NCBI RefSeq assembly: GCF_001465295.1
Contig: NZ_CP011034.1
Location: 1,290,001 to 1,322,000, forward strand
Source of the DNA: Pseudoalteromonas translucida KMM 520
GTDB lineage: Bacteria > Pseudomonadota > Gammaproteobacteria > Enterobacterales > Alteromonadaceae
Direction: 5' to 3'
Length of the DNA: 32,000 nucleotides
Shown: positions 1-32,000 of the stretch, piece after piece
Layout of the letters: the number at the start of each line of letters is the position of its first letter
How positions within the stretch are numbered: position 1 is the stretch's first letter
Position numbers and translations under genes: made by a program
The notes under the pieces: generated by a model
What the model saw: the letters and a program-made list of their open reading frames with translations, nothing else
Databases searched by the model: none
Told to the model about the DNA's origin: nothing

Positions 1-25
1 CTCACGCGGAGAAGGAGAAAGCCTA

Positions 26-550
26 ATGCTAGTCCTGATGGAGATATGGGAATCTATCAGGGATTTTGTTGGCACAGGCGGCCAGGTATTATACGTGGTC
101 GCGATAGCACTCTTTCTGATGTGGGTTTTAATGATTGAGCGCTATTGGTTCTTACTTGCAGAGTTTCCGCGTTTATCGCAAGAAATTATTGCAAAGTGGG
201 ATGCCCGCCAAGACACTACGTCTTGGTACGCACACAGAATCCGTGAAGCATGGATTTCTGAAGCGTCTGAAAAATTAGATCAGCGTATGTTGTTGATTAA
301 AACATTAGTAGCTGTTTGTCCTTTAATAGGTTTGTTAGGTACTGTTACTGGTATGATTTCGGTTTTCGAAACCATGGCTAGTCAAGGTACTGGTAATGCA
401 CGATTAATGGCATCAGGTATTTCAATGGCAACAATCCCAACAATGGCTGGAATGGTTGCGGCACTATCTGGAGTGTTTTTTAGCTCACGTCTTGAGACAA
501 AAGCTAAAATGGTGAAAGCCAAACTTGTAGATAACATGCCTCATCACTAG
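26..550 (+). CDS. exbB: MotA/TolQ/ExbB-family proton-channel subunit (ExbB of a TonB system)
   Basis: 174-aa ORF with hydrophobic helices and the family-typical segment CPLIGLLGTVTGMISVF. It is directly followed by exbD and tonB with 0-15 nt spacing. Confidence 0.85.
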   Translation: MLVLMEIWESIRDFVGTGGQVLYVVAIALFLMWVLMIERYWFLLAEFPRLSQEIIAKWDARQDTTSWYAHRIREAWISEASEKLDQRMLLIKTLVAVCPLIGLLGTVTGMISVFETMASQGTGNARLMASGISMATIPTMAGMVAALSGVFFSSRLETKAKMVKAKLVDNMPHH

Positions 551-564
551 AGAGAGAATTAAAT

Positions 565-969
565 ATGGCACGTAAACAACGTTTTCGTGAAGAAGAAGAA
601 GCAGCGGTCGATATGACGCCGATGCTTGACATCGTATTTATCATGCTTATTTTCTTTATCGTAACTACATCGTTCGTTAAAGAGGCTGGTATCGAGGTCA
701 ATAAACCAAAAGCTGCCCAAGCTACTAAGCAAAAAAATGCTAACATTTTTATTGCTATACGTAGTAACGGCGAAATCTGGGTTGATAAACAACAAATTGA
801 TGTTGAACGTATTTCAGCAAAAATTGAAAGTTTATTAGCAGAACAACCTACCGAAGTTGTGATTATACAAGCTGATAAAGAAGCTAAGCACGGCACGGTA
901 GTTAAAGTGATGGACCAGATTAAAGCGACGGGTGATAACCTAAGAATTTCAATCGCTGGAGATCAGTAA
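565..969 (+). CDS. exbD: ExbD/TolR-family biopolymer transport protein
   Basis: 134 aa. The N-terminal DMTPMLDIVFIMLIFFIV single TM helix and a periplasmic domain are typical of ExbD/TolR. The stop overlaps the tonB start (TAATG). Confidence 0.85.
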   Translation: MARKQRFREEEEAAVDMTPMLDIVFIMLIFFIVTTSFVKEAGIEVNKPKAAQATKQKNANIFIAIRSNGEIWVDKQQIDVERISAKIESLLAEQPTEVVIIQADKEAKHGTVVKVMDQIKATGDNLRISIAGDQ

Positions 970-1586
970 TGATTCGTTTTCTGTTTTCACTGATTGCAGG
1001 TGGGGCAGTTACTTTCGGCTTGTTCTACTTCATGGCATTCCTCATCTCTGGTGGGGCTGACCGTAATACTGAACAAAAAGAGCAGATCATAGTCGAAATA
1101 ATGACGAATCCGCCTGAATCTAAGGTGCAGGAAAGAAGGCGTGTACCGCCTCCTCCTCCTCCACCGCCAAAGCAGCCGCCTAAACCGCAGCCGCCACAGC
1201 CGGAAAATAACAACCCTAATCCTGGTGGATTGTCATTTAATATGCCAAGCATCGATGTGGGAAGTACGGCAGGTGGACTAAGTGGTCCGGGTGCATTTGG
1301 ACGAGATGGTGATGCGACACCTATCGTTCGTATTGAACCAAAATATCCAACGCAAGCAGCACGTGATGGTAGAGAAGGTTGGGTTCAACTTTCGTTCACT
1401 ATCGATGAGTTAGGTGGCGTGGTTGACGTTGATGTAATTGACGCTGACCCAAAACGTGTCTTTGACCGTGAAGCTAAACGTGCATTGCGCAAGTGGAAAT
1501 ACCGTCCTAAAATTATTGACGGTAAACCACAAAGACAAGTTGGTTTACAAGTTCAATTAGACTTTAAACTTAACCAAGGCAACTAA
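969..1586 (+). CDS. tonB: TonB energy transducer
   Basis: N-terminal TM anchor, a proline-rich spacer (RRVPPPPPPPPKQPPKPQPPQPE) and a C-terminal TonB domain (EPKYPTQAARDGREGWVQLSFTI...ALRKWKYRP). Confidence 0.85.
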   Translation: MIRFLFSLIAGGAVTFGLFYFMAFLISGGADRNTEQKEQIIVEIMTNPPESKVQERRRVPPPPPPPPKQPPKPQPPQPENNNPNPGGLSFNMPSIDVGSTAGGLSGPGAFGRDGDATPIVRIEPKYPTQAARDGREGWVQLSFTIDELGGVVDVDVIDADPKRVFDREAKRALRKWKYRPKIIDGKPQRQVGLQVQLDFKLNQGN

Positions 1587-1597
1587 GGAGGCGAGTA

Positions 1598-2857
1598 ATG
1601 AGAAATTTATCTAAAGTAACTGCTCTTGCAATTCTTATGTCTGTGTCGGGTGCAGCTTTGACTGCACCTGTTTTAGCGGCGCCAAATTACGCAAAAATTG
1701 AAGAGCGTAAAAAAGCAAAAACTAAAATCATGGGCGAGCGTACTGGTAAAAAGGTAATTAAAGCGTTTGACTTGTATAATGAAGATGATGTTGATGGTGC
1801 ACTTGCTTTGCTTAAAGAGTTAGATCCGTCTAACGATTTTGATAAAGCAACTGTAAATCGTTACTTAGGTAGTATGTATGCTCAAAAAGAGCAATACAAA
1901 ACAGCCATTAAGTATATGAAAGCAGCTATTGCACCAGATGTATTAAACTTTGCCGATCAAGCACAAGGTTTAAAAACCTTAGGTGACATGTATGCAGGTA
2001 CTGAGCAATATAGTGCTGCAAAAAAAGCCTACGCTGATTGGATGGACTTTACAGGTGAAGAAGATCCGAAAGTTTATACTCGTATTGCGCAAGCAAGTTA
2101 CGAACTTAAACAGTTTAAGGATGTTATAGAACCTGCTGATAAAGCGATTAAGCTTGAAAAAGAGCCTACAAAAGCTCCTTATCAACTTAAGTTAGCTTCA
2201 TATTTTGAACAAAAACAGTATCAAAATATGGTTCAAGTTGCAGAAGAAATCGTTCGTGTATGGCCAGATGATAAAAAATCTTGGGTAGGCTTAGGTAAGT
2301 ATTACTTACAAACTGAAGACTACAAAAAAGGCCTTGCAACTATGGAAGTTGCATACAAAAACGGTTACTTTGAGAACGAAGTTGAATACAAAGTACTAGC
2401 TAACTTTTATTCTTTAAACGAAATACCTTATAAAGCGGCATTAACGCTTGAAAAAGGCGTTAAAGAAGAAAAAGTACAACGCACTAAGCAAAATATCAGT
2501 GCAATTGCTAGTAACTATCATCGTTCAAAAGATATTGAAAAAGCCGCTAAGTATTACGAAGAAGCTGCAAAATTTGATAACGATGCTGAGCTTTATCGCA
2601 AAGCCGGTTCGTTACTTTTACAATCTGAAAACTTTAGCGCAGCAGTTGTTCGTTTGAACAAAGCACTAGAGTTAGGCTCTGATAAAAAGGGCACTATTTA
2701 TTCAGATTTAGCTGAAGCGTACTACTACCAAGCTAAGTATAAGCAAGCACATGCTGCAATTACTAAAGCTATGGATGACCCTCGCACACGTAAGTTTGCA
2801 AAAGGTTGGGCTACATATATTAAAGATAAAGCCGCTCGCAACGGTGTTAAAATTTAA
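1598..2857 (+). CDS. Secreted TPR-repeat protein, TtpD-like accessory gene of TonB2-type clusters
   Basis: Strong SD (AAGGAGG), a signal peptide (ALTAPVLAAP) and repeated Y/A/K-rich TPR-like helices. The position right after tonB matches Vibrio-type TonB2 clusters. The family name is inference. Confidence 0.65.
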   Translation: MRNLSKVTALAILMSVSGAALTAPVLAAPNYAKIEERKKAKTKIMGERTGKKVIKAFDLYNEDDVDGALALLKELDPSNDFDKATVNRYLGSMYAQKEQYKTAIKYMKAAIAPDVLNFADQAQGLKTLGDMYAGTEQYSAAKKAYADWMDFTGEEDPKVYTRIAQASYELKQFKDVIEPADKAIKLEKEPTKAPYQLKLASYFEQKQYQNMVQVAEEIVRVWPDDKKSWVGLGKYYLQTEDYKKGLATMEVAYKNGYFENEVEYKVLANFYSLNEIPYKAALTLEKGVKEEKVQRTKQNISAIASNYHRSKDIEKAAKYYEEAAKFDNDAELYRKAGSLLLQSENFSAAVVRLNKALELGSDKKGTIYSDLAEAYYYQAKYKQAHAAITKAMDDPRTRKFAKGWATYIKDKAARNGVKI

Positions 2858-2882
2858 TTTTTAATGTATATTAGCAATTTTT

Positions 2883-2907
2883 AAAAAGCCCCTCTGGGGC
2901 TTTTTTT
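2883..2907 (+). terminator. Rho-independent terminator after the TonB cluster
   Basis: AAAAAGCCCC-TCT-GGGGCTTTTTTT: a GC stem, a 3-nt loop and a 7-T run. Confidence 0.75.
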
Positions 2908-2913
2908 ATTGGG

Positions 2914-3963
2914 ATGAACATGAACAAAACGCTTATTTTTTCATTTTTACTGTGTCTATTTTTGACCTCTTGCTCTAAGCAACCACAACCGTACACATCA
3001 TTCGATGAAGCGCAGCATGCATTAAAATCGCTTAACCTAGCTTTATACCAGCCAGAAAATAGTAAACACACAGAGCTGCGTAGTGAGCAATTGCCTTTTA
3101 CAGATGCGTATTTACAAAAGCGCCACGTTATTTATCAAAGCTTAATGCAAATGCAACTAACTAAGCCGCAAACTGAGCAGGTTAATTATCTTGTTATTGC
3201 AGAGCGTTTTCCTGAGCGTTACTTTGCCTGGCCAGCACATACAAATGTTTTAGTTAATTTGCTTAACTTAGCAAGTTCACAGAGTGACTATCAGAATATA
3301 AGTAATTGGCTTGAATTTGTGCAGCTACAACTAGAAAGTGCGCAGTTAAGTAATTTAAAGTTAAATAAAATTGAGCACAGCTTAATAAAAAATTATGTGC
3401 TTAGTGCACTTAACGATAAAAACATGCCAAATAGCTTATTAGCTCAACTTAATATTTTAAAAGATTATTTAGCGCAATATAGTCCAAGAGGAAGTGTAGG
3501 GCTATACGGTTTAGCTAATGGCAGTGAGTGGTATCAAAGTAAGTTAAACTATTTTAGTGGTGTAGTGCACTCTCCGCTTGAGTGGCTTACTATTATAAAT
3601 GAGCAGCTAAAAGAAGAGGAAAAAAAGCCAGTTAATCAGGAGGTGAGCCAAATTTATCCGAACTCATTTTTGGTGCAATTTACTAATGGCAATAAAGAAG
3701 TGCCAGGTTTAGATTGGTTGTCGGGGTTTAGAGACTTACCCGCTATAGCTGAAAATCAATCACTTTTAGCGCAGCAAAAAACGCTAATGTTAGCAATGAT
3801 GGAAACTGATGTAGGGCTGCATATTCATGCGTGGACCTTGCCTCAGGCTAAGGTTAACTTAGTAAAGCGCTTAAATATTAGCGAAATAAATGCAACAAGG
3901 TTAGTTAAAGATATAGTGCTTTACCCTGGGCAAGCGTTTAGCTTTGCTCAGCAATTACTTTAA
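2914..3963 (+). CDS. Lipoprotein of unknown function (C-terminus reminiscent of DUF885)
   Basis: Lipobox LFLTSC after a hydrophobic leader. The C-terminal ...LYPGQAFSFA resembles the PGQA motif of DUF885 proteins, but the ORF is much shorter than that family. The alternative start ATG 2920 is equally possible. Confidence 0.5.
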   Translation: MNMNKTLIFSFLLCLFLTSCSKQPQPYTSFDEAQHALKSLNLALYQPENSKHTELRSEQLPFTDAYLQKRHVIYQSLMQMQLTKPQTEQVNYLVIAERFPERYFAWPAHTNVLVNLLNLASSQSDYQNISNWLEFVQLQLESAQLSNLKLNKIEHSLIKNYVLSALNDKNMPNSLLAQLNILKDYLAQYSPRGSVGLYGLANGSEWYQSKLNYFSGVVHSPLEWLTIINEQLKEEEKKPVNQEVSQIYPNSFLVQFTNGNKEVPGLDWLSGFRDLPAIAENQSLLAQQKTLMLAMMETDVGLHIHAWTLPQAKVNLVKRLNISEINATRLVKDIVLYPGQAFSFAQQLL

Positions 3964-3997
3964 CTGCCCCTGTGACTTAACCTTGCCCAATGTGCGC

Positions 3998-4324
3998 TTA
4001 TTTAGCGCACTGTTCACAGCGTTGTGTAGCTGGATCTAATTCGAGTAAAGCTGTTGTTATAGGCTCTTCACAATCACAGCAATAACCGTACTGACCTATC
4101 TCAATTTGACTCACAGCAGCCTCTAAAGTAGTCATTCGTTGAATATACTCACCGTATTCGGGGCCGAGCTTTTGCGCTGCCAAGTCGAGCCACTCTGCAT
4201 TGACTGTTCGCGTTAATAAAGATAATAAATGCTGGTGAGATAGATGCGCTGATTGAGAAAGTAAGTTTAATATTGTTAATTTTACTTCCTCTATTTCATT
4301 AATTAACCTTTGCTGATGTTGCAT
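3998..4324 (-). CDS. DksA/TraR-family C4 zinc-finger protein
   Basis: The C-terminal CCDCEEPI...(x)...CEQCAK four-Cys finger follows a coiled-coil-like N-terminus. ATG 4324 has an AAGGGG SD 9 nt upstream. The ORF track's longer start (4351) has none. Confidence 0.7.
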   Translation of the reverse strand: MQHQQRLINEIEEVKLTILNLLSQSAHLSHQHLLSLLTRTVNAEWLDLAAQKLGPEYGEYIQRMTTLEAAVSQIEIGQYGYCCDCEEPITTALLELDPATQRCEQCAK

Positions 4325-4384
4325 CGCGTATAACCCCTTTATAATTAGCATTGAGCAATAGGGGTATTATCTAGGTAGATTTAC

Positions 4385-5365
4385 TTACGCGTTATGATTT
4401 GCATCAAACTGTGGCGCTTTGGCATACTTACTTAGTACCTCTGCGACATCTTCTTTGGCCTTTAATCGGCGGATTTCGTCAAATAATGTTATTGCTTGTG
4501 GGTACTGACGTTTTAAGTAACCTAGCCACTGCTTAGTGCGCGATGCAAAGTACTTTTCATCTTTAGCGGGATCATGATGAATAGCAGAATTTATTAAATG
4601 ATAAAGAATATGCTCCCACTCGAGCCCTACATAAGGTTCATTATCTATATTCGCTTTAATTTTTTTTGCTAAATCGGGATGAGATAACGCACCACGACCA
4701 AGCATTAAGTCGGTACAACCACTGCGTTTTTGGCACAACATAGCATCATCTACTTGCCATATTTCGCCATTAGCTACAACCGCAATATTTTTATTTTTAA
4801 TTAAAGGTGGGATCTTTTCCCAATAAGCAGGTGGGTTATAGCCATCACGTTTAGTGCGAGCATGAATTGCAATACTGCTTGCACCAGCGCTGACAACAGC
4901 ATCTACTATTTCTTGGCTGTTACTGTCATCATCAAAACCAAGACGAATTTTTGCACTCACTTGATGTTTGCTATCAACGGCGTCTCTTACCGCTTTAATT
5001 ATTTCATACATGTGCTCGGGATCTTTAAGTAGTACAGCTCCGCCTTTACTTTTATTGACAGTTTTTGCTGGGCAGCCAAAATTGAGATCTATGCCGTGAG
5101 AGCCCAAACTAATTGCTTTAACTGCATTTTCTGCAAGCGCACCTGCGACTTGACCTAATAACTGAATGCGTACCGGTGTACCAGCACTAGTGAGGCCATT
5201 ATTGTTAAGTTCAGGACAGTAACGATAAAAAACTTTATCAGGTAAACAAGCATCAACAACACGCACAAACTCAGTCACACATAAGTCAAAACCACCTATA
5301 TTGGTAAGAAGTTGGCGCATTTTGAAGTCAACAACACCTTCCATCGGTGCTAAAACAAGTTTCAT
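4385..5365 (-). CDS. dusC: tRNA-dihydrouridine synthase C
   Basis: The ORF is collinear with E. coli DusC as I recall it: MKLVLAPMEGVVD...LCVTEFVRVV...VRIQLLG...DLNFGCPAKTVNKSKGGAVLLKDPE...IHARTK...VANGEIW...MLGRGAL. Confidence 0.85.
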   Translation of the reverse strand: MKLVLAPMEGVVDFKMRQLLTNIGGFDLCVTEFVRVVDACLPDKVFYRYCPELNNNGLTSAGTPVRIQLLGQVAGALAENAVKAISLGSHGIDLNFGCPAKTVNKSKGGAVLLKDPEHMYEIIKAVRDAVDSKHQVSAKIRLGFDDDSNSQEIVDAVVSAGASSIAIHARTKRDGYNPPAYWEKIPPLIKNKNIAVVANGEIWQVDDAMLCQKRSGCTDLMLGRGALSHPDLAKKIKANIDNEPYVGLEWEHILYHLINSAIHHDPAKDEKYFASRTKQWLGYLKRQYPQAITLFDEIRRLKAKEDVAEVLSKYAKAPQFDANHNA

Positions 5366-5582
5366 AGAGAGATTAATTATGGCTAAATAAAGGGATGTGT
5401 AGTGTAACCGTTAATCATAAATTGATAAATCCGTAATTACCGCGCATAGTTACTTTAGCCAAAAAGTTTACAAATAATTAAAATAAAATGAAATTTTTTA
5501 TTTTTATACAGGTCTACTTAAATACATACTCGTATTTTCCAATTCTTTGGTTATACAATCTTATTAAAAAGAGAGTCATATA

Positions 5583-6017
5583 ATGAATACAATCAAAAAA
5601 AGTTCAATCGCGTTAACACTAGGTGCAGTTGTTGTTGGCTCTGCAAGCTTTGTATCAGTGGATGTGCAAGCAAATCCTTTTGAGTTTCAACAAATGGTTA
5701 CCGGCTATCAAATAGATGCTACCGAAGGTAAGTGTGGCGAAGGTAAATGTGGCGGCGAAGCAAAAGCTAAAAAAGAAGGCAAATGTGGCGAAGCTAAATG
5801 CGGTGCAGATGCAAAAGCTAAAAAAGAAGGCAAATGTGGCGAAGCTAAATGTGGTGCAGATGCCAAAGCTAAAAAAGAAGGCAAATGCGGCGAAGCTAAA
5901 TGTGGTGCAGATGCCAAAGCTAAAAAAGAAGGTAAATGTGGCGAAGCTAAAAGTGGCGCAGATGCAAAAGCCAAAAAAGAAGGCAAGTGCGGTGAAGGTA
6001 AGTGTGGCGGTCATTAA
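5583..6017 (+). CDS. Secreted Cys-repeat RiPP precursor (HvfA-like, EGKCG-repeat metallophore precursor)
   Basis: A signal peptide (…SVDVQA/NP) is followed by 11 Cys, every one in a KCG context. These are arranged as (AKAKKEGKCGEAKCGAD)n. DUF692 and DUF2063 genes lie directly downstream. Confidence 0.8.
   Translation: MNTIKKSSIALTLGAVVVGSASFVSVDVQANPFEFQQMVTGYQIDATEGKCGEGKCGGEAKAKKEGKCGEAKCGADAKAKKEGKCGEAKCGADAKAKKEGKCGEAKCGADAKAKKEGKCGEAKSGADAKAKKEGKCGEGKCGGH
5760..6014 (+). repeat. Five in-frame 51-bp tandem repeats inside the precursor gene
   Basis: Units start at 5760, 5811, 5862, 5913 and 5964, each encoding AKAKKEGKCGEAKCGAD. The copies differ by a few synonymous changes. Unit 4 has TGT/TGC replaced by AGT (Cys to Ser). 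Unit 5 ends GEGKCGGH. Confidence 0.9.
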
Positions 6018-6072
6018 ATTTTATTAAAGTAGAATACTTCAGGTTAAATACTTTAATACCATATAGAATAAA

Positions 6073-6091
6073 GGGCCGGTTGGCCCTTTTT
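6073..6091 (+). terminator. Intrinsic terminator / attenuator hairpin between precursor and maturase genes
   Basis: GGGCC-GGTT-GGCCC followed by TTTTT, 56 nt after the precursor stop and 14 nt before the DUF692 start. Confidence 0.5.
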
Positions 6092-6104
6092 GTTGGGAGT
6101 GGTT

Positions 6105-6962
6105 ATGACACAAATTATAAATACTGACTTAGGTATGGTGGGTTTAGGCTTACGTAGAGAAATGCTTGACGAGTTACTAGTGCATGTACCTAAACAAGTC
6201 GATTTTATGGAAGTTGCTCCAGAAAATTGGCTAAAATTAGGCGGGCGTTTTAAAAAACAATTTAAAGCATTAACCAGTGCTAATAGTTTTGCTTGTCATG
6301 GCTTATCGCTTTCAATTGGCTCAACTGCGCCAATTGATATTGAATTTGTAAAATCACTAAAAATGTTTTTTGATGAACATGATATAAAAATTTACAGCGA
6401 GCACTTAAGTTACTGCTCTGGCACAGGGCATATGTACGATTTAATGCCGATTCCGTTTACTTTAGAAGCGATTGCTCATGTAGTGCCGCGTATCAAACAA
6501 GTACAAGACATATTAGGGCGCCAAATTGCCATAGAAAATGTGTCTTATTACGCAGCCCCTGGGCAGCAAATGTCAGAGCTGGCGTTTACTAATGCTATTT
6601 TAGAGCAAGCTGATTGTAAGCTGTTACTCGATGTGAATAATATTTATGTGAACTCAGTAAACCATGGTTATGACGCAGAAGCCTTTTTAACCGGATTACC
6701 GACACAGCGTATTGCTTACGGCCATGTAGCTGGGCATTACAATGAAGCCGATGATCTAATTGTAGATACCCATGGTGCAGATGTAATTGACCCAGTTTGG
6801 CAGTTACTCGATAAAGCGTACCAAACTCATGGTGTATTTTCGACGCTGCTCGAGCGAGATTTTAATATACCGACCGTTAATGTATTAACCAAAGAGCTAG
6901 ATATTATTCATAACCTGCAAGCAAAATACCTTGATAAATCACTAATCAAGCAGCGAGCTTAA
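6105..6962 (+). CDS. DUF692 / MNIO-family (MbnB/HvfB-like) RiPP-modifying iron enzyme
   Basis: TIM-barrel-like DUF692 hallmarks: GLGLRRE...VDFMEVAPENW...HGLSLSIGS...YSEHLSY...IENVSYY...LLDVNNIYVNSVNHG...GHVAGH...DTHG. I prefer ATG 6105, which has a GGGAG SD, over the TTG 6090 in the ORF track. Confidence 0.85.
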   Translation: MTQIINTDLGMVGLGLRREMLDELLVHVPKQVDFMEVAPENWLKLGGRFKKQFKALTSANSFACHGLSLSIGSTAPIDIEFVKSLKMFFDEHDIKIYSEHLSYCSGTGHMYDLMPIPFTLEAIAHVVPRIKQVQDILGRQIAIENVSYYAAPGQQMSELAFTNAILEQADCKLLLDVNNIYVNSVNHGYDAEAFLTGLPTQRIAYGHVAGHYNEADDLIVDTHGADVIDPVWQLLDKAYQTHGVFSTLLERDFNIPTVNVLTKELDIIHNLQAKYLDKSLIKQRA

Positions 6963-7005
6963 TAAGCATGTCTGAACCTAGAGTGCCTGCAAAAGGAGTA
7001 TTTAG

Positions 7006-7758
7006 ATGAGCTTTATTGAAATACAAAACGAATTCATGGCGCATATTCGCAAACCCAGCCAACATAAAAAGCCGCAAGGGATTGAAGATAGACGCATGGC
7101 GATTTACCGCGATTTATTTTTTAATAATATTGTTGGGTTTATTTCGTCAGGTTTTCCGGTGTTAAAAACCTTATACAGCGATAAACAATGGCAAATGCTT
7201 ATTCGCCGATTTTTTAGTGAATATGATTGTCACTCGCCGTATTTTTTAGATATAGCAGGGGAATTTATTAATTACTTATCAAGTGATTATGAAATGCAAA
7301 AATATGATCCGCCATTTATGCTCGAGCTTGCCCATTATGAATGGATTGAATTAGATGTAGCTATTACACAGCAGGCTGAAAATGAGCAACTCATAGGTTC
7401 TGATCAGGTTGCCTCTGCGCGTCTATATTTATCAAGTACTGCACGTAATTTAAGTTACCAATTTGCGGTGCAAACAATAAGTACGCAGTTTCAGCCGCAA
7501 CAGCCATCAGCACAGCCTAATTATTTTGTAGTATATCGCGATGGCGATGATGAAGTTCAATTTTTAGCAACTAATGCTATGACAGCCTTGTTATTATCGA
7601 TTATAAGTGAGCATGATGGTTTAATACTCGATACTATTTGCGAGCAAGTAACCCGCCATGCTGTGCAGTTTAGCGCTGCACAAATTGCCCAAGGCGCACT
7701 TGTTACTTTACGTGCTATGGCTCAGCTTGGGATTATAGTGACAAAAAATCAAGCTTAA
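7006..7758 (+). CDS. DUF2063-family partner protein (MbnC/HvfC-like peptide-modification chaperone)
   Basis: The N-terminal segment (FMAHIRKP...IYRDLFFNNIVGFISSGFPVLK...W..LIRRFF) is typical of DUF2063. The gene is invariably paired with DUF692 in such loci. Confidence 0.75.
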   Translation: MSFIEIQNEFMAHIRKPSQHKKPQGIEDRRMAIYRDLFFNNIVGFISSGFPVLKTLYSDKQWQMLIRRFFSEYDCHSPYFLDIAGEFINYLSSDYEMQKYDPPFMLELAHYEWIELDVAITQQAENEQLIGSDQVASARLYLSSTARNLSYQFAVQTISTQFQPQQPSAQPNYFVVYRDGDDEVQFLATNAMTALLLSIISEHDGLILDTICEQVTRHAVQFSAAQIAQGALVTLRAMAQLGIIVTKNQA

Positions 7759-7830
7759 GCTCTTTATAGATTATTTTACATCGTTTATTATGACGCCCTT
7801 ATGTGTCGTGCTTAATAAAAGGTTGTAACA

Positions 7831-7953
7831 ATGTCAGATGATAAAGAATTTAAAGATCCGTTCAATGCAGCGTACTTTTTTGGCTTCGTAGCTATATTTG
7901 TAGGTATTGGTTGCTTAAATGCAATTGTTGGCTGGTTTGCTGTGTTATCTTAA
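7831..7953 (+). CDS. Possible 40-aa single-TM micro-protein
   Basis: Found by manual translation: MSDDKEFKDPFNAAYFFGFVAIFVGIGCLNAIVGWFAVLS. It is below the ORF-track cutoff. It lies between the DUF2063 gene and a strong terminator. The SD is weak. Confidence 0.3.
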   Translation: MSDDKEFKDPFNAAYFFGFVAIFVGIGCLNAIVGWFAVLS

Positions 7954-7964
7954 TTATTTATCTC

Positions 7965-7995
7965 AAGGCTGTTGTTACCAACAGCCTTATTTTTT
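7965..7995 (+). terminator. Rho-independent terminator closing the RiPP operon
   Basis: AAGGCTGTTG-TTAC-CAACAGCCTT (a perfect 10-bp stem) followed by ATTTTTT. Confidence 0.75.
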
Positions 7996-8117
7996 AAAAC
8001 TTCCCCTCGCCTGAAACGGTTAAAACACCTTTTATAATAACGTCAAACTCGCAATCAAAGGTCACTTAAGGTTATAATCAGCTGCTTTGTAATATAAACC
8101 ATTGAGCAGTTAAAATT

Positions 8118-8663
8118 ATGACTCAAGTAACACCTGCAATTATCAAAAACAGCATAACTACGATTGCTGATTACCCTAAAGCGGGCATTATGTTTCGCGA
8201 TGTAACGACACTAATGGCAAACCCAGATGCATTTAAAGCGACTATCGATGCTTTTATTACTGCATATAAAGATCAGGGTTTTACCAAAATTATTGGTACT
8301 GAATCACGAGGCTTTATTTTTGGTGCACCCTTGTCTTATGCTTTGGGTATTCCATTTATTCCAGTGCGTAAGCCTGGCAAACTGCCGCGTGAAGTTGTTC
8401 GTCAAGACTACCTACTAGAATATGGCGAAGACACGTTAGAACTGCATGTAGATGCTATCGTTCCAGGTGATAAAGTATTGCTTGTTGATGACTTACTAGC
8501 AACCGGTGGTACTATTGAAGCAACCATTAAATTAGTGCAAAAATTAGGTGGCGAAGCCACTGATGCAGCATTTGTTGTTTCATTACCAGAGCTTGGTGGT
8601 GAAAAGCGTATCGAAAAAATGGGTATTAAAATCCTAAAATTGGTTGAATTCGAAGGCGAGTAA
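8118..8663 (+). CDS. apt: Adenine phosphoribosyltransferase
   Basis: Full-length match to the Apt pattern: [15 protein letters not shown]...[12 protein letters not shown]...[13 protein letters not shown]. It sits upstream of dnaX, as in E. coli. Confidence 0.95.
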
Positions 8664-8666
8664 TCG

Positions 8667-11189
8667 ATGAGTTATCAGGTTCTAGCGAGAAAATGGCGTC
8701 CACAAACCTTTCATGAATTGGTTGGACAGTCTCATGTTAAACAAGCGCTGGTTAATGCGCTAACGCAAAATAGACTGCACCACGCTTATTTATTCACTGG
8801 AACCCGAGGTGTGGGTAAAACCACAATAGCGCGTATTTTTGCTAAAAGCTTAAATTGTGATGAAGGCATTTCGGCAAATCCGTGTGGTCAATGTAGCAGC
8901 TGTAAAGATATAGAAGCAGGACGTTACATTGACCTACTCGAAATAGATGCAGCTTCGCGCACTAAAGTAGAAGACACCCGCGAAATACTCGATAACGTAC
9001 AATACGCACCCACACGAGGGCGCTATAAAGTATACCTAATCGATGAAGTTCACATGCTTTCTAAGCACAGCTTTAATGCGTTACTAAAAACGTTGGAAGA
9101 GCCGCCTGAGCATGTAAAATTTTTACTTGCGACTACCGATCCACAAAAGCTACCAGTCACTATATTATCTCGCTGCTTGCAATTTAACTTAAATGCGTTA
9201 TCGCAAAATGAAATAAAAACTCAGCTTGAACACGTACTGACGCATGAAAAACTGAACTTTGACAACGATGCTTTGCGCATTATTGCCAAAGCCGCAGACG
9301 GTAGTATGCGAGATGCGCTTAGCTTAACCGACCAAGCTATAGCACAAACTAATGGTGATATTAACAACCAAGCGGTACAAACTATGCTTGGTTTAATGGA
9401 CACGCATTATAGCCAAAGTTTACTAGCCGCGTTACTTGCCCAAGATGGCGCAGCGCTAATGAAAGAAGTAGCAAATGTTGCTAGCAGAAACCCTAACTTT
9501 GTGGCCTTACTAGATGATTTAATTGCATTAACGCATTTGACACAGTTAAGCCAATTAGTACCTGAAGCTGCCGCTCTTGATGAAACAAATGCCGATTACA
9601 TCACGCATGTTGCTCAAAATACAAATCCACAGCAAATTCAAATTTACTATCAGCTACTGTTAAACGGTAAAAAAGATCTACAATGGGCGCCAGAGCCTCG
9701 TTTAGGCTTTGAAATGATTATGCTAAGGCTGTTAGCGTTTCAACCAATTGATACACAAAACCAGCAACCAGTAGCTGTAAATACACAGCCTGTGCAAAGT
9801 AATACGACAAAGGCCAGTGCCTTACGTGATATTTTAAATAAAAGTAAACCGCTGCCAAGCACAGCTCAAAATAATGATACAACGCAACCACAAATTATTG
9901 AGCCAAAACCAGCTGAGGTCGCTAAGCTATCAGAGCCGCAAAACGTAGCGCCCGACACTCTTAATAATAACTCTAATACAACGCAGCAGGTTTCTACAAC
10001 TGTATCAGCAGGAGAGCAAGCAGTTGTGTCGGCTGTGCAAAATGAAGCGGTGAGTGAGCAATTAGTTACTCAGCAACATCAGCATACAAATGATGTAACT
10101 GACGAGCAAGCGCAGCGTCAAAGCGAAGATGAGGCCTACTTACAGCAAAGTAATTTAGAGCACTCATTAGCGGCACAGTTTGATGATGTTATTAGTAGTG
10201 CGGTTGATCAAGGGTTTAACCCTGCAACAAATACGGCAGCGCAAGCTCAGCAAAGCCAAGCGACAGACACCTCAATTAGCGAACAAGAAGCGCGAGCACA
10301 ATCTGCTATTGCACGTATTTTAAGAGATAGAAATATATCGGGTGCGGGTAAGCTCTCAAATGCAAAAGAGACTGAGCAGCAAAATACAGCAAATTTAAGC
10401 TCTGCTAACAGTCGGCCGAGTCGCTTTACTGCTAATAGCAGTAACAGCAATGAGCAAAATGTTACAGCAAATAGCGATGCAATTAATCACAGTAGAGCTA
10501 ACAATAATGCGCAGCAAACACACACAGACAATCCGCCGCCGTGGCCTAATGATTTCGCAGGTGAGAGCGAAAAAAAGCCACAGCTCCCACTAGCGGGGAG
10601 CCAAAACAAGGCAGCAAGCCAAGCTCAGTTTGAGTCAAAACCTGAGCGAAAAATAGACTTTAAAGCAAAGCACCAAACAATTACCGAAAATTTAGCCCCT
10701 GAGCTACTTGAGCAAATTAACCCGCAAAAAGTACCCGAAGTTGTTGTAGCGCAGCCTAGCATTCCAGCGCCTGATGATTTTCAGAGCCCAATAAGCGAAA
10801 TTCGCTTTGCGCATCAGCAAGACGAGTGGGCATATTTAATTAAACGCATGGGATTAGGCGGGCGTATGCGCCAGTTTGCGTTGCACTCTATTTTTACTAA
10901 GCAAGGCAATAATTTGCATATAGATGTTGATGAATCACAAAAACATTTAGATACGCCCATGCTACGCCAAAGACTTGATGCGGCGTTATCCAGTATTTAT
11001 GAGCACAATGTAACACTGAGTATTAATTTTGCTAAAGGGGTGATTGATTCGCCTTATTTAATTCAACAAAAAATTGATGCAGGTCGTCATCAGCAAGCAA
11101 TAGATGTGATCACCTCAGACGATAATATAGTACAATTTCAGCAGCTATTTAGTGCCGAAATTGACGAAAACAGCATTCAGGCATTGTAA
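8667..11189 (+). CDS. dnaX: DNA polymerase III subunit tau (and possibly gamma)
   Basis: The N-terminus is canonical: MSYQVLARKWRPQTF..LVGQ.HV...HHAYLFTGTRGVGKTT, a Cys4 zinc module and LIDEVHMLS. This is followed by a very long Q/N/S/T-rich linker and a conserved C-terminal tau region. Confidence 0.95.
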   Translation: MSYQVLARKWRPQTFHELVGQSHVKQALVNALTQNRLHHAYLFTGTRGVGKTTIARIFAKSLNCDEGISANPCGQCSSCKDIEAGRYIDLLEIDAASRTKVEDTREILDNVQYAPTRGRYKVYLIDEVHMLSKHSFNALLKTLEEPPEHVKFLLATTDPQKLPVTILSRCLQFNLNALSQNEIKTQLEHVLTHEKLNFDNDALRIIAKAADGSMRDALSLTDQAIAQTNGDINNQAVQTMLGLMDTHYSQSLLAALLAQDGAALMKEVANVASRNPNFVALLDDLIALTHLTQLSQLVPEAAALDETNADYITHVAQNTNPQQIQIYYQLLLNGKKDLQWAPEPRLGFEMIMLRLLAFQPIDTQNQQPVAVNTQPVQSNTTKASALRDILNKSKPLPSTAQNNDTTQPQIIEPKPAEVAKLSEPQNVAPDTLNNNSNTTQQVSTTVSAGEQAVVSAVQNEAVSEQLVTQQHQHTNDVTDEQAQRQSEDEAYLQQSNLEHSLAAQFDDVISSAVDQGFNPATNTAAQAQQSQATDTSISEQEARAQSAIARILRDRNISGAGKLSNAKETEQQNTANLSSANSRPSRFTANSSNSNEQNVTANSDAINHSRANNNAQQTHTDNPPPWPNDFAGESEKKPQLPLAGSQNKAASQAQFESKPERKIDFKAKHQTITENLAPELLEQINPQKVPEVVVAQPSIPAPDDFQSPISEIRFAHQQDEWAYLIKRMGLGGRMRQFALHSIFTKQGNNLHIDVDESQKHLDTPMLRQRLDAALSSIYEHNVTLSINFAKGVIDSPYLIQQKIDAGRHQQAIDVITSDDNIVQFQQLFSAEIDENSIQAL

Positions 11190-11252
11190 TTTATTACAAC
11201 TGCCCTTATTTAGTAACCTAGTTAATGTATTAAAAAAGAAAGAGAGAAAGTT

Positions 11253-11579
11253 ATGTTTAAAGGTGGAATGGGTAACATGATGAAGCAGGCGCAGCAAATG
11301 CAAGATCGCATGCAAAAAGCCCAAGACGAAATTGCAACATTAGAAGTTGTAGGCGAAGCCGGTGCCGGTTTAGTTAAAGTAACTATGCTAGGTAACCACA
11401 ACGTTCGCCGCGTAGAGCTTGATGAGAGCTTAATGCAAGACGACAAAGACATGATTGAAGACTTACTTGCAGCAGCATGTAACGATGCTGTTCGCCGTGT
11501 AGCAGACGAAACACAAGAGCGTATGGGCAAAGTAACTGGCGGTATGCAATTACCACCAGGTATGAAAATGCCGTTTTAA
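11253..11579 (+). CDS. ybaB: YbaB/EbfC nucleoid-associated protein
   Basis: 108 aa, [17 protein letters not shown]...[10 protein letters not shown]......ELD, typical of YbaB. Conserved dnaX-ybaB-recR order. Confidence 0.9.
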
Positions 11580-11585
11580 GCCTAT

Positions 11586-12194
11586 ATGCAACTTTCAGCT
11601 AGTTTAACTCAGCTTATAGAGGCATTGCGTTGTCAGCCGGGCATTGGCCCTAAGTCAGCGCAACGTATTGCTTTTCACTTGCTAGAGCGCGACCGTAAAG
11701 GGGGCACTCAGCTTGGCAATGCACTGACAAAAGCTATGACGGCGGTTGGTCATTGTGAGTCATGTCGCACTTTTTGCGAGCAGTCGCAGTGCGACATTTG
11801 TTTAAGTACTAAACGCCAAGACAGCGGCATATTATGTGTTGTTGAATCGCCAAGCGACGTACTTGCTATAGAGCAAACAGGTCAATATTTAGGGTTGTAC
11901 TTTGTATTAATGGGGCATTTATCGCCTATTGATGGTATTGGCCCTAAAGAAATTGGCCTAGATGTTTTAGAGGCAAAGTTGGCACAAAGCGGTATAAACG
12001 AGGTGATTTTAGCAACCAACCCTACGGTTGAAGGCGAAACCACGGCACATTATATTGCTCAGCTTTGTCATAAATACAAAGTAGGTGCTTCGCGTATTGC
12101 TCATGGTATACCGGTAGGTGGTGAGCTTGACTTAGTCGACGGTACAACGTTAATGCATGCCTTTAGTGGCAGGCGAACGGTAACACAAGACTAA
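11586..12194 (+). CDS. recR: Recombination protein RecR
   Basis: HhH motif ([15 protein letters not shown]), a C4 zinc finger (CESC..C....CDIC) and Toprim ([12 protein letters not shown]...). Confidence 0.95.
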
Positions 12195-12223
12195 CTGATA
12201 ACTGCTGTTAGAAATTGTAAAAA

Positions 12224-12256
12224 AAGCCTGCATAATTAAGTTATGTGGGCTTTTTT
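12224..12256 (+). terminator. Probable intrinsic terminator after recR
   Basis: An imperfect stem, AGCCTGCATAA / TTATGTGGGCT, followed by TTTTTT. Confidence 0.5.
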
Positions 12257-12547
12257 GTTGTACGTAAGCCAACTAGATTAAAGACGTGCATTGCCAGTAT
12301 GATCATGTTTTTTTAATTGGATTGGTATAAATATTAAGCCTACTAATTCAGGCATAGTAAGTAACCTAAACTCCGGATAATAAACCTATCTCAAGCAGCT
12401 ATTGACGCGTAAATTCGCCTTGTTTTCACTGAAAACCTCAGGCTAGAGAAATTAATTTAAATATAATTATGATTCAATACGTTAGTAAATCTCTTAACCA
12501 GAGTTTAGGTTAAGCAGTATAACCAGTCCTAATTTTAAGGAATAATT

Positions 12548-13267
12548 ATGCCGACTCCTGACTCTGATACCATGATTATAGTTGATGATTTTGTAGCTCC
12601 ACAGTGCGATGGCTTGGTTGAAATCCTCTTTGCAGATGAAGACATTTTATTGATCAACAAACCCAGTGGTTTGTTGAGTTTGTCGGGGAAAAACCCGCTC
12701 AATTGGGATTCTGTGCATTATCGTTTAGTGAATGGGCAAGCAGGTATTACGGCTGCGTACCCCGAGGCTAAGTTACCGCACAGGTTAGACTTAGGTACAT
12801 CGGGCATTATGGTTGTGGGATTAAACGCAGCGGCTGCTAAGCATCTAAATAAACAGTTTCAGGCGCGTACAATTAAAAAGCGCTATGTAGCCATATTACA
12901 CGGGTGGTTAATTGACGACGAAGGGCAAATTAGTGCGTCGATAGCAAAAGATAAACTGCTTTTTCCGCGGGTTAAAATCTGCGAAGCCACAGGCAAAACT
13001 GCCGTAAGTGAATATAAAGTGCTGCAACGCCTAACGCAACCACAGCGAACCTTAGTGCAATTTACACCCATTACAGGGCGTACGCACCAATTGCGTATTC
13101 ACAGCCAGTTTATAGGGCACCCTATTTTAGGGTGCGATTTATATAACAATGCACAAAGCGAGCATATGGCAGCGCGCTTACAGCTTCATGCAAGTGATTT
13201 GTATTTTCAGCACCCGGTAAGCAATGAGCAAATTCATATGCAATGCGCTAGTACGTTTTATTTTTAA
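12548..13267 (+). CDS. RluA-family pseudouridine synthase
   Basis: Catalytic motif HRLDLGTSGIMVV, plus KRYVAI, GRTHQLRIH and LHA..L motifs of the RluA family. The AAGGA SD is correctly spaced. Confidence 0.85.
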   Translation: MPTPDSDTMIIVDDFVAPQCDGLVEILFADEDILLINKPSGLLSLSGKNPLNWDSVHYRLVNGQAGITAAYPEAKLPHRLDLGTSGIMVVGLNAAAAKHLNKQFQARTIKKRYVAILHGWLIDDEGQISASIAKDKLLFPRVKICEATGKTAVSEYKVLQRLTQPQRTLVQFTPITGRTHQLRIHSQFIGHPILGCDLYNNAQSEHMAARLQLHASDLYFQHPVSNEQIHMQCASTFYF

Positions 13268-13301
13268 GACAATATTGGTTGGGACTTTTTTTATTTTTTC
13301 C

Positions 13302-13328
13302 CTTGAAGTTCTAGCAGCTCCCCCATAT
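13302..13328 (+). promoter_or_regulatory. sigma32 (heat-shock) promoter of htpG
   Basis: CCTTGAA (CTTGAA at 13302-13307), a 13-nt spacer, then CCCCATAT (13321-13328). This fits the CTTGAA-N13-17-CCCCATNT consensus and lies 43 nt upstream of the htpG ATG. Confidence 0.65.
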
Positions 13329-13370
13329 TAAGTGCATAACGCAGACACTTTGCAAATTGGAGATATATTA

Positions 13371-13451
13371 ATGACTGCAGCACAAAAAGAAACATTAGGC
13401 TTTCAAACAGAAGTAAAACAACTATTAAACCTGATGATCCATTGTATTTAA
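13371..13451 (+). pseudogene. htpG: 5' fragment of htpG (Hsp90), truncated by prophage insertion
   Basis: The fragment translates as MTAAQKETLGFQTEVKQLLNLMIH-CI-stop. E. coli HtpG begins ...[22 protein letters not shown]. Identity stops after His24 (about nt 13442), and an integrase gene follows. Confidence 0.8.
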
Positions 13452-13570
13452 ACATTCCACGCTATTTATTTTTATCTCCCTTTTAGTCCTGTTATCCACG
13501 TAAAAACAACAACTTAAACCACCACTAACCACTCCTATCTACTACTAACTATCTTTATATATCGCTGTTA

Positions 13571-13641
13571 TTGGTGACAATTGTGTACCAAGGTGTGTAC
13601 CATTTTATTATTGGCCTCAAATTTGGTCACATTTGGTACAC
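13571..13641. repeat. Short repeats next to attL (candidate integrase arm-type / Xis sites)
   Basis: GTGTACCA at 13583-13590 and 13595-13602 (direct), and TGGTACAC at 13634-13641 (inverted). TTGGTGACA (13571) and TTGGTCACA (13623) are also present. Confidence 0.4.
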
Positions 13642-13656
13642 AGAGTCGGAGCATCA

Positions 13657-14856
13657 ATGAACATAACAGCAGCTAAGCTAAAGAGTTTGAACGGTAAAGA
13701 GTATGCCGGCAAACCTGAGCTAACGGATGGCGATAGCTTATCCATAAGGATCTCCCCAAAGGGAAAGATCACCTTTCAAATACGCTATAGAATAGATGGT
13801 AAGCAGGCACGATATAAAATTGGCACTTACCCTACAATGACGCTTGCACAGGCTAGGGAAAATTGTGCGGAGCAAATGAAGTTTGTTGCGAAGGGTTTAG
13901 ATCCTCGGAAAATGGAAGCTGTAAAATCTGTTTTAGTTGATCATATAGATAACCCAACTATTAATGACTGCATTGAATACTGGTTTAAAAATTACTGTTT
14001 GCCCAGACGAGATAAGCCGGCTGAAATTAAATTGCGTATTACTTCATGCTTAAGAACCCTATGGGCAAAGCAATACGTGTCAATCATGGATAAGACGCAC
14101 TTTGCAGCAATGTTTAAAGCGATGAATGATAAGTCAATTGAAAAGGGGCGGGGTAAGGGGTTTTCGTTTAACGCGATAATTGAGATCAGATCTGCGCTTA
14201 GGTTTTGCGTTCGCCAGGGGTTTATTGATAACACCCAATTTGAAGCTTTGCGCCCTGGTGATTTTGCGAGTGACTATGACGTTCGTGAGCATTATTTATC
14301 AATACAAGAGTGCCAGTTAATTTGGGCCCATGTTGATGAGTTGAATATAACCGATAGAAATAAGGTTATTCTGCGTTGCGCTATGGTCTTTGGCTGTCGC
14401 ATAAGCGAGCTGTGCAGTGCGAAAAAAACAGACTTTGATTTAAAGGCAATGCTATTCACTACGCAAAGAGAAAATACAAAAGGTGCTTTGCATTCTATTG
14501 TTAGGCCTATACCACCTGATTTAATTGCTGATCTGCAGCATATGAAAGAGCAATCGCCTTCATTTAAGCACATGTTTCCTAATCGTGATGGCGATTACCC
14601 AGCTAACAGCTCAAGTGTTAGCCAAATATCTAAAGCATGCCATCAAGAAATAGAGGGTGTTGCGCCGTTTAGAATGCATGATTTAAGACGGACAATATCA
14701 ACACATTTAACTGATGCGGGATGCCCTTTGCAATTTACTGAAAAATTACTAGGGCATAAAATGAAAGGCGTGTTGGCGATATATAATAAATCGCCAATGC
14801 TCGATGGTTTAACCGAATGGGTTAACCGGTGGGTGATCATGCTGAAAGGCGAATAG
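13657..14856 (+). CDS. int: Tyrosine integrase (P4/DUF4102-arm type)
   Basis: The N-terminal arm-binding pattern (L.D.....L.IRISPKGKITFQIRYR..GK..R..IG.YP.M.LAQAR) and the C-terminal catalytic region (RISEL....HDLRRT......LLGH) are present. ATG 13657 has a GGAG SD. The track's TTG 13633 is less likely. Confidence 0.9.
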   Translation: MNITAAKLKSLNGKEYAGKPELTDGDSLSIRISPKGKITFQIRYRIDGKQARYKIGTYPTMTLAQARENCAEQMKFVAKGLDPRKMEAVKSVLVDHIDNPTINDCIEYWFKNYCLPRRDKPAEIKLRITSCLRTLWAKQYVSIMDKTHFAAMFKAMNDKSIEKGRGKGFSFNAIIEIRSALRFCVRQGFIDNTQFEALRPGDFASDYDVREHYLSIQECQLIWAHVDELNITDRNKVILRCAMVFGCRISELCSAKKTDFDLKAMLFTTQRENTKGALHSIVRPIPPDLIADLQHMKEQSPSFKHMFPNRDGDYPANSSSVSQISKACHQEIEGVAPFRMHDLRRTISTHLTDAGCPLQFTEKLLGHKMKGVLAIYNKSPMLDGLTEWVNRWVIMLKGE

Positions 14857-15049
14857 ATTGACCGTCTAACTTTGCTAAATCTTCATAGTAGCGATCAACG
14901 GTTTTCTTTAACCAGCGGTTAGGCTTTCCGTAATGCGAGGGTGGCATAAACTTACCTTTAGAGACTAATTCTAAAATGTAGTTTGGTCTTACACCCTCCA
15001 TTGCTGCTATTTCTTTTGTCGTGTAATACTTGCTAGTTGGTAAGCTCAT
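14837..15049 (-). CDS. xis: Excisionase-like HTH_17/AlpA-type DNA-binding protein
   Basis: 70 aa, YYTTKEIAAMEGVRPNYILELVSKGKF...RWLKKTVDRYY, which fits the winged-helix excisionase pattern. It is the last gene of the leftward operon, abutting int. AGGTGA SD. Confidence 0.6.
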   Translation of the reverse strand: MSLPTSKYYTTKEIAAMEGVRPNYILELVSKGKFMPPSHYGKPNRWLKKTVDRYYEDLAKLDGQSIRLSA

Positions 15050-15231
15050 AAGTCACCTGCCTTTTTTAATCTATAAACCATATCAGCTACGGTTTTATAT
15101 GTTCGACCAAGCGCTAAGCTAATATCTTGAAGTTGCTTAGTTCCGCGCATTTCTTTTAAATATTGAATTTCAGTCGTTAGCCAAGGTTTTTTATGGTTAA
15201 AATGAAATTCAGGGTCGTATGTTTTGCTCAT
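15046..15231 (-). CDS. Hypothetical small phage protein (possible HTH)
   Basis: 61-aa ORF with an AGGTGA SD and 4-nt overlaps with both neighbours. Confidence 0.55.
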   Translation of the reverse strand: MSKTYDPEFHFNHKKPWLTTEIQYLKEMRGTKQLQDISLALGRTYKTVADMVYRLKKAGDL

Positions 15232-15509
15232 AAGTCACCTGTTAATTTTTCATAGCAATCAGTACATAAAAGCTTGTTGCCTTCACCTTTAAAGCAGACT
15301 ATGTTCATTACTTCACCGGTTTCATTAGCTCCAACTTGAAAAGGCCAATTGCAAGTAAAACACCGATTAAACTTTTCTTTAAAGCGCGAACGCCCACGTT
15401 TAAACTCTTCTGACATTCTTGCAAATTCAGCCTTGTGCCAATCAACCGCTAGTGATTTAGTTGTGGTAATAACCACTTTGCCTGGCTCTGTTATTTCAAC
15501 ACTTCTCAT
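15228..15509 (-). CDS. Hypothetical phage protein with CxxC...CxxC zinc-ribbon-like motif
   Basis: 93 aa with CFTCNWPF ... CTDCYEKL. AGGTGA SD; coupled to the next ORF. Confidence 0.55.
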   Translation of the reverse strand: MRSVEITEPGKVVITTTKSLAVDWHKAEFARMSEEFKRGRSRFKEKFNRCFTCNWPFQVGANETGEVMNIVCFKGEGNKLLCTDCYEKLTGDL

Positions 15510-15516
15510 AAATCAC

Positions 15517-15753
15517 CTACCTAGCCGGAGCAAGGGAGCTGGTTGTTAAGTCCCATTGCATTTTACAATTTCTTCTTTCACTTACTCGCTTGCGTATGCT
15601 TTTTGCTTCATGACCCGTTCCGTAGTTTAAAAGCCAAGAATTTCTACCTTCATGATCTTTTGGTAGCTGTAAAATTAAGCCCTCAGCATGCTTAACACGG
15701 CTACATTTCGATTGCTTTTCAGCAGAAGTAAGTATTATTTTATCAATATCCAT
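15517..15753 (-). CDS. Hypothetical phage protein
   Basis: 78-aa ORF with an AGGTGA SD 4 nt before the ATG. Confidence 0.5.
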   Translation of the reverse strand: MDIDKIILTSAEKQSKCSRVKHAEGLILQLPKDHEGRNSWLLNYGTGHEAKSIRKRVSERRNCKMQWDLTTSSLAPAR

Positions 15754-15760
15754 AGATCAC

Positions 15761-16177
15761 CTATGCTAATTTTTTATCAAAGTCGGGGTTCATAGCTCTA
15801 TAACAAGCCGATTTCATGCAACCTTTGGCGTTGTTAAGTGCGCTGTTTAGCTCTTCGCGCGTGTCGGGTACGCGGCATTCAAAATTGCTACGCTCAACAC
15901 CGTTATAAAAATCCCACCGAAGGCGTGGCTCGTCGGCGCTCACGTCATTAGCGTAAATAGTTACTCCATAACCTACGCTTTTTTCTGGCACACAATCAGC
16001 CGCATCTTTTAGCAAGTTGGCTAAGTATTGCTTATGCGATACGTTAGGCTTGCCACTTTGCAGTAAGGCCCAGGCGAATGAATAAACGTATTCGTTTAGG
16101 TCCATTTCACCGCCTTTTTGCTCTTTTAATTTAAAGCCATGCTTTAGAGCCAGGGCTTTGATTTTTGCGTTGTTCAT
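15761..16177 (-). CDS. Hypothetical phage protein
   Basis: 138-aa ORF with an AAGGTGA SD and a 4-nt overlap with the upstream ORF. Confidence 0.55.
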   Translation of the reverse strand: MNNAKIKALALKHGFKLKEQKGGEMDLNEYVYSFAWALLQSGKPNVSHKQYLANLLKDAADCVPEKSVGYGVTIYANDVSADEPRLRWDFYNGVERSNFECRVPDTREELNSALNNAKGCMKSACYRAMNPDFDKKLA

Positions 16178-16407
16178 GGCTTCACCTTGATTTCATTTGT
16201 TACTACTTTATGCGCGCACTTGGTATTGCCATGTGCGCCACAACCGCCTTTTATCTTGTGTTTACCGCAAAGCGCCACTGCCTTTCCCGCCTTGCCAATA
16301 ACACCGTTTACACTGCACTGATAAATAACTTTGCTCATGCTCAATAGCTCCGATTTTGGTTTAAGCGCATACCAGTTATGCGCTCTGCGTTTTACTTGTG
16401 GTTTCAT
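16174..16407 (-). CDS. Hypothetical small Cys/His-rich phage protein
   Basis: 77 aa with C...C..H......C..H....C.H. The start overlaps the upstream stop (TAATG). Confidence 0.5.
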   Translation of the reverse strand: MKPQVKRRAHNWYALKPKSELLSMSKVIYQCSVNGVIGKAGKAVALCGKHKIKGGCGAHGNTKCAHKVVTNEIKVKP

Positions 16408-16607
16408 TAGGCTGCTAACTCTGCATCAGGTTCTTGCTTGTAGTTACTGCAAACCTCAACCGCGTACACACCTTTATTTAATTTTGAACAGCTACCGTAT
16501 TTAGCTTTCTTGCTATCACTGTTGATAGCAAAGCCTTTACAGGTGAAGTTCTGGCAGCTAATGCACGCTTTAGGCATACCTACTTTTGAAATTTCCATTT
16601 TATGCAC
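16407..16607 (-). CDS. Hypothetical small Cys-rich phage protein
   Basis: 66 aa with CISCQNFTC...C...C. It overlaps the upstream ORF by 8 nt. An alternative ATG lies at 16598. Confidence 0.5.
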   Translation of the reverse strand: MHKMEISKVGMPKACISCQNFTCKGFAINSDSKKAKYGSCSKLNKGVYAVEVCSNYKQEPDAELAA

Positions 16608-17046
16608 TCGCTTTAAATTGGTTGGCTGTTAGCCGATCGTATTTTTTCTGCGTTATGCCATGGGCTTTAATTGCTTCACTCGAATTTATACCGCTATCTA
16701 TTTTCTCTTTAATAGCGATAAGCAATAAATGCTGGTTATTGCGCTGTATATTGCGAATGTCAGGCTTCTTTATATTTTGCTTTTCTAGCTGGTAGTAAAT
16801 TGCGCCAACTGATACGCCTATTTCTTTGGCTATAACTGTCACGGTTTTAGTCTTTAGCTGCTCTGGGACGTTAGCTTTTTTTATTTTTAGTGCTGGAACG
16901 TAACCCTTAAAAGCAACTTTATTTTTTTCCATGTGGTAACGGATTGTTTCAGGGTAAACCTCGAATTTGTCGGCCACTTCTTTTAGAGGTAATGTTTCAA
17001 CAAGCTCTAAAATTAGGCTTACATCTTGTTCGCTTAATTTGCTCAT
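16600..17046 (-). CDS. Phage protein with repeated helix-turn-helix-like segments
   Basis: I chose the start at MSKLSEQD (ATG 17046), which forms an ATGA overlap with the methylase stop. Segments LKEVADKFEVYPETIRYHM and VIAKEIGVSVGAIYYQL look like HTH motifs. Confidence 0.55.
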   Translation of the reverse strand: MSKLSEQDVSLILELVETLPLKEVADKFEVYPETIRYHMEKNKVAFKGYVPALKIKKANVPEQLKTKTVTVIAKEIGVSVGAIYYQLEKQNIKKPDIRNIQRNNQHLLLIAIKEKIDSGINSSEAIKAHGITQKKYDRLTANQFKASA

Positions 17047-17861
17047 GCTGCTTTCCTTGCCTTTCTCAGCTTTGCAGCATGGCGGCCTTTGCATGACTTG
17101 CTAAAGTAAATACCCCAGCCTCTTGCAAGGTCCGCTTTGCGTACTACTTTTTTATTTCCGCAACCACAAGCGCAAAGTATTTCTTTTTGATGCGGCTTTA
17201 GCTTTGGTCTTTCTGATTTAGATCCCGCTAAATTAAAGGGGGGTGGGTTATTCAGCTTTCCAACTTCATCACCCCAAACAGACCAACCCTTTACACGCTT
17301 GCGAGAGAAAAGCTCGATGCGAGGAACGTCACCGGCTAGCTCAACGCATGCTTGCCTAAACTCGTCTGGCTTTTCGCTGTGCTGGCGTACTGGCAATGCA
17401 CCGGCGTACACGCCAAGGCCCAGCACTTCATCAAGGCTTTTTGAGTCATAGTTACCAACGGCGCGTACTGAGCGGTCTGAAACTTTTGGCTTGCCTTTAA
17501 CAGCTATAATTGCTGACTCGCTGCCTGCGCGGGTCCAAAAGCCCATGCCAAAAACAGGGTTGTTGTGAACGGTTAATTTATTCCAATTAAAGCCATTCAT
17601 ATTTTTAAGCGTAAAGCCCCATGCTTTAACAACGTCCAGGGCTTCTTGTGGCATAGCGCCCACGTACCACATAACCAAAATACAATCGTCCGCGGCTATA
17701 TCATCAATAGGCATAGCTTTTAGCTCGTCTACGCTCATTGTTGATTTGTATTGATGTGCCGCACCGCTTGTCATGCTTCCGCCTGTTTTTTTATTGCCAA
17801 ACTGCCAAGCAGGGTCGCAGTAAATAAGGTTAAATTTTTGGCCTTTAAATTGTTCAAACAT
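17043..17861 (-). CDS. MT-A70-family DNA N6-adenine methyltransferase with C-terminal Cys-rich extension
   Basis: Motif LIYCDPAWQF (a DPPW variant), then Y.STMSVDELKAMPI...ILVMWY....EALDVVKAWGF......W.K...GMGFWTR..SE..I.AVKG. An extra tail CACGCGNKK...SKSCKGRH follows. Confidence 0.8.
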   Translation of the reverse strand: MFEQFKGQKFNLIYCDPAWQFGNKKTGGSMTSGAAHQYKSTMSVDELKAMPIDDIAADDCILVMWYVGAMPQEALDVVKAWGFTLKNMNGFNWNKLTVHNNPVFGMGFWTRAGSESAIIAVKGKPKVSDRSVRAVGNYDSKSLDEVLGLGVYAGALPVRQHSEKPDEFRQACVELAGDVPRIELFSRKRVKGWSVWGDEVGKLNNPPPFNLAGSKSERPKLKPHQKEILCACGCGNKKVVRKADLARGWGIYFSKSCKGRHAAKLRKARKAA

Positions 17862-17871
17862 GGGGCGCTCC

Positions 17872-18555
17872 TTAGATGCACATTAGTAAAGCGGGGTATT
17901 GCAGACCAATTGGCGCGAACGGGATTTCATCGTCGTAAAAGTCATTGCCTGGACCCATTGGGTTACCTGAGCCACCTTGTTGCTGCCCGCCATTCATGTA
18001 CTGGCTATTAGAAACGCCGCCTTGTTGCTGGTTGTTTTGCTTAGGTGCAAAGTTGCCTTGCTGCTGACCTTGATTACCTTGGCGTTGCGCCTGGCTGTTG
18101 CCTTGGTAATTATTATTACTATTGCTGTAAGAATTATTACCCTGTGCTTTATTGCCTTGATGTTGGCCGCCTTGCGGTCCCTGAGCTTGATTACCTTGCC
18201 CTTGCTGTCTTTGACCCAGCATTTGCATTTGCCCGGTAAAGCCATCAACTACAACCTCAGTTGTGTACTTTTCTTGGCCTTGTTGATCGGTCCATTTACG
18301 CGTTTGTAATTTACCTTCAACGTAAATTTGTGAGCCTTTGCGCACATATTCGCCTACGATTTCAGCTAACTTGCCAAAAAATGAAATGCGATGCCATTCG
18401 GTTTTTTCTACCATTTGGCCGGTAGCTTTATCTTTGTAGTTATCGCTTGTCGCAAGCGTTACGCTAGCTACTGCGTTACCGCTGGGCATGTAACGCACTT
18501 CTGGATCTTGCCCGCAATTACCTACTAAAATTACCTTATTCACACCTTTAGCCAT
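17872..18555 (-). CDS. ssb: Single-stranded DNA-binding protein
   Basis: The OB-fold is near-identical in pattern to E. coli SSB ([29 protein letters not shown]...DKATG...E.TEWHR...FGKLAE). A Q/G/N-rich linker and the DDEIPF motif follow, plus 14 further residues. Confidence 0.9.
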
Positions 18556-18565
18556 TACTTACTCC

Positions 18566-18709
18566 TTACTTAGTTGTTAAAAAAATAATGGTGGCTAGCA
18601 CTAAAACGCGCACTGTGTTTACTGCTACCATTTTTAAAAAGTCTCTGCGCTTTTGCTTATCAATAGCGCTTGAGCTATTGCCTTTAATTGCCATGTAGTC
18701 GTGCATCAT
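18566..18709 (-). CDS. Possible 47-aa membrane micro-protein
   Basis: Found by manual translation: MMHDYMAIKGNSSSAIDKQKRRDFLKMVAVNTVRVLVLATIIFLTTK. Its ATG overlaps the upstream stop (TAATG), and its stop abuts the ssb SD. It is below the ORF-track cutoff. Confidence 0.35.
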   Translation of the reverse strand: MMHDYMAIKGNSSSAIDKQKRRDFLKMVAVNTVRVLVLATIIFLTTK

Positions 18710-18945
18710 TAGGCTGCTCGCTTCACTTTCATTGCTGGACTAATACCGCCAAGCTCTAAAATAATGTTGTTCATTTTTGCGCAAACGTTGAATGCAAGAG
18801 AGCGCCTTGTTGTAAACTTGCAGCCAGGTAGTGCCCAGCCGGCTTCGCCATTAACTTTGCATGCGATAATAGTTGCTTGGCCTACGCGAATATCTTTAAA
18901 ATCTTCTCTTGCGGCTATTAGTCGTGGAACGCGTAATACTTTCAT
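18709..18945 (-). CDS. Hypothetical phage protein
   Basis: 78-aa ORF in the operon. No recognisable motif. Confidence 0.5.
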   Translation of the reverse strand: MKVLRVPRLIAAREDFKDIRVGQATIIACKVNGEAGWALPGCKFTTRRSLAFNVCAKMNNIILELGGISPAMKVKRAA

Positions 18946-19001
18946 GTGAACCTCGGTTAAAAGAGCTGCGCCCGAAGGCGCTGGCTCGGTCGGAGTTAAA
19001 A

Positions 19002-20231
19002 TTAAGCGGCTAATGCTTTATTTAAGCGTTGCTCTAGCAGTTCGATATAGCTTTCAGCGTGCATTAGCTGGTTGCATATGCGGTCTAGCTCGTCGTTATC
19101 TGCGCGGTCACGGTCGCTAGGCCATAAATCAAGTGGGTCGTAACCTAGCTTTTCGCCACTTTCAAAAACAGGCGATTTAAAGTTATTGCCTAAAAGCGGT
19201 TCGTTTTGGCCCAGCATGCGATTAACGTCGGTTAGCGCTTCGTGCTGCTCAACTGGCGCTTGCTCGGCTTCAATTGCTTGGTGCTCTGCATTGCGCTGCT
19301 CGTTTAGCTGGGTCTGCGCTGCTTGCTGCTGCGCTTCAACTTGGCTAGCTGCTTGATTAGCTACTTGTTGCGCTTGCTCTACTTGCAACTGCTGCGTGTG
19401 CATCATGGTTAATTGCTGAATAACTTGCGCTAGCACTTGGTTTACTTCGCTTGTGCGGTTGCCAAACTTATCTTCGCTTGGTGTAAAGCTTTCTAGCTGC
19501 TGAATGCGAGCCATAACTTCATTACTTTGCTTGCCGAAGTAATTCATTGGGTCGTTGCGCAGGTTGCTTATACGGACCTCGATTTCTTGAGCTTGTTTTT
19601 GCAGGCGTTCTTGCTGTGCCACTGCCTCTTGCTGAATGCGCAATTTCTCACGCTCTAACGCTACTGCCTCTGCTGCTTTGGCCGCTTGGTACATGTTGTT
19701 GAGCGTTTCAAGGACTTCTTTTTTAGTGTTGATTGCTTCGTGAATAAGCTCTTTGTCGAAAATATCGGTTTCAATCAAATCAACTGACTCAATGGTGTCG
19801 GCTATAAACTTGGCTGACTGGCCTTTGCATTGCTCGACAAAATAGTTAATGTCGGCTATTTCTTGGCGCTGCTTGTTTAAAAACGCTTCGCGCTCTGCGG
19901 CCTTGCGCGCCGCTTCTTCTTTGCGAAAAGTATCTTCATCTTCAAACGCAACAACAATAGGTTTAAAAATGCCGTTAACTTTTTCACTTAGATCATCTGC
20001 GTAAGTTTTAACTTCTGCAGTAAAGTCCAGGCGGCGACGCTTAATTGACTCAACAAGCTTGTTGCGCTCAGTGCGTATTTTGCGACCTTCTTTAAAGTCG
20101 TCGTCGTCTTTCATATCGAGCGTTAGCTTTTTAGGGTATTTTTTACGTAAATCAGCAAGACCTTGCTTTGTTAGATCTTCTTGAAAAACGATTTCAACTA
20201 AATTAGTTGCAGTGGTTGATTGGTTGCTCAT
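19002..20231 (-). CDS. Coiled-coil, Q/A/E-rich phage protein next to the annealase (recombination accessory?)
   Basis: 409-aa ORF with a long heptad-like Q/E/A-rich centre. Its stop lies 4 nt downstream of the Rad52-like gene (intergenic 20232-20235). The function is not recognisable. Confidence 0.6.
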   Translation of the reverse strand: MSNQSTTATNLVEIVFQEDLTKQGLADLRKKYPKKLTLDMKDDDDFKEGRKIRTERNKLVESIKRRRLDFTAEVKTYADDLSEKVNGIFKPIVVAFEDEDTFRKEEAARKAAEREAFLNKQRQEIADINYFVEQCKGQSAKFIADTIESVDLIETDIFDKELIHEAINTKKEVLETLNNMYQAAKAAEAVALEREKLRIQQEAVAQQERLQKQAQEIEVRISNLRNDPMNYFGKQSNEVMARIQQLESFTPSEDKFGNRTSEVNQVLAQVIQQLTMMHTQQLQVEQAQQVANQAASQVEAQQQAAQTQLNEQRNAEHQAIEAEQAPVEQHEALTDVNRMLGQNEPLLGNNFKSPVFESGEKLGYDPLDLWPSDRDRADNDELDRICNQLMHAESYIELLEQRLNKALAA

Positions 20232-20235
20232 GGCT

Positions 20236-21174
20236 CTATACTCCGTGGTTTAGTTTATTTAGCGCGTCTGTATGCGCTTGGTTAACGCGAGCAACATAAT
20301 CGCTGCTATCTACGTTGGCTGATTTACAGTGACCTTTAAGCTCTTGCAGTAAGTGCTTATGGTTCAGGGTTAATACTGATTCGTTTTCCGCTGTGGCTAT
20401 GCGGTCAAAAATAGATGTGTTAAGCCAGGTGATGAACTTTTTGTTAGCCGCTAGGCTGTTCTCTTGCGCCTTTGCTTCAAGCTCAGCTTTTTTGCGGTCT
20501 TTTATTTCAACGGCCTTGTTGCGTATATCAATACGATTAAGTGCCGCAGCAAATTTATAAGCCTGGTTGTAATGCTCGCGCATTGTTTCCATGCTTGTAG
20601 CTTGCTCGATAGCATCAAGGTACTTATCAAATTTGGCCGATGGCATTGCCCAATCGGGTAGGGCAGGTGGAAACCACTCTGCATCCATTCTAGGGCCGCC
20701 CTTATTACCTTTATTTAGCGGTATGCGGATATACTCGCCATTACATTCAAAGCGATTTTGAACCGGTGCGCATGTTGCAAACTCGGTATCAAGCGAGTAA
20801 AGGTAGCGGCCAATGCCGAACTGAACTGCGCAGCGTTTCATAGCGCCAGACAAAGCACCCTTTAGCGCTTCAATTGGCGTGTACTCTGAGCCATCCCATT
20901 TAGTAATCCAGTTATCACCAAAGCGAACTTTTAAGCCGCACAAGTAACCTTTGCCGGCTGCCGCCTCCTGGTAAATATTTTCCCAGGCGTCAATACCTAC
21001 AACATCGTCAAGGCGCTGTTGAATAGCGCGGTTGGTGATGTAAGGAATAACCATTACCCAAGGCTTTTGCTTTGCAGTTACGCCGCTTTGCTGAACGCGC
21101 CATTCAATATCGTGTTCCTCGAAGGGATCAGCTAATAAGCGCTGTATTTCTGCTGGTGTTTTATTGTTGCTCAT
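20236..21174 (-). CDS. Rad52/Rad22-family single-strand annealing protein
   Basis: The N-terminal half shows the family pattern: DIEWRVQQSG...PYITNRAIQQRLDDVVG...W....GSEYT.IEALKGALSGAMKRCAVQFGIGRYLY. Confidence 0.7.
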   Translation of the reverse strand: MSNNKTPAEIQRLLADPFEEHDIEWRVQQSGVTAKQKPWVMVIPYITNRAIQQRLDDVVGIDAWENIYQEAAAGKGYLCGLKVRFGDNWITKWDGSEYTPIEALKGALSGAMKRCAVQFGIGRYLYSLDTEFATCAPVQNRFECNGEYIRIPLNKGNKGGPRMDAEWFPPALPDWAMPSAKFDKYLDAIEQATSMETMREHYNQAYKFAAALNRIDIRNKAVEIKDRKKAELEAKAQENSLAANKKFITWLNTSIFDRIATAENESVLTLNHKHLLQELKGHCKSANVDSSDYVARVNQAHTDALNKLNHGV

Positions 21175-21178
21175 TGGC

Positions 21179-21475
21179 TTAGCTCGCTAACTTAATGTGT
21201 GGTGCAAACGATTTATCTTGTTTTTTGTATGCACGAACTTGGTTAAACGCGTTCTCAAGCTGGGCCACTGCATCAGTGTCAGTTAGCTTGATCATGAATG
21301 ACTTAGCAGATACGTCATTGACGTAAATAAACACGTTAATAAACGGCGTCTGTGCGTTGGTAACTACATTTACATGCACGTTTTCACGAAAGTTGAATGA
21401 TTCAACTGCAAGCGCTGCAATTAGCGATTTCGCTTCAAGTGATAAAGCAGGGTGTGTTTGGGTTTTATGACTCAT
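21179..21475 (-). CDS. Hypothetical first gene of the leftward early operon
   Basis: The track start (TTG 21517) lies inside the predicted pL promoter. ATG 21475 (MSHKTQTH...) leaves a plausible leader. ATG 21502 is also possible. Confidence 0.5.
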   Translation of the reverse strand: MSHKTQTHPALSLEAKSLIAALAVESFNFRENVHVNVVTNAQTPFINVFIYVNDVSAKSFMIKLTDTDAVAQLENAFNQVRAYKKQDKSFAPHIKLAS

Positions 21476-21516
21476 ATTGATCGCCTGTTTTGTATAACTC
21501 ATTAAACAATGATTCA

Positions 21517-21544
21517 AAGTATATTGAATTATACAGTTTGGTCA
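21517..21544 (-). promoter_or_regulatory. Candidate pL promoter
   Basis: On the minus strand: TTGACC (21544-21539), a 16-nt spacer, then TATACT (21522-21517). The spacer contains one copy of the 11-bp repeat listed next. Confidence 0.45.
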
Positions 21545-21570
21545 AGTGGTTTGTTTAATTAATTATACAG
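21526..21570. promoter_or_regulatory. Two exact 11-bp direct repeats AATTATACAGT (candidate oL operators)
   Basis: Copies at 21526-21536 and 21560-21570, 34 bp apart. Related CTATACA words occur at 22840 and 22898 in the cI-cro intergenic region. Confidence 0.4.
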
Positions 21571-21580
21571 TCGAGCTAAT

Positions 21581-21604
21581 AAAAAGCACCTAAGTAGGTG
21601 CTTT
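21581..21604 (-). terminator. Bidirectional intrinsic terminator (t-imm analogue) ending the cI transcript
   Basis: AAAAGCACCT-AAGT-AGGTGCTTTT: a perfect 10-bp stem flanked by A/T runs on both strands. Confidence 0.7.
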
Positions 21605-21628
21605 TATTGTTGAGGAGAGTTGTTGAGG

Positions 21629-21931
21629 CTATTTATTTTTACATTTATACGCGTCAGCTGAAACGCTTGGGGAGTAACCTCCGTTTATTGAGTGCCACAC
21701 TAAATGCGTGCCCCCTAAGTCTATGGCTTGCTGTTTGGCCTGTTCTTTAGCATTATTTATACCCGTTGTAGCCGCTAACCCTCCCCAACCAGACGTTCCT
21801 GTTACGTTGGTAATGAATTGGCATCCGGTAACTTCACTTAGTACAGTTTCTTTGATTTCACCGATAGCCTGTTGAGAAGCGCAGCCAGCAATAGCGGCCG
21901 ATATAATTGCAATTGTTATTCTTCCATTCAT
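21629..21931 (-). CDS. Small lipoprotein (DUF4156-like) in the rex position
   Basis: Lipobox AIAGC, then conserved-looking C.F...V.G.S......G...A...A...A..LG..H.V......G......A.AYKC. Confidence 0.6.
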   Translation of the reverse strand: MNGRITIAIISAAIAGCASQQAIGEIKETVLSEVTGCQFITNVTGTSGWGGLAATTGINNAKEQAKQQAIDLGGTHLVWHSINGGYSPSVSADAYKCKNK

Positions 21932-21948
21932 TCTAACATCCTGAACAT

Positions 21949-22140
21949 TTATTTTTTATTGAATATATTTCTGCAGGACATAGCTACAAGCTTGGCGGCA
22001 GTGTCTGATTTTGCGTTTCCTATATTGCTAAGAATGCACTCATTAGCATTTGCAGGGGTTAAATAGGCTTGTATAGCTGCAAAGGCTATTAAGGCAGCAA
22101 TCACACTAGCTACTATTGTATTTCTAGTCTTTTGATTCAT
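21949..22140 (-). CDS. Small secreted or membrane-anchored protein in the rex position
   Basis: 63 aa with a hydrophobic leader ending PANA and two Cys in the mature part. It lies 27 nt downstream of cI on the same strand. Confidence 0.5.
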   Translation of the reverse strand: MNQKTRNTIVASVIAALIAFAAIQAYLTPANANECILSNIGNAKSDTAAKLVAMSCRNIFNKK

Positions 22141-22167
22141 TAGTAACCTCTTTAACAGTAACTGGGT

Positions 22168-22812
22168 TTAAAAATCCTGAATAACCTGTTTTACCACGCC
22201 AATGATAGTGCAGTTTCCATTAATTGGCATGGTTGGGTAGCTGTTATTAAAGGGCTTTAAATATTTGGCCCCGCCATCTATCACTAACTGCTTTAGAGTG
22301 GCTTCTTCACTATCGTTTAACATCGCTACTACAACTTTACCATGCTCAGCACCAATGCAAGGATCCACGATAATTACCGAGCCTTCGGGAATTGATTTGC
22401 CGCCGGTAAAGCTGGTCATGCTATCCCCCTTAACGCGCAGAGCAAATGCTTCGTCACTTACGTTGGCGGTGTGCTGATAAAAAATAGTATCACTAGTTTG
22501 TTGCAGCACTTCCATGTCGATCTCTTTCCATTTACCTGCTTGCACCCATGATATTAAAGGTGCTTTGCCCCTTAAGTCTGGCCCAAGCTCTAATTCCACA
22601 TTGCCTTCCGGCACTCCTGAGCCTGACGCTAACCACCTGGCATTGCATCTTAGTGCTTTAGATAGCTTTAATAAATTTTCACTTGATGGGATTACTTGGC
22701 CTGTCCGCCAGTGACTAACAGAAGCTCGACCAGTCCCTAGCTGTCTAGCAAGCTCACTACCTTTTATTCCAAGTTGGTTCATTCGTGAAATCAAGCGTTC
22801 TGAAAAGCTCAT
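22168..22812 (-). CDS. cI: CI-type prophage repressor (XRE HTH + S24 LexA-like peptidase domain)
   Basis: N-terminal HTH (LGIKGSELARQLGTGRASVSHW) and a C-terminal S24 domain with the catalytic Ser motif VKGDSM and a downstream Lys. It is divergent from a cro-like gene. Confidence 0.9.
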   Translation of the reverse strand: MSFSERLISRMNQLGIKGSELARQLGTGRASVSHWRTGQVIPSSENLLKLSKALRCNARWLASGSGVPEGNVELELGPDLRGKAPLISWVQAGKWKEIDMEVLQQTSDTIFYQHTANVSDEAFALRVKGDSMTSFTGGKSIPEGSVIIVDPCIGAEHGKVVVAMLNDSEEATLKQLVIDGGAKYLKPFNNSYPTMPINGNCTIIGVVKQVIQDF

Positions 22813-22928
22813 GGTGCCTCGCGCATAAAGTTTAGTTATCTATACATTATATTTAAATTGTGTATCTTTGTGTTGAACAATGGTTTCGTATAATCTACTA
22901 TACAAACATTGCAAACTAAGGAGCGCTC
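22813..22928. promoter_or_regulatory. Divergent cI / cro control region (pRM/pR/oR analogue)
   Basis: A 116-bp AT-rich spacer between divergent repressor genes. It contains TATAAT (22889-22894) and two CTATACA words (22840, 22898). I could not define the exact promoter or operator geometry. Confidence 0.5.
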
Positions 22929-23141
22929 ATGAAAACTCAAGACGCAATTGATTACTTTAAAACTAAGGCGGCATTAGCCAAAGCATTTACACCGCCCTTA
23001 ACGCGAGGCGCTATAACGCACTGGGCCAATGATGGCCACCTTCCTCGTGGTCGCGCTTTTGAGCTTCAGTTAATTACTAAAGGGAAGCTAAAAGTTGACC
23101 TTTCGGTTTACGAGACCGAACACCCTAAAACCGCAGCATAG
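22929..23141 (+). CDS. cro: Cro-like (YdaS/DUF1019-type) HTH regulator
   Basis: 70 aa, first rightward gene, strong SD (AAGGAG). ...LAKAF..PLTRGAITHW...G.LP..RAFELQ.IT.GKLK matches the YdaS/Cro family pattern. Confidence 0.7.
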   Translation: MKTQDAIDYFKTKAALAKAFTPPLTRGAITHWANDGHLPRGRAFELQLITKGKLKVDLSVYETEHPKTAA

Positions 23142-23153
23142 GAGAAACTATAA

Positions 23154-23681
23154 ATGCTTTTATCTAAAAAGAGTACGAGAAACGCTAAGCCTAGCGCTCG
23201 ATGCGCACTTGAAGCAGCGGCAAGTATTGCGAGTGATTTTAATGTGTCTGAAATTGCGCGCGTTATGGCTAAGTCGCCAACAACGCTTAGCAATAAGCTG
23301 AATACAAATATTGATTCGCATGTATTAACGCTGCAAGAAGCTATTGCCATTCAGAATATAACTAATGACAGTCGAATTTTAAACGCCTGGGCTTATAGCG
23401 AAGGGAAAACGGTTATTGATTTGCCAGACGTTGGGCTATCTGACGAAGAGTTGGCAGATCAGGTTTTGCATTTGCAAGAAGCGAGCGGCGATTTTGCCAA
23501 GTCTGTGCGTTTGTCGCGTGCGGATGGAGTTATTACGGCGAGTGACTTTGATGTTATTCAAAAGCGTTCTTTGGCCGCAATTACAGCAATTTTACATGTA
23601 ACGGCTGAGCTTGAGCAGATGGTTAGGCCTGATCCTAATAAGCCGGTATCAGCTAAAGCTACAGCGTTGAAGGTGGCGTAA
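23154..23681 (+). CDS. CII-like phage regulatory protein (CP76-type)
   Basis: The position after cro, and a segment ...NVSEIARVMAKSPTTLSNKLN......LTLQEAIAIQNITND.RIL.AWA, resemble the phage regulatory CII (CP76) family. Called from memory only. Confidence 0.5.
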   Translation: MLLSKKSTRNAKPSARCALEAAASIASDFNVSEIARVMAKSPTTLSNKLNTNIDSHVLTLQEAIAIQNITNDSRILNAWAYSEGKTVIDLPDVGLSDEELADQVLHLQEASGDFAKSVRLSRADGVITASDFDVIQKRSLAAITAILHVTAELEQMVRPDPNKPVSAKATALKVA

Positions 23682-23899
23682 TGAGCGATCCGGCAGATGT
23701 TGCACAGCTAGACATTGAGCATGCAGAGGCTGTTGCTATTGCGAACGCCAGGCGGCCAGAAGTAGTACCAGCCGACGAATGCATTGAGTGTGGCAATGAG
23801 ATAAGCGAGGGCCGTAAAAAGGCCATTAAAACCAATTTATGTATTGGTTGTGCAGAAATGCGCGAGTTACGTAGCAGAAACTACGCAACTCGCAGATAA
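23681..23899 (+). CDS. TraR/DksA-family zinc-finger protein
   Basis: 72 aa with CIECGNEI...(x)...CIGCAE C4 finger. ATGA overlap with the upstream gene. Confidence 0.75.
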   Translation: MSDPADVAQLDIEHAEAVAIANARRPEVVPADECIECGNEISEGRKKAIKTNLCIGCAEMRELRSRNYATRR

Positions 23900-23903
23900 A
23901 ACA

Positions 23904-23941
23904 AAACCCGCATCAGCTTTGGTCGGCACGATAGCGGGTTT
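23904..23941 (+). terminator. Hairpin between traR-like and O genes (possible tR-type terminator)
   Basis: AAACCCGC (23904-23911) pairs with GCGGGTTT (23934-23941) around a 22-nt loop. The downstream U-tract is weak (TCAATTTC). Confidence 0.3.
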
Positions 23942-23960
23942 CAATTTCAACGAGGTAAGT

Positions 23961-24869
23961 ATGAGCAATTTAGCAGAAGTTTACAAGTTCCCTGATAAAC
24001 GAGGGAGCGAAATTAATCAACATGACACAGGTGGTTATGTGAAAGCAGATATTGAGCAAGGTTATGACAGGCTAGCCCAAAAGCTAACTGACACGCTTGC
24101 AAACCCACCGGTGAAGCTAAGTGCGCGCGAGTATCAAATTGTGTTTGCTGTGATCAGTAAAACGTATCGCTGGCAGAAAAAAAATGACTGGATGACTAAT
24201 ACGCAAATTAGCAGCTTGACCGGAATTGATAGTACGAATATCGGGAAAATAATTAAAGGTTTGATCGCTAAGAAAGTGTTATTTCGTGATGGTAAAAACA
24301 CTGGAATTAACCCTGTTGTTAGTGAGTGGCAAGAAATAGAGACTAGTCAAAACCAACTAAAAACTAGTCAAAAACGACTAGTTAAAAATACCCCTAAAAC
24401 TAGTCAAAAACGACTAGCTAACTCGTCAAAAACGACTAAAAAACTAGTCGAAAATGACTGCCACATAAGAAAAGAAACTAATACAAAAGATAATAATAAA
24501 AAAATAAACAAAAAAAGTTTGCTTGAATCTTTAGATTTTTCTACTTGGCCAGCCATGCCTAGCAATCAAATTTTTGATGATTGGATTGCTATGCGTAAAT
24601 CCAAAAAAGCGAGCGTTAGTCAAACCGTGATTAACAACTTTGGGGCTCAGTTTCAAATTGCTTTTCAAAACGGGCTCAGTGTCGATGAATGTTTATCCGA
24701 GTGCATAACGCGAAACTGGCAGGGATTTAAATATTCTTGGATAGCCAATTCAAATCAAAACTCATCGCAGAGCTTTGGCAGTCAATCTAGGTTCGTTGGC
24801 GATCAACTGGCAGCTTTGCAGCATTCAGTGGCCCACATTCCAACTCCGCACGATGACGAGGTGCTTTGA
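23961..24869 (+). CDS. Replication initiator, lambda O-like
   Basis: ATG 23961 has a GAGG SD, whereas the track start 23844 overlaps traR. The N-terminal Phage_rep_O-like segment is LSAREYQIVFAVISKTYRWQKKNDWMTNTQISSLTGI. Iterons are embedded mid-gene, as in lambda O. Confidence 0.8.
   Translation: MSNLAEVYKFPDKRGSEINQHDTGGYVKADIEQGYDRLAQKLTDTLANPPVKLSAREYQIVFAVISKTYRWQKKNDWMTNTQISSLTGIDSTNIGKIIKGLIAKKVLFRDGKNTGINPVVSEWQEIETSQNQLKTSQKRLVKNTPKTSQKRLANSSKTTKKLVENDCHIRKETNTKDNNKKINKKSLLESLDFSTWPAMPSNQIFDDWIAMRKSKKASVSQTVINNFGAQFQIAFQNGLSVDECLSECITRNWQGFKYSWIANSNQNSSQSFGSQSRFVGDQLAALQHSVAHIPTPHDDEVL
24342..24520. repeat. Phage replication origin: five 19-bp iterons plus an AT-rich tract
   Basis: ACTAGTCAAAAACGACTAG-type units at 24342, 24363, 24399, 24421 and 24443, with internal dyad ACTAGTC/GACTAGT. 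They are followed by AAGAAAAGAAACTAATACAAAAGATAATAATAAAAAAATAAACAAAAAAAG. Confidence 0.8.
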
Positions 24870-25447
24870 TGAACACTCAAGTTTCAACAATCCACAGCGC
24901 AGACAAGCGGCAGACTAACGATGTGCTGGTTAAGCTGATCAGCGATGAGGTGTTGCCATCACTAAAAGCGTACTACCCAAACAGTGATTTTAACTGGCGC
25001 GGCAACCTTGTTTTATTTGCAAATGAATATGCTGGGCAGCTTTACGGTATGGGGATCATCGCTAAGCACGTAAGAGCTGCGTTAGATATGGCCCGATTAC
25101 TTTCAACAAGCGAGAGACACGCACCAAACCCAATTGAATTTAAAATTTTATGCCTACAAGCGAAGGGTATGCCAACGCTCGATAGCTGCATGAGCGAGAT
25201 AAACGAACAGCGCATTAAAAATTACGGAAAAGACAAGGATTGGTCAGAGCCTTTAGTTTATTGGCTTAACCAGCAAATTGCTGCTGCGCGTGCAACGTTG
25301 ACTGATAGCGCATGGAAGAAGATGGCTAAAAACCGTTACACGGAATTGGCTGATAAGTATGGCAAAGGTGAGCTAGGCCCGATACCACTGAAAATCGAAT
25401 ATAACGCACTGCCGGCTTATTTGAGATATGCGGGAGTGGGGCGATGA
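24866..25447 (+). CDS. Lambda P-like replication protein (helicase loader)
   Basis: The ORF aligns segment by segment with lambda P as I recall it: HAPNPIEFKILC vs FLPSPGQFVAWC, GMPTLDSCMSEI vs GLPNVSELVDMV, WSEPLVYWL vs WKSNAHYWL, TLTDSAWKKMA vs ALTDAELRRKA. ATGA overlap with O. Confidence 0.65.
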   Translation: MMNTQVSTIHSADKRQTNDVLVKLISDEVLPSLKAYYPNSDFNWRGNLVLFANEYAGQLYGMGIIAKHVRAALDMARLLSTSERHAPNPIEFKILCLQAKGMPTLDSCMSEINEQRIKNYGKDKDWSEPLVYWLNQQIAAARATLTDSAWKKMAKNRYTELADKYGKGELGPIPLKIEYNALPAYLRYAGVGR

Positions 25448-25857
25448 AGTCATACGAGCAAGATCAAAAAGAGTTTATTAGAGCGCTAAAAGAGATTTTA
25501 GGTGTTCACTATCAATCGGCCCTGGCAGATGCGAAGCAAGCAAGGTTAGCAGCTTTACAGGGGATTAAAAACCCAACACCAAAGCAGCTTGGTTTTGCTA
25601 CTGCCGAAGCTAACAGGGCAATGGCTCGCGCAGCTAAGGCGTGTGGCGTTGATAGCGTGCCGCAGTATATCAAGGATAAAAAAGAGCAGGGTAGAAACCA
25701 CTACGCTTCACAGGCAAGAACAAAGCAAACAGCCAGGCAAAGCAATATTAAGGCTAACCCTGGTAATTTTACATCGAGCAAAGTGCCAGCCAATCAAGGT
25801 TATTCACTTAATGCAGAGCTGGAAAAAACATTCAATAACGCAAGAAAGACCGCTTAG
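25444..25857 (+). CDS. Hypothetical phage protein
   Basis: 137-aa ORF with an ATGA overlap with the P-like gene. Confidence 0.5.
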   Translation: MKSYEQDQKEFIRALKEILGVHYQSALADAKQARLAALQGIKNPTPKQLGFATAEANRAMARAAKACGVDSVPQYIKDKKEQGRNHYASQARTKQTARQSNIKANPGNFTSSKVPANQGYSLNAELEKTFNNARKTA

Positions 25858-25866
25858 GAGCAAATT

Positions 25867-26190
25867 ATGACGACAATTAAAAAAAGCACGTTCACTCAGT
25901 TATCAGCAGCCGGCGAGATTTTTTGCGATGGTTTTATCACAAACGCAAAGGATCAGGCTGCAAAAGCAATTCAAGGTGGCGCACAGGTAAACCATGATGC
26001 AGCGTTTGGCAATCTAACCAAGGCGGTTGCAGTGCTAGCAGATAAAAACCAGCTAGATAGACAGATGCGCGATGTACTTCTAACTATTGGCGCACACATT
26101 TTAGTGCAGGCACAAAAAGAAGCAGTGGCGGCGCAAGAAGGCGAAGCTAAGACGGGGCCAGGTAAAAAACAAGGTAAGGCCGCGCAATGA
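25867..26190 (+). CDS. Hypothetical phage protein
   Basis: 107-aa ORF with a GGAG SD and a 4-nt overlap with ninB. Confidence 0.5.
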   Translation: MTTIKKSTFTQLSAAGEIFCDGFITNAKDQAAKAIQGGAQVNHDAAFGNLTKAVAVLADKNQLDRQMRDVLLTIGAHILVQAQKEAVAAQEGEAKTGPGKKQGKAAQ

Positions 26191-26639
26191 GCAAAAAAGT
26201 TTTAACTGTTACAAATGTCCAATACTTAATGCCGCAAGTAGGCAAGGCCATACGGGATATTTTAAAGCAAGGCAAAAACGTTGTTGTTGAGTTTAAAGAG
26301 CACAAAGCAAAACGCTCTTTAGCTCAAAACAGATTGTTGTGGGTATGGAACCAGGAGATAGCTAATCACTTTCGTGAACACTTTGGGCAAGAAAATAGCT
26401 CTGAGGACGTGCACGAAGTATTTGTGCGTAAAAAGTTTGGCGTAAAGGTTATTCAGGCCGGTAACGAGGAGCCCATTATTGTTCGCAAGCGCACGCGCAA
26501 GTTAAACACCAAAGAATTTTGCGAATACCTGAATTGGATGGAGCAGTATTGCGCTGAATATTTAGAGTTAATGCTACCGCAACCCGATGACTTATATCAC
26601 TTGGCTATGTATGGGGAGGCAAACAATGTCGCTCATTAG
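26187..26639 (+). CDS. ninB: NinB/Orf-family recombination mediator
   Basis: RSLAQNRLLWVWNQEIANHF... and its position in the nin region upstream of rusA. Confidence 0.75.
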   Translation: MSKKVLTVTNVQYLMPQVGKAIRDILKQGKNVVVEFKEHKAKRSLAQNRLLWVWNQEIANHFREHFGQENSSEDVHEVFVRKKFGVKVIQAGNEEPIIVRKRTRKLNTKEFCEYLNWMEQYCAEYLELMLPQPDDLYHLAMYGEANNVAH

Positions 26640-26928
26640 TAAAAAAATACGCAATAGCGCACGCGGCCAAGAATGCCAGGTGCGTATACCTAGCGTATGC
26701 AATCGCAATAATGAAACCGTAATACTTGCTCATGTTGGCAAGGGTTCAGGCATGGGGCAGAAGTGCGACGATATACACGCTACTTACGCATGCTCAGCTT
26801 GCCATGATGTTATTGACAGAAGAGTACGCCAAGACAATGCAAGCGAAGTACAGGTTTACGCATATGAGGGCATGGTTAGAACGCAAAAGCTTTTACTAGA
26901 GCAAGAATTAATACGGGTGGCTAAATGA
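26626..26928 (+). CDS. YbcO/DUF1364-like putative nuclease
   Basis: MSLISKKIRNSARGQECQVRIPSVCN...ETVILAHV......ACSACHDVIDRR parallels E. coli DLP12 YbcO. ATG 26626 has a GGGGAGG SD. Confidence 0.7.
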   Translation: MSLISKKIRNSARGQECQVRIPSVCNRNNETVILAHVGKGSGMGQKCDDIHATYACSACHDVIDRRVRQDNASEVQVYAYEGMVRTQKLLLEQELIRVAK

Positions 26929-27299
26929 TTAACTTAACTCTGCCGTACCCGCCAACAGTTAACCATTACTGGAAATCAACAGTAAAGCGCGTTGCAGGCA
27001 ATAAAGGTCGGGTGATAACGCGCGTAAGCGATGAAGGCAAGGCATTTGCTGAACAAGTGTTTTGGTTAGTGCGCGAGCAAAAAGCCCATAAAAAGCTTAA
27101 AGCAGATTTAAAGCTAGTTATACACATTTATGTGCCGGATAGACGTAGGCGTGACATTGATAACTTAAGCAAGTCTTTATTTGATGCAATGCAAAAAGCT
27201 GGTGTCTATGAAGATGATACGCAGATAAAAGACTATCGCATGATCCACAGTGGAATAGTCAAAGGCGGAAAAGTTACACTGAGCATTGAGGAAATATAA
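26925..27299 (+). CDS. rusA: RusA Holliday-junction resolvase
   Basis: LTLPYPPTVNHYW ... RRRDIDNL.K.LFDA...GVYEDD.QI are classical RusA motifs. Confidence 0.85.
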   Translation: MINLTLPYPPTVNHYWKSTVKRVAGNKGRVITRVSDEGKAFAEQVFWLVREQKAHKKLKADLKLVIHIYVPDRRRRDIDNLSKSLFDAMQKAGVYEDDTQIKDYRMIHSGIVKGGKVTLSIEEI

Positions 27300-27300
27300 C

Positions 27301-27861
27301 ATGCAGCCAATTAAGCTACTGTCTAAGTTAACAACGAAAACACTAAACCTTACCGGCACTTTTGGCGGTAGTGGGCAAGACGTTATAGATTGGCGAACAG
27401 CAGCACATGCTTTAGCCGGCTTGCCATCTTGCCAAACAAATTGGGCTTACTTTCGTTATGTAGGGGAAGAAACAAGGCTTAATCGTGTTATACGCTCACT
27501 TACAATGCACATAACGCTATTTATCAAGATAAAACGCTATAAGGTTAAGCCTGAAACGTTAAACGGCATAGTAATGTCAGCGGTTTATGAATTTGTACAG
27601 CCTGTATGTGGTGAATGTGACGGTAGTGGATTAGCTCCAGGGCAAGTAGCAACGAACCTAGATGCTCAGATTTGCATTAAGTGCCATGGGCGAGGACGAA
27701 AGCCAGTATCAACACGCAGTAGATGCAAGATTATAGGCATCGGACATAAAAGCTATACTGACAGCCATGATGACATTACGAAAGAGCTACTGCGCTTAAT
27801 AGCCGGCTGGGAAAGCGATATATTTAAAAATATACGGGTAAAAATGGGGGAGGTTGCTTAA
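27301..27861 (+). CDS. Lambda-Q-family late antiterminator
   Basis: The double CxxCxGxG zinc motif (CGECDGSGL ... CIKCHGRGRKP) and overall layout parallel lambda Q (CRDCHGTGR ... CGRCKGVGY). ATG 27301 has a GAGGA SD. It is the last gene of the nin region. Confidence 0.65.
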   Translation: MQPIKLLSKLTTKTLNLTGTFGGSGQDVIDWRTAAHALAGLPSCQTNWAYFRYVGEETRLNRVIRSLTMHITLFIKIKRYKVKPETLNGIVMSAVYEFVQPVCGECDGSGLAPGQVATNLDAQICIKCHGRGRKPVSTRSRCKIIGIGHKSYTDSHDDITKELLRLIAGWESDIFKNIRVKMGEVA

Positions 27862-27919
27862 TTAAAAGTTAAAAGTGGTTGTTAAATTTTATTATAAAGA
27901 AAGCATAATATAAATATAT

Positions 27920-27947
27920 TTGATAATGTTAATGTGTCTATTACGAT
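27920..27947 (+). promoter_or_regulatory. Candidate sigma70 promoter in front of the cargo pair
   Basis: TTGATA (27920-27925), a 16-nt spacer, TACGAT (27942-27947), 33 nt upstream of the DprA-like ATG. It could alternatively be part of the pR'/qut region. Confidence 0.3.
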
Positions 27948-27980
27948 GGACCAGCAATTTATATTTTTGGAGAGTAAATT

Positions 27981-28973
27981 ATGGATAAGAACGAATACTG
28001 GAAATTGGAAATAGTTGCGTTCTACGCACTACAGTCCATCCATGGTATTGGTTTTAGAACTCTATATAAAATTGCTGCTAAAAAGATCAGTTTTCGAGAT
28101 TTAATTAAAACAGATGACTACTTATATTTTGAGAAAACCTTAAGGCTAAAGTTAGAAGATTCGGCTATTGAGTCGGAAGAGAGTTGGGAGCAATATAAGA
28201 AAGATTTGTGGGTCAGAGGTGTTGAACTTGCGCGAAAATGTCAACGTGAAAATATCCGAGTCATTTTTTATGATCAAGAGATATTCCCAAAACAATTAAG
28301 ATCTATCCCAGAGCCACCAATGTGGCTTTTTATTCAGGGTAATTTAGCTAATTTACATAATAGATCTGTTGCCATTGTAGGCAGTAGGAAAGCGACTGAA
28401 GAAGGGTTATGGCTAACTACATTAGTAGTTGCGGCTATGGCTAAGGGAGGATTAGTATCAGTGAGTGGCCTTGCTGAGGGGATTGACCAAAAGGCTCACA
28501 TAGATTCATTGCGGTTCAAAATCCCGACAATAGCGGTCCTTGGTACCGGTATAGATAGCAATTACCCTAAAGGCTCTGAAGTTATAAGAGCAGAAATATT
28601 GGCTAATGAAGGAACCATAGTTTCAGAATATCTAATAGGTCAAAGCTATAGCGCTCAAAACTTTGTTCGCCGAAATCGAATTCAAGCTGGATTAGCTGAG
28701 ACAATTATACCAGTAGAGTGGAAGGTTAAAAGTGGTACTGCGCACACAGTTAATTTTACCAAAGAATATAATCGCTTTCTTGTTATGCCTCATTTGCCGA
28801 ACACGGTTGATAATGATGAGCTACAGTTAGTTCGTTCTTACCCTTTAGGGTTAACATTTTGCGTCCCTGAGCATTCAGGAGCGCTTATTGACTTCATATT
28901 TCACCCCTATGACAAGTTAACTCATGTTGTTGAATCAGGTGAAGGTAATAATCAAATTCAAATGGATATATAG
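27981..28973 (+). CDS. DprA/Smf-like (SLOG-fold) protein, ShosA-like
   Basis: An HhH-like N-terminus (LQSIHGIGFRTLYKI) and DprA Rossmann motifs: VAIVGSRKATEEG, SGLAEGIDQKAH, IAVLGTGIDSNYP, FVRRNRIQAGLA and KSGTAHTV. GGAGAG SD. Confidence 0.8.
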   Translation: MDKNEYWKLEIVAFYALQSIHGIGFRTLYKIAAKKISFRDLIKTDDYLYFEKTLRLKLEDSAIESEESWEQYKKDLWVRGVELARKCQRENIRVIFYDQEIFPKQLRSIPEPPMWLFIQGNLANLHNRSVAIVGSRKATEEGLWLTTLVVAAMAKGGLVSVSGLAEGIDQKAHIDSLRFKIPTIAVLGTGIDSNYPKGSEVIRAEILANEGTIVSEYLIGQSYSAQNFVRRNRIQAGLAETIIPVEWKVKSGTAHTVNFTKEYNRFLVMPHLPNTVDNDELQLVRSYPLGLTFCVPEHSGALIDFIFHPYDKLTHVVESGEGNNQIQMDI

Positions 28974-28981
28974 GAAGTAGC

Positions 28982-30223
28982 ATGGCAGCAAAAAAACTTA
29001 AAGGTGTAATACTAAGTGTAGAGAATACAATCTTAAATGTTGGAAATATAGATAATGATGTATTCACTGAAGTAAGAAAGCTTATGAATTACTTCAAAAC
29101 CCGTGGAATAACACCTGTACTTTTGGCAAATAGAAGAAGAACTGTTACGTATCGTGGAGTTCCAAGGGATTTGTACGAATACCTAGAAGAAATATTCGAT
29201 GAGCTTGTTGTATTTACAAGGTTACGCAATCCCGAGGTGCCACCAAAGCCACAAGCTGCAGCAACTAAGTATGTCTTAGATAAAATGGGATGGGAATCAA
29301 ACGAAGTTATCTATATAGGAAGTAGTGATGATGACATGCGGACAGCATTAAATGGAGATATATTATTTTTACGTGGAACCTGGTATGCAAATAATACAGA
29401 TTATGGCTTTGAGTTTAACGAGGTAAAAGAAATTGCCAGGTTCATAGATACATTGTGTCTACGTGAGCATTTTTGGAGCCATGAAATAAAAGATGGTGAT
29501 TTAGAGTATTACGCGTTAGCACCTTTTAGCACTTATAAAGAAGCTTTTAGGAAGTACTCAGAAAATGCGCGCGCTGCAGCTAAGTTTTTGGGGAGAGGTG
29601 ATGTTGATTTTTGGCTTGGTGCACTAGTCACGAGTATGTACTTTACTGGGATTCATAAACGAATTGACTTTGTTGCAGCTTATCCTGGGCATAGAGCCAG
29701 TGTAGGCAATGACAAAATGAATGATGAGCTTATGACATTTGCTAAATGCTTTAGAAAAGGTTACTTACATAATGTCATAGAGCGCCACACAACCGCTTTG
29801 AAATCTCAGACTGCTAGAAATCAACGTGTTCATTTAGATCATCATAATCAACTTAATACAATCAAGCTTAATAAGTTCCCAACAAAAAACTTTACAACAG
29901 TCTATAAGAAATCCCCTTTAGCTAATGGAAAAACGCTTTTGTTGGTCGATGACATATGCACAAAAGGTTATTCGCTCGAAGCTGCAAGAAAGTATGTTGA
30001 GAGAACTCGAGCTAAGACAATACTGGTTACGTGGTTAAAAACTATTAACACGGATTATTTTACTATTGGCGACCCTGGTACATTTAACCCATATCAAGCT
30101 AATACGTTTCAAAACGTGCCTGTTGGACAGCAGTATAATTACCACGTCTACCATGTTGATGGTGCCGCATCTGAAGAGTTAGCAGACCAATTAGAACAGT
30201 ACATTAATTGGGATTGGCCATAA
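28982..30223 (+). CDS. Two-domain protein: degenerate HAD-like N-terminus + type-I phosphoribosyltransferase C-terminus (ShosT-like)
   Basis: PRPP-binding loop KTLLLVDDICTKGYSLEAA near the C-terminus. The N-terminus has VILSVENTIL where HAD enzymes have DxDxT, and IYIGSSDDDMRTA resembles HAD motif IV. It starts 8 nt after the DprA-like stop. Confidence 0.75.
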   Translation: MAAKKLKGVILSVENTILNVGNIDNDVFTEVRKLMNYFKTRGITPVLLANRRRTVTYRGVPRDLYEYLEEIFDELVVFTRLRNPEVPPKPQAAATKYVLDKMGWESNEVIYIGSSDDDMRTALNGDILFLRGTWYANNTDYGFEFNEVKEIARFIDTLCLREHFWSHEIKDGDLEYYALAPFSTYKEAFRKYSENARAAAKFLGRGDVDFWLGALVTSMYFTGIHKRIDFVAAYPGHRASVGNDKMNDELMTFAKCFRKGYLHNVIERHTTALKSQTARNQRVHLDHHNQLNTIKLNKFPTKNFTTVYKKSPLANGKTLLLVDDICTKGYSLEAARKYVERTRAKTILVTWLKTINTDYFTIGDPGTFNPYQANTFQNVPVGQQYNYHVYHVDGAASEELADQLEQYINWDWP

Positions 30224-30310
30224 GCTAGATAGTGTTTTCAGATACAGATTCAATAATTAGCAGTAAAGGTAGCTTCGTGTTTGATTAACATTTAACGAGT
30301 GCATTACACC

Positions 30311-30453
30311 AGATTGCAAAGATTGCAGGTATAGCGATAACTGCGCACTATAAAAACAAATAACTCATTGAAAATATTTAAAAATAACCACTGCGCACAT
30401 ATAAGTTGCGCAATTACTGCGACATAATGCGCATGAGTGCACCTGCTGCGCAC
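30311..30453. promoter_or_regulatory. Cluster of CTGCGCAC / TGCGCA-palindrome motifs (candidate operator array)
   Basis: Exact CTGCGCAC at 30341, 30391 and 30446. TTGCGCAA at 30406, ATGCGCAT at 30428, ACTGCGAC at 30417. AGATTGCA occurs twice at 30311-30328. All lie upstream of the 30546 ORF. Confidence 0.45.
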
Positions 30454-30545
30454 TAAAGCATGAAGTGAAAATGACGCTAAGGCAGCGTGTGTTACCCATA
30501 AATTAACAGCTATGGACGAAACTGCTAAAAAGGAGAAGGCGAATA

Positions 30546-31277
30546 ATGGAGAAATTTGGAAGGTGCTTTAAATGGATAACTTTCACTTACGTGATATTAG
30601 TTCTGGTCATAATTTTTGCTTACGGTTTTTTTGTTAAAGGAGGTAGCTGGGGCAGTTTAAGTGATGTTGTTATTGCTGTATTTACAGTACTCATTGCTTA
30701 TACAACAAACATGCTATTAATTGCTGCTTGGCTTACTAGTAGCTCTTGGTTAGACCAGAGCAAACATAGCTCAGCTCAAGAGCTTCTTTTGTCACTTTCT
30801 GAATACTACTTTACTATTCATGAAATTAAGACGATGTATATTGAGAAGAGATTTCTTGAAAGCTTTACCAAAATAACTCCGAATAATTATCATAAGCTCT
30901 CCAGCCAAGCGTTAAAGTATTTCGAAGGGACACCTAAAAACGCCACACCAGCTCAACTTGCGCCTTTTTTGGATTTCATATTGCCCACATTTAAAGAGGA
31001 AGCTGAAAAACTAAAGCCTCAAATTTACGCAATTAAGGAAAAATTAAATCAGCTCAAATTTGAAGTTATGACAAAGGCAAGCCCATTCGCAATAGAGATC
31101 GAGCATTTAGATTTTGATTTAATAACAGAGATTAATTTCATGCTAACGATAGATGAAAACATGCACAAAAACGCCAGCCAATTATTTGATAAACTTAGTG
31201 CCGCCACTGGTTATGATGGCTTTAAGTTAATGTATATCGCAGACCCAGTAAAAGACGGGCTATTCAAGGATGCTTGA
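30546..31277 (+). CDS. Membrane protein of unknown function (two N-terminal TM helices + helical soluble domain)
   Basis: Excellent SD (AGGAGAAGG). TM segments ITFTYVILVLVIIFAYGFFV and VVIAVFTVLIAYTTNMLLIAAWL. No recognisable domain. Confidence 0.6.
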   Translation: MEKFGRCFKWITFTYVILVLVIIFAYGFFVKGGSWGSLSDVVIAVFTVLIAYTTNMLLIAAWLTSSSWLDQSKHSSAQELLLSLSEYYFTIHEIKTMYIEKRFLESFTKITPNNYHKLSSQALKYFEGTPKNATPAQLAPFLDFILPTFKEEAEKLKPQIYAIKEKLNQLKFEVMTKASPFAIEIEHLDFDLITEINFMLTIDENMHKNASQLFDKLSAATGYDGFKLMYIADPVKDGLFKDA

Positions 31278-31644
31278 TAGTAATTTTAACAAAGCTGATT
31301 TATATCTTGATTTACCTCATGGCGTATCAGGCTTAATTGAGAAAAACAAAAACGCCACTTTCTACGGCATCGCCAGTGGTCGCTCAATGGAAGGTGTTGG
31401 CATATTCGATGGTGATTTACTTATGATTGATAGAAGCTTAAGTGTAGAGCCTGGTGATGTGATCGTTGCTGTACTTAACGGCCAGTATGTTTGCAAAATA
31501 GCAGACCTTAAAAATAACCTGCTTTTATCTGCAAGTGATGAGTACGGCCCTTATAAACTCAAGGAGGGTGACGAGTTTACATTAGAGGGTGTAGTTAGCA
31601 GCTCAGTTCGCATGCATCGTGGAAATATAAAGGATACTATTTAG
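31270..31644 (+). CDS. UmuD'-like S24 peptidase lacking the cleavable N-terminal arm (HumD-like)
   Basis: ATFYGIASGRSMEG.GIFDGDLLMIDRS....GDVIVAVLNGQYVCK aligns with UmuD [28 protein letters not shown]...GDIVIAAVDGEFTVKK. Only about 30 residues precede the Ser motif. The ORF overlaps the upstream ORF by 8 nt. Confidence 0.8.
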   Translation: MLDSNFNKADLYLDLPHGVSGLIEKNKNATFYGIASGRSMEGVGIFDGDLLMIDRSLSVEPGDVIVAVLNGQYVCKIADLKNNLLLSASDEYGPYKLKEGDEFTLEGVVSSSVRMHRGNIKDTI

Positions 31645-31645
31645 C

Positions 31646-32000
31646 ATGTGTAATACAGAAAAAAAACCAAAGCACAAGCAAGTTTTTGCTATTGATGAGA
31701 GTGAAGGATTGCACAAGAACTATTCTTTTAGGCTGGCTATATTTCTACCTATTGTGTTTTCGGCCGCAATAATTATTATATTCTCTTTACAGCTATGGAG
31801 CGATGGCGGATTTAGATTGGGATTTTCACAATCAGAAGTGTCAGCATTTATTAAATATTTTTCATTTCCAATATCTTTATTGCCACTTAGCATTGTTTTT
31901 GGCGTTATGGTTGCGAGGTTCCATTCGTCAAAGCAAAAGGCAAAAAGCAACTTGATTACTGAGGTTAACAATTCAGTAAATTTTTTTTACAAAACACATG
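31646..32000 (+). CDS. Partial ORF (open to window end): membrane protein of unknown function
   Basis: Found by manual translation: MCNTEKKPKHKQVFAIDESEGLHKNYSFRLAIFLPIVFSAAIIIIFSLQLW...FSFPISLLPLSIVFGVMVARF... The ATG lies 1 nt after the S24 stop. There is no stop before 32000, so it is absent from the ORF track. Confidence 0.5.
   Translation, partial: MCNTEKKPKHKQVFAIDESEGLHKNYSFRLAIFLPIVFSAAIIIIFSLQLWSDGGFRLGFSQSEVSAFIKYFSFPISLLPLSIVFGVMVARFHSSKQKAKSNLITEVNNSVNFFYKTH

Follow-up and report, generated by a model that had tools for sequence, protein, structure and literature searches.

ShosTA has been analysed in Escherichia coli, the reference being APEC O1 / KTE181 (PDB 8ZVA-8ZVD, 9W2P, 9W2Q and 9VZO; Kimelman 2012, Millman 2022, Rousset 2022, Pu 2025, Yang 2026). 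It comprises two tightly spaced genes, shosA lying before shosT with an 8-nt overlap. In the ShosA antitoxin, a SAM-like domain is combined with a DprA Rossmann domain and with a tail at the C-terminus. [quoted passage not shown] ShosT is toxic and is neutralised by ShosA without being bound by it, which corresponds to a type IV toxin–antitoxin (TA) system. The toxin is stable, unlike the antitoxin, and ShosA promotes recombination. Protection against T7, lambda and other phages has been described in three independent studies. The mechanism has been published for the E. coli systems (PMC11961720, PMC12961424), with two trigger models that differ from each other. All the ShosTA systems characterised belong to this E. 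coli clade; the precedent for phage-borne ShosTA is given by P2-like phages, where the hotspot lies beside cos and gpA.

DprA-like antitoxins are also found in PsyrTA / RqlHI; in the discovery paper, PsyrTA and ShosTA are classed together as pairs of a DprA-like antitoxin and a PRTase-containing toxin. A further point of comparison is the DprA/Smf-ComF couple, in which DprA has the Rossmann fold, ssDNA-binding arginines and an interaction with RecA, and ComF a PRTase-like domain. In terms of genomic position, the comparison is with the cargo (moron) genes that lambdoid phages carry between Q and the lysis genes, such as stx in Stx phages; these accessory genes are inserted 3' of Q and differ among related phages.

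Identity of the KMM 520 gene pair

The locus analysed here lies in a stretch of 32,000 nt (the window) from the marine Pseudoalteromonas translucida KMM 520. The pair at 27981..30223 is very probably a canonical ShosTA type IV toxin–antitoxin / abortive-infection cassette, intact but divergent, and forms the accessory cargo of a hypervariable slot whose start is the stop codon of a Q-type antiterminator gene, in a lambdoid prophage of the P22-portal type. Both the list of open reading frames and a direct read of the DNA contain the two genes. The first, shosA (27981..28973, + strand, 330 aa), codes for the DprA-like antitoxin, in which a SAM-like N-terminal domain is joined to a DprA Rossmann domain; its C-terminal tail is not conserved. 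The second, shosT (28982..30223, + strand, 413 aa), follows after a spacer of 8 nt read as GAAGTAGC (28974..28981, + strand). Each has its own Shine-Dalgarno sequence, as the initial annotation had stated: GGAGAG (27969-27974) stands 7 nt before the first ATG, and AGGAAG, before the second ATG, overlaps the shosA stop codon. All the motifs quoted there are present in the translations as well, namely GSRKATEEG, GLAEGIDQKAH, AVLGTGIDSNYP and RRNRIQAGLA in the first protein, SVENT and the PRPP loop LLLVDDICTKG in ShosT.

The proposed assignment to ShosTA is borne out by searches with the PADLOC models of this system, which match both ShosA (PDLC03961, E = 2.7e-86; PDLC02997, E = 1.3e-73) and ShosT (PDLC03012, E = 9.5e-93, residues 4-413 against positions 4-426 of a 427-position profile; PDLC03962, E = 1.8e-54); the anti-phage function is predicted by homology. 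Full-length matches to the solved proteins were also obtained: ShosA residues 6-284 align to E. coli ShosA (PDB 8zva / 9vzo, E ~5e-68), and ShosT residues 7-413 align continuously to solved ShosT (PDB 9w2p / 8zvb, E ~2e-85), with about 38% identity in both cases. Among the Pfam families, DNA_processg_A is clearly matched by ShosA (E = 1e-57), whereas the Pribosyltran match foreseen for ShosT stays below threshold (E = 1.2e-4). The HAD matches of ShosT are equally weak (E ~5e-5), PF13419 (HAD_2) reaching 23.9 bits for a cut-off of 23.8 and PF00702 (Hydrolase) remaining under its cut-off. Judged by alignment, KMM 520 ShosT is a two-domain protein, with a HAD/pyrophosphatase-fold hydrolase at residues ~1-161 (28982..29464, + strand), aligned to E. 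coli ShosT 1-164, and a C-terminal PRTase, the toxin domain, at residues ~162-413 (29465..30223 including the stop codon, + strand; PADLOC ShosT, PDB 9w2p / 8zvb).

Two features had been put forward as new, the DprA-like gene coming first and the fusion of a HAD module to the PRTase. Neither novelty stands, because both features are standard in the ShosTA family, and the KMM 520 pair is a further member of this already characterised system. The order is universal: in all 52 related loci with upstream sequence, shosT is immediately preceded by a co-oriented shosA, as is also the case for the crystallised E. coli type (L045) and the P2-like phage 10W. The 8-nt spacer, which contrasts with the 8-nt overlap in E. 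coli, fits the range typical of the family (-8 to about +15 nt). The HAD fusion is simply the published ShosT architecture (PMC11961720, PMC12961424). As for the loss of the HAD nucleophile, motif I indeed reads S12-V-E-N-T instead of the canonical DxDxT with its nucleophilic Asp. This loss is, however, family-wide: Ser occupies the nucleophile position in 46/46 aligned ShosT homologs, including the crystallised one (SIADV). That the module would be dead is not established, since the E. coli hydrolase domain, with Ser at the same position, has Mg-independent pyrophosphatase activity (Pu et al.). KMM 520 ShosT has N15 at a position where 37 of the 46 homologs, and E. coli ShosT, carry Asp.

The residues shown to be necessary for toxicity or antitoxin activity in E. 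coli are all kept in the KMM 520 pair, according to the alignments. In ShosA, R136 and R231, equivalent to the ssDNA-binding R139 and R234 of E. coli, are both invariant (46/46 each). The two RecA-contact positions are also well maintained, K197 (E. coli K200) being K or R in 43/46 homologs and R203 (E. coli R206) being kept in 42/46. N258 stands at the position of E. coli R261, a non-essential residue, the R261E mutation being tolerated. In ShosT, the E. coli residues H240, K280, R285, D331 and D332 are represented by H237, K274, R279, D323 and D324, positions that show no or almost no variation across 48 sequences. In its hydrolase domain, N50 is invariant, and R53 and K89 align with E. coli R56 and K92; the R56A mutation has only a marginal effect on toxicity in E. 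coli (Pu et al.).

Related systems fit less well. ShosA scores far lower with the PADLOC PsyrA model (E = 4.3e-25) than with the ShosA models, and the PsyrT models of PADLOC give no match to ShosT. ShosA reaches 169 bits with the NCBIfam dprA equivalog TIGR00732 (cut-off 191.15) and 135 bits with NF008007 (cut-off 495); being under both cut-offs, it is DprA-like rather than a DprA orthologue. The match of the ShosT PRTase domain to ComF is insignificant (E = 0.014). Unlike DprA/Smf-ComF, the pair has no competence gene context and forms a mobile cassette on a prophage.

The KMM 520 clade is widespread, with members in Vibrio, Photobacterium, Pseudoalteromonas, Morganella and Klebsiella. The KMM 520 pair brings little mechanistic news, standard defence-finder profiles being able to find it at once, and its homologs having been studied both by crystallography and for their mechanism. 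The interest of the pair lies more in its context: it extends phage-borne ShosTA from the P2-like phages of E. coli to a marine lambdoid prophage, and represents a clade which shares about 38% identity with the tested systems and for which tests were not found in the ShosTA literature examined.

Prophage setting and expression

The left flank of the slot is a Q-type antiterminator candidate (27301..27861, + strand), which is 186 aa long from the ATG at 27301, the start used by gene callers for its homologs; the list of open reading frames begins at the alternative start TTG 27286. The gene follows RusA, and its product contains a CxxC-x18-CxxC zinc motif. It has a weak match to the 'Q-like' phrog_127 (E ~1e-3) and none to the Pfam Q family. 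Lambda Q provides PDB matches 1-5 of its predicted structure (pLDDT 77), AlpA being the sixth, with TM values of 0.51-0.60, a probability up to 1.00 and E = 5.5e-3. The location between Q and the late genes given in the initial annotation is thus consistent, on the upstream side, with this predicted lambda-Q fold. On the downstream side, the late genes lie past the reach of the window. They can be followed in L055, which shares 99.2% identity over 26000-31636: about 2.5-6 kb downstream there come a holin, then a probable terminase and a P22-type portal. No tRNA that could mark the integration site was found in the window.

ShosTA is absent from 16/16 close phage relatives with the same backbone, in which other genes fill the slot, and also from phage vB_Pun_Y3. 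The similarity to these ShosTA-free relatives stops at the Q stop codon, which supports the view of the pair as accessory cargo after Q rather than as a conserved core gene set. The GC content of the cassette is 0.38, to be compared with 0.42-0.46 in the neighbouring phage genes. DNA similarity between ShosTA loci is confined to 27968/27981-30223, with unrelated flanks, and the settings found elsewhere (P2-like phages, integrase-cI gaps, chromosomal islands) are unrelated too. Neither Q nor RusA nor the other backbone genes are syntenic around other ShosTA loci, which rules out the core-gene reading. Repeats or attachment-like sites were not identified at the cassette edges by DNA similarity between loci, because this similarity ends at the coding sequences.

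The stx genes lie downstream of the late promoter PR' and depend on Q. The KMM 520 slot differs in this respect, since a candidate late promoter (13663-13790 in L055) and two terminators are seen downstream of it in L055 and relatives; ShosTA is therefore probably outside the Q-dependent transcript. A possible source of expression is the AT-rich non-coding leader of 119 nt which, in a direct read, precedes shosA (27862..27980, + strand) and includes a candidate promoter along with the Shine-Dalgarno sequence. Its GC content is 25%, against 42% in the flanks, and it has no homology to the ShosTA-free relatives. The private promoter proposed in the initial annotation, TTGATA-16-TACGAT, is indeed found at 27920-27947 with 9/12 matches. 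Promoter-like sites are, however, no commoner in this AT-rich region than in shuffled sequences (21 observed versus 17.1 +/- 4.2), so that this match alone is no evidence of a promoter. Across 47 loci, the shosA leaders are mostly long and non-coding (median 286 nt), and a conserved shosA promoter could not be aligned among them because the flanks are non-homologous. No terminator was called between Q and shosA. In the lysogen, shosA and shosT would be transcribed from a promoter in the leader, and read-through from the early-right operon might add to this during lytic growth, the cassette being probably upstream of the Q-dependent late promoter.

Proposed mode of action and alternative readings

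The mode of action outlined here has been shown for the E. coli homologs and is carried over to the KMM 520 pair by homology. The PRTase domain of ShosT would bind PRPP and move its phosphoribosyl group onto an acceptor, and the fused HAD-type domain could hydrolyse the released pyrophosphate. The expected outcome would be a disturbed purine metabolism, leading to damaged or duplicated DNA, to filamentation and to cell death. ShosA, without binding ShosT, would as a dimer bind both ssDNA and RecA, promoting recombinational repair and thus offsetting the damage. Upon infection, the incoming phage might stop host transcription, so that the unstable ShosA decays; alternatively or additionally, ssDNA replication intermediates of the phage might titrate ShosA off RecA. 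ShosT toxicity would then win, and the infected lysogen would die or stall before the invader finishes its cycle.

An unlikely alternative is that the pair mainly stabilises the prophage as an addiction module, through post-segregational killing upon prophage loss, with little or no exclusion of other phages. The instability of the E. coli antitoxin relative to its toxin and the location of the cassette on a mobile element are in line with this, as is the original description of ShosTA, which presented it as a TA pair (Kimelman 2012). Against it, homologs protect against T7, lambda and others in the three studies mentioned above, and segregational loss is rare for a prophage integrated in the chromosome. 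Nor does one role preclude the other.

Compared with the addiction scheme, it is considerably less probable that the pair is a new functional variant, which a dead HAD module and the inversion of the gene order would mark as a mechanistically distinct, ssDNA-sensing system akin to the cooperation of DprA and ComF in transformation. The weak ComF match of the PRTase domain, N15 at a position where Asp is usual and the mere 38% identity to tested systems could be cited in its favour. The characterised systems, however, have the same gene order and the same HAD fusion, Ser is universal at the nucleophile position, and the validated functional residues are all conserved. DNA sensing, raised as conceivable in the initial annotation, already figures as a proposal in Rousset et al. 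2022 and in Yang et al. 2026, and the published model includes the sensing of ssDNA by ShosA.

Slighter still is the chance that the pair is a core gene set serving the recombination, replication or nucleotide supply of the prophage itself. E. coli ShosA does promote recombination, and further genes for recombination are present in the prophage (Rad52-type recombinase, SSB, NinB, RusA). Yet the absence of the pair from all the relatives listed above, its occurrence in unrelated contexts and the toxicity of ShosT in E. coli are hard to reconcile with such a role. Finally, a decaying, non-functional remnant is barely credible, despite the chance-level promoter candidate and the N15 and N258 substitutions, since both reading frames are full length compared with their homologs, the key residues are intact, an identical ShosT is found on a second, related prophage from an independent sample, and a toxin gene deprived of a working antitoxin would not persist.

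Other occupants of the slot

The ShosTA cassette draws attention to the slot after Q in these phages, where defence genes not yet characterised may be sought. In the 16 relatives, this slot is occupied by some two dozen families of unannotated genes. When PADLOC was run on orf243, the S24 peptidase, Q and 10 slot proteins of relatives, the only match was a marginal one to HEPN (E = 0.0027), and Pfam searches with the same 10 slot proteins gave DUF6236 as the sole match. It is conceivable, as a tentative proposal, that the interval from the Q stop codon to the candidate late promoter–terminator unit is a dedicated hotspot for anti-phage cargo in Pseudoalteromonas lambdoid phages, with ShosTA as its sole recognisable occupant and new defence systems among the unannotated families. 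A pair coding for proteins of 250 and 133 aa, which sits exactly at the ShosTA position in L057 (6726-7896), may be one example of a defence cassette of this kind, and the orf243 / S24-peptidase pair of the window (30546-31644) is a further candidate. Another alternative cassette of the slot lies at 1472-2389 in L058.

The right edge of the ShosTA cassette is a non-coding gap of 322 nt (30224..30545). Rfam families were found nowhere in the window, this gap included, and its RNA fold after shosT is no better than that of shuffled sequences (z = 0.66). It contains five TGCGCA palindromes at 30342-30452, which means that 5 of the 19 sites of the window are packed into 111 bp. A similar TGCGCA array lies 3' of the different two-gene cassette of L057, at the end of the 250-aa and 133-aa pair, and such an array might be a boundary sequence for cassette exchange.

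Identity and architecture of the shosA–shosT pair

Two co-oriented genes of the plus strand, shosA (27981..28973, 330 aa) and shosT (28982..30223, 413 aa), are separated by a spacer of 8 nt, and a Shine-Dalgarno-like, purine-rich stretch lies ahead of each. The translations contain all motifs quoted in the initial annotation. The first product matches Pfam DNA_processg_A (E = 1e-57); for the second, Pfam gives weak HAD matches over residues 1-130 and a sub-threshold Pribosyltran match in the VDD loop region. PADLOC profiles identify the two proteins as ShosA (E = 2.7e-86) and ShosT (E = 9.5e-93, residues 4-413 on positions 4-426 of the 427-position profile). Each can also be aligned over its whole length with its solved E. 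coli counterpart, ShosT with 9w2p and 8zvb (E about 2e-85) and ShosA with 8zva and 9vzo (E about 5e-68), at about 38% identity. The pair had been called ShosTA-like from its sequence alone, and the profiles and full-length alignments bear this out: it is a real, intact and correctly recognised ShosTA cassette whose phage and host setting is new. The first protein is DprA-like, but a transformation DprA was rejected, as its score does not reach the cut-off that NCBIfam sets for the dprA equivalog. The ShosT sequence is identical to PTRA_a1445 of Pseudoalteromonas translucida KMM 520. Relatives at 70-76% identity are found in Vibrio, Photobacterium, Aliivibrio, Morganella, Proteus, Enterobacter and Klebsiella, and others at about 55% in E. 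coli, Salmonella, Yersinia and Pseudomonas.

Two features had been regarded as departures from ShosTA, namely the DprA-like gene coming first and the fusion of an apparently dead HAD module to the PRTase. Neither is new. Among the loci encoding ShosT relatives that were fetched (35 genomic and 18 viral), a ShosA homolog lies directly upstream of shosT on the same strand in all 52 that have upstream sequence, and spacers across ShosTA loci are mostly -8 to +15 nt. One locus, L045, encodes the crystallised E. coli sequence itself, with N53, K54 and R56 recovered when numbering starts at MYLKAV; its genes overlap by 8 nt, whereas an 8-nt spacer separates the present pair, shosA being first in both, as it also is in the P2-like phage 10W. 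The fusion corresponds to the published ShosT architecture, an N-terminal hydrolase domain with a pyrophosphatase fold (1-164) followed by a PRTase domain (165-424) (PMC11961720, PMC12961424). The HAD nucleophile position is a Ser in 46/46 aligned ShosT homologs, the motif reading SIADV in E. coli and SVENT here. That the domain is dead is not established, since a Mg-independent pyrophosphatase activity was measured for E. coli ShosT and the R56A mutation changed toxicity only marginally (Pu et al.). After testing, no architectural novelty is left for the cassette.

All mutation-validated residues are kept in the alignments. ShosT H240, K280, R285, D331 and D332 of E. coli correspond to H237, K274, R279, D323 and D324; in ShosA, the ssDNA-binding R139 and R234 correspond to R136 and R231, and the RecA-contacting K200 and R206 to K197 and R203. 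Two differences are minor: ShosT has N15 where 37/46 homologs have Asp, and ShosA has N258 in place of E. coli R261, a residue whose mutation was tolerated in that species.

In the high-GC alphaproteobacterial loci (L017, L018, L021, L024-L026), shosA starts within about 3 nt of the end of an ORF of 80 aa or more, rather than behind the 100-600-nt non-coding leader of gammaproteobacterial loci. Such an ORF could have arisen by chance in GC-rich DNA or belong to the operon as a third gene.

Prophage layout and the cargo slot after the probable Q gene

Host genes, including dnaX, recR and a pseudouridine synthase gene (12548-13267), occupy 1-13267, and the left end of the prophage lies at 13268-13632, between the latter gene and the integrase (13633-14856). 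The window contains no tRNA gene, which rules out a tRNA as the attachment site. A leftward early operon follows (16600-21174, minus strand), encoding a helix-turn-helix protein with a weak PADLOC mad1 match (16600-17094), an MT-A70 methyltransferase (17043-17861, PADLOC MTase_II E = 1e-51), an SSB (17872-18555), an unannotated 409-aa protein (19002-20231) and a Rad52-type recombinase (20236-21174). Then come cI (22168-22812, minus strand), Cro, O, P, NinB, YbcO and RusA. The gene directly before shosA has weak sequence matches only; its predicted structure (pLDDT 77) retrieves lambda Q as PDB matches 1-5 and AlpA as the sixth. It is read, with moderate confidence, as a Q-type antiterminator, and the insertion right after Q stands to that extent. 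No late gene is reached within the window. The late genes proposed downstream are seen in L055, a locus 99.2% identical over 26000-31636 with an identical ShosT, which continues with orf243 (a 243-aa protein gene), an S24 peptidase, a membrane protein, DUF5675, a holin, a probable terminase and a P22-type portal.

The pair could have been a core gene set of this phage group. It is absent, however, from 16/16 viral contigs that share Q (83-97% identity), NinB, YbcO, RusA and terminase; in these, the stretch from Q to the first common lysis-cluster or packaging gene is filled with 1.6-4.8 kb of different genes, most of them unannotated. Their similarity to the window ends at the Q stop codon and returns only at the S24 peptidase gene. 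Other ShosTA loci have unrelated flanks, with DNA similarity limited to 27968/27981-30223, and the GC content of the cassette is 0.38 against 0.42-0.46 in neighbouring phage genes. These observations exclude the core set and support the cargo insertion originally proposed.

If anything here is new, it would lie in the slot after Q with its unannotated occupants, not in ShosTA itself. In L057, a 250-aa and a 133-aa protein gene (6726-7478 and 7495-7896) take the exact ShosTA position, from the Q stop codon to a TGCGCA array; the 133-aa protein has a marginal PADLOC HEPN_IX match (E = 0.0027), and the two genes are candidates for an alternative cassette of the toxin-antitoxin or defence type. 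In L058, the first gene after Q (1472-2389, 305 aa) encodes a DUF6236 protein (Pfam E = 7e-24) and precedes orf243-like and S24 peptidase genes. In the window, orf243 (30546-31277) encodes a protein in which membrane helices are predicted and for which Pfam, PHROG and PADLOC give no match. The gene overlaps by 8 nt the gene of a UmuD-like S24 peptidase (31270-31644, 124 aa) that lacks a DNA-binding domain and is not followed by a UmuC gene. The peptidase gene is 75-79% conserved in 7/16 relatives and its partner 30-44% in four, and the two may form a further accessory module. Just past them, the window (31636-32000) and L055 (12655-13654) diverge abruptly, a distinct membrane-protein ORF running from 31646 off the window end and an unrelated 329-aa membrane protein being found in L055. 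This is a second swap point within the same slot.

Candidate expression signals and the TGCGCA array

The private promoter suggested for shosA, TTGATA-16-TACGAT, is present at 27920-27947, but is only a candidate because shuffled sequence gives as many sites of this kind (17.1 +/- 4.2, against 21 found). Outside the window, five relatives (L055, L057, L065, L070, L072) share a conserved non-coding block directly 5' of the lysis cluster (13663-13790 in L055). It contains TTGCAA and TGaTATAGT, the latter an extended -10, and includes two strong T-tract hairpins (-37.3 kcal/mol, z = -6.4), of which the second keeps its stem paired although the bases change from phage to phage. This block looks like a Q-dependent late promoter with terminators. 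If so, the cargo slot, ShosTA included, would sit between Q and the late promoter, and ShosTA expression would be independent of Q. Cargo of the stx type is placed differently relative to the late promoter, which the ShosTA slot would precede.

Five TGCGCA palindromes around an AT-rich core lie within 111 bp (30342-30452; 19 in the whole 32-kb window) just past the shosT stop codon, in the non-coding gap 30224-30545. The L055 counterpart is at 11363-11473, and in L057 (Q 97% identical) six copies (7973-8104) come right after its different two-gene cassette. The cluster is absent from fourteen more distant relatives. Possible roles are those of an operator, a binding element for Q or a boundary sequence between modules.

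Proposed mechanism by homology

A mechanism can be proposed by homology, as demonstrated in E. coli only. ShosT would use PRPP to disturb purine metabolism, which would lead to damaged and duplicated DNA, filamentous cells and death. Dimeric ShosA would bind ssDNA and RecA and offset the damage through recombinational repair, without contacting ShosT. Upon infection, the toxin would be released either by transcription shut-off and decay of the unstable ShosA, or by phage ssDNA displacing ShosA from RecA. A ShosTA pair from a P2 hotspot was validated against T7 and lambda by Rousset et al., whose paper already proposes DprA as a sensor of phage DNA. Escape from ShosTA through phage SSB variants has been published. 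The prophage hosting the present cassette encodes its own SSB, on the minus strand at 17872-18555.

Follow-up and report, generated by a model that had tools for sequence, protein, structure and literature searches.

The three closely packed ORFs at the end of the window, a 32,000-nt stretch of DNA that represents a lambdoid prophage of Pseudoalteromonas translucida KMM 520, very probably do not make up a dedicated three-component system, as the independent assortment of these genes in related loci indicates. The middle gene encodes an S24 peptidase domain (hereafter S24), which we regard as a conserved anchor between two cargo slots, since its neighbours vary while S24 itself is nearly constant. 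For the S24 protein, a role as a trans-acting or RecA*-linked SOS accessory is our tentative suggestion, drawn from sequence comparison. Taking the absence of a trio and this proposed function together, we assign the whole explanation a compromise probability of about 0.5.

Gene layout and accessory region

All three ORFs described in the initial annotation were found (Table 1), and so were the close junctions reported there. The 8-nt overlap of gene A and S24 reads ATGCTTGA (31270-31277), and a single base (31645) lies between the S24 stop and ATG 31646 of the downstream ORF. The three ORFs are probably co-transcribed. Since start/stop overlaps are the rule all along the prophage operon, the tight coupling of A, S24 and the downstream D4-type gene is no special mark of the trio; translational coupling within a compact phage operon does not prove a functional unit. 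Position 31270 is the first start codon past an in-frame stop, so the S24 protein is not extendable N-terminally. The layout past position 32,000 was read by proxy from the relatives L003 and L101, and a scan of genome contigs gave one close locus, L006.

Table 1. Features of the accessory region, in window coordinates.
Feature	Position	Strand	Length	Description
Q-like gene	27286-27861	+		Candidate late antiterminator; marks the left border of the accessory region
ShosA and ShosT	27981-28973 and 28982-30223	+		Toxin-antitoxin defence system; cargo slot 1, outside the S24 module
Leader	30337-30464			Non-coding leader of the module with five TGCGCA boxes
Gene remnant	30464-30538	+		Probable 3' remnant of a 60-62-aa gene; no start codon
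Gene A	30546-31277	+	243 aa	ORF; predicted inner-membrane protein with 2 TM segments; optional cargo
S24	31270-31644	+	124 aa	Orphan UmuD-derived S24 peptidase domain; dyad Ser39/Lys76
Downstream ORF (D4 type)	31646-32000	+	First 118 codons	Incomplete, open to the window end; slot 2 cargo

The Q-to-lysis region of lambdoid phages hosts morons. The placement of these genes in a prophage cargo region by the initial annotation fits the adjoining defence system ShosTA, which was identified by PADLOC (ShosA, E-value of 2.7e-86; ShosT, E-value of 9.5e-93) and contains the Pfam domains DprA, and HAD plus PRTase. ShosTA is missing from the otherwise homologous loci L002 and L003, and the cargo neighbour in L018 is a NACHT protein. 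At the left border, the Q-like gene follows RusA and has weak PHROG matches to 'anti-termination protein Q-like' (E-value of 1e-3); its DNA is 91-95% identical to L002 and L003, and homology stops at 27860. The GC content is 0.34-0.40 in the cargo region, compared to 0.435 in the prophage backbone. In position and behaviour, the accessory region matches the moron region of other lambdoid phages: a constant backbone borders slots that differ in content between close relatives, and a known defence system is part of that content. Unlike the moron region elsewhere, it has a conserved island of S24 and the TGCGCA leader between two slots, and the cargo beside S24 consists mainly of ORFan membrane proteins.

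In the arrangement that we propose, S24 would lie in the stretch from the Q-like antiterminator gene to the lysis cassette, with a recombination slot on either side. Slot 1 would hold defence-type cargo, here ShosTA, and the positions beside S24 would be filled by interchangeable genes, mostly for membrane proteins, with A upstream and the D4 type downstream. Both A and D4 may be autonomous accessory (moron) genes, plausibly involved in superinfection exclusion or abortive infection. The S24 gene marks a recombination hotspot in Pseudoalteromonas prophages. Its cargo includes ShosTA, NACHT proteins and at least eight ORFan membrane-protein families, which makes it a handy place to mine superinfection-exclusion or defence genes.

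The palindromic TGCGCA boxes of the leader start at 30342, 30392, 30407, 30428 and 30447, and three of them are CTGCGCAC(T/A) repeats. Five of the 19 TGCGCA hexamers in the window fall within 110 nt of leader. The leader is 96% identical to positions 8246-8373 of L002, and many related loci have similar box clusters ahead of the first gene of their module. A scan for sigma-70-like promoters gave no site on the + strand of the leader. We rejected the boxes as CI operators, as none is present in the cI-cro intergenic region. Directly after the leader, tblastn detected similarity to residues 37-60 of a small protein (MQQKLTNIKVQPVGF...), with 32% identity and an E-value of 0.004 for a search space of 500 nt. 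By synteny, this stretch corresponds to a 60-62-aa gene that precedes A or S24 in related loci, and the match, weak as it is, suggests a probable 3' remnant of this gene. Pfam and PHROG gave no support for the idea that this upstream protein of 60 aa regulates UmuD processing in a way similar to DinI or ImpC.

Genes beside S24 in related loci

The survey comprised about 180 related loci, and its counts are not independent because loci overlap between collections. To the subclade of the window belong 35 loci with 22 distinct S24 sequences. The initial annotation had read the three genes as a dedicated system, with a protease-triggered membrane effector as its first possibility. Under this reading, S24 would cleave or release A and/or the downstream membrane protein on a RecA* or infection signal. 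The freed protein would depolarise the membrane, leading to abortive infection or lysis control, and the downstream proteins would be interchangeable effectors. We now consider this very unlikely. Some observations do agree with it. A downstream ORF starts at most 10 nt from the S24 stop in 32 of the 35 subclade loci; six of the seven unrelated clusters into which these ORFs fall (D1 to D7) have 1-4 TM segments; in all intact A homologues examined, the gene adjoins or overlaps the start of S24; the catalytic dyad does not vary despite the missing self-cleavage site; and the cargo region carries ShosTA or a NACHT protein.

Against this stands the way in which S24 and its neighbours are combined. 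S24 proteins that are 100% identical to each other pair with the unrelated partners D1 (L002) or D4 (L003), and those with 94-97% identity pair with D1/D2, D2/D7 or D3/D5. No shared motif or Ala/Cys-Gly site was found across the downstream types, and one type is a soluble protein of 108 aa. Close junctions, as described above, are generic in the phage. The DNA homology that the window shares with L002 breaks off 8 nt short of the S24 stop. Both D4 and D1 also exist without S24: the D4 ORF of the window is 68% identical to a solo protein on the P. rhizosphaerae chromosome, and a D1 homologue is found in L182. S24 is a solo gene in the ACA1/C5a sister subclade. In one phage (L186 and L187), an A-like gene and D4 are kept intact and S24 is reduced to a 3' remnant. 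PADLOC-DB v2.0.0 contained no families matching A, S24 or the third ORF at E ≤ 0.1, and literature searches for an S24-containing defence system returned spurious matches only ('Table S24').

Conservation of the trio in other genomes had been put forward as a test of the dedicated system. Among the loci surveyed, A-S24-D4 recurs only in L003, where S24 is 95% identical to that of the window; beyond this, we found seven downstream types, an optional gene A and the S24-free D1 and D4 genes. This contradicts the claim of a dedicated three-gene system: neither A nor the downstream gene follows the S24 sequence in its distribution, and the two also assort independently from one another. As a single system, the trio would have represented a new defence class; the comparative evidence argues against this.

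As the initial annotation stated, both membrane proteins, A and the third ORF, contain two hydrophobic segments. Those of gene A, at about residues 11-29 and 41-63, form a TM hairpin at the N-terminus, which is followed by an all-helical C-terminal domain of about 175 aa, and the AF2 model is likewise all-helical (pLDDT 82.6). No significant fold match was detected in the PDB or BFVD, where the best hits were generic helical proteins (E-values of 0.07-0.6, TM below 0.4), and Pfam, NCBIfam, PHROG and PADLOC contained no matching family. A single-sequence search yielded no relatives on viral contigs. The family has 18 representatives among 1.84 billion proteins, and its conserved core is formed by the loop and TM2 (VKGGSWGSxSDVVIAVFTVLIAYTTN). 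About half of the window-subclade loci contain gene A, which combines with D1, D2, D3, D4, D5 and D6. Among the homologues examined, it was never seen beside an unrelated gene. All full A homologues examined, down to 36% identity, have a stop that overlaps or abuts the S24 start except in L186/L187, so a one-way dependence of A on S24 is conceivable.

The D4 ORF of the window shares 58% identity with the 292-aa protein of L003, which matches phrog_17460, a family of unassigned function. Searches of Pfam, NCBIfam, PHROG and PADLOC were uninformative for the seven downstream types and for other cargo genes. Membrane proteins make up nearly all of the downstream types, and a shared functional logic instead of chance is conceivable. 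Modular systems such as CBASS exchange effectors without covariation. An explanation along these lines would make S24 a protease hub that responds to RecA* or infection and acts on cassette-exchangeable membrane effectors in abortive infection or lysis timing, with the TGCGCA-box leader and the 60-aa protein as regulators; we think it highly improbable. The adjacency of A and S24, the TM-rich downstream slot and an invariant dyad without its own cleavage site are compatible with such a hub.

The S24 protein and its possible roles

Family, fold and length agree with the description in the initial annotation of a UmuD-derived S24 domain of UmuD' length that lacks the N-terminal arm. The protein, which is 100% identical to PTRA_a1447 of P. 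translucida KMM 520, matched Pfam Peptidase_S24 (PF00717; 50.7 bits with a cut-off of 23.3, E-value of 1.7e-13) and, with residues 20-118, PHROG 811 'UmuD-like protein' (E-value of 8.5e-27, 94.4 bits; PHROGs have no curated cut-off). Among PDB sequences, UmuD' was found with an E-value of 1.2e-11 and LexA with about 3e-7. The AF2 model (pLDDT 84.9) has a beta-rich LexA/UmuD' fold. Its best Foldseek matches were UmuD' (1AY9/1UMU) and UmuD-RecA (8GMT), with a probability of 1.00 and TMt of 0.79-0.84 (0.80-0.84 for the best two, 1AY9 and 8GMT), and the next were the C-terminal domains of LexA and lambda CI. We also considered S24 as a signal-peptidase-like enzyme for its membrane neighbours and rejected this, as both the sequence block and the fold are of the LexA/UmuD type; signal peptidases appeared among the fold matches only with E-values above 0.02.

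The catalytic residues named in the initial annotation are indeed kept. Ser39 (in SGRSM) and Lys76 (in VCK) align with UmuD Ser60 and Lys97, have the same spacing of 37 residues and are invariant in 24 S24 relatives. The motif ASGRSMEGVG...K is under strong purifying selection. Alignment with relatives revealed no scissile Ala/Cys-Gly bond in S24 in the region ~36-39 residues before the Ser, where the window has MLDSNFNKADLY, and the UmuD' N-tail motif GF(P/E)SPAxxY is absent as well. Structural reasons for retaining the dyad are conceivable.

The reported lack of umuC extends beyond the window. No umuC was found within its 32,000 nt, nor downstream of the S24 region in the relatives L002-L006; in L003, the full-length D4 homologue is followed by lysis and packaging genes. 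Across the survey, a umuC-like gene overlapped the stop in 85 of 113 loci of cleavable UmuD, a class defined by the motif [AC]G..GF.SP, which is why all 113 of these canonical relatives contain it. The short uncleavable clade had an adjacent umuC-like gene in none of 55 loci.

We infer a trans-acting role for S24 because the catalytic motif is conserved, the scissile bond and N-tail are lost, and umuC is never adjacent. The gene belongs to a family of lambdoid/P22-like prophages of Pseudoalteromonas and encodes a stand-alone, non-self-cleavable derivative of UmuD. Most likely, S24 would be a soluble cytoplasmic protease that acts on another LexA-family protein, with host LexA, host UmuD and a CI-type repressor as candidate substrates, and it may equally be a SOS modulator linked to the RecA* filament. 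Intermolecular cleavage by UmuD-like proteins is reportedly an established reaction. The CI of this prophage (22168-22812) is a conceivable substrate, as it is a complete repressor with an HTH, a Peptidase_S24 domain (88.4 bits, GDSM) and an Ala-Gly site (VQAG). If true, a trans-acting S24 would be a proteolytic anti-repressor or SOS amplifier, which raises the question of whether a free S24 domain serves as a trans-protease on LexA, CI or UmuD in vivo. A role as accessory subunit of Pol V is less likely. Cleavage of LexA/CI-type repressors and cooperation with host UmuC, the second and third possibilities in the initial annotation, are both conceivable.

Such a role would be that of a ready-made UmuD' surrogate, similar to HumD, which dimerises and activates host UmuC (Pol V), so that translesion synthesis and mutagenesis go up in lysogens or during induction. 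Both sequence and fold place S24 nearer to UmuD' than to LexA, and it has UmuD' length, with about 3 additional residues. Among its cleavable relatives, the nearest are marine UmuD proteins whose genes occur together with umuC (48-57% identity), and a precedent exists in P1 humD, an orphan gene annotated as functionally complementing UmuD'. We nevertheless find this surrogate doubtful on several grounds. E. coli UmuD', marine UmuD and HumD all conserve the N-tail that S24 lacks, and S24 scores far below the curated NCBIfam cut-offs for the autoproteolytic Pol V subunit UmuD (NF007621; 73.5 bits, cut-off of 110) and for HumD (NF051876; 21.9 bits, cut-off of 120). BLASTP detected no similarity between S24 and P1 HumD (E-value of 24). 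A strict catalytic motif would be needless for a pre-activated UmuD' and has decayed in HumD. LexA boxes were not detected above chance either: using the box assumed for this host (CTGT-N8-ACAG, at most one mismatch), the window contained 10 matches where 10.2 were expected. One of these, at 30232-30247, precedes A by about 300 nt and has one mismatch to the assumed box; with matches at chance level, we do not favour a LexA box before the module.

It is also conceivable, if improbable, that S24 acts without catalysis, by binding RecA* or by heterodimerising with host UmuD or LexA-type proteins, and tunes prophage induction or the host SOS response, as accessory proteins like 434 Hex or DinI do. 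The structure of UmuD on the RecA filament (8GMT, TMt 0.84) is among the two best fold matches, and 434 Hex is a precedent for a prophage accessory protein that modulates RecA-mediated repressor cleavage (PMC3564112). The authors of the work on phage ACA1 suggested the homologous gp4 as the partner of a repressor without an S24 domain (PMC10612066). This 'split repressor' idea is not transferable to the window, because the prophage CI already carries an S24 domain and an Ala-Gly site. Moreover, a pure binder would have no need for the invariant Ser, Lys and oxyanion motif.

Relation to described phage proteins

The gp4 proteins of ACA1, ACA2 and C5a, described as 'SOS sensing protease' or 'UmuD-like protein' (PMC10612066), are the closest described relatives of S24. 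Identity to ACA1/C5a gp4 is 64% over residues 28-117 (73% of the protein), and 72.6% over 146 nt at the DNA level. Like S24, gp4 (about 121 aa) is a stand-alone domain that retains the dyad and has neither a DNA-binding domain nor an accompanying umuC. It also lacks the Ala/Cys-Gly bond, having VGPGI at this place, and falls into the same short clade in our survey. The genomic settings differ. In ACA1, a P2-like phage whose repressor has no S24 domain, gp4 stands alone in the immunity region and is divergently oriented, whereas S24 is tightly packed between cargo genes in the accessory region from Q to lysis, and the CI of its lambdoid prophage contains an S24 domain.

The resemblance to P1 HumD noted in the initial annotation holds for the architecture, which is analogous, and not for the sequence, by which S24 falls outside the HumD family. 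P1 HumD (and N15 gp26) are likewise phage-encoded, orphan, pre-truncated proteins of UmuD' length without umuC, and in the alignment HumD and S24 both keep the Ser and Lys. The truncations are independent, with 25% identity between the two proteins in the multiple alignment. HumD keeps the N-tail (MGFPSPAADY) and has a degenerate active-site motif (RAADSHHREG), whereas S24 shows the reverse. In addition, P1 humD has an annotated LexA site, and none is detectable in the module of the window with the box assumed for the host. Judged by these sequences, S24 appears to be related to ACA1 gp4 and only analogous to P1 HumD.

UmuD proteins from umuDC operons share the fold and dyad spacing of S24, and in the marine gammaproteobacterial UmuD the catalytic block is near-identical (ASG.SM.GVGIFDGDLL.VDRSL). 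What sets S24 apart from UmuD is the missing scissile bond, GF.SPA..Y motif and umuC, as well as a score below the curated cut-off. The S24 clade is thus a well-sampled, phage-borne group of UmuD derivatives that lost the cleavage site and the UmuD' tail and kept a pristine active site, the opposite of P1 HumD. Stand-alone UmuD-type protease domains were already known from phages, and the S24 protein of the window adds one more. Both P1 HumD and S24 have accessory or toxin-antitoxin genes as neighbours, phd-doc in P1 and ShosTA in the window.

Prophage layout and the three ORFs

The window holds the left end and the early and accessory region of a lambdoid prophage (Table). The integrase (13268-14856 region) adjoins the pseudouridine synthase gene. 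No tRNA or tmRNA gene was found in the window, which excludes a tRNA gene inside it as the attachment site. In the host flank, a gene for an MbnB/TglH/ChrH-family enzyme (E-value 2e-103) lies beside one for a DUF2063/NGO1945-like protein, with small ORFs ahead of it. Such an arrangement is characteristic of RiPP-like or DUF692 operons, and is unconnected with the genes discussed below.

The initial annotation described an orphan UmuD'-like S24 gene between two genes for two-TM proteins, with no umuC. This description was confirmed: gene A overlaps S24 by ATGCTTGA, one nucleotide separates the S24 stop from the third ORF, A and the third ORF each encode two hydrophobic helices, and no Y-family polymerase gene was found in the window. 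No start is possible farther upstream in the S24 ORF, whose product matches PTRA_a1447 of Pseudoalteromonas translucida KMM 520 at 100% identity. The overlap and spacer also fit the proposed translational coupling, but start and stop codons overlap or abut at nearly every junction of the rightward prophage operon, so tight coupling is not specific to these genes.

Features of the window and of related loci (L numbers, from viral, metagenome and genome collections)
Feature	Sequence	Coordinates	Description
Host genes	window	about 1-13300	exbB/exbD/tonB, dus, dnaX, recR, pseudouridine synthase gene
Small ORFs	window	5583-6027	host flank
MbnB/TglH/ChrH and DUF2063/NGO1945-like genes	window	6090-7758	host flank
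Integrase	window	13633-14856	first prophage gene after host genes; Arm-DNA-bind_3 and Phage_integrase
Leftward early operon	window		after integrase; MT-A70 methylase, SSB, Rad52-like
CI	window	22168-22812	HTH and S24
Cro, CII, O, P-like, NinB, RusA	window		in this order between CI and Q-like gene
Q-like Zn-finger protein	window	27286-27861	after RusA; Q likeness weak
ShosA/ShosT (slot 1)	window	27981-30223	downstream of Q-like gene; PADLOC E-values 2.7e-86 and 9.5e-93
Non-coding stretch	window		322 nt, between ShosA/ShosT and A
Leader	window	30337-30464	non-coding; 96% identical to L002 8246-8373
60-62-aa gene	window	30464-30538	apparently 3' end only
A	window	30546-31277	243 aa
S24	window	31270-31644	124 aa
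Third ORF (D4 type)	window	31646 to window end	
60-62-aa gene, intact	L006	7095-7277	
60-62-aa gene, intact	L018	5819-6001	
60-62-aa gene, intact	L105	4691-4879	
NACHT-domain protein (slot 1)	L018	3998-5698	566 aa
Conserved pair (slot 1)	L006	5601-6773	about 250 and about 132 aa
Conserved pair (slot 1)	L003	6689-7860	about 250 and about 132 aa
Repeat array	L013	5607-6000	5' of S24
S24 remnant	L186	4587-4709	
S24 remnant	L187	3532-3654	

Relationships and possible roles of the S24 protein

S24 scores above the Pfam threshold for Peptidase_S24. As the initial annotation had noted, the Ser motif and a Lys are kept: Ser39 and Lys76 are spaced as in UmuD and do not vary among relatives. Among solved structures, UmuD' (E-value 1.2e-11) matched better than LexA (about 3e-7), and an AF2 model (pLDDT 84.9) superposed best on UmuD' and RecA-bound UmuD (TMt 0.80-0.84). 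The proposed likeness to a pre-truncated UmuD' holds for length and start, with Met1 falling where UmuD' begins, but not for the UmuD' N-tail. In an alignment with relatives, the nearest cleavable ones, marine UmuD proteins, read MKVIPIYIEAG/ISGFESPAAEYKEL..., and the clade of the window's S24 lacks about 10 residues, including the GF(E/P)SPAxxY block; the E. coli UmuD sequence included is consistent with PDB alignments. The former cleavage position reads NKAD in this clade and VGPGI in ACA1 gp4, and the catalytic block ASGRSMEGVGIFDGDLL is fully intact. By its sequence, S24 is thus an uncleavable, short-armed UmuD derivative.

S24 combines a UmuD'-type fold and an invariant catalytic core with the absence of a self-cleavage site, of the UmuD' N-tail and of a nearby umuC, and no LexA box was detectable for the S24 module. 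Since S24 has no site of its own to cut, the strict conservation of its protease active site speaks for a substrate in trans. LexA-family enzymes are capable of intermolecular cleavage, as reportedly described by McDonald et al. in 1998 and by Kim & Little in 1993. We tentatively favour the reading that S24 would cleave a LexA-family protein in trans or serve as a RecA*-linked modulator, with a probability of about 0.35. A putative non-catalytic role in modulating the SOS response, set beside the invariant Ser and Lys, appears rather unlikely. The main value of the locus lies partly in the testable question that it raises on free S24 domains.

S24 had also been likened to P1 HumD. HumD is the reverse of S24: its sequence in the P1 record begins MGFPSPAADY and has a degraded active-site motif (RAADSHHREG). 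With a BLASTP E-value of 24 and a HumD model score of 21.9 versus 120 bits, the kinship reaches no farther than the superfamily. A HumD-like function as putative Pol V accessory would suit the UmuD'-type fold, and we consider it doubtful, if somewhat less so than the non-catalytic role.

Stand-alone phage UmuD-like genes are already known (PHROG 811, P1 HumD, N15 gp26 as annotated in the P1 record, and ACA1/C5a gp4), the last being an annotated and discussed homologue of S24; what is new here is the genomic setting. The ACA1 authors suggested that gp4 confers SOS inducibility on a repressor without an S24 domain (PMC10612066). In contrast, the CI of the window's prophage is a complete repressor, cleavable in its own right and carrying VQAG and GDSM, and this logic does not transfer to it.

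Gene neighbourhoods of S24 relatives

We gathered about 180 loci with S24 relatives from viral, metagenome and genome collections and classed their flanking ORFs. The cleavage motif was present in 113, and in 85 of these a UmuC-like ORF (about 418-425 aa, MYALVDA.SFYASAEKVF...) overlapped the stop. Cleavable UmuD homologues (Ala/Cys-Gly site) without umuC behind them occurred on viral or metagenome contigs (L038, L041-L044, L132, L133, L138, L063/L065/L180, L007/L008), so cleavable orphan UmuD genes exist in phages too; that of L038 (KINCG/IVG) lies between canonical UmuD and the short clade.

The short clade comprises 55 loci (58-100% identity to the window's S24), none of which contained umuC. 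In its ACA1/C5a-like subclade (58-67% identity) the gene stands alone, in a P2-like phage according to the annotated record of ACA1, the one phage whose type was read. The window's subclade (68-100% identity) includes 35 loci with 22 distinct S24 sequences, and wherever flanks were visible S24 lay between the Q-like gene and lysis/packaging genes.

Within this subclade, an ORF starts at most 10 nt after the S24 stop in 32 loci. These downstream ORFs fall into seven clusters that are not related to one another, D1 (about 326 aa), D2 (222-312 aa), D3 (soluble, 108 aa), D4 and D5-D7, six of which have 1-4 TM segments. Identical S24 proteins are followed by D1 in L002 and D4 in L003, and those at 94-97% identity by D1/D2, D2/D7 or D3/D5; at the nucleotide level, the window and L002 cease to be homologous 8 nt ahead of the S24 stop. 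About half of the loci have gene A, which occurs together with six of the seven D types, and loci without it have the gene for a 60-62-aa protein or nothing ahead of S24. A D4 homologue (68% identity) occurs alone on a P. rhizosphaerae chromosome and a D1 homologue (31% identity, N-terminus near-identical) on a viral contig without S24. S24 is naturally deleted in L186 and L187, leaving a degenerate 3' remnant (34% identity over 41 codons), whose last ~9 codons (...MHRGNIKDKL) are still S24-like. The genes on either side of the remnant are intact, one of D4 type and the other A-like, the latter's C-terminal domain being recombinant. Given this assortment and the S24-free occurrences, the trio is not conserved elsewhere, an outcome that the initial annotation had itself named as refuting, and the dedicated three-gene system proposed initially is not supported by these neighbourhoods.

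The sole association unbroken among intact genes, down to 36% identity, is that of A with S24, the A stop overlapping or abutting the S24 start. The A family is tiny (18 representatives among 1.84 billion proteins), so linkage by descent is enough to explain this adjacency. That S24 acts as a putative gate for the adjacent membrane proteins, whose downstream member is swapped between loci, seems very improbable. Conservation of A is highest in the periplasmic loop and TM2, which suggests that A works in the membrane. Neither A nor the D types gave a family, fold match or PADLOC match; putative roles in superinfection exclusion or abortive infection are plausible.

Cargo slots and repeat arrays

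Comparison with L002 and L003 gave the order Q-like gene, slot 1, TGCGCA leader, optional genes (233-aa membrane protein, small gene, A), S24, slot 2 (D1-D7) and endolysin/holin. GC content is 0.34-0.40 across the accessory region versus 0.435 in the backbone. The main value of the locus also lies in this cargo hotspot, which S24 marks.

Slot 1 of the window, immediately 5' of the module, holds ShosTA, a complete toxin-antitoxin anti-phage system (ShosA DprA-like, ShosT HAD and PRTase). ShosTA is missing from L002 and L003, prophages otherwise 91-95% identical, and is thus cargo that was inserted recently behind the Q-like gene. Related prophages carry other genes in slot 1: L002 has DUF6236 and others, L018 a NACHT protein, and L006 and L003 a conserved pair without family. 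PADLOC gave no matches for the latter two, which are candidate defence cargo.

The leader contains five palindromic TGCGCA hexamers (30342, 30392, 30407, 30428 and 30447), three within CTGCGCAC(T/A), and no sigma-70 promoter was scored in it. Similar clusters precede the first module gene in L006, L019, L061, L103-L105, L108, L109 and L030-L032, and the array is probably a regulator-binding one. In many loci the first module gene encodes a conserved 60-62-aa ORFan protein (MQQKLTNIKVQPVGFGDYCNF...KATIAYKLRALA.KIE) that belongs to no family in Pfam or PHROG and does not resemble DinI/ImpC; of its gene, apparently just the 3' end survives in the window and L002. In L013 a CGGAACAA motif is repeated about six times within a gap of roughly 400 nt ahead of S24, and the array recurs in L016/L017 and L022-L027. 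These loci have neither A nor the TGCGCA leader, and theirs is a second repeat array, unlike TGCGCA, at the same position.
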